Positions 1 to 64,000 of a stretch of DNA of 64,000 nt are shown here, piece by piece. The translations under genes and the position numbers were made by a program. The DNA is from Bdellovibrionota bacterium. Lineage in GTDB: Bacteria > Bdellovibrionota_C > UBA2361 > OMIW01. The notes under the pieces were generated by a model. The model worked only from the letters and a program-made list of their open reading frames with translations. It made no database searches and was not told where the DNA came from. The stretch spans positions 64,320 to 128,319 of the forward strand of contig JBIIHQ010000003.1 of NCBI GenBank assembly GCA_044235645.1. Reading direction: 5' to 3'. Each line of letters opens with the position of its first letter. Position 1 is the first letter of the stretch.

Positions 1-236
1 TTGATGTAGAGGGAGGCAAACCGCTGGGTAGCAATCAAGAGGGGTATGAGGATGGATATCTGAATCGTCCAGAAAATCAGCCCTTTCCAAAATCCGATTC
101 CCGCAGCGCCTGCAGGTTCCATCCATGCAAAGACTACGATGAGCACTAGTGAGCTAAAGAGGAAATACCGCGCGACTGATACAGCAGGGGCATCAAACAG
201 GTGTTTTGTTTCTTTCGTCATTGTGTTCATTCTCAT
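1..236 (-). CDS. Partial CDS (N-terminus only, runs off the window start). Hypothetical membrane protein.
   Basis: Reverse-complement reading from ATG at 236-234 gives MRMNTMTKETKHLFDAPAVSVARYFLFSSLVLIVVFAWMEPAGAAGIGFWKGLIFWTIQISILIPLLIATQRF with no stop before the window edge. The translation is hydrophobic and helix-like. It is absent from the ORF track only because it has no in-window stop. Confidence 0.3.
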   Translation of the reverse strand, partial: MRMNTMTKETKHLFDAPAVSVARYFLFSSLVLIVVFAWMEPAGAAGIGFWKGLIFWTIQISILIPLLIATQRFASLYI

Positions 237-384
237 CGGTTACCACCTAGGCATCTTCTTTACCATTCGTGCATAAAGCGTGCTGTTCGTGCATCTCCCG
301 GTTGTTGCTTGTATGAAGTCTGTGTAAGGTCCGGTTTAATTCGGCTTGAACTACCTTTATTACGAGGAGGTAAAACGGTAATCT

Positions 385-1068
385 ATGAGAATAAAACGTA
401 CCTTGCAAAAGATAAAGAAATTACATTGCTCAGTCGCTCTGTTAGGCATGGTGCTGTTGATAACGGATGCATCTGCAGACAGCGTTAATTACGAGGGGCC
501 GTATGCGAGGCTCTTAGGGGGGCTGAATCTTATTCCAGATTCTGACTTTGACGGGAGCAGTCCAGAATCATTCCCATCCGGCGAGGTAAGTTTAGCCACA
601 GGGACAATAGTCGGCCTCGGTGGCGGATATCGTTTTAACAAAAATGTGGCTGCAGAGCTTGAATATACGTATCGCAGTAATGAAATCGATAGCGTTAAGG
701 GAGCAGGAGGAGCGAATATAGCTGATGGAGGAGATTTGGCATCAGTGGCGATAATGGCCAATGGCCTCTATCACTTCGACTTTGCCGAGACTTGGACGCC
801 CTATATCGGTTTTGGTTTAGGAGTTCTTCAAGAGATAGACTCCGACGTTCAACTTACGGCTCTTGACTCTCAAACAGATTTGGAAGACCAAGTCTTTGGT
901 TGGCAAGCGATAGCTGGGGCTGAGGTCCCTATCGACAGCCGTTGGCGGATGTACGGGGAGGGACGGTTCATGTCCGCTCCTTCCTCGAACCTGAGCAACA
1001 TCAATGGCTCGTACAGTGTGGACTATAATAATGCGTCGCTCATTTTCGGGATTGGATATCAGTTTTAG
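385..1068 (+). CDS. Outer-membrane beta-barrel protein (OMP_b-brl / opacity-porin-like family) with signal peptide.
   Basis: GAGGAGG Shine-Dalgarno 10 nt upstream of ATG. N-terminal signal peptide (KKLHCSVALLGMVLLITDASA). Alternating amphipathic beta-strand pattern and C-terminal ...GIGYQF, the terminal aromatic typical of OMP barrels. Confidence 0.7.
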   Translation: MRIKRTLQKIKKLHCSVALLGMVLLITDASADSVNYEGPYARLLGGLNLIPDSDFDGSSPESFPSGEVSLATGTIVGLGGGYRFNKNVAAELEYTYRSNEIDSVKGAGGANIADGGDLASVAIMANGLYHFDFAETWTPYIGFGLGVLQEIDSDVQLTALDSQTDLEDQVFGWQAIAGAEVPIDSRWRMYGEGRFMSAPSSNLSNINGSYSVDYNNASLIFGIGYQF

Positions 1069-1534
1069 GGAGTTAACCCTGTCCCGAAAATTTCAACGAT
1101 AGGGAAGTTCGGGTTTTCCACAGGCGGCGTCAGCTGGGTTGAGTAGAGCTCTGCAAACCGCCTGTGGGAAACTCTATATCCCACGCAAAGCTGATTTTAT
1201 CGCGAGTGTTGAATACAGGGGGCCTATCGTCAAATCGAGCATTGCGCTTACTCTGGATCTTCGACCATTAATCGGTGAACTTAAGTTACCGGTGAACGCA
1301 AGACGGAACCTGCGGCTCCTTGTTCATCTCTCAAACGTTTCGGTTTCCCCGATGGAGTGTAAGAAGGAGGAAAGGATATCCATCCCAATCTGCTCAAACT
1401 GTCTGAACCTACCTCTATGCCTCTGAGGAATAGAGATCCTACGAATTACTATCTATCTGTAATTACTGTCTATACCGGCACTCGTCACCAATCTACCTTG
1501 ACAGGGCATATTTGCACAGATATTCTGCCCTTGT

Positions 1535-2809
1535 ATGACACATTTTCACAGAGTTATTCAAATACCTGATCTTACCACACAAAATGCTCAGGCGCGGGCC
1601 GTCTTCTTGTGGGGGCCGCGGAAGGTGGGTAAAAGTAGCTGGATTCGCCGACACCTGCCACAAGCAATTTATATTGATCTTCTCAAAAGTGACCTTCTTG
1701 CTGAGTACAGCGCGCGGCCGTCGTTGTTGCGGGAGAGATATCGAACCCAGTTGCTGAATCAACAAGCACAAACGGGCTGCTCAGAGCATGATGTGTTTGC
1801 GCCGATCGTTATCGACGAGATACAAAAGTGCCCGGGGCTGCTCGATGAGGTGCACTGGTTGCTCGAGAATACGCCACGCCGATTTCTCATAACGGGTTCG
1901 AGTCCCCGAAAGTTGCGGCGCAATCATGCGAATCTGCTCGGAGGGAGAGCATGGCGACGTGAGATGCGTCCTCTGACGAGTGTTGAGATCGGGCTCCCTG
2001 TTGCAGTCGATGGTGGTGCATATTTGGGGATGGAATCGGGTGACAGAGAGGAGCGATTTGATCTCGAACGTGCGATCATAAGGGGGCTTATTCCATCCCA
2101 CTACCTCTCGGATGAGTGGCGTGAGGAGCTTCGGGGGTATGTCGCTGATTATTTGATTGAAGAGATCGTGCATGAGGGAGCGGTCCGCAGCTTACCCGAT
2201 TTTAGTGATTTTTTGCGGGTCGCTGCCATTACCAATGCAGAGCTAATCAACTATACCAATGTCGCCCGTGAAGTTGGGGTTTCAGCGAAGGTGGTGCGGA
2301 GCTATTTCCAGATTCTTGAAGATACCTTACTTGGTTTCCGCTTAGCGCCGTGGTCAAGGAGTAAAAAACGGCGATTGGTTGAGACCGAAAAGTTTTATCT
2401 TTTTGATGTAGGCGTATCAAATTTTCTTGCGCGTCGTATTCCCGCAGCGGGTACCCCCGAATTTGGCAAAAGCTTTGAGCATCTGATCTTAATGGAGCTT
2501 TTAGCCTACCGAGCGTACCGCTCGCCCGAATTGGAGATTCGATTCTGGAGAACCTCTAATCAGCAGGAGGTCGATTTTATCCTGAATGACAAAGAGGTTG
2601 CGATCGAGATTAAATCGAGCCGCCGAACGGAGCTCACCGACATAAAGCATCTCACCTCACTTACCGAGGATGGCCCGATTCGGCATCGCATTATTGTCTC
2701 TTGCGATAGAGAACCAAAAACTCTCGAGGACCGCTTCGGCAGTATCTCCGTGCTTCCCTGGCAGGTGTTTCTTGCTCGGTTGTGGCAGGGAGACATAGTG
2801 GCAGGGTGA
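1535..2809 (+). CDS. AAA+ ATPase of the DUF4143 / COG1373 family.
   Basis: Walker A GPRKVGKSS. Walker B-like IVIDEIQK. C-terminal region with the conserved YLFDVG / ...EVDFIL motif typical of the AAA_14 + DUF4143 architecture. Confidence 0.75.
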   Translation: MTHFHRVIQIPDLTTQNAQARAVFLWGPRKVGKSSWIRRHLPQAIYIDLLKSDLLAEYSARPSLLRERYRTQLLNQQAQTGCSEHDVFAPIVIDEIQKCPGLLDEVHWLLENTPRRFLITGSSPRKLRRNHANLLGGRAWRREMRPLTSVEIGLPVAVDGGAYLGMESGDREERFDLERAIIRGLIPSHYLSDEWREELRGYVADYLIEEIVHEGAVRSLPDFSDFLRVAAITNAELINYTNVAREVGVSAKVVRSYFQILEDTLLGFRLAPWSRSKKRRLVETEKFYLFDVGVSNFLARRIPAAGTPEFGKSFEHLILMELLAYRAYRSPELEIRFWRTSNQQEVDFILNDKEVAIEIKSSRRTELTDIKHLTSLTEDGPIRHRIIVSCDREPKTLEDRFGSISVLPWQVFLARLWQGDIVAG

Positions 2810-2885
2810 AACAGGAACTATGAGAGAACCTACCGTTTAATGTCATTTAATTTGAGGCAATCACAAGGATAAGCCATCCAAGCAG

Positions 2886-4070
2886 CTACGCCTCACACAA
2901 CTCGTGCAACACCTCCCCCACCCCCTCCAGCCACGGCACCACCATCACATCTCCCTCACGATAGCGGGTATCTCCGCCATACAAACAGTAACACTTTGCC
3001 CCTCGGAATTGGGGGCCAAGTGTCCTGATATGGCGCAGATCCTCACTATCAATCCTGCTTCCCGATTTTATCTCAATTAACGCCTCAACCCGTCCGGCGC
3101 GCTCGAGAACCAGATCGATCTCGGCGCCACCTTCGGTCGCAAAAAATGATGGCACCACAGACAACTCGCTGTATGCAATGCGGCGGAGAATCTCGGCGAT
3201 CACCAACTGCTCAAAGAGGACGCCATACTCGAACGAACCGTGGTGGAGACCAAAATCGATACTGCCATCGAGAGCTCGCTTGACACCGTTGTCAAAGAGA
3301 TAAAATTTCGGTGTTTTCCTTAACTTTTGGCGTTCCGAACCAGCATAGGCGTGAAGAAAAAAACCTACTAAGGTGTCTTCAAGGATCGCATAATACGAAC
3401 GCACCGTGCTGTGGTCGACGCCGACATCCCGCGCGATCTTGGTGTAGTTAACAGGCTGCCCGTGGGATTGCGCTGCGACCTGAAGAAAACGGCGAAATGG
3501 TTCAATCTTGCGGACAAGCTGCTCCCCCCAAACTTCCTCCTTCAGGTAGGTATTCGCATACGCGACAAGGCTTCGCCGTTTTTCAATAGGTTCAGCCAAC
3601 GTCACAACTCGCGGCAACGTGCCAAACAGAAGTGCTTGGTGCAGGTCGAAGTGGCTCCCGAGCTCCTCGGCCAACAAGGGGTATAAATTAAAAACAACTG
3701 CCCGCCCAGCGAGCAAATTCGCGCCACCCAATTTCAGCTTCCGAGCGCTCGAACCGGTGAGGACAAACTTCAAAGAGGATTCCTCAATTTTTCGATGGAC
3801 CACATCGAGCAGTAGCGGAACTTTTTGAATCTCGTCGATGATGACGACCGTGGTCTCAGGATGCAGCGCCGAGAGCTCTTTATAGAGCGCTTCAGGATTC
3901 AGCTGATACTTCGCCTCAAGATCCAAATTCAGGAGATCAAGATAGAGTACCTCCCGCCCCGCCTCCGAGACCGAAAAATGGCTTTTAACCAAACTCGTCT
4001 TACCGGTCCCACGAGCCCCGAACAGGAAAAAACTCTGCTTTGTTGAAAGGTTAATCAAACGCTTGAGCAT
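2886..4070 (-). CDS. AAA+ ATPase of the DUF4143 / COG1373 family, a paralogue of 1535..2809.
   Basis: Walker A GARGTGKTS. Walker B IIDEIQK. FYLFDNGV and C-terminal EIDLVL motifs. Same architecture as the neighbouring ATPase on the opposite strand. Confidence 0.75.
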   Translation of the reverse strand: MLKRLINLSTKQSFFLFGARGTGKTSLVKSHFSVSEAGREVLYLDLLNLDLEAKYQLNPEALYKELSALHPETTVVIIDEIQKVPLLLDVVHRKIEESSLKFVLTGSSARKLKLGGANLLAGRAVVFNLYPLLAEELGSHFDLHQALLFGTLPRVVTLAEPIEKRRSLVAYANTYLKEEVWGEQLVRKIEPFRRFLQVAAQSHGQPVNYTKIARDVGVDHSTVRSYYAILEDTLVGFFLHAYAGSERQKLRKTPKFYLFDNGVKRALDGSIDFGLHHGSFEYGVLFEQLVIAEILRRIAYSELSVVPSFFATEGGAEIDLVLERAGRVEALIEIKSGSRIDSEDLRHIRTLGPQFRGAKCYCLYGGDTRYREGDVMVVPWLEGVGEVLHELCEA

Positions 4071-4274
4071 ACCCCCAATTTTCCCCCGAAATCGAGGGTG
4101 TTGTCAAAGGGAGATTTGGGCGGGGGTTGAGATTGTACAGGATATCGGAAGTTTGCCGGCATTTTTTTATCCGGGCTAGTCGCGGCCAAATCGGTTGCCC
4201 AAAACGATGTAAAGACCGTTCAAGATAAAATCACTACTAGAGCATGAACTTGCCTCTCATTTGAACCACCTTCA

Positions 4275-4296
4275 GAATTCAGCCTTTCCTGAATTC
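4275..4296. promoter_or_regulatory. Inverted repeat GAATTCAG-N6-CTGAATTC in the divergent intergenic region. Candidate operator.
   Basis: Read directly from the sequence. 8-bp arms with a 6-nt loop, and each arm contains a GAATTC core. It lies between the starts of the minus-strand ATPase (4070) and the plus-strand NTase gene (4405). Confidence 0.3.
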
Positions 4297-4404
4297 AGCG
4301 AGCGAGGTAAACGCAACAACGTTCCGAAAAGTTGATACTCCGAAGCAGGCAAACGTAAAGCCTCAACTCAATATATCGCCCATTTTTATAAGAGGTATGC
4401 TCTG

Positions 4405-4965
4405 ATGCTTGATACATCAAAAATCCCCCTTACCGGAGCTTCATTCACCTGGTTCATTGCAGGCGGTTGGGCGATTGATCTCTTTTTAGGAAGGCATACA
4501 CGTCATCACACAGACCTGGATCTTGGAATTTTTCGTGACGACCAACTCGCTCTCCAAGATTTTCTTTCCGGATGGAGCCTCTTAAAAATCGTAAATGGTG
4601 AGAACGTTCAATGGTGCAGGGGCGAGCAGCTTTCTCTGCCAGTGCATGAGATCCATGCCAATGCTTCCAGCGGCGACACTGTGGAGATTTTATTGGCTGA
4701 AAAGAGCGAGTCGCGCTGGATCTACCGTCGGGACCCGACGATCACATTGCCAATTTCATCCGCTGTGCTGACGATTGAAAACGGCATCTGCATATTAGCA
4801 CCGGAGATCGTTCTGCTGTTCAAGAGTAAGAATCCACGAGAACAGGATCAGGCTGATTTTGAGAATGTCCGTACGCATCTTTCATTAGGGCAGAAACAGT
4901 GGCTCCATGATGCCATCGACCGGACAAATAAGACCCATTCGTGGATGGCAAAACTCACAAGTTAG
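4405..4965 (+). CDS. Pol-beta-fold nucleotidyltransferase, ANT(2'')-Ia-like (aminoglycoside 2''-adenylyltransferase family).
   Basis: NTase motif GGWAIDLFLGRHTRHHTDLDLGI (hG[GS]...DhDh) matches my recollection of the ANT(2'')-Ia signature GGWAID...HDDIDL. Size of 186 aa is typical for the family. Confidence 0.6.
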   Translation: MLDTSKIPLTGASFTWFIAGGWAIDLFLGRHTRHHTDLDLGIFRDDQLALQDFLSGWSLLKIVNGENVQWCRGEQLSLPVHEIHANASSGDTVEILLAEKSESRWIYRRDPTITLPISSAVLTIENGICILAPEIVLLFKSKNPREQDQADFENVRTHLSLGQKQWLHDAIDRTNKTHSWMAKLTS

Positions 4966-5312
4966 GCGGAGCCTCTTTTGCTCAGTGGTATCGAGGTCCA
5001 GCCTATAAAGACCCAAGGCCCCCTCTCACGCCCCCCGCAAAATCCGCCGAACCCCTCGCACCAAACAGGCCTAAATCGGCAGATTTATGAAAGTCATCCC
5101 CTCTTCTCGGTGGACAGACAGGGGGGTGCTGAGACGCTGATGCCGAGGAGTAGACGTGATGCATCGAAGATTCACGAAGCTTCGTTGAGAGCCTTTTGGG
5201 GATGCTTTGCACTAATAGGTATCGGTTGCGTGTCGTGGAGGATGAAATCGACCTCGATATCATCTGAGGAAACGGGCCGAAACTCTTTTTCACCCTCCAG
5301 CACCACTTTCAA

Positions 5313-6050
5313 TTACCGCTCATCCAACACCGCCAGAGAAAACGGCGCGCCCCCTCCAACCGCATCAAGTGCAGCCACCGTCGCTATGAGCCCATCGCCA
5401 ACGGCCAGCCCAGGCGCCTGGATCGCTACTGTCTTTGTTCCGGCGACTGTCACTGCGACATCATACGTTCCCGCAGGCACGTTCAGATAATCAGAGATCG
5501 CCTTAAACGGGACATTCGAGAGCACCGGAGCCGCTGAAGCAATACCAGTCCCGGGAGCAGTGACATACACATCAACAGCAGGGGCACTCGCTGCTGAGTG
5601 GAGGACCCGCACCTTCGCAGTGCCGGCTTCGGGATGCGTTCGATCCGCGGTGAAAACGAGCGGGGTAATTTTTGCGACCTTATCGGCTGCAACGATGAGG
5701 TAGTCGGTATCATCCGCGAGATCGAGAGTAGCATCAATTGCCGTGGTATCGGTCCCCGCGACATTCACCTGAACCCGAGACTGCTTAGCCTCGAGCGGAA
5801 GAAAATCGGACGCTGCCGTGTACGGCACATTTTCAAGCACCCTGCCCCCATCTATGAGGACATCGACCGCGGGAGCATCGGGGGATGCGTGAAATACCCG
5901 AACCCGCGCCTCGGAGCTGTCTCCTCCGCCACACCCGACCGCCCCCGCGACAAGCCCCCCAACTATCATCGCGGTGATGACCGAACGACTGACGAGTCCC
6001 CTCGCGCATACTCCCGAAACCAGACCATTCACTGTTGAACAAACTTTCAT
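5313..6050 (-). CDS. Lipoprotein with tandem DUF4397-like repeats.
   Basis: Signal peptide plus lipobox (...GAVGCGGG). Two internal repeats: VRVFHASPDAPAVDVLIDGGRV...NVPYTAASDFLPLEA and VRVLHSAASAPAVDVYVTAPG...NVPFKAISDYLNVPAGTY. Confidence 0.6.
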   Translation of the reverse strand: MKVCSTVNGLVSGVCARGLVSRSVITAMIVGGLVAGAVGCGGGDSSEARVRVFHASPDAPAVDVLIDGGRVLENVPYTAASDFLPLEAKQSRVQVNVAGTDTTAIDATLDLADDTDYLIVAADKVAKITPLVFTADRTHPEAGTAKVRVLHSAASAPAVDVYVTAPGTGIASAAPVLSNVPFKAISDYLNVPAGTYDVAVTVAGTKTVAIQAPGLAVGDGLIATVAALDAVGGGAPFSLAVLDER

Positions 6051-6175
6051 AATTCCCTCCGAAAGAGATATTTGCTGTTATTTTATAACAGCTATTATTC
6101 GCCTCTTCCTCCCGCTAGTCAAGAATTACTGTTAAATTTGACACCAATTTTTTTATTCCATATAATGAGGTAGTT

Positions 6176-7048
6176 ATGAGCAACAAACATTTACCAACCT
6201 TGATCACCACCGCAATCCTGCGCCCTCTCGTCAGGCTTTGCCTGGCGCGGGGAGTGCGGGTGCAGGAGCTTGAGGCGCTCCTCAAAGGGGTCCTCGTCGC
6301 TGAGGCCCGGACGGCCATTGAGGCAGCTCGGAGCGAGGTGAGTGTCAGCAAGATCAGCGTCATAACCGGCATCAATCGGACAGAAGTGGCGCGATTGGTT
6401 TCGGGGGATGGGCCCTCGAAGGAGAAGCACGACGTTCTGAACCGGGTGATCGGATTATGGTCACATGGTCGAGAATATGGCAGTGCGAATGGCACCCCCC
6501 GCCCCCTCACATTCCAGGGACTCGGAAGCGAATTTGCGACGCTGGTTTCAGCGGTGAGCAAAGAGGTAAGCCCGTATCCCGTCCTCTTTGAGCTCGAGCG
6601 AATTGGGGCTATTCGCTACGACGGGGACCGCGCTATTCTTCAGGTCGTCGAGTACACTCCGCACGGGGATGTCGAACACGGGGTACAGGTGTTGAGTGAT
6701 GACATCGAGGATCTGGCGACCGCCGTTGAACAGAATTTGACCTCATGCCAAGAGATCCCCTCGGTTCATCTCAGAACATCATACGACAACATCGATCCTG
6801 CCGAGCTGCCCCACATTCGTCGCTGGCTGCTCGAAAAGGGAGCTGCGTTTCACCGCGACGTGCGGGGGTATCTCTCCCTTTTCGATCGGGATATTAACCC
6901 ATCACTCCCGCGCGGTGATGAGCGCGCACGGGTCGCCGTATCGCTCTTTTCGCTCGGCGCAAAGATAGAAGCACCAAAAGAATTGAAGCCCAAAAAACGA
7001 GGAAGAAAACCATGCGCCCCACCCTCTGCCGATCAATCCGCTCGCTAA
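6176..7048 (+). CDS. Hypothetical protein with an HTH-like segment (SVSKISVITGINRTEVARLV).
   Basis: Long ORF with a plausible AGGTAG RBS. Helix-turn-helix-like motif near residue 55. No recognisable catalytic motifs. It ends overlapping the next lipoprotein gene. Confidence 0.45.
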   Translation: MSNKHLPTLITTAILRPLVRLCLARGVRVQELEALLKGVLVAEARTAIEAARSEVSVSKISVITGINRTEVARLVSGDGPSKEKHDVLNRVIGLWSHGREYGSANGTPRPLTFQGLGSEFATLVSAVSKEVSPYPVLFELERIGAIRYDGDRAILQVVEYTPHGDVEHGVQVLSDDIEDLATAVEQNLTSCQEIPSVHLRTSYDNIDPAELPHIRRWLLEKGAAFHRDVRGYLSLFDRDINPSLPRGDERARVAVSLFSLGAKIEAPKELKPKKRGRKPCAPPSADQSAR

Positions 7049-7803
7049 AGCTGTACTCGCAGCGCCCGCTCGTGCCTCGAGCGGTTATCGCCGGAGCTGT
7101 TTCAGGCGTCGTCTCCATCTCAGTGGGGTGTGGTGGGGGTACGACCGGCACTTCTCCGATCGATGGCTTTCACATGGTTGGTACTGCACGATCGACCATT
7201 GGTGCGCCCCTGCCGAATACCGACATGGCGGTCCGCTCAGGAAGTGATAGCGCACCGGTTGTCGTCGCGCGGACCGATCAGCAGGGCTCGTTCCTCATGC
7301 GGCTACCCTCAACGGTTTCGACGCTATCGGTATCAGTCGGCAACCAACAATCGCCTCCCTTTACAAGATCTCTGATCGGACCGAGTATTCTTTCAACCGA
7401 GCTGCAAGCGGCACCGAACGGTACTGTCACTCTTGTGAATAGCTACGAGGTACAGGTCGACGCTGCAACGCTGTGTACTGCTCTTCGACCTGAAGGAAAC
7501 GATCTTATTCGCGACCGAGAGCTCACCCCGAACGCACCGTGCATCGTTCCGTTTATTGTGAATTCGACCCAGATCACTGCATCTCCGCTCCCGATCGGAC
7601 AATACCGTGCGACGATTACGGGCACGACACCCGAGAGCTGCACGGCTACAGCACTCGGATCACAACCAGCACGGGCGGATGCCGATGGAAAGATAAGGGT
7701 TGATGTCGCGCCGGTAATTGATGCAGGATGCAGGTCATTTTCGGTGGTAGTATCACACGACGACACGCGTCAACCGGGGGCTTCGTTTGGGGTGCTGGGG
7801 TGA
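7012..7803 (+). CDS. Lipoprotein with a carboxypeptidase-regulatory-like (CarboxypepD_reg / Cna-B type) beta-sandwich segment.
   Basis: Signal peptide and lipobox VSISVGCGGG, the same VGCGGG lipobox as the 5313..6050 protein. ARTDQQGSFLMRLP resembles the CarboxypepD_reg consensus. The start may be an internal GTG given the 37-nt overlap with the upstream gene. Confidence 0.5.
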   Translation: MRPTLCRSIRSLKLYSQRPLVPRAVIAGAVSGVVSISVGCGGGTTGTSPIDGFHMVGTARSTIGAPLPNTDMAVRSGSDSAPVVVARTDQQGSFLMRLPSTVSTLSVSVGNQQSPPFTRSLIGPSILSTELQAAPNGTVTLVNSYEVQVDAATLCTALRPEGNDLIRDRELTPNAPCIVPFIVNSTQITASPLPIGQYRATITGTTPESCTATALGSQPARADADGKIRVDVAPVIDAGCRSFSVVVSHDDTRQPGASFGVLG

Positions 7804-7966
7804 GGAGAAGGTAGCCCACCCGAACAAGAGTTCATCAGGGAGGACTGTTGTTCTCCTCAGCTCGATCGGCATCGCCACAACGCTCGGAGACGCCTTCTTT
7901 GCCGAGAGCCAGAGGCATCAGTGCAGGTAGCAAGGTGGATGTGGCAATCCCTGTGAGACCGCTGTT

Positions 7967-8704
7967 TCATCTACTCGGGGAACGAACGGGTTGACTTGTG
8001 CGTGCCCCCCTTGGTGCCGAGGGGTCAGGACGACCCGTCGAACTCGGCTCCTCCCCCTCTTCGCTGTCGCGCACATATCGCGCGAGCCACTCCAGTAACC
8101 CCTCAGCACTATTCCGCGATAACCCATCGATTCGCGTGAATCGCGGGATCCCATTTGCAGGACCCAGCGGGGTCATGATGTGAAGGGAATACAAGCCGAG
8201 CACCGCATCACTTGAGCTTTGCGCGATAAAAAATTCGGTAACGCCCACAAGCGGAGCCGATGATTCGAGCCGACGAAACACCCCCCGCCGAACATGAAAT
8301 CTCCCGTCCCGAATAAAAAACCGAACCCGTCTCCGGTACCACTCCCAAAAAGAAATCTCCCCAATCAGAAACAACAAATGGACCCAGACGAGCGCTTTTT
8401 CAGCATGATGAACCATACTTCCCTGATATCCACCTATATCGGAAAGCCACCCCCCTTCACTAATGAGATAGATCGCGAAAACTGCGACAAACAGCCCACC
8501 ACTAAGCCACGACTTGCGCAGAGCGTAGCGCGGGCTTGTCCTGAACACCCGACTGAGTTCGATCCGCTCGACTCCGCCCGAGCGGTGCTGAGGCTGCCCA
8601 CGCAAAAAAACGGATAGTGCAGATCCATCCGTGATTGCCTCAGGGATACATTCCTCAAAGTCAGTGTCTGCAGAGACTGGATCCGCAAGAACATAGGTTT
8701 GCAC
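7967..8704 (-). CDS. Membrane protein with a bacterial PH domain (bPH_2 / YdbS-YdbT-like).
   Basis: Two TM segments (LFVAVFAIYLI ; VWVHLLFLIGEISFW). These are followed by R..ES.PLVGVTEF.IAQSSSDAVLGLYSLHIMTPLG, which matches the bPH_2 pattern ...Q...R.LGL..L.I.T.GG. Confidence 0.5.
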   Translation of the reverse strand: MQTYVLADPVSADTDFEECIPEAITDGSALSVFLRGQPQHRSGGVERIELSRVFRTSPRYALRKSWLSGGLFVAVFAIYLISEGGWLSDIGGYQGSMVHHAEKALVWVHLLFLIGEISFWEWYRRRVRFFIRDGRFHVRRGVFRRLESSAPLVGVTEFFIAQSSSDAVLGLYSLHIMTPLGPANGIPRFTRIDGLSRNSAEGLLEWLARYVRDSEEGEEPSSTGRPDPSAPRGARTSQPVRSPSR

Positions 8705-9200
8705 CGTTCATCCCCTTTTTGGAATCGACCCCTTTTCCTGGACTATGGAAACCCCGGTACTCTCGATAGGTAGAGATCCTCAACACTCTCCATACGAGAG
8801 TATGAAGCTTGAAACCCGCGCCACGACTCTCCTTGACCGCTTCCTCGTAAAATTCTAACAGAGAGGACTCCGATATCCCTCCGGGATACCGCTTTAAATC
8901 GGAAGTAGCCATTAATAAACCACGCCTTCATCTCAGATCGTCGCACATGACACGCACATACAGCCCGAGGACAGCGGGAGGCAGGCATTGAGGTTTTTGT
9001 TGATTTCGGTTGTGAGCCCGGACCTCTTTCGCGTAAGGAGATGGCGTTCTTAGGCTCGTTCATTGATGTCTGCAACGGTTCGCGGATATGAATTTTGAGG
9101 GCATCGCCGACACCTTTTTGGAAAAAACGGAGGGAGACCTGGCTCAATTGCTGTCGTATGATTGTGGATGATAAGCCGGCTTCTTCCTCTGTGAGGTGCT

Positions 9201-9734
9201 ATGCGATATGCCCGTTCATTCCTCTTTTGCAGCGTCGTAGCTCTCGCTCTTCTCGGCTGCGGGGTGTCGGTTCAGGATTACAAAAATGAGAAGCCGACGC
9301 TGGTCGTCGAGGACTTTTTCTCGGGAGACCTTGAAGCCTTTGGAGTGGTTGCCGAGCGCAGCGGTAAGGTTATCAAGCGGTTCTCGTGCGACATGAAGGG
9401 AAGCTGGGACGGTCACACGCTTGTGCTTGACGAGGACTTCACTTGGTCGGATGGATCACGACAGACACGGGTGTGGCATTTGACGAGGAAGGCTGATGGC
9501 ACGTTTTCGGGAACGGCTGACGATGTCATCGGCGAAGCGTTCGGAGAAGTTTCAGGCAACACGTTCCACCTTGTCTATGATCTTTCCGCTCCGGTTAACG
9601 GATCAACGACAGTCCTGCATGTTGATGACTGGCTCTACCTTGTCACTGATTCAGTCGTCATGAATCACTCGGAGCTCACGAAGTTTGGGCTGCATGCAGC
9701 GGATGTTTATTTGACGATTCAAAAGAAGGGGTAA
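9201..9734 (+). CDS. DUF3833-family lipoprotein.
   Basis: Lipoprotein signal LALLGCGVS. Downstream VVEDFFSGDLEAFGVVAERSGKVIKRF...WHLTRKADGTFSGTADD matches the DUF3833 lipoprotein family as I recall it. Confidence 0.6.
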   Translation: MRYARSFLFCSVVALALLGCGVSVQDYKNEKPTLVVEDFFSGDLEAFGVVAERSGKVIKRFSCDMKGSWDGHTLVLDEDFTWSDGSRQTRVWHLTRKADGTFSGTADDVIGEAFGEVSGNTFHLVYDLSAPVNGSTTVLHVDDWLYLVTDSVVMNHSELTKFGLHAADVYLTIQKKG

Positions 9735-10101
9735 AGGGGTCATTGAGGCGGAGAAAATAATGCAAGAGCTATCGTCAAATCTCGTGTTTAATTAGCTCAA
9801 CAAGCAGCGACTCGTTGTCTGCACTAACCTCAATACCATATACAAATCTGACTCCGGTAATCACCCTCCGAAGGAGTAAGCACTTATAAACGACGAGGAC
9901 ATCTCCATGCCCCTGAGACAAACGGGGTGGGCCCGAATAGTGGTGATACGGGCTCGTATCGGCGGGGGATGCGATGGAGCTGCCAGGAGTGATAGCGCCT
10001 CCTCTCGGGCGAGTGGTCAGAGACCACATCGCATTCCTCGCGACGGCTTTACTAAATATCGTTCATATTCTACCCTCATAGCATTCCTTAAAGGTTACAT
10101 G

Positions 10102-10839
10102 CCTAACCACAACTGGTCCGACTATTCCCTGCTGTCCCTGCGGGGTGATTTGGCCACCATTAAGCCCTTTTTTTCGCTAGAGGATATCGAAAATCAGGTT
10201 TCCGTCCCGTCGATTCAAGGAGGCCGAGCGGTTCGGTTGAACCCCCTTCCCAGACAGGGGCCAACCGCGATTCGGATTCCCCTGGAAGATTGCAAAACAA
10301 GAATCCCCGAGGGCTTTACCGTCGTCGGTGGGAGGAATGTCAGCGTGATAATCAGGGCGGGTGCGCCACCGATTCTATTTGAAATAGGTGGTTCGGTGGT
10401 GTTTGCCGACAACAGCACCTTCTTCGCCTATGGCTGTTACTACGGTAGTGGCAGCAAGGTGACGAAGGAGATGGCCCCCAGAGTCGTTGAGGGAATACGT
10501 TACTTCGGCAGCAAGCTGGAGAACGTATTTGGCTTTGACGCGACGATATTCCGAGTGATCGAAGCCCAAAAGGTCGGCCGTAAATTGCGGATTCAGGTTC
10601 CAGATGCGGTGATGGAATTCATCGACGATGTCCTCGAAGGCCATACACATGGTCAAAACTTCCCCCGTTACCTGAACGACCCATATTATCGGCGGCGCGG
10701 GGCTGGGTGGGATGATTCGCGGGCTACGAAGCGCTACTGGAAATTCCGCCAGGTAGAGTCCCCCCTCTACAGCTTCATATCCGCCGATCACATCGCATGT
10801 GCGGCGGTTCTCGACGGAGCGACACCGTACGACTCCTAG
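10102..10839 (+). CDS. Hypothetical protein. Start uncertain: the ORF opens at 9907, but the arginine-rich 5' part looks non-coding.
   Basis: Coding-like composition from about MPNHNWSDY onward (AAAGG 5 nt upstream of the 10102 ATG). Preceded by a locally lower-GC pocket (9780-9900). No recognisable domain. Confidence 0.35.
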   Translation, partial: PNHNWSDYSLLSLRGDLATIKPFFSLEDIENQVSVPSIQGGRAVRLNPLPRQGPTAIRIPLEDCKTRIPEGFTVVGGRNVSVIIRAGAPPILFEIGGSVVFADNSTFFAYGCYYGSGSKVTKEMAPRVVEGIRYFGSKLENVFGFDATIFRVIEAQKVGRKLRIQVPDAVMEFIDDVLEGHTHGQNFPRYLNDPYYRRRGAGWDDSRATKRYWKFRQVESPLYSFISADHIACAAVLDGATPYDS

Positions 10840-10869
10840 GGCCTTGTCGGTATAGTCCACGGTTCAATC

Positions 10870-10893
10870 AGAGTGCCCCCCCGCGGGCACTCT
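10870..10893 (+). terminator. Putative intrinsic terminator hairpin (AGAGTGCCC-ccccgc-GGGCACTCT) 30 nt after the stop of the 10839 gene.
   Basis: 9-bp perfect GC-rich stem read from the sequence, followed by TCTACTCTTT, a weak U-tract. Confidence 0.3.
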
Positions 10894-11217
10894 ACTCTTT
10901 CGCAAGCCTGCTGCGAAACGCTACCCCTCCAGCGCCCCTCGATGCGTTACCTCGGCCCTTTACCATGTGGCCTCGCATCTCTCAGGCTCAGGTTCACGGT
11001 GGCAAAGAGGAGGAACCTCCTCGAACACATTCTTTCCAATACCATTCCAATGAAGGCAAGAGGGTGTTCAGACTTCGCTTGCCAAGGCACAGATAGCCCA
11101 GGAGCATACAGGTTTCGGATACTCAATCGCCACCGCAACCCCTTGCTCCCCCACCCCGCCCCATATCACAATCAAGCCACCCTCCCCTAGCCACGATTCC
11201 CAATCACCTGTATCCCA

Positions 11218-14028
11218 ATGACCCCTACCTACCTCCCCTGGCACGATCTCCCCCTCCCGAGCATCGCAGAATACCTCCTCTCCATCGCCCCCTCCGCGAC
11301 TGAACTCGATCTCCGTCATACCGCAATACTTCTCCCCTCGGGCCGCGCGGGACGGCGGCTTATTGAGCTATTGGTAGATCGATGCGCAGAACAGAGGCGG
11401 GTGGTGGTTCCGCCGTTGCTCCTAACTCCCGGAACGGTGGTGGAATCCCTGTATGGTCTCTCCGGCGATACGGGAACCGCTGCACTACCCGATCTGATCG
11501 CAGATAGGCTCTCGTGGTGTCAGGCGGTGACCCGGCTCGATCCCGAGGAGGCTGAGCAGATTGCGCTTGCTTCGGGGAAGGCGGCCCTCTCGTTCTCTCA
11601 GCGATGGGCGCTTGCTGAGACGCTCGGGGCGTTGCATCGCGAGTTACGAGCGGCGGGGGTGTCGTTCGCCTCAATTTGTGAACAGATCGGGAATGGCGAG
11701 AGCGATGACGATGAGTATGCTCGCGCGCAACCATCAACAAGTCTCACTACCATCCCCGAGACGCAGCGTCAGTGGTGGCGGATTGTTCGCAACCTTTTTG
11801 AGCACCGCACCGCTATCCTCGCCGAACATGGCCTCGTTGATCGTGATGTCGCGCGATGGGAAGTGCTTGCGGGAGACGTTGTGCCCCGCGCTCATCGCCT
11901 TATCGTTGCTTGTTGTCCTGATTTGAGCGCTCAGGCACGGCGCGCCATTGAGCTTTTCCCCGGCACCGTTGAGATCCTTATCCACGCTCCCGCTGACACC
12001 GCGGCAGGATTCACCGCGACGGGCACTATTGATGAGTCGTTTTGGCAGTCGTATCCAATACCCATTCCTCCGTCTCAGCTTCACATTGCAGCCGATCCGC
12101 GCCAAGAGGCGCTCGCTGTCGTCGATACGCTCTCTACTATTGCCCCTCACTGCACGGTGCTTGAGTGTGCAATCGCCCCCCTGACGGAGGTAACCCGCCG
12201 GGCGATACGAGCACAGTTCGATCAATCCGCGATCCCTTTTTTCGACGCCGACGCTCCGCCCGCCCCCCTTCTTACCCTTGTATCGTGGCTCCGCGCAGCG
12301 ATCGATTTTGCGCGGACCGGAGGACGTGCTGATGCGTGGCGGCTTCTGCGCCATCCCCATTCACACGGACTTGCTAACCCGGGCACCGCTCTCCATGCGA
12401 TGCTCGATAATATCAATAAAGAGTGCGTGCAGAGCGCCATTCCCCTTCACGGGAGTCCCCGTACGTTTCCCGTCTCTGATGCGCTCGAGCGCGCCCTTGG
12501 TCGTCTCAGCATCCTGCTCGCACCATTTCGGGATAATGATCCACAACCTATCGCAGCGTGGGCTCCGCACATGAGCGCGCTCTTTGATGGATGTCACCTC
12601 GGCGACCAGATCGATGCGGCAACCCACCGTTCACTTGAAGCAACACTCCTGGTTATGCGCGATACGCCACCACTTGCCCCCGTCGTGGGCAGTGAAGCGC
12701 TGACCGTTTTTGCTGATACCTTTTCGCTCCTCCACACACCAGAAACGGAATCGACACCAGCGCTCGATATTATCGGATGGCTTGAGCTTCATCTCGACGA
12801 TTCACCACATCTCTTGATCGCAGGTTTCGTCGAGAACTCGGTTCCCGAGGTGCTCAATAGCGATCCGTTTCTCCCGAACTCGCTTCGCCGCGAGCTCGGG
12901 CTTCCCTCGAATGAATATCGGATGGCGCGGGAGAGCTATCTTCTCTCCGCGCTTCTTGCTAGCCGAAACGCTCACCTCTTCCTCCATCGTCACCTCTCCG
13001 ATGGCTCACAAACATTGCCGAGTCGGTTGTTGTATCGAGACACTCCTGCGCGAAGTATCGCGATCGCTCGCCAATTTTTTATCGAGCCCACCCCTCGGTG
13101 GCGACCGCTCGCCGCAGGCAATCCACTCCCCGCACCAGCATCGTTTATCGCGGCGCATCCACCGACCGCTGGAATTCCTCACGAGCTCTCACTTCCGGTT
13201 ACCGCTCTTCGTGATTACCTCGCGTGCCCGTATCGCTTCTACCTTAAGCGAATCCTCAAACTTCAGCCGACGCCGCCGCCCCTCACCGAGCTCGATTTAC
13301 GGCTTTTTGGAAATCTGCTCCACAATACCCTGCAATCGCTCGGTAATTATGTTGCCGAGCAGTCATCACCCCAGCTCCTTGGGTCAGAGCGCAACTTGCG
13401 CGACTATCTTTTTACAACCCTCGATACCTCATTTGATAATCTCGTTGGTACTCATCCATCACAAGCAGCAAAAATTCAGCTCGAATCAGCGCGGTATCGA
13501 CTACGCGAGTTCGTTGGGTGGCAGGTTGCTTCGTATGCCGAGGGGTGGCATCCAATCGAAACCGAGTTTTCGCTCGATCCCTCGCGCACGACGAGAACGA
13601 TAGGCGAAGCGACGATATCGCTAACCGGGAGGATTGATCGAATCGAGCGGAACATCGAAACCGGTGCCGTCCGGATCCTCGATTTCAAAACAAGCAAGCA
13701 CCCCCCACGGGTGTGGAGCGCGCGCAGCGGGTGGGGTGATCCGCAGCTCCCTTTCTACGCCCTCCTGTTGCACCGGCACCCCCCTTATTCCTCGTCGTGT
13801 GAAGAGATTGGAGCATGTCACGTTGTTCTCAACGGCAGCGGTGAGGTTAAGGCGATTGATGCGGCTCTTCCTCCTGAGCGGTTCGATGCCGTAGAGAGCC
13901 TTCTCACCAAAACCCTCTCTGACATCGCTTCCGGAATCTTTTGGCCACCAGCACCAAGTGTACCATTCGATGACTTCGCGCCAATTATCGGTTCCGCATC
14001 GAGCCGCGCCGCTGGTGATACTTTTTAA
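11218..14028 (+). CDS. addB: AddB-type helicase-nuclease subunit (degenerate helicase N-terminus, C-terminal PD-(D/E)XK nuclease).
   Basis: N-terminal ILLPSGRAGRRLIELL, a degenerate Walker-A region typical of proteobacterial AddB. C-terminal RIDRIE...VRILDFKTSK RecB-family nuclease motif. Sits immediately upstream of a UvrD-type partner, in the addB-addA order seen in alphaproteobacteria. Confidence 0.7.
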   Translation: MTPTYLPWHDLPLPSIAEYLLSIAPSATELDLRHTAILLPSGRAGRRLIELLVDRCAEQRRVVVPPLLLTPGTVVESLYGLSGDTGTAALPDLIADRLSWCQAVTRLDPEEAEQIALASGKAALSFSQRWALAETLGALHRELRAAGVSFASICEQIGNGESDDDEYARAQPSTSLTTIPETQRQWWRIVRNLFEHRTAILAEHGLVDRDVARWEVLAGDVVPRAHRLIVACCPDLSAQARRAIELFPGTVEILIHAPADTAAGFTATGTIDESFWQSYPIPIPPSQLHIAADPRQEALAVVDTLSTIAPHCTVLECAIAPLTEVTRRAIRAQFDQSAIPFFDADAPPAPLLTLVSWLRAAIDFARTGGRADAWRLLRHPHSHGLANPGTALHAMLDNINKECVQSAIPLHGSPRTFPVSDALERALGRLSILLAPFRDNDPQPIAAWAPHMSALFDGCHLGDQIDAATHRSLEATLLVMRDTPPLAPVVGSEALTVFADTFSLLHTPETESTPALDIIGWLELHLDDSPHLLIAGFVENSVPEVLNSDPFLPNSLRRELGLPSNEYRMARESYLLSALLASRNAHLFLHRHLSDGSQTLPSRLLYRDTPARSIAIARQFFIEPTPRWRPLAAGNPLPAPASFIAAHPPTAGIPHELSLPVTALRDYLACPYRFYLKRILKLQPTPPPLTELDLRLFGNLLHNTLQSLGNYVAEQSSPQLLGSERNLRDYLFTTLDTSFDNLVGTHPSQAAKIQLESARYRLREFVGWQVASYAEGWHPIETEFSLDPSRTTRTIGEATISLTGRIDRIERNIETGAVRILDFKTSKHPPRVWSARSGWGDPQLPFYALLLHRHPPYSSSCEEIGACHVVLNGSGEVKAIDAALPPERFDAVESLLTKTLSDIASGIFWPPAPSVPFDDFAPIIGSASSRAAGDTF

Positions 14029-14036
14029 GAGGATCG

Positions 14037-17000
14037 ATGAATACTCCCTCTTCCCTCACTCATGACCTTATTCGCGCGAACGCGGGAACAGGGAAAACAT
14101 TTCAGCTCACGAACCGTTTTCTCTCGCTTATTCTGCGGGGGCATCCACCCGATTCGATCCTTGCGACAACCTTTACCCGCAAGGCGGCGAGTGAAATCCG
14201 CGAGCGCGTGTTTAAGCGGCTTCTCGAGGCCATGAACTCAAGCAAAGCGTGTGTGGAGCTTGGCAGTCATCTCGGTATTCCTGCACTCACTCTGGCTGAT
14301 TGCGAGCGAGCCTTCCTTTCGCTCCTTGCGACCCAGCATCGGCTCCGCATCGGCACGATCGATGCTCTCTTCATGGAGATAGCCCGGCTCTTTTTTATTG
14401 AGACCGGACTGCCGGCACGATGGGAGGTAAGCTCAATCGCCGATGATCACCGTGCGCTCTCCGAGGCAGTTCTTACAACTCTCGAACGGCACCAAGCCGA
14501 CGATGCTATCGGCGAAAAATGTGCCCGAATAATTGGTGAAAGGGCATCCTCAGCGATACTTACCCCGCTGATGCGTCACATTCGACCCGCGCTCGAACTC
14601 GCTCGCTCATCCTCTCCTGAATCATGGTCTACACCACTCTCATTGGCGGAGAATTCGTCGACAAATCTGCCCCTTCACACCTTTGCCTCGGCGCTCGCTG
14701 ATATGCCTCTTCCGATGACCAAGGGTAAGCCGCCTGCACCACATAAGACGTGGCTTAATGCGCGCAACAATCTTCTCACTCAAGTAACAGCGAGCGCTCC
14801 TTACGATATACTCGAACAATCGATTATTAAAAATCTTCTCAGCGGTGGCGATGGATTTGCGCGCCACCCTTTCACCGACGAGCACCGCGCAATTCTTTCA
14901 CCCCTCGCAAACGCAGCGGCCTCTCAGATCCTCGCTGACACCGTCACGCGCACCGCGGAGCTACGCGACCTTATCGACGCGACCCGCGCCACGCTTGATG
15001 CGATAAAATTCCGCACAAACAGCTACTCGTTTGATGACATCAAGCACATCCTTCGGTACGCCGCAGGACGCATCACTGAGCTCGATCTCTTCTTCCGACT
15101 CGATTGTACGATCCGCCACCTCCTCATCGACGAGTTTCAGGATACCTCGCTTGATCAGTGGACGGTATTAGAGCCCCTCGTCTCCGAGGTGCTTTCAGCA
15201 TCTCCTGGAGAACGCACTTTTTTAGTTGTGGGTGATGAAAAGCAATCGATATACGATTGGCGAGGCGGGACACCACACCTCTTTCGCTATCTCGAAGAGC
15301 GCTATTCATCGCTTACGGCCAAGCCGCTCTTCCGTTCGTTTCGCTCCTCCCAAGCGATTATGGCTCTCGTTAACACGATCCTGGATCGCAGCCCCACTTG
15401 CGCGGTAATTGCTTCGCATCCTCGAGTGGCTGAAGAATGGCTCGCTCGAACTAGTCATCACGAAACAACGCTAATGAGTCAGGGATACGTTCAGATTGAG
15501 CGATTCTCCAGGGATAAATCGGACGACACTGAGGATAGCGATCTGAGCGATGATATCACCGATGGGACAGAGGCAGATGCGGTTGATAAAGAGAATACTG
15601 GTATTCGGCGTGCGGTTGAACTGGTCGCCGAAATCCGCGCATCGTACCCGACCGCGACGGTAGGGATTCTGCTTCGTCGCAATAAGTACCAAACGACTAT
15701 CCTGGCTGAGCTGCTTCGTCGTGATATCGCTGCTTCAGGTGAGGGAGGAACTCCGCTCACCTCCTCCCCCGTGGTGCGATCATTGCTTGGCCTTCTAACC
15801 TGGATTGAGCACCCAGCAGATAAGGTAGCTCGTTTTCAGGTCGATCATACTCCTATTCGGGACGCATTTCCCGAATTATCCGGATCAATAGATGAGCGGT
15901 CATGGCTTGCAGAGCAGCGCTCCAGCGTGTGGCGATGGGGAATCGGAACGTATCTCGCGCGAGTGCTTGCCCGGATAGGGTTGGAGACGTCGGACGAGGC
16001 ATCGCTTATCGATCACTTTATCGATGCAGCGTACGAATCTGATGCGACCACTGAGAGCCCCGATATCGATCGCTTTTTGCGTGACATAGAAACCCGATCG
16101 GTATCTCTCGAGAGCCAGGCTTCCGTGCGGGTCATGACGATTCACAAGGCAAAGGGGCTCGAATTTGATGCCGTTATTCTCCTCGATCTCGAGAGCCCTG
16201 CCGTTTCTCGTCGCGGAGTCTCCTTTCTCACCGAGCGCGCTGGGCCTCTTGACCTACCGTCGGCCGTTTGGATCCGCCCTCGCAGCTCGGTGATGAAATA
16301 TCATGAGCGGCTCGTACGCGCGGACGAGGATGAAACAAATCGAGCACTCTCTGGTCAACTTGCGCTTCTCTACGTCGCCGTCACCCGAGCACGGCATGCG
16401 CTCTTTGTTCTTGTCGGGGACAAAATTCCGAAGACGAGCCTCAACGAACTACTCACCGCGACACTCGACCTACCGGGTGGGGATGCGACGATGGATGGGA
16501 GTTCTGATGATGATGTCGCCCCGAAGGAGAACACATCAGAGGGGGCCAATCCCTCCGCAGCGCGTATCGTCTACCACATCGGTGACCGCGCCTGGTATCG
16601 CTTCACTACCGCCCCCCCCTCTCCCACCACCAGCACTCACACCGTGGCTCGGCCGAACTTCCGTCCACCAACCGTTCTCCATCGGCGGGCCCTTCTCGCA
16701 CAAACTCCCTCAACCCGCGCTCTCACCAAGAGCTTCAACTCCGTTCTGAGCGAGGGCAGCGAGGCAGGCAAAAACTTCGGCGCCTTCGTACACGCCCTGT
16801 GCGAACAGATCACCTGGCTCACCGATTCGCCTGAGCTTACCGGCGATCCCACCGCCGTCGCCTACCTGCGCGATCGTCTCACCCGGCCTGCTGTCCGCTC
16901 CGTTTTCGATCCCGCTCACTATCCGGTTCCTCCCGGTGGCACCCGCGACCTGTGGCGCGAGCGCCCCTTCGCCCTCCGTTTGGGGGGCAAGGTCATCTCG

Positions 17001-17261
17001 GGCATCTTCGACCGAGTCGTCGTCATACGCTCCACAACCGGGACCCCGCTGCGAGCCCACCTCATCGACTTCAAAACTGATAGCTGCACTTCCGCTGACT
17101 CCGCAGCCATCGAATACCACACCGCCACCTATCGCCCGCAGATGACCATGTACCGCGCAGCGCTCGCGACTATGCTCGGCATCCAGGAGGATGCCGTCAG
17201 GGGTGAGCTGCTATTTCTTGAGGGTGGCGTTGCGGTTGACCTGTTTGGGAAAGTGAGATAG
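14037..17261 (+). CDS. addA: AddA-type UvrD/Rep-family helicase with C-terminal RecB-like nuclease.
   Basis: Walker A ANAGTGKTF. UvrD motifs (ILATTFTRKAASE, LLIDEFQDTS, VGDEKQSIYDWRG, MTIHKAKGLEFDAV). C-terminal GIFDRVVV...HLIDFKTDS nuclease motif. There is a 9-nt gap after addB. Confidence 0.8.
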   Translation: MNTPSSLTHDLIRANAGTGKTFQLTNRFLSLILRGHPPDSILATTFTRKAASEIRERVFKRLLEAMNSSKACVELGSHLGIPALTLADCERAFLSLLATQHRLRIGTIDALFMEIARLFFIETGLPARWEVSSIADDHRALSEAVLTTLERHQADDAIGEKCARIIGERASSAILTPLMRHIRPALELARSSSPESWSTPLSLAENSSTNLPLHTFASALADMPLPMTKGKPPAPHKTWLNARNNLLTQVTASAPYDILEQSIIKNLLSGGDGFARHPFTDEHRAILSPLANAAASQILADTVTRTAELRDLIDATRATLDAIKFRTNSYSFDDIKHILRYAAGRITELDLFFRLDCTIRHLLIDEFQDTSLDQWTVLEPLVSEVLSASPGERTFLVVGDEKQSIYDWRGGTPHLFRYLEERYSSLTAKPLFRSFRSSQAIMALVNTILDRSPTCAVIASHPRVAEEWLARTSHHETTLMSQGYVQIERFSRDKSDDTEDSDLSDDITDGTEADAVDKENTGIRRAVELVAEIRASYPTATVGILLRRNKYQTTILAELLRRDIAASGEGGTPLTSSPVVRSLLGLLTWIEHPADKVARFQVDHTPIRDAFPELSGSIDERSWLAEQRSSVWRWGIGTYLARVLARIGLETSDEASLIDHFIDAAYESDATTESPDIDRFLRDIETRSVSLESQASVRVMTIHKAKGLEFDAVILLDLESPAVSRRGVSFLTERAGPLDLPSAVWIRPRSSVMKYHERLVRADEDETNRALSGQLALLYVAVTRARHALFVLVGDKIPKTSLNELLTATLDLPGGDATMDGSSDDDVAPKENTSEGANPSAARIVYHIGDRAWYRFTTAPPSPTTSTHTVARPNFRPPTVLHRRALLAQTPSTRALTKSFNSVLSEGSEAGKNFGAFVHALCEQITWLTDSPELTGDPTAVAYLRDRLTRPAVRSVFDPAHYPVPPGGTRDLWRERPFALRLGGKVISGIFDRVVVIRSTTGTPLRAHLIDFKTDSCTSADSAAIEYHTATYRPQMTMYRAALATMLGIQEDAVRGELLFLEGGVAVDLFGKVR

Positions 17262-17473
17262 CTGGCCAACGATATCGCGTAGGCCGCTCGCTCACATAGA
17301 GAAGCACTCCTCCCGGTCGGAGAAATACACGGCGATGAGGGTTGTCCATTTAGGACGTAACGGCCACGGGTATGAAAGTGTGCACAGATTGAGAGAATAC
17401 CTGTTTAGCCGCGGAAGAATCGGGAGGAGGTTTATTGTTCCCCAACCCCGTTCATCTGATACGAAGCAAACCG

Positions 17474-17512
17474 ATTGAGTGGGCCCAAGATACTCAATCA
17501 GGGCCCACTGAG
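17474..17512. repeat. Composite inverted repeat ATTGAGTGGGCCC-N14-GGGCCCACTGAG between convergent addA and the flotillin gene.
   Basis: Read from the sequence. AGTGGGCCC / GGGCCCACT 9-bp arms; the loop itself contains ACTCAAT complementary to ATTGAGT. No flanking T-run, so it is not a classic intrinsic terminator. Confidence 0.3.
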
Positions 17513-17542
17513 GTACTCGACCATGAGGTCAGATGTATTTCT

Positions 17543-19240
17543 CTAGAGGGAAGTTTTATTGCTACTACCCGAGACCTCCACTCCGAGCGCCCTCGTGAGA
17601 TCGTTTAAGCCCGAGCTACCAATGCCTATCTCTCCTAATAGCGAGTCCACCAGGGGTTGCTGCGCCCGATACCGCAGCGCGCTACTGACGACCTGATCAG
17701 CCAGATTACCACCCTGAGTGCTAGGCTGACCGCCAGCCGCCTGGGAGGAAGCGGACCCACCGTCACTCCGAAGACCCTCGACCTGAACGATCTTAATCCC
17801 GTCGATTCTCTCCATAGGACGCACGGATTCGCGAATTATTTCGGGCAGCGCCTTGATAATCTCGAGCTTAACCTGCATCGCAATTTGCTCAATTGAAAGG
17901 GCATTCGCAGCCTCATTCAATGCTCGACGCCCAGCCGCATCAACCGAGTAGCGAACCTCACTTCCCTGCGCCCGCAGCCGCTCGGCGGCCGCATCCCCCT
18001 CGGCAATCATTGTCAGAGCATCTGCCTTGTCCCGAGCAGCCCTTTTTTCGGCATCTGCAGAGACCGTAATTCCGATCGACTCCTTCTCCGCATTCTTGGA
18101 TGCCTCAACAAGCTCAATCTGTTTCTGTCTCTCCGCTCGCTCGGTTTCTCGCACGGTTACTACCTGCTCTTCTGCCTTTACCGCGAGCGCGCGAGCTTTA
18201 TCTGCCATTGCCTGAGCTTCCGATTGGGCCTTTGAACGCTCCGCAACGGCTATCGCTAGATCCTGTCGTGCCAACTCAACCGATTTGGTGCGCTCAACAT
18301 CAGCCTGTTCGACTGCACGGTGTTTCTCGATTTCGCGCTCTTTAACCAGTTGCTCCATCTCCAGTTTTTTGCGATCGACTTCCTGCTGAGCGAGCAGCTG
18401 AGCTTCTCGCGCCTGACGGTCTTGTTCCGCTTTTTGCCTCGCAATATCCGCGCTCTGTTCCGCACGTCGAGTTTCCAGTTCTCGTTGTTGCTCAAGCCGG
18501 GCGTATTCCTCTTCACGCTGGAGCTCTAACTTTATCCTTTCCGCTTCAAGATTCTTCTGACGAATTAAAACCTCGGTATCCTGTTCGATATCGTTGCGCT
18601 GCTTACGTCTGTTTTCAATCTCCTCGGTCAATTTAGTCAGACCCTGGGCATCAAATGCGTTATCGGGATTTAGATACTCTTTGCCGGTTTGGTCGAGAGC
18701 CGTGAGGGATACCGATTCAAGTTCAAGGCCATTCTTTAATAAGTCCTCTGATACAGCCAGCTGGACCTTATTAACAAATTGGGTCCGTTGCTCGTGTAAC
18801 TCTTCCATTGCCATCTCTGCGGCTACCGAGCGAAGCGCATCAACAAATTTTCCCTCAACAAGCGTCCTCAGCTCTTGCGGGTCTAGCGTTTTTAAACCCA
18901 GAGTTTGCGCTGCATCAGCAATCGCCTCCACTATCGGTTTTACTCGAACGTAAAACTCTGCCTCTACATCGACCCTCATTCTATCCCTCGTAATAAGGGC
19001 CTGTTCATTCGCCCGACGAACCTCGAGTCGAAGGGTATTCATGTTGACCGGTATCGTCTCGTGCAGAATCGGAAAAACGAGCGCTCCGCCATTCATGATT
19101 ACCCGCTGTCCGCCGAAGCCGGTCCTTACAAACGACACCTCCTTGGAGGCTCGTCGGTACAGACGACTTACGATCAGTCCTAACGTCAATAGCGCAATGA
19201 ATACCGTTGATGCAGCGAATATGATGTAGTTAATCGCCAT
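17543..19240 (-). CDS. Flotillin-like SPFH/band-7 protein (YqiK/FloT type).
   Basis: N-terminal TM. SPFH domain (VRTGFGGQRVIMNGGALVFPILHE...LRLEVRRANEQALITRD). Long EA-rich coiled coil (QREEEYARLEQQRELETRRAEQ...). 565 aa, a typical flotillin size. Confidence 0.8.
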   Translation of the reverse strand: MAINYIIFAASTVFIALLTLGLIVSRLYRRASKEVSFVRTGFGGQRVIMNGGALVFPILHETIPVNMNTLRLEVRRANEQALITRDRMRVDVEAEFYVRVKPIVEAIADAAQTLGLKTLDPQELRTLVEGKFVDALRSVAAEMAMEELHEQRTQFVNKVQLAVSEDLLKNGLELESVSLTALDQTGKEYLNPDNAFDAQGLTKLTEEIENRRKQRNDIEQDTEVLIRQKNLEAERIKLELQREEEYARLEQQRELETRRAEQSADIARQKAEQDRQAREAQLLAQQEVDRKKLEMEQLVKEREIEKHRAVEQADVERTKSVELARQDLAIAVAERSKAQSEAQAMADKARALAVKAEEQVVTVRETERAERQKQIELVEASKNAEKESIGITVSADAEKRAARDKADALTMIAEGDAAAERLRAQGSEVRYSVDAAGRRALNEAANALSIEQIAMQVKLEIIKALPEIIRESVRPMERIDGIKIVQVEGLRSDGGSASSQAAGGQPSTQGGNLADQVVSSALRYRAQQPLVDSLLGEIGIGSSGLNDLTRALGVEVSGSSNKTSL

Positions 19241-19304
19241 GTATTTCCCCTTTTTCTACCTAGTCTGAGCTGAGAGAACACGAAGCCAAGAGACCTAACC
19301 TCCC

Positions 19305-20000
19305 TTAGTCCGTGTCGTCTTCGATACAAAAAAAACGCGCCCCCACCTTTTTTACCAATATCACTCGACCTCCCGATGGGATGGCAGCCTGACCTTCGTC
19401 GAGCTCAACCAAGACATAGTGATGCTGCCCATATTCATCACGTACCTTCGCTTGCACCGCCGTCCCTACCTGCGCGGTACCCAGAACTATGGTTGCGCTG
19501 CGACCGATAAATGAATCGTCGGTAATCGCTGAAGACTCATCCCCTGGGAGGATCTGTGCTAAACCCTTGCCTGTGAGTCGCGTCAGAGGACCCGCAACGA
19601 CGAGGGCCAATGGAACCGCTAGTAGGGCAGGCGGGTAGGCGCCGATCAGACTTCCGACCAGCAGTTGGATTCCTATTCCGCAGACACCGAACAGGCAGAG
19701 AAAAACAACGAGAACCATCAAAACGGGGACCTTGCCAATCCGTATCCACCCTATTAGCTTGGTAAAGATAGAGCCACCATGACCCGCAGCATCCAAGGCA
19801 GCTGGCGTATCGAGCGCGCCTGCATGGGGTAAACCTGAGGAACCATCTAAGACATCAATATCAGGAATCCAGCTATCAATGATCTGAGAAAGACCAAATC
19901 CACCAACAATTGATAGTCCCTCTATTGCCGCGATGACGATCATCAGAATAAGGGCGGACAGAAATACTATATTTGCATCCGAGGTTAAAAACGCGATCAT
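19305..20000 (-). CDS. NfeD-like membrane protein (partner of SPFH proteins).
   Basis: Multiple TM helices followed by a C-terminal OB-fold-like segment (VGTAVQAKVRDEYGQHHYVLVELDEGQAA). Sits immediately upstream of the flotillin gene on the same strand, the canonical NfeD-flotillin pairing. Confidence 0.65.
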   Translation of the reverse strand: MIAFLTSDANIVFLSALILMIVIAAIEGLSIVGGFGLSQIIDSWIPDIDVLDGSSGLPHAGALDTPAALDAAGHGGSIFTKLIGWIRIGKVPVLMVLVVFLCLFGVCGIGIQLLVGSLIGAYPPALLAVPLALVVAGPLTRLTGKGLAQILPGDESSAITDDSFIGRSATIVLGTAQVGTAVQAKVRDEYGQHHYVLVELDEGQAAIPSGGRVILVKKVGARFFCIEDDTD

Positions 20001-20019
20001 GCTTAGCTAGTCCGTGTCT

Positions 20020-20739
20020 TCAGTCTTGGTCGGAATCATCACTCCTGCTGACACTCGCTTTGTGTGCCGCAAGACGCTCCTGGATCCTGTTTTTTCTGCT
20101 CATACCCTCTAACTCGGCCAGTTTTGATGCGGTATGGACATCGCTACTCAGAACCCCCGATGGCAATCCGGTAGCGCGTTGGATCAGCCTTTCAAAAGCT
20201 GCTTCCGCGTGCTCTACCTTTCTGCGAACCATCTCAAGGTCCCTATTTTTCTCCGAGTCCCTCTCGCCACCGAGCCCTTTTACTCTTTGAGCTCGGTACT
20301 GGACTATCTCCTCGCGCATCTCGCTAATTCGCCCCTGTAAAGCACGTAGATAACCCTCGAGCTCCTTCTCTCGCTCCTCGATATCGACGAGTGATTGCTC
20401 TATGACCGGGATTTGCGCCTCGATATCTAGCTGCACCGCGATCGCCGCCTCGGCGAGGTCGTCGCGTTTTTGGTCTATTGCAATCAACAGTTTTTCCTGC
20501 AGCTCGTCATGTTTCCGATTCGCCTCGAAGAGTCGACGTGTTGCAAGATGTTTCTGGGCAAGCTGCCGTCCGAGCTCATTTCGCACTTCGTCCAGGGCAC
20601 TCTCAATCTCCCGAACCGTCTGCTCTAGAACGGTATCTTGATCAGCACCCTCAATCACCTCAATCAGCCGATTTACCCCTCCGGCCAATACTCGCCTCAC
20701 CCGCGTTTTGATACTCTCTGCCATATCGACCATCCCCAA
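20020..20739 (-). CDS. pspA: PspA/IM30-family (phage-shock protein A / Vipp1-like) coiled-coil protein.
   Basis: 239 aa, all-helical. N-terminal MAESIKTRVRRVL...VREIESALDEVRNELGRQLAQKHLATRRL matches the PspA/IM30 profile. Confidence 0.75.
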   Translation of the reverse strand: MGMVDMAESIKTRVRRVLAGGVNRLIEVIEGADQDTVLEQTVREIESALDEVRNELGRQLAQKHLATRRLFEANRKHDELQEKLLIAIDQKRDDLAEAAIAVQLDIEAQIPVIEQSLVDIEEREKELEGYLRALQGRISEMREEIVQYRAQRVKGLGGERDSEKNRDLEMVRRKVEHAEAAFERLIQRATGLPSGVLSSDVHTASKLAELEGMSRKNRIQERLAAHKASVSRSDDSDQD

Positions 20740-20774
20740 AAAATATTTAAACGGTACCTAGATCCTCGGTGGGG

Positions 20775-21389
20775 CTAGCTGTCAGCGTCGGTCACCAGCA
20801 CTGCGCTGAGGGGGTCGCAAACGGCGCTAGATCTGACGGCATCTATCTGATTGAGAGCCGGCGATTTCCGCGTCTTGGTGGAAACGACAAGCTCTACCAG
20901 CTCCTGAATTACCGAGAGATTCGACGATATAACGGCGGGATCATAACAAGGCTCCTCTCGCGTCACCGCCAATCGCAACGCGCCCTCCATTAAGCCAAAG
21001 ACCTCACCGACCAACTCCTTCTCAAATCGTCGAAGCGCCTCAGATTCGGTGACATCGGCAGGCAAGGTTGTTTTCGCTATAGGTTTTTTCAGAAACAAGG
21101 ACATAAACCCGGGGAGCCAACCACCAATCCTCGCGACAAACTCCGAATGTATCGCGGCGGCGCCCTGAACTGCCCGCACCTCCTGGTAGCGTCGTTCTAT
21201 AATCGACATGATGAAGGCAACTGATTCCTCCGGCTCGGTAGCTGATCGATGCCGCTCTCTTGCCTCACCAATGAGAGCGCGCACCTTTTCACTTGCTGTT
21301 ACCGCTCCCGGCACCGCGAGGCGGGCGAGAAACGCAGCATCTTCGTGACTTATGCGGACACTGAGGGGGACTGTTTTTACCATAATCAC
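20775..21389 (-). CDS. Hypothetical protein with an N-terminal ribbon-helix-helix-like segment. First gene of the PspA-NfeD-flotillin operon and a candidate regulator.
   Basis: N-terminal LSVRISHEDAAFLARLA...SEKVRALIGEA fits a beta-strand / helix / helix RHH pattern. No other recognisable domain. Confidence 0.4.
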   Translation of the reverse strand: MIMVKTVPLSVRISHEDAAFLARLAVPGAVTASEKVRALIGEARERHRSATEPEESVAFIMSIIERRYQEVRAVQGAAAIHSEFVARIGGWLPGFMSLFLKKPIAKTTLPADVTESEALRRFEKELVGEVFGLMEGALRLAVTREEPCYDPAVISSNLSVIQELVELVVSTKTRKSPALNQIDAVRSSAVCDPLSAVLVTDADS

Positions 21390-21425
21390 CTCACTTCATG
21401 AGACGTTTACTTAAGTATACATAAA

Positions 21426-21461
21426 ACATGTATATGTATGCAAATGCATACATATACATGT
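21426..21461. promoter_or_regulatory. 36-bp AT-rich palindrome ACATGTATATGTATGCA-AA-TGCATACATATACATGT in the promoter region of the 4-gene minus-strand operon. Candidate operator.
   Basis: Read directly from the sequence. Perfect 17-bp arms with a 2-bp spacer, 37-72 bp upstream of the 21389 start codon. CGTTTAC direct repeats sit at 21404-21410 and 21464-21470. The element is AT-rich in a ~60% GC genome. Confidence 0.55.
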
Positions 21462-21477
21462 GCCGTTTACAGATACT

Positions 21478-21792
21478 CGGCAGCACTCCCTGCCGACCGC
21501 GCCCCCCGATGTTTCCGTTAGACTTCAACAGAGTGAAACCGGTCTCTCGTCACCGGGCATCTTCTACGAGCTCGGCAACCACAGCTGGTGTCCCTTTACT
21601 TCCGATCGCCCCTCGACCCCGTCCTTTAGAACCGACGGCTGCACCCTACCGATGCAAATGCTAACGAGCGCCAGATCGAGACGTGTCAGCCCAGGATGGC
21701 CCTCTCCCGAGCAGCTCTCGCGACGATCCTTGGCATTCAGGAGGAATACCGTAATGGGTCACCTGCTGTTTCTTGATGATGATTTTGTGGGG
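21478..21792 (+). pseudogene. Frameshifted remnant homologous to the C-terminal ~110 codons of addA (nuclease motif through the C-terminal tail).
   Basis: Frame of ORF 21460..21831 gives LPTAPPDVSVRLQQSETGLSSPGIFYELGNHSWCPFTSDRPSTPSFRTDGCT. This aligns with AddA YPVPPGGTRDLWRERPFALRLGGKVISGIFDRVVVIRSTTGTPLRAHLIDFKTDSCT. After a +1 shift, QIETCQPRMALSRAALATILGIQEE aligns with AIEYHTATYRPQMTMYRAALATMLGIQED, and then GHLLFLDDDFVG aligns with GELLFLEGGVAV. Nucleotide blocks are also shared (gggcatcttc..., ctcgcgac.atcct.ggcat.caggagga). Confidence 0.6.
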
Positions 21793-22136
21793 AACTATTT
21801 CAGAAGGGGTGACGATTGGCGAAAAATATAGCGGAGACCAATCAGGCGCATTCCCGTGCAGTGCCTCACATGGTCCGAATCCCGCCCGATTACCACCTTT
21901 CGCTTCACAATGATTAAGCAACCAGTGCAATGTCACTTCCGACACCCGGTCACCTATAGCTCCTGGGGAGAATTTCTCCAGCCATGCAATCCGTGGTGAT
22001 ACAACGGCGGTTCCAGACCCACATCAAGAGTCCACGACCGCGGCCGACCATGATATGACGCCCAAAATGTCGACCCTTCATGTCAGTTTCAACACGATGC
22101 GTCACAAACACAGGGGGAACATTAAAGGAGACTTAA

Positions 22137-23273
22137 TTACCGGGACAACGCCAAAAAAATTATCAATCCCGCCAAGAGAGCGAAAAGCAGAATTGAGAGC
22201 CAGTACGTTATCTCTTGATTGTTCGTTGCTTTTACGGCCGAGTCAGCCGTTTCAATCGGATGGGAAACCTCATGGTCATCATGTAATTTTTGCTCTATTT
22301 TACTATCGGTGTCGACGCGGTCGAGAAGGTGTCTGCTTCGTGGAGAAGATATGGGGCTCCCGACTAACATCTTTAAAGCATCACAAAACTCGCTCGCAGT
22401 GCGAAATCGAGCATCGACGTTAGTCGCAAGGGCTTTCATTATGATCTCGGAGAGTGCTCTCGACACGGCACTCCTTTTTTCTCGTGGATCAGGGGGGGGA
22501 CGAGACACTTTTGATTCTATCGTCTCGCAAAGATTCAGTCCCCAAAAAGGCGGCTCTCCGACGAGCATTTCATAACCGATAGCCCCCAGAGCATAAACAT
22601 CCCCCTGTCGGACAACTATCCCCTTCTCTAGGTATTCCGGGGACAGATACGAAAGAGTGCCAACAATCGACCCTTTCGTAGTTAGCCGTTGCCCATACCC
22701 ACAATATGCAACGCCAAAATCGGATATCTTGGGCTCCCCTTGTCGGGTCACCAGGATATTCTCTGGTTTCAGGTCTCGATGAATAACTCCTGCTCTGTGA
22801 ATCGCCTCAAGACCTCTCCCGATCCGCATGAGCACTTCTATGCATTTTTGTTCGTCGAAAGGCCCCTGAGAGGCGAGGATTCGGGAAAGATCGCCACCGT
22901 CGACATACTCCATTGAGTATCCGACATGATTGTCAAAACCGATAAACTGAATAGCCCCCACTACATTCGGGTGAGCTACTCTGAAGAGCGCATCGACTTC
23001 ACGATGAAACCTGACGAAGAGAGGATTGCTCTCTCCATCGGCGACAATCGAGGGAAAAAGCATCTTGACCGCGACCAAAGGGGGTGGAGAGAGATCATCT
23101 TCCAGAACTTCCGATACGTACACCACCCCCATCCTGCCAATCTCAAGGCAGCGCATAATCCGGTAGACTCTTCCTACAAGAGTACCCGGCTCTAGAATGT
23201 TGAGATCCTGATTGGTAGAACCATCCCAATTGTTGGGTGAGTCCGAGAGGATCTCGTACAAATCTTTTCCCAC
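22137..23273 (-). CDS. Hanks-type Ser/Thr protein kinase with C-terminal membrane anchor.
   Basis: VAVK ATP-binding lysine, HRDLKPENILV catalytic loop, DFG, SPE motifs. C-terminal TM ITYWLSILLFALLAGLIIFLAL. Confidence 0.8.
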   Translation of the reverse strand: MGKDLYEILSDSPNNWDGSTNQDLNILEPGTLVGRVYRIMRCLEIGRMGVVYVSEVLEDDLSPPPLVAVKMLFPSIVADGESNPLFVRFHREVDALFRVAHPNVVGAIQFIGFDNHVGYSMEYVDGGDLSRILASQGPFDEQKCIEVLMRIGRGLEAIHRAGVIHRDLKPENILVTRQGEPKISDFGVAYCGYGQRLTTKGSIVGTLSYLSPEYLEKGIVVRQGDVYALGAIGYEMLVGEPPFWGLNLCETIESKVSRPPPDPREKRSAVSRALSEIIMKALATNVDARFRTASEFCDALKMLVGSPISSPRSRHLLDRVDTDSKIEQKLHDDHEVSHPIETADSAVKATNNQEITYWLSILLFALLAGLIIFLALSR

Positions 23274-23489
23274 CGATTAGCCCACAAATCATTTGGTTAC
23301 CTCGGTTATCGACTCGATCAGAACCCATCAGGCATATTTTTTGCGCTTTTGCCAAAAAATACGCCTCGCATCATCACTTTGAGCGGCGGGTACAATAAAT
23401 GAGGTGAGATAACAAGAGCTTACTATCAGCCCCAATCGACATTGAATCGTCACGCCCCTGGAACATCGTCTCGCACTATCACCTCTCAC

Positions 23490-25226
23490 TCACCCCTCCG
23501 AGCGTCGTGGGGCCAGATGTAGCATCATTTGCGCAAAAGGTATCGTCCAGCTAAACGCATTACACGCCTCGATAAAGAATTGTCGAACACTTCTCCTTAA
23601 TTTTTCGTAGTGCTCGGCTAATTCTCCCAGACAATCGCAAAAAACTATCAGTTCGAGCGAAGATGATGCCGCCGAGTGAACCTCAACTGACACTTGAACG
23701 AGATCCTCACCGAATCCCAAGTCCCTCAATTTCTCCTGAATAAATTCCCGGAGCTTCGGGACCATCTCGACCAACAGTTGTTTTTGATGTCGGTAATCCA
23801 ATCCAAATATTTCGGCTAAACGAAATCCCCGGGAGAGAACTCGCGGATGAAGGGAGAGAAACGATGCCGTCGGGTAGTTTTTGTAGGCACCTCCCACAAG
23901 GTCCACCCTTACTAATTCCGGGGTCTGCAGAGCTATCTGTCCGAGTACGTCATCGGCCAAAATTACCCAGTCCCCTTCCTTCGTGGGAAAGAGCTTTTCC
24001 CTTGGATTCAGCGGCCGAGATCGGAGAGAAAGCAGGTGGTTGAGAGGAACCCTCACAAACCCGCCCGATAGCCGAGGATTTATCAGCTGGCTGTGGAGAT
24101 TGAGTCGCTGCACAATCCACGGAAGCTGGTCGATTACCACCACCTCTCCTTCCCGAACTGAACCGACGTTCATCAATAGGGATAACTGTGCCCAAAATCG
24201 TGCGAACGCCTCCTTCGACGTCCAGACAATTCCCACGAGGAGCGCAATTGTAAGGATGAGAAGTACCCAATCACCAAAAAAATAAAGTACGACCGCAAAC
24301 ATTAAGAGGGAGCCCATACCGACTCCTCCCATCGCCACGAGATTCAGAAATCGCATCGGCATCGAGGCTTGACGAAGAGCAAAGAACGAAAGCCTCATTG
24401 ACCTCTTCCACACCTCATGAGCCAGAACCCAAAAAAGAACTGCAGCTATCAGTGCAACAAGAAGATTCCTCCCACGACTCCTGAAAAAGAGACCAAATAA
24501 CTCTACCAGAGCCGCCGAGAGTGAGATTTTTTCGGCCTCCTTCTGTTGAAGTCGCTGGCGATTAATCTCGATATCGGTCGAAGTCGCTCTCTTTTGAGCT
24601 TCCCACGAGGCGGTCACTTCATCGATTTCATCGAGGACCTCTTTATCAGAGAGCTGTGCACGAGAGATACCAATGTTTTCAATCGCCTTGTCAATCCGAG
24701 AGAGTCGAAGCTGACCCCTTACGATATCTGAACGAATCCTTTCAATTTCCCGTGGTCGCCGAGTAAGCTCCTTCAGCTCCTTTATGAGCGGTCCGAGGAG
24801 AGCTCGCAATTCTTTATCTAGGTCAAGCTCTTGCTGCTCCGTAGACTCTTCAAGCCCCGAGCGATCCGTTTGAGATACTAATTCCGAAAAAGTCTCCTTC
24901 AGTGTATCTCGCTGCTCTCGAAGGTTCTTCAGTTCTGCTCTGGCCTCCTCCTCCTTGCCCAGAGCCTGGCCACCCCTTAGTTCTTTGGTCTTATCCTTGA
25001 TAGTGATATCGAGCAAAGAAACTGACTCGACCACAGATCGGAGCCTTTCTTGTAGTGGCGGACCTTCCTCCACCTCCTCTTCACCCTTATCAGAGGCCCG
25101 ATCAGGCGACTGCGCATCCGATAATGGAATGAAAAATCCGACAGAGACTATCACCGCTGCCGCGAGCCTGCTCTCCCAACGAAGAGTTGTCCTTAACGCT
25201 CGCAGAACCCCACCACTGTGGTTCAC
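23490..25226 (-). CDS. MscS-family mechanosensitive channel with a long N-terminal coiled-coil (periplasmic) domain. Start re-assigned to GTG at 25226.
   Basis: MscS beta-domain (GDWVILADDVLGQIALQTPELVRVDLVGGAYKNYPTASFL) preceded by TM helices. GTG at 25226 is preceded by a perfect TAAGGAGG SD and yields signal peptide ...RLAAAVIVSVGFFIPLSDA. This also removes the 80-nt overlap with dut. Confidence 0.7.
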   Translation of the reverse strand: MNHSGGVLRALRTTLRWESRLAAAVIVSVGFFIPLSDAQSPDRASDKGEEEVEEGPPLQERLRSVVESVSLLDITIKDKTKELRGGQALGKEEEARAELKNLREQRDTLKETFSELVSQTDRSGLEESTEQQELDLDKELRALLGPLIKELKELTRRPREIERIRSDIVRGQLRLSRIDKAIENIGISRAQLSDKEVLDEIDEVTASWEAQKRATSTDIEINRQRLQQKEAEKISLSAALVELFGLFFRSRGRNLLVALIAAVLFWVLAHEVWKRSMRLSFFALRQASMPMRFLNLVAMGGVGMGSLLMFAVVLYFFGDWVLLILTIALLVGIVWTSKEAFARFWAQLSLLMNVGSVREGEVVVIDQLPWIVQRLNLHSQLINPRLSGGFVRVPLNHLLSLRSRPLNPREKLFPTKEGDWVILADDVLGQIALQTPELVRVDLVGGAYKNYPTASFLSLHPRVLSRGFRLAEIFGLDYRHQKQLLVEMVPKLREFIQEKLRDLGFGEDLVQVSVEVHSAASSSLELIVFCDCLGELAEHYEKLRRSVRQFFIEACNAFSWTIPFAQMMLHLAPRRSEG

Positions 25227-25242
25227 CTCCCCCCTCCTTAGA

Positions 25243-25782
25243 TTACCTACCGGTTGAGCCAAAACCTCCACAACCACGAATACTTTGCCCAAGCTCCTCC
25301 AATGAGCTAACCTCCACCCCATCCCCTAAATGCGGAACAACCACCATCTGCGCAATCTTCGTGCCCGCTTCTACCAAAAACGGCTCCCCTGACCGATTAA
25401 CGATCACAATCTTCACTTCGCCCCGGTAGGATGCGTCAATTACCCCCGCATGAGTATGAATACCCCGGAGGGCCACACTACTTCTATCCTTGATAATACC
25501 CACCCATCCAACCGGGATCGCGCAGAAGAGCCCTGTCGGGACCAATGTTTGCTCACCTGGAGAAATTGAGAGCGAGATGGCAGCCCGTAGGTCAAACCCC
25601 GCATCTCCTTCCCGAGGGCTAGTAAAGGAAGCTCCCGCTCCGCGGGCTTCCTCAGATATCCAGTACCGAAAGGGAGGGCGCTCAAACTGAGGGATCAGGC
25701 GAGCTTCAACCCTTCGCCCTTGAGAATCCGACGACCTATTATTAGTCTTCGTGTCCTCGTCTTTCGCCGGTACTGAAGCCAT
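25243..25782 (-). CDS. dut: dUTP diphosphatase (dUTPase).
   Basis: dUTPase motifs AGFDLRAA, GWVGIIKDRSS, HAGVIDASYRGEVKIVIVN, and C-terminal RGCGGFGSTG. Start placed at the MASVP Met; the upstream portion of the ORF overlaps the pnp stop. Confidence 0.7.
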   Translation of the reverse strand: MASVPAKDEDTKTNNRSSDSQGRRVEARLIPQFERPPFRYWISEEARGAGASFTSPREGDAGFDLRAAISLSISPGEQTLVPTGLFCAIPVGWVGIIKDRSSVALRGIHTHAGVIDASYRGEVKIVIVNRSGEPFLVEAGTKIAQMVVVPHLGDGVEVSSLEELGQSIRGCGGFGSTGR

Positions 25783-25827
25783 TCCCGCCTCCCCCTCATT
25801 TTCTATGAGACTCCCCAGGAGCACCCC

Positions 25828-27927
25828 CTACAGCCCTTGGGCACGGCGCTCCACCAGCGCCTCTTTTAGCGAGAGGCGAATCTTCCCTTGTCTATCAACT
25901 TCCAGGACCTTCACCCAAATGAGGTCCCCCTCCTTGACGACGTCGGTCACTCGATTAACTCGCCCTTCCGCCAGCTGAGAAATATGGACGAGGCCATCGG
26001 TGCCTGGAAGAATCTCGACGAAAGCGCCGAATTCGGTTATCCGCTTTACAATTCCCTCGTAGAGCTTACCCACCTCAGCTTCTGCGGTGATGCTCTGGAT
26101 AATCGCAATCGCATCCTGAATCTTCTTTCCGTCGTTACCAGCAACATTGACCGTTCCGTCATCTGACACATCGAGCTTCACATCGCACGACTCGCTGATC
26201 GACCTAATCATCTTACCGCCTGGCCCGATGATGTCACGAATCTTGTCTGGATTGATCTTGATGGTGACGATTCGGGGAGCAAAGCTGCTCATTTCTTTCG
26301 CCGGCTCGCTGATCGCTTCCTGCATCTTTGAGAGGATGTGGAGTCGCCCCTCTCGCGCCTGCTCAAGCGCGGTTTTCATAATGTCCCGATCAAGGCCCTT
26401 AATCTTGATATCCATCTGCAATGCGGTGATACCCTTGATGGTACCGCATACTTTGAAGTCCATATCCCCGAGGTGATCCTCATCACCGAGGATATCGGTG
26501 AGAATCATCACCGAATCGCTCTCCTTGATGAGACCCATCGCAACCCCTGCAACGGGGGCTTTGATAGGAATCCCTGCCTGCATCAAAGACAGGCTCGAAC
26601 CGCACACCGTTGCCATTGAGCTTGAACCGTTACTCTCGGTGATCTCGGAAACAATTCGGAGGACATACGGAAAGTTCTTCGCTGATGGAAGAATCGCCTG
26701 AACAGCTCGCTCGGCAAGAGCACCGTGCCCTACTTCCCGGCGACCCGGACCGCGCAGAGGCTTCGTTTCCCCGACCGAGAAAGGGGGGAAGTTATAGTGC
26801 AGCATGAAGGTTTTTTCACTCGCACCGGTTAAACCATAAAGCCGCTGTGCGTCTCCCTCTGTTCCCACGGTAACTGAAACGATTGCTTGGGTCTCTCCTC
26901 GAGTAAAGAGGGACGAACCATGCGCACGGGGGAGCAGACCGAGATCAATAGAGATCGGTCTCACCGTTCTGGTATCCCGCCCATCGAGACGTCGACCCGA
27001 TTCTATCATTGAGGTCCGCACGACACGGTAAAGAGTCTCTTCAAAAAGATGCGAGAGTTCAGCCACTCGCTCGGTTGCCCCTTCTGCCTCTGCGTTACCG
27101 AACTCAGCGAAACTCAACTCCTTGACTCCCCGTATCGCATCACGACGAGCATGCTTCTCGACCGGTTTAATCGCTTCTCGGAGACGAGGAGTAAGAAATT
27201 GCTCTACCCTCGATTCATCGATCGCGACGTAAGATTTCGGGGTAAACTCAACCTTCGCTTTCCCGACTGCGCGCTGAAGCTCAAGCTGCAAATCTATGAG
27301 GGGCTGCATCTCTCTGTGCGCGAAGAACAACGCATCGAGCACCTCAGTCTCAGTCGCCTCTGCCGCACCACCTTCAACCATGACGATGGCATCGCGAGTT
27401 CCCGCCACGACAAAATTAATGTCAGCGCGAGCAATCTCAGAAATTGTTGGGTTGAGAGTTAACTTCCCATCGACCCGAGCAACCCGAACCGTTGCGAAGG
27501 GACCATCCGCGGGAATCTCTGAGATGGCGATCGCTGTGCTGGCACCGAGCGCCGCAAGGACATCGGTCTCATGCTCGCCATCAGCGCTCATGACGGTATT
27601 GATGACCTGAATCTCGTGAGTAAACCCTTCAGGAAAAAGCGGACGAGCGGGGCGATCTATGATGCGCGATACGAGAGTCTCTCGCTCGCTGAGTTTTCCT
27701 TCTCTCCGAAAATGGCCACCGGGGATGCGCCCAGCCGCATAGTCCTTCTCAACATACTCAACGGTTAACGGGAGAAAATCTCCCCGCTTGTCTGGACCGA
27801 GACAGACAGTCGAAAGGATTACGCAGTCACCACATCGCACTACTACTGAGCCAGAAGCCTGGCGGGCTACTCTCCCCGACTCTAACTGAATTTTCTTTCC
27901 GAAAAGCTCAAACTCTACTGTCGTCAT
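25828..27927 (-). CDS. pnp: Polynucleotide phosphorylase.
   Basis: 699 aa. Two RNase PH domains plus KH (DIIGPGGKMIRSI) and S1 (GKLYEGIVKRITEFGAFVEI) domains, with strong full-length similarity to PNPase. Confidence 0.9.
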   Translation of the reverse strand: MTTVEFELFGKKIQLESGRVARQASGSVVVRCGDCVILSTVCLGPDKRGDFLPLTVEYVEKDYAAGRIPGGHFRREGKLSERETLVSRIIDRPARPLFPEGFTHEIQVINTVMSADGEHETDVLAALGASTAIAISEIPADGPFATVRVARVDGKLTLNPTISEIARADINFVVAGTRDAIVMVEGGAAEATETEVLDALFFAHREMQPLIDLQLELQRAVGKAKVEFTPKSYVAIDESRVEQFLTPRLREAIKPVEKHARRDAIRGVKELSFAEFGNAEAEGATERVAELSHLFEETLYRVVRTSMIESGRRLDGRDTRTVRPISIDLGLLPRAHGSSLFTRGETQAIVSVTVGTEGDAQRLYGLTGASEKTFMLHYNFPPFSVGETKPLRGPGRREVGHGALAERAVQAILPSAKNFPYVLRIVSEITESNGSSSMATVCGSSLSLMQAGIPIKAPVAGVAMGLIKESDSVMILTDILGDEDHLGDMDFKVCGTIKGITALQMDIKIKGLDRDIMKTALEQAREGRLHILSKMQEAISEPAKEMSSFAPRIVTIKINPDKIRDIIGPGGKMIRSISESCDVKLDVSDDGTVNVAGNDGKKIQDAIAIIQSITAEAEVGKLYEGIVKRITEFGAFVEILPGTDGLVHISQLAEGRVNRVTDVVKEGDLIWVKVLEVDRQGKIRLSLKEALVERRAQGL

Positions 27928-28278
27928 ATCTTCTTCTTTCTATTATTTCTTACTAGTTTTCCGACCGACCGCTCTTGACGCAGCCACAGACCCTGTGGCG
28001 TCGGACCCCATCTCGAGCCCACCGGGTTTTCTCCGACCCTGAAGAACCTTCCGAAGAAGTCAACGATTCACTATTATGCCACGGGCCTACCGAAGCAAGA
28101 GGCCTTCGTCTTTTACGCGAGATACACAATCGACGCCCTCCCGTCAGCAATTCAAACGGAAGAGCCGCCAAAGCCCTGTATAGCCTCAGGATGTCGGACC
28201 CCCCTCCACCAGAAGGTAGCGTGAATGGCCCTTGCATCAAAGCAGAAGAGACTGAAGGACTACTGACGGCCGCTCGAT
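27928..28278 (-). promoter_or_regulatory. rpsO-pnp intercistronic leader region. Expected site of the rpsO terminator and pnp autoregulatory stem-loops.
   Basis: Position between rpsO and pnp. Several hairpin-capable segments, e.g. GACGCAGCCACAG-ACC-CTGTGGCGTC at 27971-27998. Function inferred from the conserved rpsO-pnp organisation and not resolved here. Confidence 0.3.
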
Positions 28279-28587
28279 TTACTTGCGTAATCCGAGAGAT
28301 GCAATGAGGGCGCGATACCGCTCCGGGCTCTCAGCCCGAAGATACTTGAGCAATGATTTTCGCCGAGTTATGAGCGCCATCATGCCCCGCTTCGAATGCT
28401 TATCTGCTCGATGGGATTCAAAGTGCCCAGAAAGGTTTTGGATTCGTTTCGTTAACAGAGCAACCTGCACCTCAGGAGACCCGACATCCCCCTCTTTTCG
28501 GGCGTAGGAGGCTATGATCTGCGCCTTGGTCAACCCGCTAATTGGACCTTCTTGGGCTGAGCCCGATTGAATGGAATCTGAATTCAT
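28279..28587 (-). CDS. rpsO: 30S ribosomal protein S15 (true start possibly an internal TTG, which would give ~89 aa).
   Basis: GSPEVQVALLTKRIQNLSGHFESHRADKHSKRGMMALITRRKSLLKYL...LIASLGLRK aligns with S15 over its whole length. Confidence 0.85.
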   Translation of the reverse strand: MNSDSIQSGSAQEGPISGLTKAQIIASYARKEGDVGSPEVQVALLTKRIQNLSGHFESHRADKHSKRGMMALITRRKSLLKYLRAESPERYRALIASLGLRK

Positions 28588-29016
28588 ACTGTGCTTCCGT
28601 ACCGTCTCTACTTCTTTTTATTGCCTATCCACCCGGACCAACGCCGGAAACTGCTTTTCTTCCAACCACCTATCCCGGGTCACTCAACGCAATCGTCCGC
28701 AGGGATGAATCTCTTTTCACGCTGTCCTCATCGACGAGAGCGCTGTCTGCGCACCCCGTGCGCAACCCGGCGGGCAGAGCATAGCCCACCGCTACGAGAA
28801 TCGCAAACATTCGCAAAGTTCAAAGGTGATTTTAATGCGACCGACAGACCCTTAAATCGATTGGAGCCCCTCTTTTTCGAGGAAGTCGTTGGCCACTTTC
28901 GACCCTCAATCCCTGGTTAAGGGTGACGAGGGGGCAACTCCCCCCTCAGACATCCCTGTGCTCAAGGCAAACTCCAAGATGCCGTGAGCCTACAATAGCC
29001 TCCACGGATGAACGCT

Positions 29017-31788
29017 CTACCGGACGGTAAACGTCGTTGAGTACGAGCTGAACAGAGTCCGGGCTCCCGAGGGGGATATCGCCTGATATCGGACCCGATA
29101 TCTACCCTTTCGGAGTCCTTCAACGACTACCTTTGTTGTTCTCGAGCGCACGACGCTCACCGATGTCGACGAAGTCAGCGTCTCGACGGACAACCGGTAT
29201 TGCGTCGGATTCTGTGGGAGCCCAGCCGCCGACACCGTCACTTCGAATTTCCGGGTTGTCAGCCGTTTCACGGACGGTCTCGCTGGAGTACTCGCGTTGA
29301 ACGGCACCGGCGTTGCTGTCGGAGTCGGAGTCGGTGGGGCTGGCGTGGGCGTAGCACATCCAACCAACAACTTTCCAGATGAGTCAAAGTCGGGCTTACC
29401 ACAGCCGCACGCCCCCGGTTCTACCTTGAGGCTATCCCCAGGGCATAGATCGTCGCAGTCAGGCTTTCCATCTCCATCCGTATCTACATCGGACTGAAGA
29501 CAACCACAAAGGCCGGGGTTGATCTTTGCCGGATCGGTGGGACAACCGTCTGTGCAATCGAACTCCCTATCAAAATCAGAGTCAACATCCTCAACCCCAC
29601 AGCCACAGATACCCTTTTGCTGTTTTTGTGGATCGTTTGGGCAATTATCTTCGCAATTGGCGACGCCATCGCTGTCGCCATCAACATCTTCCACCTTTTT
29701 AAAGTCCTTCCAGCACATGTCAAAGCAGTCGGACGTACCATCTCCATCCTGGTCGCTTGCGAGATCCTCAGGGAGACAGCTTGGGGCCTGGAAGATATCA
29801 GCGACTGAGTTCGTGTCGGGTGCTGGGGTGCCGAGTGGCGAAACATTACCCACGTCAGGGGCAGTTGAGCGGTACGCAACCGAACCGACCCGAATCCGAA
29901 CTTTCTCAGGAGTGGGAACGACACCTGGAGTGTTGACAGCCAAGGGGTTGGGAGTTGCGGTTGCAGAGCGCGGGATGACAGCCGCAAACGCATTACTGCT
30001 ATCCCCTAATCCTCCCGCACCCGACCCAGACGATGCCAGCACGGCTCGACACTCATCAACTCGCCCAAGCCGATCCTTTGTTACATTAGCTGCATACACC
30101 TGATTAGTACCACCTACAGCACCCCAGTTGGTTGAATTGGATTGAAAAGCAATCAATTCCCCCGAACCACTGACGCTTGGATTTCCGGAGTCACCATTAC
30201 CTTCCTGCCCGGCTGAACCGGAACAACGAATTGTCTGAAAGAATCGACGATCATAGACGAAGACATCCTTTCTCCCGTTCGAATCACCAAGTGTGATATT
30301 CGACGCGCTCGAATCATAGATCACAAATCGACCGTCTGCCGAGATGCGGACGTTCTGGCTAGAGGCGTTCGGGGCTACAATCTTAGTAAAGTTGTTGCTG
30401 ACTCTCTCGAGATTTCCGACATCCTCGGATATTTTATCTCTCTCAAAGACAAATACATCGGAGCTACCGTTAAAGTCCAGGGAACGGAACGGTGTCAGTG
30501 ATTCAAAAGCAATAAACCGGCCATCCTCGCTGATGGATCCATTAATTGAATCTTGTGTACTTACCACATCACATTGCAGAGGGCGGGGTTGATGATATTT
30601 ACAGTCGAAAGATGCCACCTTGGTTGAAGGAGTTTCTCCCCCGTCCCTCACATATATATCCCGCACCTTGTTACTGTCTAACCATTGATTAAAATCGAAA
30701 TTCGGAGATTGTCGCGGATTAGTTTGCTGCTCAAATGCAAAGTCTGATGGTCGCGGACCGGGGAAAAGGTAATCGTCATCGTTATCCTGGATTCCATCCT
30801 CTCCGAGAATCGGCTTTAATAACCCGACCTCTTTCTGAAAGCCATCAGCTAACTCTACCAGAACAGAGGATTCGCCACTCTCCGTCCTCCTAAATCCGGC
30901 CCCCGTAAAACCGTCTGTATCATAAACTACGAAGCGTCCATCTCCTGATAAATACGGACGTCTACTTTCACTCTGCCCTCGCTGACGGTCGGGATTAGGA
31001 GCCGCAACACCCAAACTACTATACCCAAGGGCACCCACAATTTCATCAAGCTTGGTATTGGCGACTCGGAGCGTTTCAGTCAGAAGAGCCGGTTTTCCAT
31101 TCGCATCGTACTGGGCGACTCCGTTCACACCACTTGTAGCGTCGTAATAAGACTGCCGGACGGTCGGTATCTCTGACATCGATGCTAATTTAGTCTGATT
31201 GGCAAGTCTATCTCGAACCAGTATGTGACGACCAGGGAAAAAGATGCCAACATGAAACCGCTGATTGTAAATATCCTTCCCGATAGAAGGCTTGTCGGGA
31301 CCAACCAAGGAGTTAAAACTTTCTTTAAAGATAGCCTTGCCCTTCTTCCCTGGACTGACCGGATCTGCACCATCGCGCAGATCCGCCACAAATGCCACAA
31401 ACCGCCCATCATTACTCACAGTTGGCTCGTAACAGTCGACAGGTGAAGGATCACCTGTCATCGTCACGCTCACTAATTCAATCGCTCCCGCCTGCCGATC
31501 ATACAAGTAAACCTGCTTACGACCATTCAGCGCTATTGAGGCCTTTTCCTGCGTCTGCGCCACCAGATTCGTCGCAGCCGACTCGAATACGACGAACCGG
31601 CCGTTCTTACTCATTTGGGGATTGTTTATATCGGCGTTCGCCAGTCCACCGCTTCCAGTTCCATAAGCAAAGCTAATTCGGGCCGTATCATTTGGGGCAA
31701 ATGGCTGTGCAGAGACTGCCTCCATCATTACGACCCCTGACGCAACGAGAAATGCTCCAGACAGGAGCGCTGAAAAGGTGCGCTTCAT
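29017..31788 (-). CDS. Secreted or surface protein with N-terminal PD40 (TolB-like beta-propeller) repeats and thrombospondin type-3 Ca-binding repeats with CGCG motifs.
   Basis: Signal peptide. At least 5 GRF[VI]x[FY]xS PD40-like repeats. Repeated D.D.DG..D..D and CP.D...K...G[IAL]CGC[GL] units. A PT-rich linker (TPTPAPPTPTPTATP) and a ~90-aa C-terminal beta domain. Confidence 0.6.
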   Translation of the reverse strand: MKRTFSALLSGAFLVASGVVMMEAVSAQPFAPNDTARISFAYGTGSGGLANADINNPQMSKNGRFVVFESAATNLVAQTQEKASIALNGRKQVYLYDRQAGAIELVSVTMTGDPSPVDCYEPTVSNDGRFVAFVADLRDGADPVSPGKKGKAIFKESFNSLVGPDKPSIGKDIYNQRFHVGIFFPGRHILVRDRLANQTKLASMSEIPTVRQSYYDATSGVNGVAQYDANGKPALLTETLRVANTKLDEIVGALGYSSLGVAAPNPDRQRGQSESRRPYLSGDGRFVVYDTDGFTGAGFRRTESGESSVLVELADGFQKEVGLLKPILGEDGIQDNDDDYLFPGPRPSDFAFEQQTNPRQSPNFDFNQWLDSNKVRDIYVRDGGETPSTKVASFDCKYHQPRPLQCDVVSTQDSINGSISEDGRFIAFESLTPFRSLDFNGSSDVFVFERDKISEDVGNLERVSNNFTKIVAPNASSQNVRISADGRFVIYDSSASNITLGDSNGRKDVFVYDRRFFQTIRCSGSAGQEGNGDSGNPSVSGSGELIAFQSNSTNWGAVGGTNQVYAANVTKDRLGRVDECRAVLASSGSGAGGLGDSSNAFAAVIPRSATATPNPLAVNTPGVVPTPEKVRIRVGSVAYRSTAPDVGNVSPLGTPAPDTNSVADIFQAPSCLPEDLASDQDGDGTSDCFDMCWKDFKKVEDVDGDSDGVANCEDNCPNDPQKQQKGICGCGVEDVDSDFDREFDCTDGCPTDPAKINPGLCGCLQSDVDTDGDGKPDCDDLCPGDSLKVEPGACGCGKPDFDSSGKLLVGCATPTPAPPTPTPTATPVPFNASTPARPSVKRLTTRKFEVTVSAAGLPQNPTQYRLSVETLTSSTSVSVVRSRTTKVVVEGLRKGRYRVRYQAISPSGARTLFSSYSTTFTVR

Positions 31789-32032
31789 AGACTCTGAGAC
31801 CCTTTAGTGAACACACGTGTGAGCTATACCACTTACCGGATTCGCGACGTCGAATAGAATGACCTCTCTTGGTAAATCTCGATACAGAAATTATGACATT
31901 CTCACGTGAGCGAATCTTAACCTCTTTCAACCCCCCGCAACGACGGACGACATTCTCTCGATGGACCTATCCAAATGAGTGTACAGCTATTCGATGCCGT
32001 CGCAAGACCCTGAGATTCCTCTCGGCTATTGA

Positions 32033-33154
32033 TTAGGCCTCCGTTGCCGCACAAATAATCTCGGGATCATCCTCCTCCACTAGCACCCGGACCGCGGGAT
32101 GATGGGGGACAACAGCCCCCTCCGCACGAAACAACCATCGAAGGAGATCTCTAAAAAAGCTAAAAAGAGGCATTTGGGATGCTATTCTATTTCTAACCTC
32201 CTCTCGGGTCGCCTTGAAACTCGCGTGGCTCTCCTGTGTCAACTTTTCCCGCTCTCTCAGATAGTTACGGAGCGGTTGAATCTGAACTTCGAAGAGACGC
32301 CCCCCCCACCCAACAACAAGCTTTATTGCCTTCCAACCTGAGTTTTTTGCCCGAGATTCAGATAGATAATCCTTCGTCTCAATAATCGTGATCTTTCGCG
32401 TCTCAGGGCTGGGGACTACCCCGATGCTCGCAAGAATGCGGTCGCTCCACTCTAACTTCTCAAGCGCAGCCAACAATCGATAAGCACTCATTTCGTCGGC
32501 AACCACCATCTTTAGTCCGAATACATCTTTGACGTATCGACTCAAATGAGAAAGCTGCTTATCTCGGGATACGAGAGAGTCAAGGTGGAATATTTCATCA
32601 ACGACCTTATTCCAAATCTCCTCTTCTGCCTTCACCCGCGTCATCAACTTGTGAATATTGAACGTGTTGTATCCCCGCGGTTGATATTCCACCACGTTCG
32701 ATATCAGGGCTGGTACACCCCACCCCCCTCCGTCGAAATAGCGGAGTTTACTGAGCTGTCTCGTCCCCAGATCGAGGTCGGTCGTCGCATATAACTCCTC
32801 GAGGGTGAGGGTCTGAGAGAGGGTAAATCGCTCTCTCGACTGGGGAACCTCGCCGATGACAACGCTACTGATCTCCACAAGCGCTTGAATATCCTCCCCA
32901 TCGCCAAGCAACGAGGAAAAAAGGAGCGCCATTCGGTGAAGCGCCTCTTCGCCCCGGCGGATCATCGCCCCAAAACTTTTCTGTATACTATCAACGGTTG
33001 ATCGTTGGAAGGTAAGGGTGACAACACGGCCATCCTCCCGTAACGACTCGCGGGCAATCTGCAAAGACGTAACCAATTCATTAAGGTGTCGGTCTTGGGT
33101 GACCATCCATAGCGGACTGTGACCTAAATGAGGTGTCAGGGGGTGTTCTTCCAC
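32033..33154 (-). CDS. RelA/SpoT-synthetase-fold nucleotidyltransferase domain protein, with a diverged C-terminal synthetase-like domain and an unknown N-terminal ~190 aa.
   Basis: Motif series DVFGLKMVV...AYRLLAAL, then TKDYLSESRAKNSGWKAIKLVV, then GRLFEVQIQ...SHASFK. These correspond to the RelA/SpoT blocks D.aG.R.I / DYI..PK.NGYQSLH / EVQIRT...AHW.YK, with substitutions in the last two. Confidence 0.45.
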   Translation of the reverse strand: MEEHPLTPHLGHSPLWMVTQDRHLNELVTSLQIARESLREDGRVVTLTFQRSTVDSIQKSFGAMIRRGEEALHRMALLFSSLLGDGEDIQALVEISSVVIGEVPQSRERFTLSQTLTLEELYATTDLDLGTRQLSKLRYFDGGGWGVPALISNVVEYQPRGYNTFNIHKLMTRVKAEEEIWNKVVDEIFHLDSLVSRDKQLSHLSRYVKDVFGLKMVVADEMSAYRLLAALEKLEWSDRILASIGVVPSPETRKITIIETKDYLSESRAKNSGWKAIKLVVGWGGRLFEVQIQPLRNYLREREKLTQESHASFKATREEVRNRIASQMPLFSFFRDLLRWLFRAEGAVVPHHPAVRVLVEEDDPEIICAATEA

Positions 33155-33276
33155 AATGCCTGTTTATCGATTGGCTACAAATGGTTACCCAAAATTGCCC
33201 ACCTTGCTCCTCTTGCCCAGAGGCTTAAGCAGTACGAGGCGCAAGATGGGCCATAGATGTGAGAACACTGCTCCAG

Positions 33277-33798
33277 TCATCCTCGCCTCGTCATTACCCC
33301 TACCCCGTCATCGAATACGAGACTCCCCCCGAGGTAGCCGACATATAAAAGGATGGCGCCGAGACAGCTAAGCGAAATTGCATACCCGATCGCAGAGATA
33401 AAATCGCCCCGTCTTTTTGCGACCAATCGTGCTCCGGCCACTATCGGCAGAATAAACACCGCCCACCGGCCCCACGAATGATGATCGGCAATCCTGCCTG
33501 AAACTGCCCCATCATCGGGTGGGTACAAGAAACCATCCGCAACATACCCCGATAAAAAGGTTACCAGGATGGCGGTACACAATCCCCAAAAAGCCCATCG
33601 AGCCTCCTCTGAAGGCCTCCACGTTCGCCATAACGAAACTATATCAAGCCCCCCGAGGAGCAGCCAAAACGCGAGCGAACAACCACTGATGGCGGGGTGA
33701 ACCCGAGAGATTACAGATATCACACAACTCGCTCGTAAAAGACAAATGAAAGCCCCTCGCCCTTGGTCAGGGATTGACCTAGCACCCTGAGAGTTCAC
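33277..33798 (-). CDS. Small polytopic membrane protein (hypothetical). Its start overlaps the stop of the upstream phosphatase gene by 4 nt.
   Basis: 4-5 predicted TM helices and a Trp/Gly-rich periplasmic loop. The ATGA-type overlap with 33795..34925 suggests translational coupling. Confidence 0.4.
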   Translation of the reverse strand: MNSQGARSIPDQGRGAFICLLRASCVISVISRVHPAISGCSLAFWLLLGGLDIVSLWRTWRPSEEARWAFWGLCTAILVTFLSGYVADGFLYPPDDGAVSGRIADHHSWGRWAVFILPIVAGARLVAKRRGDFISAIGYAISLSCLGAILLYVGYLGGSLVFDDGVGVMTRRG

Positions 33799-34925
33799 TT
33801 TTTCTGGAGCGCGAGAACCGTCACATCATCATTGAGACGCTTTCCATCCAGGAATCCAATAACGTCCTCCTCCAGAATCGCTCCTATCGAGCGACCGTCC
33901 TCACCCGCCTCAACTATTGCCTGTCCAATCCGATCAACTCCGTATCTCTCTCCATCCCTGTTTGCCGTTTCGGTCAACCCATCAGAGGTGAGGATCAGCA
34001 CATCCCCCGACCCCAAGGTCAGAGTATAGGGAGCGTACATCACATCCTCATCAACCCCCACCGGGAGGCCCCGCGCACCCACCTCTCGACATTCCCCCGA
34101 GTGTCGTTTCACCAAGACCGACGGCGGAATCCCTCCGTGCGCCAGCTGAACCTCACTCGTCTTCGGATCGTAGCTCGCGATCACAATCGCGATGTACCGC
34201 CCCTCTGGAAGCTGGGGCGTGAGAATTCTGTTGACATCACTCATGAGATCGACCGCCTGCTCTGCCTGACTCACCGAGAGCGCCAATTTGACCATGCTGC
34301 ACAAAAGTGCTGCGGCTATCCCATGGCCTGTCACATCGATTACTACGAGCTGAAGGCTGCCGTCGGGGAGTATACGACAAAAATAAGCGTCACCGGCAAC
34401 CTGTTCCATCGGACGGTACCATACCGTCACCTTTACGTCATCATTCGACGGAAGAGTGGAGGGCAACAGCGCGTGCTGAATCGATTTTGCCTCGGCAAGC
34501 TCACGCGCGTACCGGTTATTGAGGTCCTTTAACATTGCATTACGCTCTCGAAGCGTTGCTTCGTGATCGTCCGCTCCCTTCAACTTATTAACCCGCAGAA
34601 GTACCGCCGCCTTACTCGCTACCGCCCCGGGATTGGTGGAAACAGGTACCACCTCCTCGTGGTTAAGTTGGACATCTCCGGGATCCCCGTCAACGAGGCG
34701 AATGAGAGGAACCTCCCTTGTTGAGGGAAACGCTCGCAAAAAATAACGAACATCGAGGGCATGGGGATAGGTGGCCTCATTCAGGATGACTAAATCAGTT
34801 TCAGTAGATTGAAAAATCTGCAAGGGCGCGAGGCCCGTATCTGGGCAAATAACGCTGTATCCGAGAAAGGTAAGAAGGTTGTGAATCTTCCCCCCCGACT
34901 CATCGAGCAGCATTATGGTATCCAT
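33795..34925 (-). CDS. Response-regulator receiver domain fused to a PP2C/SpoIIE-family Ser phosphatase (RsbU-like).
   Basis: REC-like N-terminus (IMLLDES...DLVILNE). PP2C/SpoIIE core (WYRPMEQVAGDAYFC, VVIDVTGHGIAAALL, LILTSDGLTE). Confidence 0.7.
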   Translation of the reverse strand: MDTIMLLDESGGKIHNLLTFLGYSVICPDTGLAPLQIFQSTETDLVILNEATYPHALDVRYFLRAFPSTREVPLIRLVDGDPGDVQLNHEEVVPVSTNPGAVASKAAVLLRVNKLKGADDHEATLRERNAMLKDLNNRYARELAEAKSIQHALLPSTLPSNDDVKVTVWYRPMEQVAGDAYFCRILPDGSLQLVVIDVTGHGIAAALLCSMVKLALSVSQAEQAVDLMSDVNRILTPQLPEGRYIAIVIASYDPKTSEVQLAHGGIPPSVLVKRHSGECREVGARGLPVGVDEDVMYAPYTLTLGSGDVLILTSDGLTETANRDGERYGVDRIGQAIVEAGEDGRSIGAILEEDVIGFLDGKRLNDDVTVLALQKK

Positions 34926-35089
34926 CCTTGAACCCTCTACGACGGGGGATCAGCGCCTCATCGACAGCCTCGCTGATCCCTCTCCGACCTCCTGGCCGCC
35001 TTCGAGCCCCCCCACTAGTTGCTCGCTTAATGTGCCGCCATGGGAGGAAGATCGACAAAGGGAGGCTGCCTCTTGAGAGATTTTCTTAC

Positions 35090-35707
35090 TTATTTTCCAA
35101 TAGGGACGCGTCCCGGTTCGCCCTCGATCACTACGCCCTCTACCTTTGGCAAGGACTGCCGGTCATTTGCAGAAAGAGAGGGAAGACGAAGTCGCCACTC
35201 GGGACCCACCTCATTCAGAACCCCCATCTCAACGAATAAGGTATCCTCAGGCCCACCCCACTCGCCCGCTGCAAGCCTCGCCCGAAAGTAGGGAAGGGGC
35301 GCGACCGCTGGCCCCCGCAATACTTCCCCGGTAATACGGTAGCGTGAGCCGGAAAAAGGGGAGGTTAAGAAGCGCTCTCCTCTCTCCTCAGCTAAGACGA
35401 GCGGAGACAGGTCAGAGGTGCATTCGGTGCTCATCACCGAGAGCCCTCGTTCGTCAGAGCGAATTAAGATTCTGAAATCTGCCAGGAAAGTTTCCCGGTC
35501 AGCAAGAAGAGAAGCAACTGACCCAACTCTCATCACCCCAGCCGGTCGGTGGAGATGGCGACCCTTGCACCCACTGGGACTAAAGGCGAGGGTGATGATA
35601 AACAGACCCGACCACAAACGGTTACCCTTCCCTCGGAAGGTGCGCCCATCCCTCGCAGGGGCACTGGCGGAGTTGGACCCCGCACCTGCCCCCTCTACTG
35701 CACCCAC
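35090..35707 (-). CDS. Hypothetical lipoprotein.
   Basis: Possible lipobox LAFSPSGC after a hydrophobic segment. No recognisable domain. It lies where yajC-secDF would normally follow tgt. Confidence 0.3.
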   Translation of the reverse strand: MGAVEGAGAGSNSASAPARDGRTFRGKGNRLWSGLFIITLAFSPSGCKGRHLHRPAGVMRVGSVASLLADRETFLADFRILIRSDERGLSVMSTECTSDLSPLVLAEERGERFLTSPFSGSRYRITGEVLRGPAVAPLPYFRARLAAGEWGGPEDTLFVEMGVLNEVGPEWRLRLPSLSANDRQSLPKVEGVVIEGEPGRVPIGK

Positions 35708-36024
35708 GGAAGCTGCTCTCGTAAACTCTCAATGAGAGCCGGGACGGAGGTGTCCGGAGGAGCGATAACAACACCACCCTGAACCTGGTGCGCCAGCCGT
35801 TTTAAAACTCGTTCGGGCCCTCGCTGAGAGTCTCTCACCCGCAACCGTCGAAGTCTGTCGCCCCCCATCAATTCGAGGTAATCCTCGAGCTCGGAACGCT
35901 CCGTCGCGAGAATAATAAGGCGGTGTCCATTTATCGTAACCGCCGCGGGGTGACTACCTTTGAAGGGGGCAAATAACTGGCTCATATCCTCAAGGTAACC
36001 CTCAAGCCGTCTCTTTTCAACCAC
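35695..36024 (-). CDS. Hypothetical protein (109 aa).
   Basis: ORF overlapping the downstream gene by 13 nt, on the same strand as tgt. No motif recognised. Confidence 0.3.
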   Translation of the reverse strand: MVEKRRLEGYLEDMSQLFAPFKGSHPAAVTINGHRLIILATERSELEDYLELMGGDRLRRLRVRDSQRGPERVLKRLAHQVQGGVVIAPPDTSVPALIESLREQLPWVQ

Positions 36025-36046
36025 CTTATTCGAGCCTTCGCAAAAA

Positions 36047-37192
36047 CTACCTTACCTCTTTTCCATTCCGCCACCGATACCGTACCTCTCGATGGAGATC
36101 TGAAAAGGTACCCACTTCGATGGAACGCCGAATCGCCCGCATAAGGGTAAGATAATGAGTCACATTGTGAAGCGATAATAGCTGTGGCCCAAGCATCTCT
36201 TCCACCTTGAAAAGATGGTGAATATACGCTCGTGAGTATCGACGACATGCGAGGCATCGACAGCTCTCATCCAGAGGTATTTCACTGCGCGCCCAGCACG
36301 CATTCCGAATATTGAGATACGGGTGCTCACCTGATAGAAAAGCCCTCCCGAAGCGACCCGCCCTGGTCGGCATCACGCAATCAAAGAGGTCTACCCCCTG
36401 AGATACCGCTTCCACTATATCCCCGGGCGTTCCAACTCCCATTAAATAACGAACTTTGTCCGCCGGAAGTTGCTGCGGATGATATGACAATACGTCGTAC
36501 ATCACCTCCTGCGGTTCCCCAACACTCAATCCACCGATCGCATACCCATCAAACCCAATTTGAGTCAGCGCATCGATTGACTCGGTTCGCAACTCCCGGT
36601 ACTTACCCCCCTGAGTAATACCAAAGAGAGCAGTTTCAGGCCGGCCTCGGGCATCAGCGCACCGCTTTTCCCATCGAACGGTCCGCTGTAAAGATCGCGC
36701 AACCCCGTCATAATCGAGCTCTGCCGCAGGACATTCATCAAAGGCCATCGCAATATCGACCCCGAGCTCCTCCTGAATCCCAACCGAGCGTTCAGGCGTC
36801 AGCATAATCTCCGCGCCATCAAGATGCGACCGAAACCGCACCCCCTCCTCAGAGATCGCCCGAATACTTTGAAGGCTGAACACCTGATAGCCCCCGCTGT
36901 CGCTCAGGATCGGCCCCTCCCAGCTGCAAAAGCGATGGATGCCCCCAAGAGCTCCAATGAGCGATGAGCCGGGCCGAAGATGGAGATGATAGGTGTTTAC
37001 CAGCGTTACTTCTGTTCCTGCCTCCCGAAGCCGCTCATGATCAATACCTTTTACCGTCGCCTTGGTTCCAACCGGCATGAAAGCCGGGGTTTGGAAACTC
37101 CCATGAATATGGGTGCGATACGCACCCCGACGAGCTCGACCATCCTGACACCAGAGACTAAAGGGGGCGCGACCTGTTGAGACTTCTACCAC
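36047..37192 (-). CDS. tgt: Queuine tRNA-ribosyltransferase.
   Basis: DGRARRG...FMPVGT, Zn-site CxCxxC...H (CRCLACRRYSRAYIHHL), and overall Tgt similarity. Confidence 0.9.
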   Translation of the reverse strand: MVEVSTGRAPFSLWCQDGRARRGAYRTHIHGSFQTPAFMPVGTKATVKGIDHERLREAGTEVTLVNTYHLHLRPGSSLIGALGGIHRFCSWEGPILSDSGGYQVFSLQSIRAISEEGVRFRSHLDGAEIMLTPERSVGIQEELGVDIAMAFDECPAAELDYDGVARSLQRTVRWEKRCADARGRPETALFGITQGGKYRELRTESIDALTQIGFDGYAIGGLSVGEPQEVMYDVLSYHPQQLPADKVRYLMGVGTPGDIVEAVSQGVDLFDCVMPTRAGRFGRAFLSGEHPYLNIRNACWARSEIPLDESCRCLACRRYSRAYIHHLFKVEEMLGPQLLSLHNVTHYLTLMRAIRRSIEVGTFSDLHREVRYRWRNGKEVR

Positions 37193-37201
37193 ACGCGCCT
37201 C

Positions 37202-37651
37202 CTAGTCCTGACGATGACCTTGAGCCGCGACATCGGCGAGATACTGCTTGAGCTTAACCAAGCTTTCGTCGCTCAACAAATGCTCCGTTTTGCAGGCATC
37301 TATCTCTGCCTGCTCAGTGCCAACTCCGATCACTTCGTGGAGTAACTGAAAAAGCACTGCCCTTCGGTCCAGAACTCCCGCAACGAGTTTTTCCCCTTCA
37401 CTCGTCATCACCAGGAATTTATTCGGGTCCATCTCGACAAGACCGCGCCCCTTGAGCCCCTTTATGTTCGCCGACGCACTCCCGGTCGTGATATCGAGAT
37501 GGCGTGCGACATCACTAACCCGCACATATCCCTGCGTATCCCGTATCTCCTTTATAGCCATCAGGTGATGGGCGGCACTATGGGTAAGCTTATTTTCTTC
37601 AAACAGCTTCCAAATCTCCATCGGTTTGCCCCCCGTCTCTCCGTTTGCCAT
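37202..37651 (-). CDS. DtxR/MntR-family metal-dependent transcriptional repressor.
   Basis: ~142 aa. HTH (GYVRVSDVARHLDITTGSASANIKGL) and a metal-binding/dimerisation helix region similar to MntR. The start is possibly the internal MEIWKL Met. Confidence 0.7.
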   Translation of the reverse strand: MANGETGGKPMEIWKLFEENKLTHSAAHHLMAIKEIRDTQGYVRVSDVARHLDITTGSASANIKGLKGRGLVEMDPNKFLVMTSEGEKLVAGVLDRRAVLFQLLHEVIGVGTEQAEIDACKTEHLLSDESLVKLKQYLADVAAQGHRQD

Positions 37652-37933
37652 TCTTACCCCGCCGACCCTACCGGCGACATCGTCTCTCGAACACCCCTAA
37701 AAATCAAGGCGAAGGAATCCGCATGAACCTCGGGAGCTTGCGGCGACCCCCCTAAAATCAGCCCCTTAGCATTTACCTCCAGCACCCCCTTGGTTCTGCA
37801 ATCAGTTCTTTGAGATCGCCCCCCCGGACCCAAAACAAAGACCCCCTCATCCACGAAGAAATTGCGCTGCCGATATTTTTCCCTCAATTCGCGTGACGAA
37901 ACGTCCGATGAACCAGAGGTACGGGGAGGTTAG

Positions 37934-38926
37934 ATGAACCCCATCAGGATGTATTTTCGGAGAGCGATCATGTCTTTCAACGACGGCGAAGTAAAAAGGG
38001 GGTCCATTCTCCTCGACACGGGCACCAATGAAGTTGAATTTCTGGAGATTGCGGTCGGCTCTGAGCGGTTTGGGGTCAATGTGGCCAAGGTTTCACAGCT
38101 GCTGGTCTGGGACCACTCCAAACTGACCCAATTACCCTCGTCGGACAATGTGTTCCTCGGCTCTTATCCCTTTCGGGGATCGAACTGCGCTGTTTTCGAC
38201 CTTAGTCAAATCCTTGGCTTTGAGCTGAGACAGGACATTAATCCCCTCCTCCTCGTCATGGAGTTCAACTCGCGCATCAATGGATTCCTCGTTGATAAAG
38301 TGTTCAACATCGAACGTGTTTCGTGGAATAGATTTCTCCCAATATCCGAGACCACTTTTGATGTCACTTCTCATTCTCTGACGGGAACCGTGATGATTGA
38401 TAAGAGGGTCATCATGATTCTCGACATTGAAGCACTCATGGCGGAGCTAGATCCCGAGCAACAGATAAGCACTTACATTAAGTACGTTAACAATGAATCT
38501 CCCGTTGCTCAGTACAAGAGAGAAGAGGTTCAGATTTTGTACTGCGAGGACTCGGGCGTGATTCGGAAAACCACGGTAAAAACTCTCGAGCAGGCCGGCT
38601 TCCGCAACATCGAGCAATTCGTCACGGGTGCAGAGCTTCTCCGACACCTTCAGGCGAACACTCCCCAAGCAACAACCCTCATACTGAGTGATATCGAGAT
38701 GCCCGAGCTCGACGGTCTCGCCCTCTGTAAGGCGGTAAAATCAAATCCAAAATTTCAGAGGATTCCCTTTGTCTTTTTCTCCTCCCTCATTAATGATCAG
38801 ATGCGCGCCAAATGCGATATCGTTAAAGCAGATGCTGCATTCTGTAAGCCGGAAATTCACATGATCGTCGATTGCATCGACTCGTTGCTCACTCCACTGG
38901 CTGAGGGGGAGGGATCGACTGACTAA
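37934..38926 (+). CDS. cheV: CheV-like chemotaxis protein (CheW-like domain + C-terminal receiver domain).
   Basis: CheW-like N-terminal domain (EVEFLEIAVGSERFGVNVAKVSQLL). C-terminal REC with ILYCEDS...ILSDIEMPELDG...K. Confidence 0.7.
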   Translation: MNPIRMYFRRAIMSFNDGEVKRGSILLDTGTNEVEFLEIAVGSERFGVNVAKVSQLLVWDHSKLTQLPSSDNVFLGSYPFRGSNCAVFDLSQILGFELRQDINPLLLVMEFNSRINGFLVDKVFNIERVSWNRFLPISETTFDVTSHSLTGTVMIDKRVIMILDIEALMAELDPEQQISTYIKYVNNESPVAQYKREEVQILYCEDSGVIRKTTVKTLEQAGFRNIEQFVTGAELLRHLQANTPQATTLILSDIEMPELDGLALCKAVKSNPKFQRIPFVFFSSLINDQMRAKCDIVKADAAFCKPEIHMIVDCIDSLLTPLAEGEGSTD

Positions 38927-38968
38927 CAGATCCGTCGGTTTAAGGAGCCTCAGACGCTTAAAATATAC

Positions 38969-40000
38969 CTACAGAACTACCATTCCATCACCGTAGCTCA
39001 AAAATCGGAACCCGTCAGCCAGAGCTGACGCATAGACAGCTCCGAGTAATTGGCGTCCCAGTAGCGACTCAACCAAGAGCAGGTGAGACGTTCCCGGTTG
39101 ATGAAAATTGGTAACAAGATTGGTCGCCATTCGCCATTCGAACCCTGGGGTGATAAAGAGGGTGGTTTCGCCTCGCAACCTCTCAGGTTCACGGGCAACA
39201 CTCTCGAGCGCTCGAGCAACAGTCGTTCCCACGGCGACGACTCTCCCACCCGCCCGTTTCGTCTCCTTGATCGCATCTCGGGTTGGTATCGGCATCTCAA
39301 ACCATTCGCACCCCGGGAGCTGAGGCTCGTTCGCACCGGGGCGATATACGGGGAGAAAGCTCGCCGTCCCAACGTGAAGGGTAAGAAAGGCCCACCGAAT
39401 GCCCCGCCTCTCGCACCGAGCGAAAAGCCGATCCGTGAAATGAAGACTTGCCGTGGGAGCCGCAACCGAGCCTACCCCCGCCGCAAAATCGTCTCTCGCG
39501 AAGATCGTCTGATAGTCGGCACGATCTTGAAGGTCACCCTTGCCACCACGAATATAGGGAGGAATCGGCATCGATCCAAAATGCGCAAGCGCGTTCGTAA
39601 CGGAGCTTCCATCAATCGTGTAGAATGAGCAGCGAATGTCGTCGTCCTTTGTCACCTCTATCCGCCCTCGGAGAAGCTCGCCACATTCAATTTCCCCACC
39701 CCGGCGAAGCTGTTTCATCGGCCGCCCCAACACGCGCCACATTCCCTCAGTTTCCTCACGAACCAACAACACCTCGACCGGACGGCCCGAAAGTGTTCCG
39801 AATAATCGTGCGGGGATCACCCGCGTATCATTTAGTACAAGCAGGTCCCCCGGATCCAAAAATTCCGGAAGGTACGCAAACTGAGATATCGAAATCTCAC
39901 CAGAGGCCCGATTGACAACGAGCATCTTCGCATCATCTGCTGGAGAGCAGGGACGCTGCGCAATGCGGTCAGAGGGAAGATGGTACGAAAACGGCTCCAT
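38969..40000 (-). CDS. queA: S-adenosylmethionine:tRNA ribosyltransferase-isomerase.
   Basis: Full-length QueA similarity (YHLPSDRIAQRP...PIPPYIRG...TTVARALE...NFHQP.S.LLLVES). Confidence 0.85.
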   Translation of the reverse strand: MEPFSYHLPSDRIAQRPCSPADDAKMLVVNRASGEISISQFAYLPEFLDPGDLLVLNDTRVIPARLFGTLSGRPVEVLLVREETEGMWRVLGRPMKQLRRGGEIECGELLRGRIEVTKDDDIRCSFYTIDGSSVTNALAHFGSMPIPPYIRGGKGDLQDRADYQTIFARDDFAAGVGSVAAPTASLHFTDRLFARCERRGIRWAFLTLHVGTASFLPVYRPGANEPQLPGCEWFEMPIPTRDAIKETKRAGGRVVAVGTTVARALESVAREPERLRGETTLFITPGFEWRMATNLVTNFHQPGTSHLLLVESLLGRQLLGAVYASALADGFRFLSYGDGMVVL

Positions 40001-40167
40001 GAGTGGCCCTTAAAAGATAAAATAAGCCAACAATCGTAACGAAGGAGCATACTGATTTTCTCCTCACCTCACAAAGTCCGTGAGTTAATCTTACTCCGAT
40101 GGTTCGCTATTTTTCCCTGTTTTGCTATAATTTTGATGGACGTTCTATCTCTTTACGAAGGCCTGGC

Positions 40168-40848
40168 ATGCCGTCATTCTTCCCGAAACTAGTGGTTTTT
40201 GACCTCGATGGAACACTGATCGATTACGAGCACGATTATCTATTTCGGGAGGTTCTCCGTATCTTCGATCGTTTCAATCTTGAGCAACTCTCAGAACAGC
40301 TCCTCGCCACCCACCATGAACGTGATGACTTTTTCGGATGGATCGAGTGCCCTCAACAGCGGGTCACCCTTGAACGTATCTTTGCCGAAGAGTTCCGGGA
40401 GCATGACAAGCCTCCCGCCCGCCTGTTACCCGGGGTTCTCGAAACCCTCGATTTTTTGGCATCTCGGAACGTCCGCCTCGCTATCGCAACTGCTCGAGCG
40501 CAGCTCCCCGAATCTATTCGTGAGAAACTTAGTCATACCGGTCTTTTGAAATGGATTGACTGTATCGTTGCCCGACCCTCGCAGAAGTTGCAATGGCGAG
40601 ATAAAACCCTCCAGATTCAGGTGGCGTGCAATCACGCATCTGTGGCTCCCGTAGACTCCTACATGGTCGGGGACAATCCCTCCGACACGACATCCGCGCA
40701 CGCAGCTGGGATCGGCGGCATCATCGCAGTACGAACAGGAAAGGTCGTCGAGGAGTTGCTCAAGAAAGCAGAGCCTCACGTGATTATCGATTCAGTTGCC
40801 GAGATACCTTCCCTGGTTCGAAGATACGTCGGAGGCAGTGCCCTATGA
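40168..40848 (+). CDS. HAD-superfamily hydrolase (phosphatase-like).
   Basis: HAD motif I LVVFDLDGTLID, motif II-like IATARAQ, and motif IV GDNPSDTTSAHAAG. Start placed at MPSFFPK; the upstream ORF part has no HAD similarity. Confidence 0.65.
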   Translation: MPSFFPKLVVFDLDGTLIDYEHDYLFREVLRIFDRFNLEQLSEQLLATHHERDDFFGWIECPQQRVTLERIFAEEFREHDKPPARLLPGVLETLDFLASRNVRLAIATARAQLPESIREKLSHTGLLKWIDCIVARPSQKLQWRDKTLQIQVACNHASVAPVDSYMVGDNPSDTTSAHAAGIGGIIAVRTGKVVEELLKKAEPHVIIDSVAEIPSLVRRYVGGSAL

Positions 40849-40976
40849 GGCTCGTCGAGGTAGATCCGTGAGCCACCTCCTTATGTCCCCTGACTATCTT
40901 CTCAATGACTATCTCTTTGACCGCCTCTTTTCAGGTAGACTCACGCCACAGCTCAACGCGTGAGGCCTTCAACGCA

Positions 40977-41357
40977 TCAGGCCTCGGCAGGACGTGAGCC
41001 TAACTGTCGAAGATAGGAAAAAGTATAAATCCCACTCGTGTGCCCATCCCCCCAGGCCATTCCAAGGGCATAGTTTCCGACGCCCCAAATCTGATCAAGC
41101 CGAAGCTCCTCGGAGCTTTCATGTTCCACTACCCGCAGGAGGGACGGCTTTCCCTTGCCGCTCCTCATCATCGGAAGGGGTCGCGCATGACTCTCCCCAT
41201 CGCCTCGGCGCTCACGACATTCCGCGCACGGACATCCCGAGCGCAGCACTATCGGAGAGATGGTGTGGACGGCGCCGTCCAACCACCGCACCTCTATGCC
41301 CTCTCCGGGGATGCGGCGGATGTGGGAAGGTTGAGGATGATGTTGTTGTTCCTCCAT
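40977..41357 (-). CDS. DUF971-family protein (gamma-butyrobetaine-hydroxylase-like N-terminal domain).
   Basis: EVRWLDGAVHTISPIVLRSGCPCAECRE contains the C.C..C motif characteristic of DUF971. Confidence 0.5.
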   Translation of the reverse strand: MEEQQHHPQPSHIRRIPGEGIEVRWLDGAVHTISPIVLRSGCPCAECRERRGDGESHARPLPMMRSGKGKPSLLRVVEHESSEELRLDQIWGVGNYALGMAWGDGHTSGIYTFSYLRQLGSRPAEA

Positions 41358-41426
41358 GGGCCATCTCTCAAAGGACCGTTAATAACCCTCCCCGAACAGA
41401 GGAAGATTTGGCAGATCATCTTCTCC

Positions 41427-41684
41427 TTATGAACCGCTTTGAGCACTCGGTCGAGCCCGACCCGCCTCGCTCGTCCGCTTCACAATTCGTCCTTTTCCGA
41501 GGTCGTAGGGGCTAATCTGCACGATAACAACATCGCCGGGCAACACCCTGATGTAGTTCTTACGCATCTTCCCCGAAAGGTGTCCAAGCAGTTCATGCCC
41601 ATTCTCGCACACAATACGAAAGGTCGTGTTCGGATAACATTCCTTCACCGTTCCCGTCATCTCAATAAAGTCGTCGTTACTCAT
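41427..41684 (-). CDS. infA: Translation initiation factor IF-1.
   Basis: [63 protein letters not shown] is near-identical in pattern to IF-1. Confidence 0.9.
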
Positions 41685-41784
41685 CGCTATCTATCTACAG
41701 TCTCATGTTAATCGTTATTCCCACTCACCATTTTCTCTTCCGCGGCATTACATGCAACTTTTAGGAATCGGTGCCCTCTTAAGC

Positions 41785-42789
41785 TCAGTGCTCCAACACC
41801 GGGCCCATCGTTCGATACTTCCTGTATCGCGCATCTAAAAGCTCTTGGACTGTTAGTCCACTGAGCTCCTGAACTGTTCTCACCAGCGCCTCTCGCACGT
41901 TCTCCGCGGTCTCTTTGTGATTCGCATGCGCTCCACCGAGTGGCTCCGGGATTACGGCATCGACGATGCCAAACTTCTGGAGATCCTTTGAGGTCAGTTT
42001 GAGGTTCTCTGCGGCGGTCGCCGCGTGCAGTTTTGCGGCATCTTCTCCTGCCTGCTTCCACAGGATAGACGCACACCCTTCAGGCGATATTACTGAATAA
42101 CACGCGTACTCGAGCATCAATATCCGATCAGTCAAACCAAGAGCAAGCGCTCCTCCACTGCCACCTTCGCCAATAACAATCGAGATGGTCGGAACTGAGA
42201 GCTCTGATAATTCGAGGAGGTTATGCGCAATGGCTTCCGCCTGCCCTCGCTCCTCCGCTTCGATTCCAGGGTACGCCCCCGGGGTGTCAATGAACGTTAT
42301 CAATGGCAACCCGAACTTCTCCGCTAATCGAAAAAGTCTCAGCGCCTTGCGGTAGCCATCCGGCTGAGGCATTCCGAAGTTCCGTTTGATTCGATCGGTT
42401 GTCGTTTTACCCCGCTGATGACCAACCACTACCACCGGCAGCTCCCCCAGCTTTGCAAGCCCACCCACGATAGCGGGATCATCACGATATAACCGGTCGC
42501 CATGCAGTTCGACAAAATCGGTCATCATGTACCGCACATAGTCGAGGGTGAAGGGGCGATCGAAATGGCGTGCGAGCTGCACTCGTTGGTGGGGAGTTAG
42601 ATTCGAGAAAATATCTTTTCGCTTCTGCTCCAGCTCCCGCTCTCGCTTTGAATGCTCTTTTTGGAGAGCGACATTCCCTCGCAGAATCTCATCCTTGAGC
42701 CGCTCAATCTCGAACTCAAGCTCAATAAGCGGTCGCTCAAAATCCAAATGATGTGTAATCGTCGTCATGTTCGGCCTCTCTTCAGCCAT
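41785..42789 (-). CDS. accA: Acetyl-CoA carboxylase carboxyltransferase alpha subunit.
   Basis: Full-length AccA similarity (LDFERPLIELE...RHFDRPFTLDY...GGSGGALALGL...). Confidence 0.9.
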   Translation of the reverse strand: MAEERPNMTTITHHLDFERPLIELEFEIERLKDEILRGNVALQKEHSKRERELEQKRKDIFSNLTPHQRVQLARHFDRPFTLDYVRYMMTDFVELHGDRLYRDDPAIVGGLAKLGELPVVVVGHQRGKTTTDRIKRNFGMPQPDGYRKALRLFRLAEKFGLPLITFIDTPGAYPGIEAEERGQAEAIAHNLLELSELSVPTISIVIGEGGSGGALALGLTDRILMLEYACYSVISPEGCASILWKQAGEDAAKLHAATAAENLKLTSKDLQKFGIVDAVIPEPLGGAHANHKETAENVREALVRTVQELSGLTVQELLDARYRKYRTMGPVLEH

Positions 42790-42889
42790 GCACTACCCCC
42801 GTCCTGAATCGTCGTTCAAGACGCTGCTTCCCCATTTACTGCCTCACTCAGCATCCAATCTCGTGAGGATACGCAGAATACCGCGACCG

Positions 42890-43879
42890 TTATGCCGAAG
42901 CACTAAGAGCGGCAATCCCAGCCGCCCCCATTCCCGCGAATCGGAGCACCGAAACCGGACTCTCCCGGCAGAGGTCCTCTATCGTGCCTCGTTCCGTGAA
43001 CCAAGTCCAATCCACCGACGCACAAAGTTCTCGCCATCCTCGTTTCCGAGGCTCATTTCGCCAGTAAGTCATTTGCCGTTTAGCAAACCGACGGGTATCC
43101 CGGCGCATAAGCTCACGAAATTCCTCGACAAGCAGCTCCCCCCGTCGCCGCCTGAGGGCATGAGCATACCCGATTGCCCCCCATAGAACACTCTCCTGCG
43201 GAGCCACCTTGAGGAGCTCGGAAACTTCATCCTCGATTCCATCCTCGATCATCTGGTCGACTCGGGTATTAATAGCCTGATACAGCACCTCACGCGGCGG
43301 TGTGAGGACGAGCATCAGCCCCGCGACCCACGGCTGAATCCGCTCCCGATACAGCTCGGTTGCTGCCGTGCTTCCTGTGTGAGCCGTCTCGATTGCCCGA
43401 ATTATCCGAAGCCGGTCATGGGGATGAAGTTGTGCGGCTCGCGTCGGGTCACGCTCGACCAATTCGGAGTACAGATCCTCGGTCTCACGCAGCCCCAGTT
43501 CAGCACGAAGCGTCTCATTGCGCTCCGGAAGGGGCGATATCCCAGCGAACAGGGTCGATACATACATTCCTCCCCCACCAACCAGGATTGGCAGCCGCCC
43601 TCGCCCGCAGATCGCCGCCGCTGTTGCGCCCACCAGATCGGCCATTTTCCGAACATCCCATGGGGTCGAGGGATCAAGAAAGCCGATCAGGTGATGCGGA
43701 ACACCCTGCATCTCATCCTCAGATATCGTCGCAGCTCCAATCCGTGCACCGCGATACACCTGCACTGAATCAAGATTTATCACTTCGCCATCAAGACGTT
43801 GCGCGAGCACAACCGCAAGCGCACTCTTCCCACTCGCGGTTGGTCCACTGACAAGAAGAACACGGGGAATATCGGACAT
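42890..43879 (-). CDS. miaA: tRNA dimethylallyltransferase.
   Basis: P-loop SGPTASGKSALAV, then NLDSVQVYRG..IGAATISEDE..VPHHLIGF. Start moved to MSDIPRV, which removes the overlap with mutL. Confidence 0.85.
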   Translation of the reverse strand: MSDIPRVLLVSGPTASGKSALAVVLAQRLDGEVINLDSVQVYRGARIGAATISEDEMQGVPHHLIGFLDPSTPWDVRKMADLVGATAAAICGRGRLPILVGGGGMYVSTLFAGISPLPERNETLRAELGLRETEDLYSELVERDPTRAAQLHPHDRLRIIRAIETAHTGSTAATELYRERIQPWVAGLMLVLTPPREVLYQAINTRVDQMIEDGIEDEVSELLKVAPQESVLWGAIGYAHALRRRRGELLVEEFRELMRRDTRRFAKRQMTYWRNEPRKRGWRELCASVDWTWFTERGTIEDLCRESPVSVLRFAGMGAAGIAALSASA

Positions 43880-43884
43880 CACCA

Positions 43885-45831
43885 CTACCGATCCCTGCCG
43901 AACCATCCTTCGACCTGCGCCTTGTCGAAGCGCGCAACAACCGGCCGCCCGTGAGGACACGCTCCCGCAAGCTCCGCATCATCAAGCGAGACAAGGAGCG
44001 CACGAGCCTGCTCGTAGGTTAGCTCATCCCCCCCGCGTAAGCTCGCGTGACAAGCCATCCGTGCCGCTAATCGGTCAAGGCGCTCTGCGATAATCTGAGC
44101 AACTGGCCCTTCTCCGATGCCACGCTCCTCGCCCCCTGCATCCTCCCTATCACCATATTCAATATCACCATACTCGATGATGTCGAGCAGCACCCCTCGC
44201 ACCTTGCCGATCTGAATCATCGGTGGAATCGCGCGAACGATAACCTCTTGAGGACCGAACTCCTCTACCTCGAATCCGAGCCGACTAAGCACCCCGCTGT
44301 GCCCTCGCAATCGCCGCACCCCGACAACTCCTACCGATATCGGCTCGGGGCAAAGCAGCTGCTGGCTCGCCATCGGCCTCCCCCGCAACGCAACCCGAAT
44401 TCGATTGTAATTGATCCGCTCGTGTGCGGCGTGCATGTCGACTATGTAGAAACTTCCTCCGTGCTCACAGAGCAGATAACATCGCATCAGCTGGCCGATG
44501 TAGCGAAGATCAGAAAATCGGCGAATTTCTTGAGCTTTCGGCGGGAGAATCGGGGCGGGAGTCGCACTATCAAAGCCAGTAAACGCACGAGCAGTTCCAC
44601 CCTCCTCAAACGGCTGTCGTTCCGCTCCCGAACTAAACGAGGCCGAAGCCATCCCCCACCGAGGCATCAGTCGCGCCGTGATCTCGGACGACAGCGTCAC
44701 CTGCTCTCCCGCTGGCACACCACCGTGATCGTATACGGGTAAAGGCGTATGGACCGCCACCTCGCTCGCTAAGCTGTTTGCCACTATCTGAGGGCCGCCG
44801 ATAAATCTCTCGCGAAAGAGGGGCGCCTGTTCCAACGGACCCGCTACCTGCGTCATCCCGAATCGACCGATAGCCCGTCCAACCCCTTCCCGCACCGCGC
44901 GCCACACATCGCTCGGCGCGATGAATCGTACCTCCGCTTTTTGCGGGTGCACATTGACATCGACAAGGCTCGGATCCATCTCAATCGCGAGTGCTGCCAC
45001 CGGAATCTCGCGATCTTTGAGGGTATGCTGAAAGCCCTCCCGAATCGCCCGCAATACCCCCCGATCAGAGATCGGTCGACCGTTGACCAACATTACGCAG
45101 GCATCCCCACTTGAGGAAGCAGTACCGGGGTGCCCGACTAATCCGCGAACCACGAACCGTTGATCGCAAAAGTCGACCTCCCTTAGATCGCCCCGCAACA
45201 AATGCCGAGCTCGCTCAATAAATGACGTATGGGGATCGATAGCGATTACTTCCTTCCCATCACAGACACACCGAAGCCGTACTTCGGGAACCCCGAGCGC
45301 AAACCTCATCAGCCAACCAACTACCCGCTGATCCTCTACGGCGGGAGATCGCAAAAAGCGACGCCGCACCGGCGTATTAAAAAACAGTCCCCGCACTGAG
45401 ATTGTCGTGCCCACCGGCACTGAAATCTCCTTGACCGAGCGGATCATACCTCCATCGCCGCTGATAGCGGTACCCAGCAGCTCTGCAGACGTTCTCGTCG
45501 TTAATTCAAGCCGACTCACGGCAGCGATAGAGGGAAGCGCTTCTCCTCGAAAGCCTCTCGTGACGAGAGTGGAGAGATCCTCCGCATCTGAAATCTTAGA
45601 TGTCGCATGCCGCTCAAGAGCCAGTAGCGCATCATCGCGCTCCATCCCACACCCGTCATCAACAACCCGAATAAGCGAGCGGCCCCCTTGCTCAAGCCAT
45701 ACCTCAATGGAGCGAGCTCCCGCATCAAGCGAATTGTCACACAACTCACGCACCACCGAGGCTGGACGCTCGACAACCTCACCAGCGGCGATCTTGTTGA
45801 TGACTGCATCGCTGAGAACGCGAACCTTCAC
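43885..45831 (-). CDS. mutL: DNA mismatch repair protein MutL.
   Basis: GHKL ATPase motifs (AAGEVVERPASVVRELCDNSLDAGA ; DDGCGM ; TRGFRGEALPSIAAVS) and a C-terminal dimerisation domain. Confidence 0.9.
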   Translation of the reverse strand: MKVRVLSDAVINKIAAGEVVERPASVVRELCDNSLDAGARSIEVWLEQGGRSLIRVVDDGCGMERDDALLALERHATSKISDAEDLSTLVTRGFRGEALPSIAAVSRLELTTRTSAELLGTAISGDGGMIRSVKEISVPVGTTISVRGLFFNTPVRRRFLRSPAVEDQRVVGWLMRFALGVPEVRLRCVCDGKEVIAIDPHTSFIERARHLLRGDLREVDFCDQRFVVRGLVGHPGTASSSGDACVMLVNGRPISDRGVLRAIREGFQHTLKDREIPVAALAIEMDPSLVDVNVHPQKAEVRFIAPSDVWRAVREGVGRAIGRFGMTQVAGPLEQAPLFRERFIGGPQIVANSLASEVAVHTPLPVYDHGGVPAGEQVTLSSEITARLMPRWGMASASFSSGAERQPFEEGGTARAFTGFDSATPAPILPPKAQEIRRFSDLRYIGQLMRCYLLCEHGGSFYIVDMHAAHERINYNRIRVALRGRPMASQQLLCPEPISVGVVGVRRLRGHSGVLSRLGFEVEEFGPQEVIVRAIPPMIQIGKVRGVLLDIIEYGDIEYGDREDAGGEERGIGEGPVAQIIAERLDRLAARMACHASLRGGDELTYEQARALLVSLDDAELAGACPHGRPVVARFDKAQVEGWFGRDR

Positions 45832-46259
45832 GACTGCTCCGCCGCTCCCTGAGTATCTCTCACGCCACCATCAGCATGGCCATCTTCGCAAACTCCTCCG
45901 AGAAACCTTGGCATAACTGACTCAAGCTTTGAACGGGGGATGACCGTATCACAACCCGAGTCCCGCCCCTCATCTCCGACATCCCCCGTCACGTGAGAGA
46001 AGAAGCCGAGCGATTGTCCCGCTGCTCCCGATCGAAGAAACACGGCGAGACTTCCAAGATTTTCGCGGTGGGCATTCAGATCCACGACGATACCGACTAT
46101 TTGACGCACCGAGCCGTCAACCGGGTGTTCTCCAGAGGAATTATCCAGTTTCTCAACCGAGCGCGAATACCACGGCGACAGCCCACAGGCCGTCACCATT
46201 GCCGAGAGCTTTGTCCGCATCATAAGGTCAGGCACCATCAACGCAATCGTCCTCGCCAT
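45828..46259 (-). CDS. Hypothetical protein (143 aa) overlapping the mutL start by 4 nt.
   Basis: ORF in operon-like ATGA overlap with mutL. No motif recognised. Confidence 0.35.
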   Translation of the reverse strand: MARTIALMVPDLMMRTKLSAMVTACGLSPWYSRSVEKLDNSSGEHPVDGSVRQIVGIVVDLNAHRENLGSLAVFLRSGAAGQSLGFFSHVTGDVGDEGRDSGCDTVIPRSKLESVMPRFLGGVCEDGHADGGVRDTQGAAEQS

Positions 46260-46328
46260 CCCCTCACTCCGTGTTCATCACCCACCCGATCATCTTTCCA
46301 AGGCTGTTGAGGCCCACATGTGTCAATG

Positions 46329-47582
46329 CTAGCCCTTCATCATCTCAAAGAACTGCGCGTTGCTCTTGGTGTCCTGGATCCGAGGGAGGATCCACTCCAT
46401 CGCCTCGACGGGCTGCATCTGGCTAATAAGCTTTCGGAGTGCCCACACCTTCTGCAGCTGATCATTAGCGACCAGAAGTTCTTCCTTGCGGGTTCCCGAC
46501 TTATTGATATCAACCGCGGGGAATACCCGCCGCTCAGATATCTTCCGGTCGAGGACCAACTCCATGTTGCCTGTCCCCTTGAATTCCTCGAATATCACTT
46601 CATCCATTCGTGAGCCGGTATCAATGAGCGCCGTGCCGATAATCGTGAGACTTCCTCCTTCCTCCACATTCCTCGCCGCCCCGAAAAACCGCTTCGGCTT
46701 GTGAAGAGCATTTGAATCCACCCCGCCCGAGAGGATCTTACCTGAGGTCGGAACAACCGTATTGTAAGCTCGCGCAAGTCGGGTAATCGAATCGAGTAGA
46801 ATCACCACGTCCTTCTTGTGCTCTACCAGCCGCTTTGCTTTTTCAATCACCATGTCCGCTACCTGGACATGTCGCTGCGCTGGCTCGTCAAACGTAGAGC
46901 TCACCACTTCACCTCTGACTGATCGCTGCATATCGGTGACCTCCTCAGGACGTTCATCGATGAGGAGCACCAACAATACCACCTCTTTGTGGTTTTCAGT
47001 GATTGCATTCGCTATCGACTGCAACAACATCGTCTTACCTGCCTTTGGAGGAGCAACGATCAACGCCCGCTGGCCCTTACCGATCGGCGAGAAGAGGTCG
47101 ATAATCCGAGATGACACCCCACCCTTCTTGCTCTCGAGCTTCAACCGCTCCGTCGGATAGATCGGGGTCAGATTGTCGAAATGGACTTTGGTTTTGAGCG
47201 CCTCAATCGTGTCTTGATTGACCGAATTAATTTTCAGGAGGGCGAAGTATCGCTCCCCTTCCTTTTCTCGAGGAGGCCGAACCTGCCCCTCAATAGTGTC
47301 CCCCGTCTTGAGGCCAAAACGACGAATCTGCGCTGGAGAAACGTATATATCATCCGATCCGGGCAGATAGTTAAAATCAGGTGAGCGCAGAAAACCGAAT
47401 CCATCGGGGAGACACTCGAGCACCCCATCCGCATAGATATTTCCGTTGAGCTCAGACTGCGCCGTCAGAATCGCGAAGATCAGATCCTGGCGCCGCATCG
47501 TGTTCGCGCCCTCAATATCGTATTCGGTTGCGATCTTCACCAACTCTTCAGACTTCTTTCGCTTCAACTCATTTAGGTTCAT
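46329..47582 (-). CDS. rho: Transcription termination factor Rho.
   Basis: N-terminus [14 protein letters not shown]...[15 protein letters not shown] is nearly identical in pattern to E. coli Rho. P-loop APPKAGKT and RecA-like core. Confidence 0.95.
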
Positions 47583-48356
47583 ACATACATTCCAAGTTAG
47601 CTCCTCTCAGGGGAAAATCCCCACAAGGCAGGGAGCTCAATAACGACATACACGACAACGTGATTGGAGTGATAAGGTCATCTACGGAGGGAATAGCCTT
47701 GTCCTGACGCGCATCGTCACATGCAGGAGCCCCTCGAGAGGCCACACCTTTTGAGGAGGCTTGATGAAAACAAGACCTCTTATTCTTTCATTTTCAACGA
47801 TTGCTCTCTCTTGTCCCCTGATGGGGTTCAAACCACGGAAACACCAGCTCTATTACTAGCTCGTCCCTATTGCCCTTCGATTCCTGCTTTCGATTGAACC
47901 CCTTATCGGCACCCGCCCCCAAGGACCGGGTAGCGTGCACGAATTACATGAGGCTGAAGGTCACTGGGGAGATGACACAATGGAGTACCCACCCAGCACG
48001 TATTGTTCACCTGATTGGATTAAAGGCCCAGGGGCCAGATGACAACTGCGTTCGGTATTGCTTTCAATATGATGATGGGAACGGGAACGACGAAGCGACC
48101 GCTTCACTCTCCCCCAAGGATAGGGATTAGGAGGAGGAAAGTCAAATAAAAAAACTGGGCGATGCGCCTCACATGAAATCTCCTCGAAACGGAGGGGGAC
48201 AAATGACGAGCAAGAGAAGCTGTCTATTGTTGGGCTGTTTCGCGCCCGCTACGCCCGTTGGAGCAAGAAGGAGAGGGGGCAGATACTGGATGAACCCGGT
48301 TCACTTGAGCGCGTTCGGCGCTGTTACCCACGGTAGTTGTGGTCTACCGCCACCAA
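47583..48356 (-). promoter_or_regulatory. Long (~770 nt) rho upstream/leader region, expected to carry the rho promoter and the autoregulatory attenuator.
   Basis: Inferred from its position upstream of rho, between rho and the upstream gene terminator. Contains lower-GC stretches (47760-47860) and an A-run/hairpin near 48145-48200. Function not resolved here. Confidence 0.35.
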
Positions 48357-48386
48357 ATAAAAAAGGCGAGAACTTAGTCTCGCCTT
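48357..48386 (-). terminator. Rho-independent terminator for the 48418..51762 gene: AAGGCGAGA-acttag-TCTCGCCTT hairpin followed (on the minus strand) by a U-run.
   Basis: Read from the sequence. 9-bp perfect stem at 48363-48386, 30 nt after the stop codon, then TTTTTTATT on the transcribed strand (48357-48364 on plus = AATAAAAAA). Confidence 0.65.
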
Positions 48387-48417
48387 CTGGTTCATGCGTC
48401 AAACCGAAAGAACCTTC

Positions 48418-51400
48418 TTAGTCACCCCCGCCGACAAAATCGGCCGATCCAGCGGAATCGTTTCCGCCGAAGGAACTGGAGAAACCACCACTATCGTACC
48501 CTCCAGAGAACCTCGACCCACTACTTGAGTCCGAGTCGGACCTTGAGTAGCTCGAATAGCTCGAAGTGTACGCCTCTGAGGCACGCTCAGCGTCACGAAT
48601 CGCATCGCTTGCCAAATCTGGAACAGAAGCTACCTTGCGGTGGGCATCCGTTACCAGCGAGCGCGCCGAGTCGTAGTTACCCGACTCGAGGGCCTTTTGG
48701 GCCATCGAGTAAGCCGCCTGATACTCCTTCAGCGAACTGGTCGCGTCTGAGATATCCACCGAGGCATGAGCAAAGTGCTGTCTCTCCGCTCTTTCGATGG
48801 CTTGGTTGGCGGTTTCCTCAAGCTCAATAGCTTCTCGGAGCTTCTCCGAGATATACTGGTACTGCTGCCGGTCGTGCTCGATGGCATCACCGACAGCCTC
48901 CAGCTTGGCACGCAACTCTCCCAGTGAATCGAGGGACTCATAGGGATAATTCGATACCCGCTTTCCGAGTGGATCGAGACGATCCAACAGCCGCTTGACT
49001 TCGTTCTTTGTAATCGAACGAACTCCGACCGTGCGTTTTGCCCGTCCATCGAGTTCCCGAGAAAGCTCGGTTAACTCTTGCAGAACGGACTTACCCTCAG
49101 CGACCTTACTACCAAGGAGCGCGATTATCTCGGGCACCGCGCTGAGATTCGACAGAGCTGTGTCGATCTGTTGTTGGGCCCGAACGAGCAACCGCCCCGC
49201 AGTTATCAAAAGACCGCGACTCATGTCCGAGCGGACATGCTCCGCGCTCTCTTCTGCCGCACTTATCTGAACAAGCTCTTTTTGAAGGAGCTGATCGATA
49301 CAAACGTCAGAATTGATCACCGTGTGGCACGCTCTCCTTTGAGAGACCTCTGAGAAGACATCGTCCGCTTCAGAGACGGGATGTTGGAGAGATTGAGCGA
49401 TGTGATTTGCATCCGCAATCGAAGTACGAAGCCGCATCGCTGCGCCATCGTAGGTAGAAACCACTCTCTCAGCCTCAGCCACTAGGGCATCGGTTTGAGC
49501 GAATAGCTCCCCCACCTGTGCCTCGATCGACACGATGCTATCGACGTCTCCCACGCCCAATGGTTGAATCACCTCGGAAATGAGCCGGGCGATTTCATCC
49601 AAAAGAAGCCGAGGACCAATCTCTGGCTCTTGAAGCACGAGCTCGGGACTACCCGAACCGAAAAGTCCACGCGTAGTGAGCCATGCAAAGATACCCTCTG
49701 CAGCATCAACTACCCGCGTCCTCTTGTCCTCGAGGGTCGTCGGCCACGCTTCGAGCCTTAGACCATTGATCCGCCTTGCTGTTGCAAGGGAGTCAATGAG
49801 TCGCTCCATATCCTCCCTGAGATGCCCGAGGGAACCCTCGATCGACTCATGCGGAGCACGCCGCACTAACGATGCCAGACCTTCGGACTGAGCCCGAACA
49901 GCCTTGGCCACCCAATCAGCGGAGACGCCACTATCTGGAGAAGCAAGCTCTTTAATCGTTTGCTCCATCGCTGGAGCAAGTGATCTGGTGGCAAACTGCG
50001 CTACTGCAATTGCCTGTGAGCCATCGCCAAGAACCCGTTCAGCCGGTTTAAGGTGCTCCTCAAATGCGCCGAGCGCATTATTCGCCGTTCGAGCCCGATT
50101 GGCGGCGGCGAGGTGGCCCGATTCGGGGTGAAGCACTGCGGGAAGAATAGATTCTTCCACGGCCTTACCCGAAAAAAGCCCCTGCCCTGAGCCCGCTTGG
50201 TCCTTGACAGCCGCTTCGAGTTCACGCGCCCGGCCTTCACATGCGCGAATGCCAGACTCGAGCTCACGTTCGGCTTGAGCGAGACGCTTCATCAGCGCAT
50301 CAGCTTCGCGAAAGCTCACCTGAACAGCCTCGACCAATTCGGTGATCGACAGTTGGCGATCTTCGGCACTCCCAATCGCGACCTCATACCCGGAGTTGAG
50401 ACCGGAAGAGGACATCAGGAGACGCTGAATTTCCTCACGGGAAACCGTCAAGGAGACGTCGCCCGCCGTCAGACGTACGACATATCGCGGTCCGAAAGGG
50501 AGAAAGTGATGTTGCACCCAACCCAAACCGCGAGCATCGAGAACAGTAGCAGCCGCAAACAGGTACTTCTGCAAGGCCACCGTCTGCTCGAGAAGCTGGT
50601 CAGTGAGATGGCGCAACCGATCGGCCTCCGCCTTCTGCCTCCCCGTGGCATTGAGAGCCACAAAGGTCGACTGCTCAAGGAGATCCATGATCCTCTTGAC
50701 GGCGCTATCGATATCCTCTCTCTTCGCCGCTACCTCAGCACTCGCCTTGAGGCGAAGCTGCCGTGTAAGAGCGGCAGAGAACAAGATACCTGCAGCGATA
50801 CTCGCCAGAAGCGCGCGAGACACAAACAACCAGAAAACTCTGGCCGCAATCTCGCGATCCAACGGCGCACGATAGATAGCAACCTCCTTCGCGACCGCCT
50901 CAGCAGCAGTAACTGCCTCAGTTGTCGCACTAATAGAGGTTGCGCCATCAACGAGACGTTGTGCGTCATTGAGACGGCTCGCCCAGGCGGAGACAACCGA
51001 ATCGGAATAGCCGGGTGGCACGAAGTCCTCCCGCTTAATCCGCTCCTGAAGTTCCTGAACAGCTCGCCGAGCCTGGCTTACCGTGTCACCAGCAGCTTTG
51101 ATGGTCGCTTTGTTATCAGCGTCCACCGCCTGCTGCATTCGGGACCCGATTTCGCCGAGCGCCTCTTGCACCGACGTGCCCTTGCTTCTGAGCGCCTTGT
51201 AACTAGAGAAGGCATTCTCGTTTGAATACCCCACCTGACGAAGCCGCGGAGCGGTGTGGAGCTCCAAATACCCCCCGCCGTTCTCGATTTCGTCAATCCG
51301 GATAGCAGCAAAGCCACTCGGAATTCCCGTGAAGGGATCCACGAAACTCCGTCGAATGAACTCGCTATTTTGGAGCAATAATCCAAGGTTGTTGACGTCT

Positions 51401-51678
51401 GTTTCGTGATCTCTCGATTTCTCGACTACCACGAGCACAAGATTAGGCGCCCGAGCGATGAGAGCTTGGTACTCCGGAATCCCTGCCGGATTCCCGACCA
51501 CGTATAGCCTTCCTCCACTCTTGAGGGCAGTTCGCAAGTCATTGACTGTCTTCAGATAACGAACCGAGGCCACACCATCAAGGGCAGCCACCCCTCCCAC
51601 CGCTGGGTTAGCGACCGCCGGAAGCTGCGGAATCATGAAGATTCCCGCCGCTACAAGCGCGATGACAATCGTTCTCAT
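48418..51678 (-). CDS. Giant membrane protein. Signal peptide, then a TPM-like (YgcG/PF04536-type) periplasmic domain, one TM helix, a ~750-aa coiled-coil region, and a Gly/Ser-rich C-terminal tail.
   Basis: Start moved to MRTIVIALVAAGIFMIPQLPAVA (ATG 51678). TM VFWLFVSRALLASIAAGILFSAALT. Heptad-rich helical sequence throughout. C-terminal SGGYDSGGFSSSFGGNDSAGSADFVGGGD resembles the glycine-rich tail of TPM-domain proteins. The N-terminal domain shows only weak TPM resemblance (YLELHTAPRLRQVGYSNE). Confidence 0.5.
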   Translation of the reverse strand: MRTIVIALVAAGIFMIPQLPAVANPAVGGVAALDGVASVRYLKTVNDLRTALKSGGRLYVVGNPAGIPEYQALIARAPNLVLVVVEKSRDHETDVNNLGLLLQNSEFIRRSFVDPFTGIPSGFAAIRIDEIENGGGYLELHTAPRLRQVGYSNENAFSSYKALRSKGTSVQEALGEIGSRMQQAVDADNKATIKAAGDTVSQARRAVQELQERIKREDFVPPGYSDSVVSAWASRLNDAQRLVDGATSISATTEAVTAAEAVAKEVAIYRAPLDREIAARVFWLFVSRALLASIAAGILFSAALTRQLRLKASAEVAAKREDIDSAVKRIMDLLEQSTFVALNATGRQKAEADRLRHLTDQLLEQTVALQKYLFAAATVLDARGLGWVQHHFLPFGPRYVVRLTAGDVSLTVSREEIQRLLMSSSGLNSGYEVAIGSAEDRQLSITELVEAVQVSFREADALMKRLAQAERELESGIRACEGRARELEAAVKDQAGSGQGLFSGKAVEESILPAVLHPESGHLAAANRARTANNALGAFEEHLKPAERVLGDGSQAIAVAQFATRSLAPAMEQTIKELASPDSGVSADWVAKAVRAQSEGLASLVRRAPHESIEGSLGHLREDMERLIDSLATARRINGLRLEAWPTTLEDKRTRVVDAAEGIFAWLTTRGLFGSGSPELVLQEPEIGPRLLLDEIARLISEVIQPLGVGDVDSIVSIEAQVGELFAQTDALVAEAERVVSTYDGAAMRLRTSIADANHIAQSLQHPVSEADDVFSEVSQRRACHTVINSDVCIDQLLQKELVQISAAEESAEHVRSDMSRGLLITAGRLLVRAQQQIDTALSNLSAVPEIIALLGSKVAEGKSVLQELTELSRELDGRAKRTVGVRSITKNEVKRLLDRLDPLGKRVSNYPYESLDSLGELRAKLEAVGDAIEHDRQQYQYISEKLREAIELEETANQAIERAERQHFAHASVDISDATSSLKEYQAAYSMAQKALESGNYDSARSLVTDAHRKVASVPDLASDAIRDAERASEAYTSSYSSYSRSDSDSSSGSRFSGGYDSGGFSSSFGGNDSAGSADFVGGGD

Positions 51679-52115
51679 AACCTTTTTTAAACCGAACCGT
51701 TTGAAGGTACCACATTCACACGAGCCACAGCAAAACACCGGAAAACTCTCCCAAAGAGCCAAGAGCTGAGGCCGATCGTTTGATGTTCAGAGAGATTGAG
51801 AAAGGGTATCGTTACGCGGGGTAGGAGGGGTTGATATTTCTCACTCTACCGCAACCGTCGGGAGGCACCCATCTCTTTTTAAGCCGAAAAATCAATATAT
51901 TCGACTCGCTCGCCCACTTCCTTGCGCCGCCGAAGGGTTGTTCTGCATGAACTACCGACCGAAGACTTCTATACCTCTTAGTTTGGGGGTGAGGCGCGCC
52001 GAATCTTCGCGTGAACGTAGAGAATGGGATGTTTGGGATTACTTGAGGGCTCGCAGCCAAACCCGAACATATGAGCTCATCAACATCAACGAGAGCGAAG
52101 AGCGACAGTATAGGA

Positions 52116-52481
52116 ATGTGGCTCATTGACACCTATATCGGGCAAAGCAATGTTCACGGCCTTGGATTGTTTACCAAGGTTCCCGGTCAGAGAGTCGAGG
52201 TTATCTCGCGCTTTGATGCGGCCAATGACCGGATGTTTACACCGCCGCAGGTGGCTACTTTACCCCGGGCAATCAGGACGTTTATCGGCTTACGAGCCTT
52301 CCGAGATAAACGGACGGGTACCTACTTCCTGGGCGGTGACTACGAGATGCTCCCGATGGACCGCTCCCCGATCGTGCAGCCGATCACAATACCCTGTTAC
52401 CAGGAGCCTGAGCCTCATGGCCGAACCTTTTCGCCTCAAAGGTGCAGAGGTTCGGGGGCACCGAGCGGTCCTCTTCGTTGA
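52116..52481 (+). CDS. Hypothetical small protein (weak SET-like N-terminal resemblance only).
   Basis: MWLIDTYIGQSNVHGLGLFTKVPGQRVEVI... looks protein-like, but no diagnostic motif. Coordinates and reality are uncertain. Confidence 0.25.
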   Translation: MWLIDTYIGQSNVHGLGLFTKVPGQRVEVISRFDAANDRMFTPPQVATLPRAIRTFIGLRAFRDKRTGTYFLGGDYEMLPMDRSPIVQPITIPCYQEPEPHGRTFSPQRCRGSGAPSGPLR

Positions 52482-52829
52482 TCGGCTGGGCGGCCTCCGG
52501 TGTTCCCCGAACATCAATCCCTCAGCGGTATAGAGAATGGCTCTCAATAGGTGGCAATCTACTCCTTTAAACGAGCTTTGCGTATGGGGTCGCGGACCCT
52601 GATTCGGAGGGCGGTGGAAGCGGAGCTAGTGGAAGACATAGAACCCTCGAACTGCGGTGGTGCGCAACGGCTATCAGCCTGAATGACCGATTCAGAGGGG
52701 TACAGTCCCGATTATCATGAGGATACCGACAGTGATCCCCAAACACGGGCTGCTCTCACTCCCGGCGAATTAACAACAGGAACACACCGCAATCACCTCC
52801 GAGGCTGTGATTCACCGACCCCCTCCCCA

Positions 52830-53348
52830 TCACCACGCAACCACATCCCCCACCGCAATTCCCCGCTCCGCCGCTACACCGGAGGCAAGCTCAACCACAT
52901 ACCGACTCGCTACCCCTGGCACCGAGCGGGGTTCTTCGTTCATCGGAGGGACGGCGGCGAGTATTCCCTGCACCTTTTTCTCGGTGCTGATGAAGATCAT
53001 GTCGAGGGGAATCTTGGTGTTCTTCATCCAGAAGGAGCGGGGCTCTTCCTCGTCGAAAATAAAGAGCATCCCTCCTGTTTGCGGAAGCGAATCACGGAAC
53101 ATCAACCCCCGCTGGCGAAGCGGCTCGGTGTCGGCCACTTCGAGGGAAAACCGGCCACGCTCAGCACCATCCGGCGCAGCAAACGAAACCTCAACGACCG
53201 GATTGCGTGGTCGTGGCCCGCCACATCCAGTGAGAGAAAAAGGAATCGCGATAAGGAATGCTATCGCAAAGGCAACGGGCACATAGCGGGGCGTGACCCG
53301 TCGCGACGCTCGAGGCATCGCCGGAGCGATGGACTGTATTGTCCTCAT
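52830..53348 (-). CDS. DUF192-family secreted or lipoprotein.
   Basis: Signal peptide plus possible lipobox LTGC. LMFRDSLPQTGGMLFIFDEEEPRSFWMKNTKIPLDMIFI matches the DUF192 core. Confidence 0.6.
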   Translation of the reverse strand: MRTIQSIAPAMPRASRRVTPRYVPVAFAIAFLIAIPFSLTGCGGPRPRNPVVEVSFAAPDGAERGRFSLEVADTEPLRQRGLMFRDSLPQTGGMLFIFDEEEPRSFWMKNTKIPLDMIFISTEKKVQGILAAVPPMNEEPRSVPGVASRYVVELASGVAAERGIAVGDVVAW

Positions 53349-53548
53349 AATCCGTCTCCTTCGTAATTTGGGAAGCCCTAAAAAAAGCCCACGCTCGCAA
53401 GAGGAGGCGTGATTGTGCCGATTTGAACATCTTTCAGGGCTTTGAGTTGCACGGCAGTATCGAGATACGGTGAGTGCATCGAATGACCAAAATGGCTGCC
53501 AAAAATGAGCAGGCGCAGATCGCAGAGAATGTTTGCTCTTAATTCAGG

Positions 53549-54535
53549 TTACCCCTTCACCCCCTTAATAGCAGCGGTCAGCGCGGGCGCGGCTTCGAAG
53601 AGGTCAGCCACAAGGCCGTAGGTCGCTACCTCGAATATCGGAGCCTCGGGATCTTTGTTGACTGCGACGATGACCTTTGAATCTTTCATCCCCGCGAGAT
53701 GCTGAATCGCTCCCGAGATGCCAACCGCGACATACAGCTGCGGGGCGACTACTTTGCCTGTCTGTCCTACCTGCCAGTCGTTGGGGGCGTACCCGGAATC
53801 GACAGCGGCTCGCGAGGCCCCAACCGCAGCCCCGAGCACATCAGCAAGTGGGTAGATGATCTTTTCAAAGTTCTCGGCGGACCCCACCGCCCGGCCACCG
53901 CTGACGACGACCGCAGCTGATGAAAGCTCGGGTCGCTCCGATGCCGAGAGCTCGTACCCGACAATCTCCCCTCGTTCAGGGAGTTCTCCAACGGAGGCCA
54001 GCTCCTCTATCGCAGCAGCTCCCCCCACGGTTGGCACGGGTGCGAATGCGGAAGCACGGACGGTGACGACCTTCGCTGCAGTGGTAATCTCAACATCGGC
54101 GATAACATCCCCGGCATACATCGGACGTCGGAGGGTGCCATCAGTGTTGACGCCGATGATATCTGATGCCTGTCCTGCATCAAGGAGGGCAGCAACACAC
54201 GGCGCGAGATCTTTACCAGTGCTCGATGCGCCACAGAAGAGGGTATCAGCGCCAATCTGCTTCATCGCAGAAACGACTACCGCTGCATATGTTCGAGCCC
54301 GGTATCGGGCGACCGCGGGGGTATCGTACCAGTGCACCTTCGCAACGGGCGATCCTGATAACCGGCTCGCCGCGCTTTGTGCCCCTTGGCCGACAAGGAG
54401 CAGGTGTACCGCACCACCGCCGGTCACCGCCGCGAACTCACCGGCCGCCTGGACCGCACAGAGCGAGCCTTTGGTGATCGCCGTAGACCCATCTGGCTGG
54501 GAAGCGATATCTCCCACTACTACGATCGTGCCCAT
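53549..54535 (-). CDS. etfA: Electron transfer flavoprotein alpha subunit.
   Basis: N-terminal Rossmann-like domain and C-terminal FAD-binding region ([45 protein letters not shown]). Confidence 0.85.
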
Positions 54536-54627
54536 GACCTTTCTCCCCTATGTTAAATCCCTTCTCTATCCCTGTTTTGGAAAACTTTTACCCGTTCCCC
54601 AGCCAGCACCTTACTCATCATGAGGCC

Positions 54628-55383
54628 CTACAGCACCTTGGCCTCTTCCTGAAGCACCCGCACCAATTCAGCCACATCGGCGACCTTGCGCCCTGCACCC
54701 CGCTTCGGCGGGAGTGAGAGCCGACGTATCCGCACCGCAGTGGTCGGTGCCACTGAGAGCTGCTCAAGCGTGAGCTGCTCGACCGGCTTCTTCTTCGCCT
54801 TCATGATGCCGGGCAACGATGCGTACCGAGGTTCGTTCAGTCGCAGGTCGGTGGTCACCACCGCCGGAAGGGGAATTCGCACCGTCTCAAGCCCTCCATC
54901 GACCTCTCGAGTCACAACCGCAGCACCCCCCTCGACCAACAATCTCGATGCAAAGGTCGCTATTGAGCGGTCAAGGCGCATCGCGAGGAGCTGGCCGGTC
55001 TGGTTCGCATCAGAATCGATCGATTGTTTACCGAGAATGATCAAGGGATATTCAGCTCGGGTTGCAACCGCAGCGAGCACCCGAGATGCGAGGTCAGAAT
55101 CGAGCTCGTCATTGAACACAACGTGAATCCCGCTATCGGCTCCCATCGCCATCCCGTACCTGAGCTGCTGCTCCGCCGCTTCGGGACCGATTGTTACGAC
55201 GATGACCTCAGTCGCTACGCCGGCTTCTTTGAGCCGTAACGCCTCTTCAACCGCGATCTCATCAAACGGATTTGCTATCCACTTAATGCCATCGGTTTCG
55301 ATGCGCGAGCCATCTGCCGCAACCTTTACCTTCACCGCGTAATCAGGAACCCGCTTGATCGGAACAAGAATCTTCATAATCAC
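54628..55383 (-). CDS. etfB: Electron transfer flavoprotein beta subunit.
   Basis: MKILVPIKRVPDY...NPFDEIAVEEALRLKE...TGQLLA is typical of EtfB. Sits immediately upstream of etfA. Confidence 0.85.
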   Translation of the reverse strand: MIMKILVPIKRVPDYAVKVKVAADGSRIETDGIKWIANPFDEIAVEEALRLKEAGVATEVIVVTIGPEAAEQQLRYGMAMGADSGIHVVFNDELDSDLASRVLAAVATRAEYPLIILGKQSIDSDANQTGQLLAMRLDRSIATFASRLLVEGGAAVVTREVDGGLETVRIPLPAVVTTDLRLNEPRYASLPGIMKAKKKPVEQLTLEQLSVAPTTAVRIRRLSLPPKRGAGRKVADVAELVRVLQEEAKVL

Positions 55384-55482
55384 CCCCCCCTCACCAATAC
55401 CCCATCGCGGGGGTATCTTCGTACCCCACCCCTATTATACCACTAGACGGCAACACATTTCACGAAACTGCCTATTTCAGGG

Positions 55483-56292
55483 CTATCGCTGCGCGCCACC
55501 TATCCGATGCACCCCCATATAGAGCACAAAGACGACAGCCGAGACGAGCGCAATCGTCGCACCTGGCGGCGTATCACACAACACCGAGAGTACCACTCCA
55601 CCGAGGGAAACCCCAACCCCTACAGCGGCTGAAACGGCGAATGCTGTCCTGATATCAGCAACCGCGACGAGTGCGATTGAGGGTGGCACCACAAGCAGAG
55701 ATGAAACAAGGAGAACACCGACCGCTTTTGATGCAATCACGACGGTGCATGCTATCGAAAGGTCGAGAATAAGAAGATACCTCCGCGGGCGAACCCCAGT
55801 CACCGCAGCGAACTCCTCGTCGACCGCAACAAGCACCAATTCTTTGTGAAGAAGCGATATCAAAATCAACAGAACCGCGGCGATTGCAGTCACTGTCCCC
55901 ACATCCTGCCAACTCAAGGGAAGCAACGATCCAAAGAGGGCACCGGTTAATGCACTCCCCGGTTGTTTGCTAAGAAGAACAAACCCGAGTGCCATACTGC
56001 CAGTGAACAATACGGCGAGCCGCGCATCCTCTCGCAATTTCCCCCCACTCCCGAGCACTGAAATCGATGCCGCAAGAAGGCAGGCATAGCCGGTTGCCCC
56101 CCACAGGGGTGGAAGACTGAGAAGCTGGGCGAGCCCCGCACCCGCGAGCGACGCATGCGACAACCCATCACCCGCAAACGAAATACCTCGCACGACAACG
56201 TACACCCCAACGACAGCGCACAATACCGCCGCAACCGCCGCAACAAGGCACGCCCGCACGACGTAGGTGTCGCTCAATAGCTCGAGTACCAT
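55483..56292 (-). CDS. Metal (Zn/Mn-type) ABC transporter permease (ZnuB/MntB-like). Start re-assigned to ATG at 56292.
   Basis: ~270 aa with 8-9 TM helices. ATG 56292 is preceded by GAAGGAGA and begins MVLELLSDTYV. The longer ORF-track N-terminus overlaps the ATPase gene and is arginine-rich, so it is likely untranslated. Confidence 0.75.
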   Translation of the reverse strand: MVLELLSDTYVVRACLVAAVAAVLCAVVGVYVVVRGISFAGDGLSHASLAGAGLAQLLSLPPLWGATGYACLLAASISVLGSGGKLREDARLAVLFTGSMALGFVLLSKQPGSALTGALFGSLLPLSWQDVGTVTAIAAVLLILISLLHKELVLVAVDEEFAAVTGVRPRRYLLILDLSIACTVVIASKAVGVLLVSSLLVVPPSIALVAVADIRTAFAVSAAVGVGVSLGGVVLSVLCDTPPGATIALVSAVVFVLYMGVHRIGGAQR

Positions 56293-56320
56293 AGGTGCAT
56301 CTCCTTCACTCGCCCGTGAC

Positions 56321-57238
56321 TTATCTCTTTTCCGATTTCTCCCGACCCGGTGCGCACACCCCTGCATCGACATGACGGTGAGGATGGTGATGGTGCTCTT
56401 GCGGGTGGGGATGATGGCTGTGCGGATGGTGACCCCACGAACTCTCACCATGCGAGAGATCACAGTGCATAAACGGCTGCGCATCACCGCCGTACATCTG
56501 TGCCATCGCCTCAGGGGAGAGCGCCTCCGCGGGACGACCATGAGAGACGAGCGTCCGATGCAGACAAAGAACAGCATCGACGGCATCACTGACAACCGAC
56601 ATATCATGAGTCACAAACAGGATTGTCATCCGCTCCTTGAGCCGTTCAAGAAGCGACAGCAGTGACCCCTTCACCCCGACATCAATTCCCGAGGTTGCTT
56701 CATCAAGCAACAGGAGACGGGGATGACGGACCAGCGCACGCGCGATGTAGACCCGCTGCAATTCTCCCCCCGACAGCGACCGCACATCATCACCCTCACG
56801 ACCTCCAAGCTCGACCTCCTCAAGGACGGCCCCAACCCGGGCCCGCTCCGCACTCCCCACCCGCCGAAACGGTCCAACGATACCGGTAAGTCCCATCACC
56901 ACCGCGTGAGCGACCGAAAGGGGAATGTGAGGCTGAGCGATAACCCGCTGGGGGACGTATCCCACGATATCGCGACACGATTCGGGAGATTTTCCATCGA
57001 AGAGTACCGCCCCTCCCTCGCGCCGTTCGAGACCGACAAGCACCCGGAGGAGGGTCGATTTTCCTCCCCCATTAGGGCCAAAAAGAAGATTCAGGCTCCC
57101 CGGCTCCAGCCTAAACGACACAGCTTCGAGAACCTCCTTACCCAGGCGACGCACCGAGACGTCGATGCAATCGACAGCAACTCCCCCCGAACTTCTGCTG
57201 CCGACAGTATCTGCCCCGACGGATGTCGATGATGTCAT
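56321..57238 (-). CDS. Metal ABC transporter ATP-binding protein with a His-rich C-terminal tail (ZnuC-like).
   Basis: Walker A GPNGGGKST, signature LSGGELQR, Walker B LLLLDEATSGID. C-terminal HHPHSHHPHPQEHHHHPHRH. Confidence 0.8.
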   Translation of the reverse strand: MTSSTSVGADTVGSRSSGGVAVDCIDVSVRRLGKEVLEAVSFRLEPGSLNLLFGPNGGGKSTLLRVLVGLERREGGAVLFDGKSPESCRDIVGYVPQRVIAQPHIPLSVAHAVVMGLTGIVGPFRRVGSAERARVGAVLEEVELGGREGDDVRSLSGGELQRVYIARALVRHPRLLLLDEATSGIDVGVKGSLLSLLERLKERMTILFVTHDMSVVSDAVDAVLCLHRTLVSHGRPAEALSPEAMAQMYGGDAQPFMHCDLSHGESSWGHHPHSHHPHPQEHHHHPHRHVDAGVCAPGREKSEKR

Positions 57239-57253
57239 GGTTCCTCGTCTTTT

Positions 57254-58273
57254 CTATCGCGCTTGTTGACTCGCTACCCGCAATCCCTGGATCGCCTCGG
57301 CGAGAAAGGTTCCATAATCAGCCGCCCGCCACCCGAGAGAATCGACCACAACGGGTCGTAAGCCCAGCTCATCGGCAAGCTGGGAAACCTCGGGAGCGCC
57401 GACATGGAGCGGCTCAACAATCAGTGAGCTCGTCCCCTCCTCGTCCCTCACCCGTCGAGCATCTCGCAGCAACCCCCAGCTCCGAGCTTTTGTTTCACAC
57501 TCGGCGAACCCCCCAATCTCTGACAAGCCGAGGTGAGATGCAAGCTGCCCCCAAACGAGATGATACGAGATAATATGGCGCTGGGGAGTTTCACGAGCAC
57601 TCGATCCCGGCCCTGAAATCTCCGCGATGCGGGCCGCAACCGCCCGCCCCCGCGCTCGCACCATCGCGCATCGCTCGCCATATGCCCCCTGCCCTTCTGT
57701 TCCTCCCAATCGTGCCTTTGTCGAATCGCCCACGACGGCTCCCCGCTTCTCACTGTCGAGGGCGCACAAGCGCTCGGCTATCTGCTCCGCAACACGAGCC
57801 ATCACCATCGGCTCAAGCCACAACGACGCTTCCGTCGGCGGAGCATCCCTTCCCTGCTCATGGGCGAGCATTATCGCCACCTCCTCCGCCACAACGACCC
57901 GCCCCCTGACCGCGGCACGCTGCGACCATCCATCAACCCCCGCCCCGTTCACCACAACAAGGTCGGCCGCCACCAACGACCGCAACACCGAGGGGGTCGG
58001 CTCAAAATTGTGGGGATCGACCCCCTCACCGATAAGGGTTGTCACCACGACCCCGTCCCCACCGATCTCTTTGACGAGGAGCGCCAGCGGGTGAACCGAC
58101 GCGACCACCGAGAAGGGGTGCCGAGACGAAATGGGCGTGGAAGAAACAAGACTCTCATCGTTTGCACGCGCTTCTTGATGAATAGGTTCCTCACCATCCG
58201 CAGAAAAACCATTCACCGCCCAGAGGCAAAAAACAGCAAGTATCAGTCGTGATCTGTTCGAATTAGAAATCAT
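57254..58273 (-). CDS. Metal ABC transporter periplasmic substrate-binding protein (cluster-9 TroA/ZnuA/MntC-like). Start moved to MISNSNRS.
   Basis: Signal peptide LILAVFCLWAVNGFSA. TroA-like two-domain pattern with conserved His/Asp positions. No long His-rich loop, so the metal is unassigned. Confidence 0.7.
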   Translation of the reverse strand: MISNSNRSRLILAVFCLWAVNGFSADGEEPIHQEARANDESLVSSTPISSRHPFSVVASVHPLALLVKEIGGDGVVVTTLIGEGVDPHNFEPTPSVLRSLVAADLVVVNGAGVDGWSQRAAVRGRVVVAEEVAIMLAHEQGRDAPPTEASLWLEPMVMARVAEQIAERLCALDSEKRGAVVGDSTKARLGGTEGQGAYGERCAMVRARGRAVAARIAEISGPGSSARETPQRHIISYHLVWGQLASHLGLSEIGGFAECETKARSWGLLRDARRVRDEEGTSSLIVEPLHVGAPEVSQLADELGLRPVVVDSLGWRAADYGTFLAEAIQGLRVASQQAR

Positions 58274-58520
58274 ATACTCCTTGGCCCGCAACAACGACCG
58301 GCATTTTACGATACCCTTTGCCACGCCGTGGGGGTCATTCGCGAGATACCACGAGAGGCTCGGAGGAAGTACAGCCCCGGATGGTTCAAGCATCCTCGTC
58401 CCACATCCCCCGCTTCATCACCTAATCGACTCTGACCTGCGAGGTTCTGCCGTGCGAGACCGTCATCGTTCAAGCCGTTTCTCCCCCCGTTCATCTCGGG
58501 CAAAAGCGTCCCGCATCGGA

Positions 58521-60896
58521 ATGATATCACCACCCGAGGGTTTGAAGCGAACGGTTCGGAAAGACCTCAAAGCGGCTACCCTTCGTGGGATGGCGCTCTT
58601 TGAAATGGCGCTCGTTCTCCCCATTTTCATTCTTGGCAGCACCGCACTCGTGGATACCGCTGCGCTCCTGCGGACCCGAAATGCTCTCAAAGAGGCCGCC
58701 CAAGCATCGGTCCGGTGCCTCACCACGACCGACTCCCAGTGCGCTCCGATCACAATCACCCCTGAGCGCACTCGGCAGTACCGCTATTTTCTGCCGACTA
58801 TTACCCCAACGGTGTACGGTAATATGACGGAAGTGCCAGCGACTATCGAGGAACGCCGGGCACCGGTCCACCGATTTGAGTTCGATGCTCACATTTTAGG
58901 AACGATCGACACGGCGGAACCTCGGCAGCAATATCAGGTGGTGACCCAGGGTGTGCGCGCGACAAAGGAGGTTCGGTACGTTTCAGAGCACTTTGGCTAC
59001 TTTGTAGACCATGTGAGGGACGCCCAGTTCAGGGTTTTTGTTGGGAGCAATTCGAACATTGAAATCAAGCCCGATATTAGCCTGACGGAGCAAGATAAGT
59101 TCAGGAGTGCGACGGGCCAGACAAGCCTTACGACGGGACAAAGCCTCTCGTTTTCGGTGATAATTCCTCGACCCAAAAGTCTGGAGGGTTTTGGAAAATC
59201 ATCTACCTGTACCACCAGCGAGATTGAGGATGGGCAAAGTTTAAGCCCCTGTCATCTTGTGTACGATAGGGATAAGAATCAGCTCTTTACTTCCGCGATG
59301 TTTGTATTGGAAGGGATAGGACATGGCTCAGCGAGAGGAGACCTTACCTCAGCGAATGTCCTTCTTAGTCTCGAGTTCAACAACGGTGCCCAGATGTTAG
59401 ATCTAGGGGGCCGCACTTTCGGTCTTACCGGAGGGCAGACATCCGCTGACTTCGTTCCTCGGGGTGCACCGACTATCGCGACGAGTGCTGCAGCGAAGGG
59501 TGCTTACCGTGAAATTACCCTTCACGATGCCAAGAAGGTTATTGTTCCTCTCGACAAACCGATCACTTTTCGTTTGCAGTTGGCCGGTGCCGCTGATCAT
59601 CAAAGGGCAGGCACAAACGCCTCCTGGACTCCGACCGGTCTGAAAATCTACCTGCCAACTTTCACTTCTAAGAGGGCAAATCTCCCCTGTCAGGAGAACT
59701 CGTGTGGTGCACTGGCAAAGGGAAATGGCTCATGCACAACATCCCCAAACGTGCCTGGTTCCGTTGACAATCTTTACTACACCGAGCCGATATCATCCAT
59801 CAGGACTGCATGTGTCATCGCGAGCCATGCGCCGCAACCTACCGAGCACATCGAAATCCCGCACACGGGGATTGTCTGCTCCCCCGAGGTCATTGAAACG
59901 GCCCCCACCGTATGCTCCCCCCTCATAACCACTCACACCTGCAATCCCTCGAACACGGGAATCAACCAGCCCATCATCAACGGTAAGGTAACGGCATCGG
60001 TCAATGACCTCCTGGTGGCATGCGATCCAAAGCCAAAGCCGAGTGGATCGCATCTGCTCGACTCTGCCACCGCGACCGTTACCACCAAACGGGTAACCGC
60101 CCCTAATACCACCACCCCCATCACCGCTACGGCCCCAAGAACCACCTGCGCCGCAGCACCCACAATATCCCGCAACAAGTTCCCTGCTGAAGTTCAGAGC
60201 TACGCTGTGGTAACCCCCATCGATCACGGTGCCATCGCAGGTACCTTTGCGGATATCCCTTCTTCGGCCGCCTCTCAACCACAGGATTCGCTCGCGTGCC
60301 TGCCGACCCGTGAGCTCACCAATGATGAGGAACCTAACATCCTGAAGGGTTACGCATTCCTGACAACGCCACACCGCGACCTTGGGTGCGCCCGGCCAAC
60401 GACGCTCGCAGCAGCCAAAGCTCAGGTCGAGCAGGACGCCCGGTATCGGGTAACATTTGGCTCACCACTGGTGACTGGTCGGTTCGCATTTTCCGAAGGT
60501 ACGACTCCCGATAGCTGCACCCCCCACACTGTCAGCACACCGGAAATATCGCCGAAAGACCTCCTCGATCTTGGCGTATTCCCAGAACCATCCATGCCCC
60601 CTCAGTGCACAGCCACGCAATGTATGAGGGAATTTGCCGGCTTTGCCGGAACCTCTGAAACGAATCCACCGAGAGTGAACATTGCCGCCGCGATCGCCGA
60701 GGCGAAAGCCGCCACAAGAGCCTACCTCCCTAATTCCCAGCCAGAGGATCTCCAGATCGAGATAACCCCTTCATCCGCCGACACAGCCACTCCCGTTACC
60801 TATCGAGTGACCACTCAGATGACCGTTCCATTGAGCTTCAATCGAAGCTCAATGGTGGTGCACGTTGCACATGGAAAGCGCGAAGTCGCGGGGTAA
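58521..60896 (+). CDS. Giant TadE-like-domain protein: N-terminal TadE/TadG-type pseudopilin-like segment followed by a ~700-aa Thr/Pro/Ser-rich extracellular region.
   Basis: Start placed at ATG 58521 (MISPPEGLKRTVRKDLKAATLRGMALFEMALVLPIFILGSTALVDTAALL, a TadE-like prepilin-type hydrophobic helix). No vWA motif was found in the large C-terminal part. Confidence 0.5.
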   Translation: MISPPEGLKRTVRKDLKAATLRGMALFEMALVLPIFILGSTALVDTAALLRTRNALKEAAQASVRCLTTTDSQCAPITITPERTRQYRYFLPTITPTVYGNMTEVPATIEERRAPVHRFEFDAHILGTIDTAEPRQQYQVVTQGVRATKEVRYVSEHFGYFVDHVRDAQFRVFVGSNSNIEIKPDISLTEQDKFRSATGQTSLTTGQSLSFSVIIPRPKSLEGFGKSSTCTTSEIEDGQSLSPCHLVYDRDKNQLFTSAMFVLEGIGHGSARGDLTSANVLLSLEFNNGAQMLDLGGRTFGLTGGQTSADFVPRGAPTIATSAAAKGAYREITLHDAKKVIVPLDKPITFRLQLAGAADHQRAGTNASWTPTGLKIYLPTFTSKRANLPCQENSCGALAKGNGSCTTSPNVPGSVDNLYYTEPISSIRTACVIASHAPQPTEHIEIPHTGIVCSPEVIETAPTVCSPLITTHTCNPSNTGINQPIINGKVTASVNDLLVACDPKPKPSGSHLLDSATATVTTKRVTAPNTTTPITATAPRTTCAAAPTISRNKFPAEVQSYAVVTPIDHGAIAGTFADIPSSAASQPQDSLACLPTRELTNDEEPNILKGYAFLTTPHRDLGCARPTTLAAAKAQVEQDARYRVTFGSPLVTGRFAFSEGTTPDSCTPHTVSTPEISPKDLLDLGVFPEPSMPPQCTATQCMREFAGFAGTSETNPPRVNIAAAIAEAKAATRAYLPNSQPEDLQIEITPSSADTATPVTYRVTTQMTVPLSFNRSSMVVHVAHGKREVAG

Positions 60897-61001
60897 TGAA
60901 GGAACGAGGAGCGACAAGGGGGTGACCATTTCCCCAATTTTCGTGTGATGAAAATCAATTGCTATGAGGCTGGTTTTTGTAATCGAAGTTGACTTTCGGA
61001 T

Positions 61002-61688
61002 ATGGGGGTGGATATCCTGTTCGGGTTCACCAGTAGGTTTATGGTCAAGCTCTTCCTGACAGCCTTCCATCAATGGCGCGGAGAAAAATCGATATATCCA
61101 ATAACCTGGGTCGGGTTCTTCTTTAGCTGCCTCACGTTGGGCGGTGGCATGTGTCTCATCATCGGGAGCGTCGCCTTAGTGTGCGAAGCATTAGTGGTGG
61201 CGTTCAACACGATGAACGACCTCCCAAGGGGCTCCTCCTTCTACCCCCTCACGTTTCCCTATTACCTTGTAAGGGAGGCGGTCAGGAGGCTGAACTCCTC
61301 TTTCGCATCCCCCCGTTTTTGCCGAGATTGGGAGCAAGAAACGGCCCCCATCGCAGCTGCGTTGAGGCAGATTGCTTTGGATGCCGAGCCTTGGGTGGGA
61401 CCGCAGAGCGGGGACCTCGTTCGAATTGAGCGGGACACGCGGGGGCTTTTTCGCGAGAGGGCTGAAAGGCTCTTGACCGAGATGAGGGTGGCGACTTCTC
61501 CACGCTCCGCTGGCACCATTCAGGTCCGCGACCTCTGGCACCTGCGCGCTCGAGCCATCGGCCTTGTATGGGCATCAAGTCCCATACGGTTTGATTCGGG
61601 AGTCGCAGGTCTCAGGGGCTTGGACCGCAGTTGGTTCATCGCTCGCCGATTCAATACGGCCATCCGAAGGTTAGGCTGGGTTTGGTGA
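61002..61688 (+). CDS. Hypothetical protein with 2 predicted N-terminal TM helices.
   Basis: ORF with hydrophobic N-terminus (LFLTAFHQW... ; WVGFFFSCLTLGGGMCLIIGSVALV) and an arginine-rich C-terminal part. No motif recognised. Reality uncertain. Confidence 0.3.
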   Translation: MGVDILFGFTSRFMVKLFLTAFHQWRGEKSIYPITWVGFFFSCLTLGGGMCLIIGSVALVCEALVVAFNTMNDLPRGSSFYPLTFPYYLVREAVRRLNSSFASPRFCRDWEQETAPIAAALRQIALDAEPWVGPQSGDLVRIERDTRGLFRERAERLLTEMRVATSPRSAGTIQVRDLWHLRARAIGLVWASSPIRFDSGVAGLRGLDRSWFIARRFNTAIRRLGWVW

Positions 61689-61820
61689 CCATCGGGCCCT
61701 CCTCCATAACACGATGAGCGAGGGCCCCAACTTTCTCACCTTTTATTTTTCCACCCTCATCTCTCCCCACCTCCACTCGACGCGCGCCGTCAGAAACGAT
61801 ATCGTTCCCTCGATATCCCC

Positions 61821-63344
61821 TTGCGCTCACTCTCCATGTCCCCCCTTATCCCCCTCTTCCTTACATCCCGCATGCTCCTGGTGCTCCTCCTCGGCTTCTC
61901 CTCCGGCCTACCCCTCGCGTTAACCGGAGGAACCCTCCAAGCATGGCTGACCGATGCGGGGATTGCATTACCAACCATCAGCCGCTTTGCCCTCGTTGGT
62001 ATCCCATACACCCTCAAATTTCTCTGGGCTCCCCTTCTCGATGAGTGTATGCCACCGTTTTTCGGGAGACGCCGCGGCTGGGGGCTCCTCTGTCAGCTCT
62101 GTCTTATCGGGTCGATACTTGCCCTGGGGATGTGTAATCCCACTGATGGCCTTCCTCTTCTCGCAATCATCACACTCTTTGTCGTCTTTTTCAGCGCGAC
62201 TCAGGACGTCATTCTCGATGCGTTGAGAACCGAGATCCTTCCAGAGTCAGCGTACGGGGTTGGTGCGGGGATGTACGTGATGGGGTACCGGATCGCGATG
62301 CTCGTCTCGGGAGCACTCGCGCTCTACCTTGCCGATGCGACCGATGGTCTTGGGCTTCCGTGGGGAACAGTTTACTGGATCATGGCGAGTTTCCTTCTCA
62401 TCGGGGTAGGTGCTATCGCGCTCGCCCCAGAGCCAGCTATTCCTGAACACCCATCTTCGCCCGACACCGCCGACCCCAAACGAGTGGTCACGCCCCGGCT
62501 ATCGCTCCGAGAGCGGATGGTACTCCCCTTTGTCGAGTTCTTTAGCCGCCCTGCGGCGATATCGATAGTCGGTTTTGTAACGGTGTACAAACTGTCGACG
62601 ATGATGGCGACGTCGTTGACGGTAACCTTCCTGATGACTCTGGGGTATTCAAAGACCGAGATTGGAACCGTTACCAAGATCTATGGACTCATCGCAACGA
62701 TCGCGGGTACCCTCGCCGGTGGTGCCTTGATGACGAAGATGACGTTAAAACGGGCGCTCTGGGTGTTCGGAGTCGTTCAATCACTCGCAGGTTTAAGCTT
62801 CCTGCTCCTCACCGCCATGACCCCGAATACCCCGATGCTTATCCTCGTCGTCACCACTGAGAACTTCATGATTGGCCTCGGGGTCGCTGCAATCTCCGCC
62901 TTTATGATGACGATCTGCTCGAAGCAATTCACCGGCAGTCAATTCGCCCTCCTCTCAAGCGTCACCGCAGTCTCGCGGGTCGTCCTCGTCTCACCCGCTG
63001 GGGAACTGGTCGCAGCGTGGGGGTGGTCGGCCTTCTACCTCTTTTCGGTAGCACTCGCCCTTCCCGGCCTGCTCCTGTTGACTCAATTTGATACATGGAT
63101 AGCCCCACCACACGAAGATTCGGCGCACCGCCTCAATTGGGTTGACTATTTAATTATTGGTGGGTTTATCGGCGGGCTCATCCTGATCGCAGTCGGGCCC
63201 CTGGTGGAGGCGACCGGAGTCGAAGTGCTGTCCGCAGCAAACATTGCAAAGGTTGGGGCGGGGGTATTTTGCGGGGCGTTTTTGTTCGGTTTTTTTCGGG
63301 GGTGGCGCGGACAGACGGCTGAAAAGCGGGTGCGGCTCTTATAG
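61821..63344 (+). CDS. ampG: MFS transporter, AmpG family (muropeptide permease).
   Basis: GFSSGLPLALTGGTLQAWLTDAGI...ISRFALVGIPYTLKFLWAPLLD is the AmpG N-terminal signature. 12-14 TM segments. Confidence 0.8.
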   Translation: MRSLSMSPLIPLFLTSRMLLVLLLGFSSGLPLALTGGTLQAWLTDAGIALPTISRFALVGIPYTLKFLWAPLLDECMPPFFGRRRGWGLLCQLCLIGSILALGMCNPTDGLPLLAIITLFVVFFSATQDVILDALRTEILPESAYGVGAGMYVMGYRIAMLVSGALALYLADATDGLGLPWGTVYWIMASFLLIGVGAIALAPEPAIPEHPSSPDTADPKRVVTPRLSLRERMVLPFVEFFSRPAAISIVGFVTVYKLSTMMATSLTVTFLMTLGYSKTEIGTVTKIYGLIATIAGTLAGGALMTKMTLKRALWVFGVVQSLAGLSFLLLTAMTPNTPMLILVVTTENFMIGLGVAAISAFMMTICSKQFTGSQFALLSSVTAVSRVVLVSPAGELVAAWGWSAFYLFSVALALPGLLLLTQFDTWIAPPHEDSAHRLNWVDYLIIGGFIGGLILIAVGPLVEATGVEVLSAANIAKVGAGVFCGAFLFGFFRGWRGQTAEKRVRLL

Positions 63345-63519
63345 ACTCTAAATTATCGCAATAATTTTCCCGGGGAGACCATATCCCTCCTAGATTGCCC
63401 TCGATGCATGGGCATACTCGGCCAACCCTTGATGGACTCCTCCCAAGGGATAGAGGTTACGGGTAGTGGTAACGGGATGAGTTATTGACTGCAACATCCC
63501 AGGGATAGTGGAAATTCCT

Positions 63520-64000
63520 ATGACGACGCCGACTCCAGCTGCAACGGGTACGGGACAATCGAACCCTTCATCCGGAGGTACCACTCCGTCGAGCGGTACC
63601 CTCCCCCCGGCTGCACCTCCCCGCCCGGGAGCGACCCCTTCACCAGCTACCCCCTCAGCCCCAGCTACCGCCTCAGCCACAGGGATACCCTCGCCCGCAA
63701 CACCAGCTCCAACGGCTCCAGCTTCCCCACCCGCGTCCAGTCCTCAGGGCCCCGCACCCTTGGTATTCAAAGGATCATCACTCAAGGTATCAGGGACAGG
63801 GGCCAGGGTCGTTGAAGGAGAGCACGGTGTCGGGCTGTTGACGAGTGGAGATGACAAATACATCGTCCTGTCGTATGGAACGGGAGACAACGTCACCACC
63901 GTCACGGCTAAATTGGGGGAGGATCAGACTTCCTTCAGAATCTTCTCGAAAAGTCCGGAAGGGGTTACCGAACAGACGGTCTCAGCAGAGCAACTCACGA
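63520..64000 (+). CDS. Partial CDS (runs off the window end). Secreted-type protein with a Pro/Thr/Ala-rich low-complexity N-terminal region followed by a beta-rich domain.
   Basis: ATG at 63520 opens a reading frame with no stop to the window end: MTTPTPAATGTGQSNPSSGGTTPSSGTLPPAAPPRPGATPSPATPSAPATASATGIPSPATPAPTAPASPPASSPQGPAPLVFKGSSLKVSGTGARVVEGEHGVGLL... It is missing from the ORF track only because it has no in-window stop. Confidence 0.35.
   Translation, partial: MTTPTPAATGTGQSNPSSGGTTPSSGTLPPAAPPRPGATPSPATPSAPATASATGIPSPATPAPTAPASPPASSPQGPAPLVFKGSSLKVSGTGARVVEGEHGVGLLTSGDDKYIVLSYGTGDNVTTVTAKLGEDQTSFRIFSKSPEGVTEQTVSAEQLT

Follow-up and report, generated by a model that had tools for sequence, protein, structure and literature searches.

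Gene content and organization of the locus

The operon considered here is encoded on the minus strand of a 64-kb window (the whole stretch of DNA that was analysed). The four genes and the features upstream of them are listed in Table 1. Domain matches agree with the first-pass annotation of this operon, in which the first gene (gene 1) is followed by genes for PspA-, NfeD-like and flotillin proteins. Pfam and NCBIfam hold no family model for gene 1. Also present upstream are a Ser/Thr kinase gene and a frameshifted addA-like remnant, in which 18 of 36 residues are identical to positions 1021-1056 of the product of 14037-17261. The true start of gene 1 is most likely ATG 21383 and not GTG 21389, as the GTG lies within the predicted Shine-Dalgarno sequence and all homologs align from the methionine encoded at 21383.

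Table 1. Features of the operon and its upstream region (positions within the window)
Feature	Position	Strand	Description
Flotillin gene	17543..19240	-	Band_7 + Flot domain match; YqiK-like
YqiJ-type (NfeD-like) membrane protein gene	19305..20000	-	YqiJ_N + YqiJ_OB domain match
PspA/IM30 homolog gene	20020..20739	-	PspA_IM30 domain match
Gene 1	20775..21383	-	202 aa; proposed autorepressor; no Pfam family; predicted ribbon-helix-helix (RHH)-like N-terminus (residues ~4-49) and predicted four-helix C-terminal domain
Shine-Dalgarno sequence, predicted	21387..21392	-	GAGGTG; 3 nt before ATG 21383; conserved in relatives
Unit U4, weak	21403..21412	-	AAGTAAACGT; core GTAAAC; contains downstream CGTTTAC heptamer; PWM score <4 bits
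Unit U3	21413..21422	-	ATGTATACTT; core GTATAC; PWM score 10.8-12.9 bits
-10 box, predicted	21414..21419	-	TATACT; candidate, from conservation
Perfect 17-2-17 palindrome	21426..21461		U1 + U2, extended symmetrically by 8 bp at either end
Unit U2	21434..21443	-	TTGCATACAT; core GCATAC; PWM score 13.1-14.3 bits
-35 box, predicted	21438..21443	-	TTGCAT; read by eye and from conservation
Unit U1	21444..21453	-	ATGTATGCAT; core GTATGC; PWM score 12.4-14.0 bits
Unit U0, weak	21463..21472	-	CTGTAAACGG; core GTAAAC; contains upstream CGTTTAC heptamer; PWM score <4 bits
addA-like remnant	21651-21758	+	Frameshifted
Ser/Thr kinase gene	22137-23273		Upstream of the operon, in the same orientation

In a set of 5.8 billion proteins, the gene 1 family is represented by 33 clusters (90% identity), which are nearly all metagenomic, and a search of JGI metagenomes with a 12-sequence query subset recovered 181 relatives. 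The only named genomes that hold relatives are those of the Alphaproteobacteria Kordiimonas and Parvularcula/Aquisalinus. Where enough DNA was available to see the downstream genes, a same-strand PspA gene follows gene 1 in 57 of 63 distinct loci, a same-strand YqiJ gene in 42 of 46 and a same-strand flotillin gene in 34 of 38. These loci range from 35 to 74% GC, and the operon arrangement thus spans very different organisms. No other regulator gene is conserved across the gene 1 loci.

A long palindrome upstream of gene 1

Upstream of gene 1 is the perfect inverted repeat ACATGTATATGTATGCA-AA-TGCATACATATACATGT, which has 17-nt arms, a 2-nt spacer and 100% complementarity. No perfect inverted repeat in the window is longer than this 36-bp palindrome (the runner-up, at 60828-60855, has a 12-nt arm). 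The longest arm in 20 dinucleotide-type shuffles of the window was 13 nt, compared with the 17 nt observed. A second copy of the 17-mer arm was not found in the window, even allowing three mismatches (0.03 expected). The heptamer CGTTTAC is present on each side of the palindrome, at 21404-21410 and 21464-21470, and the direct repeat extends to 14 nt with 12 of 14 positions identical (CATGnGnCGTTTAC; 60 bp start to start). A 7-mer repeated once in about 100 bp is unremarkable alone, and several such pairs were seen in this region. Local GC content around the palindrome is as low as 0.36-0.41, compared with a window average of 54.7%.

The inverted-repeat search bears out both the palindrome and the flanking heptamers described in the first-pass annotation, while several details of their setting require correction. 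The surroundings had been given as ~60% GC, which is higher than the value measured for the window. The palindrome had been placed 37-72 bp before the first start codon; with ATG 21383 as the start, this distance becomes 43-78 nt. It had also been placed immediately beside the addA remnant, which is real but sits about 190 bp away.

A phased 10-bp unit upstream of gene 1 homologs

Extraction of the DNA upstream of gene 1 homologs yielded 82 distinct regions, and the 76 that are at least 120 nt long were used for motif counts. GTATAC, TGTATA, TACATA and GCATAC are 50-200x enriched in these 76 regions relative to coding DNA of the same loci, and the degenerate core GYWWRC occurs 136 times, versus 36 +/- 5 in dinucleotide shuffles. 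Core-to-core distances peak at 10 bp (30 observed vs 0.1 expected), with further peaks at 20/21, 30/31 and 41 bp. The PWM obtained by iterative refinement describes a palindromic 10-mer, WTGTATACAW, with the consensus W-T-G-[T>c,a]-A-T-[A>t,g]-C-A-W, in which the G and C are nearly invariant. GTAAAC is a recurrent variant core across the family.

At least two units are present in 58 of the 76 upstream regions and at least three in 32. They are mostly located 40-100 nt before the start codon, and the coding background is 0.08 per 160 nt. Of the 82 loci, 57 have phased pairs of strong units upstream of gene 1 (as do two more after start correction), and none was found elsewhere in 306 kb of those loci. 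The phased array is therefore linked exclusively to gene 1.

The 20-mer core of the palindrome, ATGTATGCAAATGCATACAT, has a single exact match in 185,579 reference genomes. The match is in Kordiimonas gwangyangensis, where it precedes the longest ORF of a gene 1 homolog by 36 nt and a PspA homolog is encoded next; BLASTN detected no similarity between this Kordiimonas locus and the window. In a collection of this size, a 20-mer should match about 0.5 times by chance, and it is very unlikely that a chance match would fall at the orthologous position. Further copies of the palindrome, which the first-pass annotation had proposed to look for, are absent from the window, and the sole match to its core in the reference genomes is at the orthologous operator, so there is no indication of a repeat family. 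Other loci also have long perfect palindromes that contain a unit pair (14-2-14 in locus L067, 11-0-11 in L081 and 10-2-10 in Kordiimonas), and the palindrome in the window is the extreme case.

Putative operator units and candidate promoter in the window

The only phased units detected by a PWM scan of the 64-kb window are at 21413, 21434 and 21444 (U3, U2 and U1). The central 20 bp of the palindrome consist of the two strong units U1 and U2, in mirror orientation and 10 bp apart. U1 belongs to the 20-mer kept exactly in Kordiimonas, and the block ACATTTGCATAC, located at U2, is conserved in the related loci L001, L011 and L004. U3 is 21 bp from U2, a spacing that the family prefers, and the block TGTATACTT at this unit is likewise conserved in relatives. 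Read on the operon strand, the array is GTAAAC-GGC-ACATGT-ATAT-GTATGC-ATTT-GCATAC-ATAT-ACATGT-TTTAT-GTATAC-TTAA-GTAAAC.

The two CGTTTAC heptamers fall within the weak units at either end of this array. U4, 10 bp from U3, aligns with AAGTATGC in L001, L011 and L005, where a canonical core lies 10 bp after U3. U0 is 19 bp from U1; L001 and L011 carry GTATAC / GCATAC 20 bp before their U1, and Parvularcula flava has ATGTAAACGG as an in-phase unit (7.2 bits) with a GTAAAC core. Because the heptamers align with further units in the closest relatives, they are best read as degenerate outer units rather than as target-site duplications. By these alignments, the originally flagged interval, 21404-21470, appears to coincide with an array of five units, three strong and two weak. 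Part of this 67-bp feature is unaccounted for by the unit model. The palindrome extends on each side of the unit pair through an ATAT spacer typical of the family and an ACATGT pseudo-core; the pseudo-core, in the outer 8 bp of the arms, is without the invariant G and C and has a low PWM score. Poor PWM scores were obtained both for the outer 7-8 bp of each arm and for the two GTAAAC units.

As an alternative, the first-pass annotation had offered that the palindrome marks where an inserted element ends, such as a recombination site or a cruciform-forming sequence. In this reading, the palindrome and its CGTTTAC flanks would be the scar or end of such an element, as a recombination site, an inverted repeat or a target-site duplication. 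The addA-like C-terminal remnant 190 bp away does suggest insertion of the operon block beside addA. However, the window contains the palindrome only once, the heptamers line up with units in relatives, and a domain search identified no transposase or integrase nearby. BLASTN of the 86-bp region against plasmid and phage collections also returned nothing, and the only match in reference genomes is the orthologous operator. We consider the inserted-element reading scarcely credible, and already largely refuted.

Candidate promoter boxes were identified within the array. The predicted -35 box is contained in U2, and its counterpart in relatives is TTGCAT (L001, L011 and L004) or TTGACA (L005). 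The predicted -10 box overlaps U3, and the predicted transcription start, at about 21407, is located at U4. The spacer between the boxes is 18 nt in the window and 17 nt in relatives. A consensus promoter scanner called no promoter in 21200-22300 (TTGCAT/TATACT match only 8 of 12), and the putative assignment thus rests on conservation. Relatives with 45-74% protein identity share the blocks ACATTTGCATAC, TGTATACTT and AAGTAWRC with the window, whereas the remaining intergenic DNA is not conserved. With a start at about 21407, the palindrome would extend from about -54 to -19 and U3 from -15 to -6, and U4 would lie over the start site. Across the family, the units usually lie over a promoter resembling TTGACA/TATAAT, and a unit follows TTGAC at +7 to +11 or at +17 to +20.

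Population variation and the hairpin

Seven contigs from the same population share the upstream kinase gene and are identical over the 317 nt upstream of gene 1 save in one place. Two of them, L091 and L094, carry ATATG-ATGT in place of ATATACATGT in the outer arm nearer the promoter. The variant interrupts this outer arm without touching the 20-bp core, and the candidate promoter spacer becomes 17 nt instead of 18. From these comparisons, the two-unit core appears to be the conserved functional element and the perfect 17-bp arms a lineage-specific, polymorphic elaboration. The extension to perfect arms is probably not essential. Speculatively, the perfect arms may have formed by correction of a quasi-palindrome through template switching, and they may add a secondary role.

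Alternatively, the hairpin could act chiefly on the minus strand, as an intrinsic terminator or insulator that keeps read-through from the Ser/Thr kinase gene from reaching the operon promoter. The orientation of that gene is compatible with such a function, a scanner reported a terminator-like minus-strand match (a stem of 16 pairs and then TTTTATGTATA), and the RNA hairpin is predicted to be stable (-28.6 kcal/mol, z = -4.9). However, the stem is AT-rich, with 5 GC pairs of 16, the tail UUUUAUGUAU has only four consecutive U, and one terminator-like match is at chance level (0.9 expected from shuffles). The L091/L094 variant breaks an arm of the hairpin within the population. Relatives retain the units without a long hairpin (arms are only 4-7 nt in most loci), and some of them, such as L001, have a divergent upstream gene. 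Thus, termination cannot be the conserved function, and we consider it unlikely to be the main one here, although it could be a secondary role in this lineage. A known RNA family was also considered and rejected, as the only Rfam matches were to eukaryotic miRNA hairpins and, at no more than 29.6 bits, fell short of the gathering scores (76-101).

The gene 1 protein

The AlphaFold model of gene 1 has a mean pLDDT of 84.6, with values of about 93 for residues 11-40. Residues 1-12 are extended, followed by helices at 13-21 and 30-49 and then by four long helices; a model of the isolated N-terminus has the same secondary-structure elements. The N-terminal model therefore has a strand-helix-turn-helix topology of about 45 residues. 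Two strand residues, S8 and R10, are invariant in the family, as are T29, S31, K33 and R35 where helix 2 begins. In the strand, K-T-V-P-L-S-V-R-I, the hydrophobic residues V5, L7, V9 and I11 alternate with S8 and R10. This pattern of strand and helix residues, read from the alignment and the predicted model, resembles that of a ribbon-helix-helix domain.

Database searches returned few leads on the fold. Scans of the family N-termini against Pfam, NCBIfam and PHROGs gave weak matches only. The recurrent Pfam matches, all below threshold, include RHH_1, NikA-like and DUF6290, the latter two of which we take to be RHH-type families. An hhalign comparison with Arc placed the strand and helix in the right register at an E-value of 0.055, which is not significant, and the same comparison with CopG gave no match. 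PDB sequence profile searches with the whole family and with the N-terminal 52 residues found nothing relevant, and Foldseek searches of the PDB with the full and N-terminal models returned no match with E <2. Sigma-54 AAA+, two-component, HTH or PadR domains were not detected in gene 1. Taken together, the sequence pattern and the models suggest that gene 1 is likely a member of the RHH superfamily. One family fragment carries the JGI name RelB/DinJ antitoxin. A role as a type II antitoxin of this kind was rejected, given that no toxin domain was found and that PspA, YqiJ and flotillin follow in nearly all loci.

Covariation between gene 1 and its upstream units

The residue at the S8 position varies together with the core of the upstream units. 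In loci with Ser at this position (n=66), 138 GHATDC cores and 1 GWTAAC core occur upstream, compared with 6 GHATDC and 10 GWTAAC cores in loci with Gly (n=7). Fisher's test of this association gives p = 5e-11; the value is uncorrected for phylogeny, and Gly occurs in two protein lineages only (KMVxIGARV and xTKQ[IV]GVRL). The arrays of the Gly lineages keep the 10-bp phasing. A Ser-to-Gly change in the predicted DNA-reading strand thus accompanies a change of the unit from GYATAC to GWTAAC. This is what direct reading of bases by the gene 1 strand would give, and we consider it the best evidence here that the gene 1 product is the protein that binds the units.

It is also conceivable that the units are bound by another regulator encoded elsewhere, such as one of the GntR type, and that the gene 1 product has a different role. 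Cores like TGTATACA resemble generic GntR-type operators and are found in operators of other families, and neither the PDB profile searches nor Foldseek gave an RHH match for gene 1. Against this, the motif array is confined to DNA upstream of gene 1 homologs in loci of 35-74% GC, those loci hold no other conserved regulator gene, and the motif shifts together with a residue of gene 1 itself. A separate regulator is therefore quite improbable.

Proposed mechanism of autorepression

We propose that the palindrome is the core of a five-unit operator over the operon promoter, through which the gene 1 product represses its own operon by multi-dimer binding, and we assign this reading a probability of roughly 75%. 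The operator, at ~21403-21472, would consist of WTGTATACAW units one helical turn apart over the promoter of the gene1-PspA-YqiJ-flotillin operon. At each unit, a gene 1 dimer would insert a two-stranded beta-ribbon into the major groove. The ribbon would be formed by residues ~4-11 (KTVPLSVR), with Ser8 and Arg10 facing the DNA. Binding would be cooperative between adjacent dimers, which would sit on a single face of the helix. U1 and U2 would overlie the -35 box together with its upstream flank, U3 the -10 box, and the weak U4 the start site. With its units occupied over the -35 box, the -10 box and the start site, the operator would shut out RNA polymerase, so that the operon represses itself. 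The signal for derepression may be sensed by the C-terminal four-helix domain. We would guess that this signal is envelope or membrane stress, perhaps relayed by PspA.

The first-pass annotation had interpreted the palindrome as the operator of a dimeric repressor that could be the RHH-like product of the first gene. The assignment to a repressor operator and to this protein is supported by the conserved phased motif upstream of about 80 distinct homologs, which overlaps promoter-like boxes, by the Kordiimonas 20-mer and by the covariation. In place of a single dimer site, the comparison points to five 10-bp units in an array, of which three are strong and two weak.

The placement of the units has the geometry expected for repression by occlusion. 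A unit lies inside the -35 to -10 span in 36 of the 43 regions that have a promoter-like match, and the units in the window also cover the predicted -10 box and start site. Alternatively, the gene 1 product, bound to the same array, could activate or remodel the promoter, for instance through DNA bending or wrapping. Compatible with activation are the arrays that reach upstream of the -35 box in many loci, and the weak predicted -35 box and 18-nt spacer in the window. The unit positions just described argue against it, as does the fact that most characterised RHH regulators are repressors (PMC3413123). We therefore consider activation highly improbable and favor autorepression.

Comparison with known systems

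Several features of the proposed autorepressor and its operator have counterparts in known systems. In Arc and Mnt of phage P22, the operator consists of two adjacent subsites about one helical turn apart, is bound by a dimer of dimers and overlaps the promoter. These proteins share with gene 1 a small N-terminal strand-helix-helix module, which in gene 1 is a prediction. Unlike Arc and Mnt, gene 1 has an additional C-terminal four-helix domain of about 150 residues, and there is no detectable sequence relationship. The arrays also differ from the Arc and Mnt operators in having up to 4-5 units, each of which is itself palindromic. NikR, another RHH protein, binds the operator GTATGA-N16-TCATAC, in which the half-sites are two turns apart and are bridged by a metal-binding tetramerisation domain. 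The NikR half-site is close to the GTATGC / GCATAC cores, and NikR, like the architecture proposed here, combines an RHH with a C-terminal regulatory domain. However, it has no sequence similarity to gene 1, in which no ACT-like domain was detected.

RHH repressors bind as several dimers, cooperatively, on regularly spaced arrays of short sites, and at least two adjacent sites are required (PMC3413123). The DNA described here has a comparable layout, with 10-bp phasing, at least two units in most upstream regions (58/76) and three strong units in the window; by analogy, binding would be cooperative. The met-boxes of MetJ, the ACTC boxes of ParG and the sites of CopG are likewise regularly spaced short boxes, direct or inverted, with AT-rich spacers (PMC3413123). 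Neighbouring RHH dimers bind these boxes cooperatively (PMC3413123), and we propose the same for gene 1. The period here is 10 bp, whereas met-boxes, and ParG boxes together with their spacers, repeat every 8 bp (PMC3413123). Also distinct from these three systems are the WTGTATACAW unit and the target, which would be a chromosomal membrane-stress operon and not a plasmid or the methionine regulon.

Described regulators of PspA systems include PspF with PspA feedback, LiaFSR, ClgR and a PadR-like/HAAS pair (PMC11237479; PMC9239133). As proposed for gene 1, these are dedicated regulators encoded beside a pspA homolog, where they presumably link expression to envelope stress. The gene 1 protein belongs to a different family. 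Operons that combine PspA, a band-7/flotillin protein and YqiJ with a CesT/Tir partner have been reported in a survey of Psp systems (PMC11237479), in which an RHH factor is mentioned only in a different, polyamine-linked operon (PMC11237479). Our literature searches found no description of the gene 1 regulator or its operator.

Implications

PspA/IM30 and flotillin modules are central to membrane repair. To our knowledge, their regulation is understood only in a few model systems (PspF, LiaRS, ClgR and PadR-like regulators). The mechanism proposed here, an RHH-type autorepressor acting at its own operator, is conventional. The regulator family is unannotated and appears to be dedicated to PspA-YqiJ-flotillin operons.

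A broader possibility, which we put forward tentatively and consider doubtful, is that gene 1 represents a class of envelope-stress regulators that is both new and widespread. The protein, an RHH repressor, would have a C-terminal four-helix domain that is captured or released by the PspA/flotillin/YqiJ assembly under its control, and a single ribbon residue would set its specificity. If so, the feedback would be a case of partner switching, like that between PspA and PspF, on a different DNA-binding scaffold. The single ribbon residue (Ser for GYATAC, Gly for GWTAAC) would also make the regulator re-targetable.

In summary, the analysis provides a testable regulator-operator pair for the PspA-YqiJ-flotillin operons of many uncultured lineages. 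The pair comes with a defined 10-bp unit, its phasing, its position relative to the predicted promoter and a candidate specificity residue. A likely function can thereby be assigned to a protein family for which there is no Pfam or NCBIfam model.

Genomic context of the operon

Beside the operon is a frameshifted remnant resembling the C-terminus of an AddA-like protein that is encoded intact elsewhere in the window. In one frame, RMALSRAALATILGIQEEYRNG of the remnant and QMTMYRAALATMLGIQEDAVRG of the intact protein are identical at 18 of 36 positions (E = 2e-6). The remnant then resumes in a different frame as HLLFLDDDFV, the counterpart of ELLFLEGGVAV. The four-gene operon is thus flanked by the intact addA-like gene on one side and by an old duplicate of that gene's 3' end on the other, an arrangement that suggests that the operon block came in by insertion or recombination. 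A 94-aa ORF overlapping the remnant, called as a gene in population contig L093, is probably not a real gene.

Population contigs L091-L094 retain the Ser/Thr protein kinase gene at its place upstream of the operon. Pfam gave no convincing match for the 610-aa ORF on the far side of the kinase gene. Elsewhere in the window, the inverted repeat CCATTGAGCTTC-AATC-GAAGCTCAATGG ranks second in length among the perfect inverted repeats.

Features of the window surrounding the operon and at the second inverted repeat
Feature	Position	Strand	Remarks
Intact addA-like gene	14037-17261		
AddA-like C-terminus remnant	21651-21800	+	Frameshifted; similar to the intact addA-like gene
94-aa ORF	21661-21945	-	
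Eukaryotic-type Ser/Thr protein kinase gene	22137-23273	-	Directly upstream of the operon, same orientation
610-aa ORF	23490-25322	-	
ORF containing the second inverted repeat	58281-60896	+	
Perfect inverted repeat, 12-4-12	60828-60855		Just within the 3' end of the ORF

Variation in the regulatory region

Across seven population contigs, the 317 nt of upstream DNA contain a single polymorphism, which falls on the right side of the palindrome, within the outer arm. In L091 and L094 (positions 1184-1500 of each, aligned to 21384-21700 of the window), ATATACATGT is replaced by ATATG-ATGT, which breaks the perfect palindrome and leaves a predicted promoter spacer of 17 nt instead of 18.

Among loci with homologs of the first gene, the entire regulatory region of L010 (Parvularcula flava / Aquisalinus luteolus; 2810-2935) is only ~90 nt long. 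Visual inspection suggests a tRNA-like sequence (anticodon CAU) and, after it, a putative GC-rich terminator hairpin directly 5' of the operator array. In L009 (3001-3576), the called start of homolog P0020 is probably too far upstream: the TTGACA box and the operator units fall within the stretch covered by codons 1-21, and residue 22 begins the conserved MPDKSVSLSVR. In Kordiimonas gwangyangensis (L007, 1774-1871), the conserved 20-bp core precedes the longest ORF, whose product starts MSDGDSAKTKGGYAMGAKSVPLS, by 36 nt, and the Met in register with the rest of the family by 97 nt. In this species the homolog is either extended by 14 residues at its N-terminus or preceded by a long leader.

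In the homologs of L061, L064, L069, L070, L071, L073 and L089, the strand predicted to read the DNA carries Gly at a position where Ser is otherwise invariant. The arrays upstream of these Gly-bearing homologs are built of GWTAAC rather than GYATAC units, with the 10-bp spacing unchanged. The Ser/Gly position is a candidate single-residue specificity switch in this family.

Follow-up and report, generated by a model that had tools for sequence, protein, structure and literature searches.

A displaced and decaying addA 3′ end beyond a PspA/flotillin operon is probably a rearrangement scar next to addBA in a Bdellovibrionota bacterium

In a 64,000-nt stretch of DNA from a Bdellovibrionota bacterium (assembly GCA_044235645.1, contig JBIIHQ010000003.1, positions 64,320 to 128,319 of the forward strand; the window hereafter, whose numbering is used throughout) we identified a second, degraded copy of the 3′ end of addA. 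This remnant occupies positions 21554-21843 (290 nt) on the plus strand, is collinear with 16999-17289 of the intact addA locus, and is very probably a functionless scar of a rearrangement, i.e. a displaced addA end in decay. Its assignment as an addA pseudogene fragment is based on blastn, tblastn, a fixed-register test, three- and four-way alignments with a sister species, and codon mapping.

The intact addBA genes lie side by side on the plus strand, addB at 11218-14028 and addA at 14037-17261. Pfam assigns UvrD-helicase, UvrD_C and PDDEXK_1 (PD-(D/E)XK) domains to the latter, which is a continuous open reading frame with UvrD-type helicase domains followed by the PD-(D/E)XK nuclease and thus has the make-up by which we recognise an AddA. 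A non-coding spacer (17290-17542) comes next and carries, on the minus strand, a terminator-like hairpin (17304-17328) downstream of the flotillin gene. The flotillin gene is the last of a four-gene operon on the minus strand (17543-21389), identified by Pfam and by the occurrence of the same unit in a metagenome contig (L013), which encodes flotillin/YqiK (Flot/Band_7; 17543-19240), YqiJ/NfeD (19305-20000), PspA/IM30 (20020-20739) and, from its first gene, a 204-aa protein (20775-21389). The initial annotation had called this unit an RHH-PspA-NfeD-flotillin operon on the minus strand; Pfam confirms PspA, YqiJ/NfeD and flotillin, and the 'RHH' label is at best putative, the 204-aa protein having no family match in Pfam, NCBIfam, PHROGs or the PDB sequences. 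Judged by eye only, the N-terminus of this protein looks ribbon-helix-helix-like. The palindromic element reported upstream of the operon is indeed there, as a perfect palindrome with 17-nt arms and a 2-nt spacer (21426-21461), and is probably an operator; a structured RNA scan gave only sub-threshold matches to miRNA models, on the palindrome, and found no RNA family. The DNA between the two addA ends consequently consists of a complete transcription unit, from terminator to probable operator palindrome, plus a stretch of 92 nt (21462-21553) between palindrome and remnant. On its other side the remnant is followed by a 293-nt spacer ('Z', 21844-22136) that is unique to this species and runs from the remnant tail to the stop codon of a Ser/Thr protein kinase gene (22137-23273, minus strand; Pfam, and synteny with L093 and L094). 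The kinase gene opens a conserved right flank, which continues with the genes for a 610-aa protein, dUTPase, PNPase and S15.

A duplicated addA 3′ end had been claimed for 21478-21792, corresponding to about 110 codons. The duplication was borne out, and its limits were moved: the first ~75 nt (21478-21553) show no detectable similarity to addA, ~50 nt have to be added at the 3′ side, and the remnant covers addA from codon 989 to codon 1074 (the last 87 codons), together with its stop codon and 28 nt of non-coding tail. Its counterpart in the intact locus, i.e. the last ~87 addA codons and the 28 nt past the stop (16999-17289, plus strand), forms a direct repeat with it, the period being 4,555 nt and the remnant being the downstream copy, beyond the operon. 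A blastn comparison of 16801-17300 with 21301-22000 aligned 17141-17221 with 21695-21776 (82 nt, 79% identity, one 1-nt gap, E 1e-15), and a tblastn search of the whole window with full AddA as query had 21651-21758 as its single hit outside addA (36 aa at 50%, E 2e-4). The three peptide pairs given in the initial annotation were all present. An alignment no better than shuffled controls had been named there as the outcome that would speak against the claim, yet the 3′ part of the remnant gave a local alignment score of 81 compared to 15.5 ± 2.3 for 1000 shuffles. For the middle part the score was 25 compared to 16.5 ± 2.4, with 10 of 1000 shuffles reaching 25. The weak 5′ part was tested without any freedom of search, the register being set by collinearity and 63,500 other offsets serving as null distribution: at offset +4555 addA 16999-17090 gave 47 identities in 92 positions, the other offsets giving 23.9 ± 4.4 and none reaching 47. 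BLAST statistics, shuffles and the fixed-register test together led us to reject chance similarity.

Upstream of the remnant the addA signal stops, as the alignment of 21462-21553 with 16860-16998 scored 15 compared to 15.6 ± 2.3 for shuffled sequences (614 of 1000 shuffles reached 15). The 5′ junction of the remnant is therefore placed at ~21553/21554, possibly 20-60 nt further upstream. Comparing the DNA downstream of both addA ends gave no signal either (score 18, shuffles 17.3 ± 2.3), and no meaningful further copies of the addA tail motif or of the palindrome core were found within the window.

We then compared the locus with its relatives in metagenomes. The exact AddA occurs on six metagenome contigs and near-identical variants occur on three more, all of them at most 0.27% divergent from the window. 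The remnant is present in every one of these population contigs that reaches the region (L002-L005 and L097-L099; L006 and L007 end before it), being 100% identical in L002-L004 and showing no differences over 290 nt in L005 and L097-L099. Thus, the remnant is fixed in the population, and with a population diversity of at most 0.27% the absence of differences over 290 nt is uninformative on constraint. A sister species is represented by two contigs for addBA (L008 and L096, 98.9% identical to each other) and three for the kinase block (L093, L094 and L095); L096 and L094 come from one assembly and have similar coverage (17.2x and 19.6x). Its DNA aligns with 11214-17289 of the window at 86.6% nucleotide identity and with 22135-24982 at 86.9%, and nothing aligns between, which makes 17290-22134 (4.85 kb), including the remnant, a lineage-specific island; the terminator-like hairpin lies 15 nt inside its left edge. 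In the sister a different convergent gene, which has no family match, directly follows addA, and downstream of the kinase gene there is an operon for YfaP/MagC, a 570-aa protein, an alpha-2-macroglobulin (A2M) and a 698-aa protein. The flotillin operon is absent from the sister's DNA at both the addA end and the kinase end, and no addA fragment was found at the kinase end or, up to the contig end, at the addA end. With addBA shared up to 17289, the kinase block shared from 22135 and other genes between them, the reading of the locus as a scar of genome rearrangement stands.

More distant relatives add less to this picture. The synteny comparison proposed with the initial annotation was informative for the sister species, which lacks operon and remnant and has another gene after addA, and it ended there: in AddA relatives at 54-56% identity (L009-L012, L100 and L101) addA is followed by unrelated genes, with no synteny, so that the ancestral state is not independently polarised by them. 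Neither in their loci nor in L013 is there a remnant. A scan of genome contigs yielded a single relative (56% identity), which lies on a contig of 3.4 kb.

The operon also occurs elsewhere. In L013 it is likewise a unit, 17553-21453 aligning at 79% nucleotide identity between unrelated flanks, with protein identities of 95% for flotillin, 85% for PspA, 78% for NfeD and 74% for the 204-aa protein. At ~21453, within the palindrome's right arm, this homology breaks off. As judged from these alignments the four genes behave as a portable unit. No integrase, excisionase, transposase or other mobile-element gene was detected in the island or nearby with Pfam, NCBIfam and PHROGs, and the island has no clear compositional anomaly. 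Among the 80 loci returned by a flotillin search none had addA nearby.

The intact addBA genes are 84-92% identical to those of the sister in nearly every 200-nt bin, two bins being at 78-80%, and the profile has no divergence jump or breakpoint at 16999 or at the duplicated segment. For the last 115 codons of addA the dS between window and sister is 0.40, compared to 0.43 gene-wide. A mosaic or foreign 3′ end in intact addA was rejected on these two grounds, and by its divergence the intact addBA behaves as a vertical ortholog of the sister's addBA.

The remnant itself is degraded in several ways. Three 1-nt indels, near 21645, 21745 and 21790, move the register from +4555 to +4554, back to +4555 and again to +4554, in agreement with the at least one frameshift noticed at the outset; the likely original stop codon is the TGA at 21810-21812. 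The motif residues of PD-(D/E)XK nucleases are the Asp of GxxD, the Asp and Lys of hDxK, and the Gln and Tyr of QxxxY. In the frameshift-corrected remnant nuclease residues are replaced while their neighbours are kept, GIFD having become GIFY, IDFKTD PSFRTD and QMTMY RMALS. Only the last ~87 codons, interrupted by three indels and stripped of the nuclease motif residues, are thus left of what makes up a functional AddA, and the tblastn search with full AddA revealed no helicase part elsewhere in the window, including the DNA upstream of the remnant. Between remnant and intact addA dS is 0.94 and dN 0.50, the corresponding values for window and sister addA being 0.43 and 0.069. This pattern is the one expected from one neutral and one constrained branch of equal length, indicating relaxed constraint on the remnant, and the rates would imply that the remnant is, roughly, about twice as old as the window/sister split.

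Several observations bear on where the remnant sequence came from. The homology runs past the stop codon into a non-coding tail of 28-31 nt, showing that the remnant is a copy of the addA locus itself and not of an old paralog; counted from the alignment, 25 of the 31 tail positions agree with the sister species and 19 of the 31 with the window's own addA. When the corrected remnant peptide was compared with 120 AddA homologs it scored 62.5 bits with the sister, 49.9 bits with the window and at most 20 bits with the other 118, which points to an origin within the genus and speaks against both a distant xenolog and an old paralog. A three-way alignment has 74 sites at which the remnant stands apart from an identical window and sister, 13 shared by remnant and window alone and 22 shared by remnant and sister alone. 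These counts place the remnant as an outgroup to both addA copies, which speaks against a recent copy and agrees with the initial view that this is not a recent tandem duplication; a recent duplication of the window's own addA was rejected by the same counts. By dS the remnant looks older than the window/sister split, which would require either a later loss of the island in the sister lineage or a third lineage as the source of the remnant, and the relatives at hand do not allow one of the two addA copies to be called 'native'. When 5.8 billion proteins were searched with a profile built from the remnant and both genus C-termini, the single match was an unrelated RecB-family fragment of 118 aa; as the parent sequences were missed too, this search is uninformative.

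Divergence is distributed unevenly along the remnant. Its 5′ half (21554-21694) is 49-56% identical to genus addA at the nucleotide level and 41-47% identical to distant relatives (those at 56% protein identity), with dN about equal to dS, whereas the 3′ half (21695-21843) reaches 75-77% and 53-55%, respectively. Remnant-specific differences amount to 59 in 144 columns of the 5′ half and 28 in 150 columns of the 3′ half, a gap of about two-fold. A block of 16 codons, MALSRAALATILGIQE, has a dN of 0.14 at a dS of 0.71, and this low dN hints that the addA frame was under purifying selection for a time. Such unevenness is not what simple neutral decay of one duplicate predicts; the remnant may derive from a mosaic allele, or it may be an old fragment that was partly gene-converted around the species split. 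An open reading frame for a 94-aa protein on the opposite strand (21661-21945) was considered as a cause of the uneven divergence and rejected, as the wobble positions that vary in the sense frame correspond to codon position 2 of this frame and it is called inconsistently.

The course of events that we infer starts from an addA gene of this genus whose stop codon was at 21810-21812 and which was convergent with the kinase gene. Recombination would have put a segment of ~4.55 kb upstream of this old end, bringing a full addA 3′ end as replacement together with a self-contained transcription unit in the order terminator, flotillin, NfeD, PspA, 204-aa gene and operator palindrome, followed by the 92 nt. 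A one-sided homologous recombination anchored in addBA, combined with illegitimate joining on the opposite side, i.e. homology-facilitated illegitimate recombination (HFIR), would produce this arrangement if the donor was a close relative having the operon next to addA. The addA gene would have been kept intact through the upstream copy, and the downstream copy, having no promoter, start codon or helicase body, would have been left to drift. Among the possible routes we prefer this HFIR-type one, tentatively and with less than even confidence. The joint between the 92 nt and the remnant at ~21553/21554 fits the HFIR arrangement, with no donor sequence or microhomology identified there; among the 80 flotillin loci returned, an addA directly followed by the operon was found in no other lineage, so that HFIR stands as a model. 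One of two scenarios offered initially, insertion of the flotillin cassette into an ancestral addA 3′ end with later decay of the duplicated segment, is incomplete in its simple form, given the outgroup position of the remnant and the two-fold difference between its halves.

Other routes to the same layout have to be weighed against the HFIR-type one. A local tandem duplication of ~16999-21553 with its joint by the palindrome, after which the second copy was mostly deleted and its first 290 nt were left, needs no foreign donor. The 4,555-nt period speaks for it, as does the distance of only ~90 nt between the joint and the perfect palindrome of 36 nt, palindromes being known as fragile sites, and the dN and dS values are compatible with decay of one duplicate next to an original under constraint. 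We nevertheless consider it rather unlikely: two events are required, the second of which must end exactly 28 nt past the stop, at the point where the homology of window and sister stops too; the lack of any greater closeness of the remnant to the window's addA than to the sister's (13 versus 22 sites) is left unexplained; so is the two-fold divergence gap between the halves; and the operon would have adjoined addA before the species split, yet the sister has no operon there. Alternatively, a site-specific element of the e14/phage-21 type could have entered the addA 3′ end with a replacement end of its own and lost its integrase since. Its layout would be that of icd ... e14 ... icdC, where a diverged direct repeat of a gene 3′ end brackets the insert, and the repeat at addA stops shortly beyond the stop codon, an element of this kind having no need to carry more. 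Moreover, an 11-nt perfect identity, CGGGCATCTTC (at 16999 and 21554), marks the 5′ edge of the repeat, and a breakpoint 28 nt past the stop in three contexts would be expected if islands used one att-bearing module. However, the conserved GIF(D) nuclease motif is encoded by CGGGCATCTTC, and some weak similarity may reach ~20 nt further upstream, making this identity poor evidence for an att core. Neither the 4.85-kb island nor its surroundings contain an integrase, excisionase or transposase, the intact 3′ end has no divergence jump from the sister at 16999, and the remnant, which would be the 'native' end, is not the sister's closest match, so that an element of this type appears unlikely.

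The second of the initial scenarios, wholesale replacement of a native addBA by a xenologous addBA with the remnant as the old native end, was not supported. It would account for the remnant being an outgroup to the intact copies of window and sister, for a 5′ half that is hardly closer to the genus (49-56%) than to distant relatives (41-47%), and for the conserved block MALSRAALATILGIQE with its locally low dN/dS. The addBA genes are, however, as close to the sister (86.6%; 84-92% per bin) as is the kinase block (86.9%), with no breakpoint at the duplicated segment, the 3′ half of the remnant and its non-coding tail are at genus level (75-77% nucleotide identity; 62.5 and 49.9 bits versus at most 20), and a dN of ~0.5 together with three indels needs a long neutral decay whatever the source, rendering such a replacement quite improbable. 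We finally asked if the stretch might be functional now, as a small protein or as a regulatory or 3′-UTR element of the kinase or flotillin units. An open frame of 123 aa (21460-21831) spans the remnant, gene callers predict the antisense 94-aa frame in some assemblies, the DNA from the kinase stop codon to the palindrome holds no terminator-like site, and every population contig that reaches the remnant carries it without differences over 290 nt. The latter carries no information at a diversity of at most 0.27%, though, and no family or homolog exists outside the population: the 123-aa frame has no Pfam match and the 94-aa frame none in Pfam, NCBIfam or PHROGs. The antisense frame is left uncalled in L005 and L097-L099 despite the lack of differences in the compared part (21661-21843), the sites variable between remnant and addA, i.e. 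sense wobble positions, fall on its codon position 2, and the whole stretch is missing from the sister species. A present function is accordingly judged very improbable.

The 3′ limit of the homology recurs in different surroundings. The conserved addA module ends 28 nt past the stop codon, at ~GGCCGxTC, in the comparisons of intact addA with remnant, of window with sister and of remnant with sister, and it is followed by the flotillin operon at intact addA, by the different convergent gene at the sister's addA, and by the spacer and the kinase gene at the remnant. A single illegitimate event leaves this three-context breakpoint unexplained. It is conceivable, if doubtful, that the addA end up to 28 nt past the stop is a recurrent recombination module at which cargo is exchanged without a dedicated recombinase. 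If so, the mosaic divergence of the remnant would record at least two separate recombination events, and the locus would be a natural example of island swapping anchored on the 3′ end of a housekeeping gene. The shared breakpoint and the two-tier divergence of the remnant are two modest puzzles at this locus.

Comparable arrangements are known. At the cryptic prophage e14 of Escherichia coli K-12 a displaced 3′ end of icd, icdC, is left downstream (PMC13626634). This is the closest analogy to the addA locus, which has no integrase: as with e14 (and phage 21), an intact housekeeping gene is followed by an insert and by a diverged, promoterless C-terminal copy that ends just past the stop (PMC13626634). 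e14, however, is a prophage of 15 kb that encodes an integrase and excises precisely, whereas here a four-gene cellular operon without a recombinase is involved; the addA copies are far more diverged than icd and icdC (about 50-79% nucleotide identity), the remnant has three frameshifts, and, in contrast to icd/icdC, the native copy is not assignable. Displaced 3′ ends of effector genes have been attributed to HFIR (PMC5361080). Like the orphan 3′ ends of T6SS effector, Rhs and CDI genes, the addA remnant fits a process in which incoming DNA, anchored through homology to the conserved upstream portion of a gene, brings a new 3′ end and cargo, so that the old end is shifted downstream and survives there as a fragment (PMC5361080). 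Those genes encode polymorphic toxins whose new 3′ end differs in function and whose orphan is reusable, whereas both ends at addA are versions of one nuclease-domain tail, that of a DNA-repair gene, and the cargo has no relation to addA; also, a single displacement is seen here instead of an array.

Compared to ordinary bacterial gene remnants nothing essential differs. The addA remnant is truncated and frameshifted, has lost catalytic residues, sits at the edge of a lineage-specific island and is missing from the sampled relatives that cover the region; unusual are the uneven halves and the shared breakpoint 28 nt past the addA stop. It is thus a fresh instance of a well-known type of feature, which opens no new mechanism and has no bearing on AddAB function. 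On the history proposed here, the locus is a further natural example of a housekeeping gene that stays intact through a replacement 3′ end while its old end decays, following the icd/icdC pattern, and the remnant would date and orient the arrival of the PspA/flotillin membrane-stress operon between addA and the kinase gene. For annotation, the 290 nt should be recorded as an addA pseudogene fragment, and the 94-aa hypothetical protein called on the opposite strand is probably spurious.

The homology of the intact addA gene (window 14037-17261) to its decayed 3′-end copy, the remnant, and to the sister species ends 28 nt past the addA stop codon, the same limit being reached in three independent comparisons. 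The breakpoint lies at 17289/17290 and 21843/21844 in the window, and at 6104/6105 and 5833/5834 in the sister-species addBA contigs L096 and L008, respectively. Its recurrence suggests either that recombination favours this point or that a shared event lies behind it. The sister-species counterpart of the DNA left of window position 22135 was located on two kinase-block contigs (L094, 11374-21125; L093, 3090-12841), where the Ser/Thr kinase gene is followed by genes for a YfaP_C/MagC protein, a 570-aa protein, a 1684-aa alpha-2-macroglobulin and a 698-aa protein. The flotillin island is absent from these regions. The stretch between addA and the kinase gene therefore seems to vary, with envelope-related cargo that differs from species to species.

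The remnant is overlapped by an antisense ORF of 94 aa (21661-21945, minus strand), labelled as hypothetical protein in several public assemblies. This ORF has no family match, its 90%-identity cluster contains only two members and there is no sign of homologs beyond this population. It is uncalled in the same-population contigs L005 and L097-L099, although the part of the ORF that was compared there (21661-21843) shows no differences. Most likely the gene prediction is spurious and merely overlies the addA pseudogene. We also searched 5.8 billion proteins by a word-indexed method with a profile built from the remnant and both genus AddA C-termini, and obtained a single, unrelated match of 118 aa. 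The search missed even P0001 and P0002, the AddA proteins that had supplied two of the three query rows, which looks like a sensitivity gap of this search tool for short profile queries. Upstream of addA, the longest addB ORF (11218-14028, plus strand) opens with an ATG at 11218 and encodes 936 aa, exceeding by about 60-70 codons the 863-875-aa products predicted for addB in public assemblies from this population; which start codon is the true one is uncertain.

The four-gene membrane-stress operon is kept as a unit in the metagenome contig L013 (Ga0114972_10000044), where positions 7715-11701 match window 17553-21453 with 79% nucleotide identity overall, in a completely different neighbourhood. 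Amino acid identity is strikingly uneven, being 95% for flotillin, 85% for PspA, 78% for NfeD and 74% for the 204-aa protein. The shared operon may reflect its horizontal transfer, or a related lineage may have had its genome shuffled. Upstream of the 204-aa/PspA/NfeD/flotillin genes lies a perfect 36-nt palindrome (21426-21461; ACATGTATATGTATGCA AA TGCATACATATACATGT), a probable operator for the RHH-like first gene. Its core, GTATGCAAATGCATAC, is partly conserved at the L013 copy (around 13880-13915, reverse complement), and its outer left arm varies among strains L097-L099 (G21430C and deletion of T21431). On the minus strand the palindrome also scores as a terminator-like hairpin.

Follow-up and report, generated by a model that had tools for sequence, protein, structure and literature searches.

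Within a 64,000-nucleotide stretch of Bdellovibrionota DNA (hereafter the window), we found that the 373-aa product of an ORF on the minus strand (32033..33154) is a diverged member of the RSH synthetase fold, as shown by both profile and fold searches, and belongs to a stand-alone family of putative RelA/SpoT-fold pyrophosphokinases. Our preferred explanation, to which we give a probability of roughly 60% as a whole, is that this RSH-like protein is a vertically inherited, stand-alone and likely active enzyme with a non-canonical acceptor or regulation, that it is not a toxin, and that its clustering with a PP2C phosphatase gene is confined to one lineage. A sequence-only reading of the window had described three co-directional genes here, encoding a phosphatase, a small membrane protein and the RSH-like protein, and all three minus-strand ORFs were found where it had placed them.

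An RSH fold with an altered active site

The RelA/SpoT motif series proposed for the C-terminal half of the protein is present, with changes in its conserved blocks exactly as reported (G213-L-K215, E289-V-Q-I-Q293-P and S309-H-A-S-F-K314). Profile PF04607 matched residues 173-296 at E=4.6e-5 with 24.1 bits, against a gathering cut-off of 27 bits; it also matched 29 of 30 relatives at E<0.01 (best 6.7e-8) and occurs as a precomputed match in many clusters of the family. The AF2 model (pLDDT 85.4, pTM 0.84), searched against the PDB with Foldseek, retrieved RSH enzymes for all of its top 33 matches (RelP, RelQ, Rel, SpoT, RelA or CapRel; probability 0.96-1.00), at modest TM-scores (TMt <=0.46), so that profile and structure both place the protein inside the RelA/SpoT fold. 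Neither the single sequence nor the family profile found a significant match among PDB sequences (best 3l9d, E=0.15), NCBIfam yielded no meaningful match, and PADLOC none of note. We regard the family as widespread, conserved and uncharacterised; it may coincide with an SAS subfamily that already has a name, bdRel for instance.

Two parts of the protein are specific to the family. The N-terminal alpha/beta domain (residues 1-148; 32711..33154, minus strand), defined from alignments and an isolated-domain model (pLDDT 81, pTM 0.60), carries invariant S13-P-L-W16, G68-E69, H73, R109, D126, G130 and R132. It has no Pfam, NCBIfam or PDB sequence match, and a PDB fold search with the isolated domain found no match (best E=0.93, probability 0.10), in keeping with the earlier description of a domain of no known type; the 190 aa then given for its length must be reduced to about 148 aa because the strands feeding the R173-x-K175 motif start at about residue 149. 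There begins the synthetase-like catalytic domain (residues ~149-345; 32120..32710, minus strand), delimited by profile alignment to E. coli RelA, SpoT and 3l9d. Inside it, between the phosphate-binding helix and the D210 strand, lies the second family-specific part, an insertion of about 14 residues (32528..32590, minus strand) recognised from an R-to-D spacing of 37 residues versus 23 in E. coli RelA. D198 and K199 of the insertion are invariant and H203 is near-invariant, and the segment is modelled with low confidence (pLDDT blocks 64 and 53). Distant longer relatives (467-613 aa) have no extra Pfam domain, and fusions therefore give no functional clue for the family.

For the active site, conservation was counted in 101 family sequences from several phyla aligned with E. 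coli RelA, E. coli SpoT and 3l9d, and residue roles were taken from PMC5794853 and PMC11782079. The catalytic domain keeps R173, K175, K183, D210, G213, E289, Q291, H310 and K314 and carries replacements at E179, D186, K215, W274, K278 and Q293, most residues of both sets being present in 101/101 sequences. The Asp and Glu of the synthetase strands that bind Mg2+ (PMC5794853) correspond to D210 and E289 in the D-x-x-G-x-R and E-x-Q-x-R strands, which align with RelA, SpoT and 3l9d and are 101/101. In the ATP-triphosphate motif R-x-K-x3-S-x3-K-x2-R/K, R173, K175 and K183 are invariant, the Ser is E179 in 87 of the 101 (not fully invariant), and the last basic residue is D186 in every sequence; these two changes turn a basic phosphate-binding helix acidic. 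The Arg pair that stacks the donor adenine in SaRelP (R78 and R112; PMC5794853) is not intact, its first member being R173 and its second an invariant Lys, K215. The canonical G-loop n-G-Y-x-S-x-H reads S-G-W274-x-A-x-K278 (W274 and K278 both 101/101), and the Arg of the canonical E-I-Q-I-R-T is replaced in E-I/V-Q-I-Q293-P (Q293 101/101). The invariant substitutions of the family are R to K215, R to Q293, G-loop Y to W274, H to K278 and R/K to D186.

Could this be a catalytically dead pseudo-enzyme whose RSH fold serves only to hold a nucleotide or another molecule as partner? The loss of one of the adenine-stacking Arg residues, of the EIQIRT Arg and of two residues on the basic helix would fit, but the Mg2+ carboxylates, the R-x-K, K183, G213, Q291 and H310 show full or almost full conservation over the 101 sequences, which span several phyla; such a pattern is typical of an active enzyme, and we consider inactivity very unlikely. 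The protein is a chromosomal, vertically inherited, stand-alone member of the RSH fold and most likely an active, Mg2+-dependent nucleotide (pyro)phosphotransferase. It retains the ligands for the ATP phosphates (R173, K175, K183) and Mg2+ (D210, E289) together with G213, Q291 and the ribose-contacting H310; it would bind ATP-Mg and hand the beta,gamma-pyrophosphate on to an acceptor at its 3'-OH, with the acceptor base stacked on the invariant W274. Because six positions are replaced, an invariant insertion is present and a domain of ~148 aa is added at the N-terminus, the acceptor, the regulation or both probably depart from the pattern of canonical (p)ppGpp synthetases; as acceptors, the candidates are an adenine nucleotide and an RNA/tRNA 3' end. 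Loss of one adenine-stacking Arg and of two basic-helix residues could also weaken ATP binding or mean another donor or chemistry.

The same replacements bear on the view that the enzyme is a conventional small alarmone synthetase, producing (p)ppGpp from ATP and GDP/GTP, and that its N-terminal domain is regulatory and its motif changes are conservative. Its nearest structural neighbours, RelP and RelQ, are (p)ppGpp synthetases, JGI labels some family members 'ppGpp synthetase/RelA/SpoT-type nucleotidyltransferase', and the enzyme keeps its Mg2+ ligands and most of those for ATP; in addition, a purine can stack on Trp as it does on Tyr, and Lys is a partial substitute for Arg. We nonetheless judge this unlikely, since the family departs from characterised RSH enzymes at six conserved positions, five of these replacements being invariant from phylum to phylum, two of the changes make the phosphate-binding helix acidic, an invariant insertion lies beside the active site, and no NCBIfam model matches. 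At the other extreme, and as a tentative proposal that we would sooner doubt than adopt, the family could form an RSH class in five phyla with a site rewired by the Trp G-loop, the acidic helix, the insertion and the new N-terminal domain. Such a site would send pyrophosphate to an acceptor other than GDP/GTP, for example an RNA/tRNA 3' end or a nucleotide giving a new messenger; the role would be physiological and non-toxic, and one Bdellovibrionota clade would have wired the enzyme to a membrane-linked pseudo-receiver PP2C module.

Distribution, inheritance and neighbours of the family

Clustered at about 50% identity, the RSH-like family forms more than 698 protein clusters, and it is found in 243 reference species from at least five phyla (Bdellovibrionota, Myxococcota, Chloroflexota, Acidobacteriota and Eremiobacterota). 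Its tree follows the phyla, and these phylum-congruent clades, together with the ~50% identity that persists across phyla, point to vertical inheritance. No relatives were present in 50,697 phage records, 72,556 plasmids or 2.9 million viral contigs (IMG/VR), and ~160 loci contained no family-wide conserved neighbour or TA-like partner. Neighbours vary, with synteny at the level of clades, such as a tRNA cluster with the suf operon; in places the gene has a housekeeping context (tRNA cluster, suf operon, tgt). Adjacency to tRNA genes at 21 of 83 loci was set aside as a single event because one clade accounts for all of them. Ser/Thr kinase genes show no enrichment around the RSH-like gene (0.98 vs 0.71 per 100 kb).

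These distributions weigh on the suggestion in the sequence-only reading that the protein might be a toxin. In the fullest form of this view, a toxSAS-type (pp)pApp synthetase or tRNA CCA pyrophosphokinase would be restrained at the protein level by its neighbours in a TA or anti-phage module. An RSH fold with altered motifs would fit, CapRel and FaRel2 are among the structural matches, though with weaker scores, and some clades have tRNA-related neighbours. The gene, however, has no conserved bicistronic partner and no TA-like neighbour in ~160 loci, is vertically inherited in phylum-congruent clades at ~50% identity across phyla, lies in housekeeping surroundings (tRNA cluster, suf operon, tgt), is absent from the phage, plasmid and IMG/VR viral collections, and has no PADLOC match. 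Because of its vertical inheritance, the lack of a conserved neighbour and this absence from phage, plasmid and viral sets, the toxSAS assignment is unsupported and to us extremely improbable: on our reading the RSH-like gene is not a toxin-antitoxin or defence gene.

A PP2C gene cluster in a single lineage

Focusing on the local arrangement, the phosphatase gene (33795..34925, minus strand) encodes a 376-aa protein with a SpoIIE/RsbU-type PP2C Ser/Thr phosphatase domain (residues 187-374; 33804..34367, minus strand; PF07228, E=3.4e-38, 132 bits) in and around which the metal-binding D179, D197, D315, D366 and D367 are invariant (alignment A3). The phosphatase half of the receiver-phosphatase fusion described earlier is thereby established, whereas a functional receiver is not. 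The receiver-like segment (residues 1-112; 34590..34925, minus strand), delimited by alignment with REC-PP2C proteins, gave no Response_reg (PF00072) match with the whole protein or with residues 1-129 at E<=10, and a precomputed one is likewise absent from orthologues P0271-P0280. Although D8-E9 is retained, the phospho-acceptor column is N49 in all window-lineage orthologues versus D in P0282, P0297, P0300 and P0280 (the first three being the comparison REC-PP2C proteins in A3), and the Thr/Ser column (V) and Lys column (V or L) are lost across the orthologue group. On these grounds of missing profile match, Asp to Asn49 replacement and loss of Thr/Ser and Lys, the aligned sequences identify the domain as a degenerate pseudo-receiver.

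The second gene encodes a small polytopic membrane protein, as had been noted, probably of the DUF2231 type: PF09990 matched it at 25.3-25.5 bits versus a cut-off of 26.4, over profile positions 4-137 of 139, the identical 148-aa public protein P0343 (100%) has a precomputed PF09990.15 match, and about 4 hydrophobic segments are visible by inspection. The 4-nt start-stop overlap with the phosphatase gene, in contrast, proved to be an artefact of ORF extension. When start codons were compared with L004, L001 and L005, the GTG behind the overlap was absent in L004, a 94-96% identical relative with a TAA stop at that point; since, in addition, P0343 is 148 aa long and homologues align only from residue 33 of the extended ORF onward, we place the gene at 33277..33723 (minus strand, 148 aa), which leaves a spacer of ~71 nt after the PP2C gene. 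A literature search on DUF2231 found nothing.

Upstream of the PP2C gene lie orf205 (35090..35707, minus strand; start codon uncertain) and orf109 (35695..36024, minus strand). The former encodes a Rieske-like putative lipoprotein, assigned by homology and a weak NCBIfam PetC match (E=9e-4) and devoid of the Cys/His cluster ligands, and is 41% identical (E=2e-34) to a Rieske-domain gene next to that of P0280, a distant orthologue of the PP2C; the latter encodes a small uncharacterised protein 32% identical (E=1e-25) to a 96-aa gene beside P0280 and is also found in L001 and L004. The older conserved partners of the PP2C are thus orf109 and orf205, not the RSH-like gene. An Rfam scan of 31500-36300 detected no riboswitch or other RNA, and promoter and terminator scans of the cluster gave no signal above shuffled expectation.

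The triad of PP2C, DUF2231 and RSH-like genes is present in L001, L004, L005 and the P0006/P0279 contig, where the flanks differ and the DUF2231/RSH-like junction overlaps; in the window, a 122-nt gap precedes the RSH-like gene. It is limited to the closest RSH-like relatives (at least 56% identity), which form a single monophyletic Bdellovibrionota-like clade, and the PP2C orthologue group is equally narrow, its clusters and those of the RSH-like orthologues having contigs of matching length. None of ~155 other loci (~77 from reference genomes and 80 from metagenomes) has it, nor do P0007, P0008 and P0009, and the metagenome matches listed include no further triad-clade locus, so that the pairing on which the sequence-only reading had built was seen in one clade of closest relatives only, which comes near to the absence of co-occurrence named there as a refutation. 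Its remark that the arrangement is undescribed does agree with our literature search and with PADLOC, which returned nothing comparable. Triad-specific adaptation of the enzyme is essentially absent at the sequence level, I174V being the sole substitution present in every member of the clade.

In the window lineage alone, the RSH-like gene became the last of a compact cluster (orf109, Rieske-like lipoprotein, PP2C, DUF2231, RSH-like). This five-gene cluster arose once and is probably an operon, because it has outlasted some 58% sequence divergence and the replacement of all its flanking genes; as judged from gene order, it may place the enzyme under a membrane-linked Ser/Thr-phosphatase signal. 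Since the triad represents one evolutionary event, conservation by descent is not separable from functional coupling. A regulated nucleotide-messenger module may exist in this clade. A dedicated form of such a module would run from an envelope signal (DUF2231, Rieske-like lipoprotein) through the PP2C, which, by removing phosphate from the RSH-like enzyme or from a partner, would turn the enzyme on or off, to a nucleotide product as output. The compact co-directional order is kept in two divergent sublineages with different flanks, the PP2C catalytic residues are intact, and in one Acidobacteriota lineage alone an FHA-PP2C, a second SpoIIE-type protein of other architecture, is encoded ~100 nt downstream of the RSH-like gene. 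Yet the association is missing from ~155 other loci and amounts to one origin event plus a second, possibly coincidental case (SpoIIE-type PP2C genes near the RSH-like gene in 2 lineages versus 0 further out, not significant); the cluster contains no kinase, the surroundings of the gene show no excess of Ser/Thr kinases, the enzyme lacks triad-specific residue changes, and the older partners of the PP2C are orf109 and orf205. We therefore see a dedicated module as a plausible idea with the odds against it, and retain a lineage-restricted cluster around an otherwise stand-alone enzyme as our reading.

Comparison with known systems

RSH-fold enzymes have repeatedly shown unexpected chemistry, including (pp)pApp synthesis, tRNA 3'-pyrophosphorylation and exported synthetases. 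The RSH-like family is large, holds ~50% identity over at least five phyla, is non-mobile and is 'hypothetical' in public databases, and it keeps the metal site yet has invariant changes where donor base and acceptor are recognised. Identifying what the enzyme makes could bring to light a nucleotide or RNA modification that is new and has a housekeeping role in bacteria that prey, glide or live in soil, with the probable PP2C operon of one lineage as a possible handle on regulation; if the enzyme simply makes (p)ppGpp, it is just another SAS subfamily.

The best structural matches are RelP and RelQ (SAS1/SAS2; PDB 6ewz, 6fgx and 5dec; Foldseek E=3.6e-5 to 2.4e-4, probability 1.00), which share the SYNTH fold, the R-x-K...K phosphate motif, the D-x-x-G strand, E-x-Q and the ribose His at about 15-18% identity. 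Relative to them, the RSH-like protein has Lys for the second adenine-stacking Arg, Trp for the G-loop Tyr, Gln for the EIQIRT Arg, and Glu and Asp for the alpha-phosphate Ser and Arg, along with the 14-residue insertion, the extra N-terminal domain of ~148 aa and different C-terminal helices. Compared with the SYNTH domain of the long RSH enzymes (Rel, RelA, SpoT), its C-terminal motif series is in register with E. coli RelA and the spacing from the E-x-Q strand to H-x-x-x-K is similar, whereas the HD hydrolase, TGS and ACT domains are absent and the same substitutions apply.

The toxSAS enzymes (CapRel, FaRel2, PhRel2, FaRel, Tas1/Apk1) have the RSH fold in common with the RSH-like protein and provide a precedent for a non-guanosine acceptor, namely the tRNA CCA end or adenine nucleotides (PMC11782079); a reduced basic patch, as in tRNA-modifying FaRel2, is a further likeness. 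Their structural scores are weaker (CapRel E=2.6e-3, FaRel2 E=0.04-0.07), and whereas toxSAS genes form conserved two- or three-gene TA-like operons with a cognate antitoxin (PMC7229694), the RSH-like gene has no antitoxin-like partner, is absent from mobile elements and is vertically inherited. The phosphatase, for its part, resembles RsbU/SpoIIE-type PP2C proteins with an N-terminal sensor (REC-PP2C, e.g. RssB-like) in its full PP2C domain and in the helical linker after the receiver-like domain. It differs from them in that the receiver lacks the phospho-acceptor Asp, Thr and Lys, and in that its partners are, in place of a nearby STAS or anti-sigma kinase gene, the Rieske-like lipoprotein and the 109-aa protein.

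Fold and active site of the RSH-like protein

The 373-aa RSH-like protein encoded on the minus strand of the window (32033..33154) scored just under the 27-bit cut-off of the RelA_SpoT profile (PF04607; 24.1 bits, E=4.6e-5), and 29 of 30 relatives matched this family and essentially no other. When an AlphaFold2 model built from 101 sequences (pLDDT 85.4, pTM 0.84) was compared with the PDB using Foldseek, the first 33 matches were all RSH synthetase domains, led by RelP and RelQ (E=3.6e-5) and followed by SpoT, Rel, RelA and CapRel, with FaRel2 weaker. The RelA/SpoT fold proposed by the sequence-only reading therefore stands, as neither profile nor structure search places the protein outside it. 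The N-terminal domain that this reading described as unknown indeed resembles nothing in Pfam, NCBIfam or the PDB sequences, but covers ~148 residues rather than 190. This conserved domain is of the alpha/beta type, and S-P-L-W, G-E, H73, R109 and D-x-x-L-G-x-R never vary in it; modelled alone (pLDDT 81), it gave no structural match (best Foldseek E=0.93).

For the active site, we used alignments of the family profile with RelA and SpoT of E. coli and with PDB 3l9d, counted conservation over the 101 sequences, and took canonical residue roles from SaRelP (PMC5794853) and FaRel2 (PMC11782079). The contacts to phosphate and adenine (R173, K175), a further phosphate contact (K183), the Mg2+ ligands (D210, E289), the Gln of E-x-Q (Q291) and the ribose His (H310) are invariant, while the strand Gly (G213) is present in 100 of 101 sequences and the Lys of H-x-x-x-K (K314) in 92, the other nine having Arg. 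Replacements are just as fixed: K215 for the second adenine-stacking Arg (G-x-R), Q293 for the Arg of E-I-Q-I-R-T, W274 for the G-loop Tyr that stacks on the acceptor base, K278 for the His after it and D186 for the last basic residue of the phosphate-binding helix are all invariant, and E179 takes the place of the alpha-phosphate Ser in 87 sequences. The family also has an insertion of its own, 14 residues long (window 32528-32590, minus strand; residues ~189-209), which separates this helix from the strand bearing D210. In it, D198 and K199 never vary and H203 hardly does. Model confidence is low here (pLDDT 53-64); lying next to the active site, the segment may act as a mobile loop for substrate or regulation.

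The protein thus has an RSH fold with an intact Mg2+/ATP core. Together with fixed changes at base- and phosphate-reading positions, the intact metal site argues for a working enzyme that would have other substrates, or another regulation, than the canonical (p)ppGpp synthetases. A plain (p)ppGpp-producing small alarmone synthetase, in keeping with RelP and RelQ as best structural matches, is unlikely in view of these substitutions. A pseudo-enzyme is highly improbable: several canonical residues are gone, but with its metal site intact the protein does not look like a decayed one.

Spread and inheritance of the family

A word-indexed search retrieved more than 698 clusters, nearly all of 350-390 aa and ~50% identical to the window protein; in a 50%-representative library, 155 matches passed E<=1e-3, 38 of them also E<=1e-30. 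Relatives are encoded in 243 reference species genomes of Bdellovibrionota, Myxococcota, Chloroflexota, Acidobacteriota, Eremiobacterota and occasional other phyla, and are publicly named 'hypothetical protein' or bear an automatic COG label. Because phyla come out as clades in a neighbour-joining tree (identity 64-83% within groups, about 50-56% between), the tree indicates a family probably inherited mainly vertically. No relatives were found in 50,697 phage records, 72,556 plasmids and 2.9 million viral contigs, no defence-system model matched the RSH-like protein, and clustering of ~160 neighbourhoods revealed no family-wide partner, only clade-level synteny. From the altered motifs, a toxSAS toxin had been considered; vertical descent and the lack of mobile-element relatives, of a constant partner and of a defence-model match contradict this. 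All this is the reverse of what a toxin-antitoxin gene of the toxSAS type or a defence gene would show, and we regard such a role as extremely improbable.

In the main Bdellovibrionota clade (21 loci, L007-L062; e.g. L012 9190-11035), a tRNA-Thr/Tyr/Trp cluster precedes the RSH-like gene in the same direction, at a distance of 86-405 nt (967 nt in L038), and sufB/sufC/sufD come after the gene; since these loci form one synteny block, they were counted as one event. Some Myxococcaceae (L047 7941-9926; L039, L041) carry a fusion of tRNA-guanine transglycosylase (TGT) and an MnmC-like Methyltransf_30 domain directly upstream. In the window, tgt (36047-37192, PF01702) lies ~2.9 kb upstream of the RSH-like gene; such proximity may reflect a weak connection with tRNA modification, or long-standing synteny. 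The neighbours of tgt up to 40000 are likewise housekeeping or signalling genes: a metal-dependent repressor of the DtxR/MntR type (37202-37651), a plus-strand gene for a CheV-like CheW-receiver protein (37934-38926) and, judging by synteny with a PF02547 gene in L001, probably queA (38969-40000). On the other side, a 923-aa minus-strand protein (29017-31788) begins with a signal-like segment, has one PD40 repeat match and ends in a series of Asp/Cys-rich repeats (D-x-D-x-D-G-type); its gene is kept downstream of the RSH-like gene in the relatives L001, L004 and L005.

The PP2C gene and its possible coupling to the RSH-like gene

All three minus-strand ORFs of the triad were found where the sequence-only reading had placed them. 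The middle one does encode a small membrane protein, probably of the DUF2231 type (25.3-25.5 bits, under the 26.4-bit cut-off), but its reported extent and 4-nt overlap with the PP2C gene (33795..34925) are artefacts. The overlapping GTG is absent in L004, a 94-96% identical relative whose PP2C stop codon is TAA; homologues align only from residue 33 of the long ORF, and public gene calls give an identical (100%) protein of 148 aa bearing a PF09990 match, so the gene is 33277-33723, leaving a spacer of ~71 nt. No promoter, terminator or Rfam element separating or explaining the triad genes was found. GC skew is negative in nearly all 2-kb bins of the window (1-64000), with cumulative skew dropping steadily. 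This agrees with near-all minus-strand genes in the studied stretch, so co-directionality carries little weight here.

The 376-aa phosphatase, described as REC-PP2C, kept only half of that name. Its SpoIIE/PP2C domain is clear (PF07228, E=3.4e-38, residues 187-374) with metal-binding Asp residues invariant in the alignment, but the N-terminal ~112 residues have no Pfam receiver match, even at E<=10. In an alignment with true REC-PP2C proteins (P0282, P0297, P0300) they fill the receiver columns, with the acceptor Asp changed to Asn49, Val at the Thr/Ser position and the Lys lost in every window-lineage orthologue; by this alignment the region is a pseudo-receiver, dead beside an intact phosphatase. 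The orthologues of this PP2C span the same narrow range as the triad clade. Their closest outgroup, P0280 (34% identity), retains the acceptor Asp and conserved Lys and adjoins neither a DUF2231 nor an RSH-like gene; its neighbours are a gene with a Rieske domain and one of 96 aa, homologous to window orf205 (41%, E=2e-34) and orf109 (32%, E=1e-25), respectively. By these neighbours, the PP2C gene belongs first of all to an orf109/Rieske-like/PP2C module that was joined once to the housekeeping RSH-like gene. Both orf109 and the Rieske-like putative lipoprotein orf205 are kept beside this PP2C type (window 35090-36024, minus strand; L086 2320-3097), divergently transcribed in the 34%-identical relative (L086). 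The cluster ligands of orf205 are degenerate (C-T-S... and S-P-F-S-G-S replacing C-x-H and C-x-x-H), and the three genes look like a putative uncharacterised signalling module.

The triad is present in the window, L001, L004 and L005 (RSH-like identity 73-94%, full synteny) and on a 242-kb contig (P0006, P0279; RSH-like 56%, PP2C 61% identical to the window) with entirely different flanks and a DUF2231 gene overlapping the RSH-like gene. By the equal lengths of their contigs, the remaining RSH-like clusters P0001, P0002, P0004 and P0005 pair with PP2C clusters P0271, P0276, P0275 and P0273. Triad sequences form one monophyletic clade in a neighbour-joining tree, and the triad is missing from P0007, P0008 and P0009, from ~77 other reference-genome loci and from the 80 metagenome loci listed. 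Co-occurrence with the PP2C gene thus holds in that clade and fails in all other loci compared; the compact arrangement is limited to it, and its RSH-like proteins show no specific adaptation, I174V being the sole substitution common to all. An Acidobacteriota lineage (L083 11150-12397; L118 7139-8317) provides a second adjacency, an FHA and SpoIIE-type PP2C gene ~100 nt downstream, with an architecture unlike the window PP2C; two lineages with a PP2C near the gene versus none further out is not significant and compatible with chance. Close to distant family members at several loci (L152, L155, L156, L167; L084 6445-7464), genes for Hanks-type Ser/Thr kinases occur at distances of up to ~2 kb without enrichment (0.98 per 100 kb vs 0.71 per 100 kb further away).

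A genuinely coupled PP2C-to-enzyme signalling module, for which the clade's persistent pairing speaks and the limits of that pairing do not, is therefore a tentative proposition, compatible with the reading we prefer. In that reading, to which we assign a probability of roughly 0.6 for enzyme and co-expression together, the RSH-like protein would be a catalytically active, ATP-dependent (pyro)phosphotransferase that departs from the canonical enzymes in its acceptor or its regulation and has a physiological role; in the window lineage it would be co-expressed with a membrane-associated PP2C module that possibly controls it.

Comparison with known systems

Our literature search found no paper describing the RSH-like family, DUF2231 or an RSH/PP2C pairing; the family may already bear a name in the Atkinson-lab subfamily tables. 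What is of interest here is the enzyme family rather than the triad. From toxSAS the RSH-like protein differs in each property that sequence analysis could check, and from characterised (p)ppGpp synthetases in missing the Arg pair, the G-loop Tyr-His and the EIQIRT Arg. By fold, profile and metal site it belongs to the RSH superfamily, and the systems it would most resemble in working are the small alarmone synthetases RelP and RelQ.
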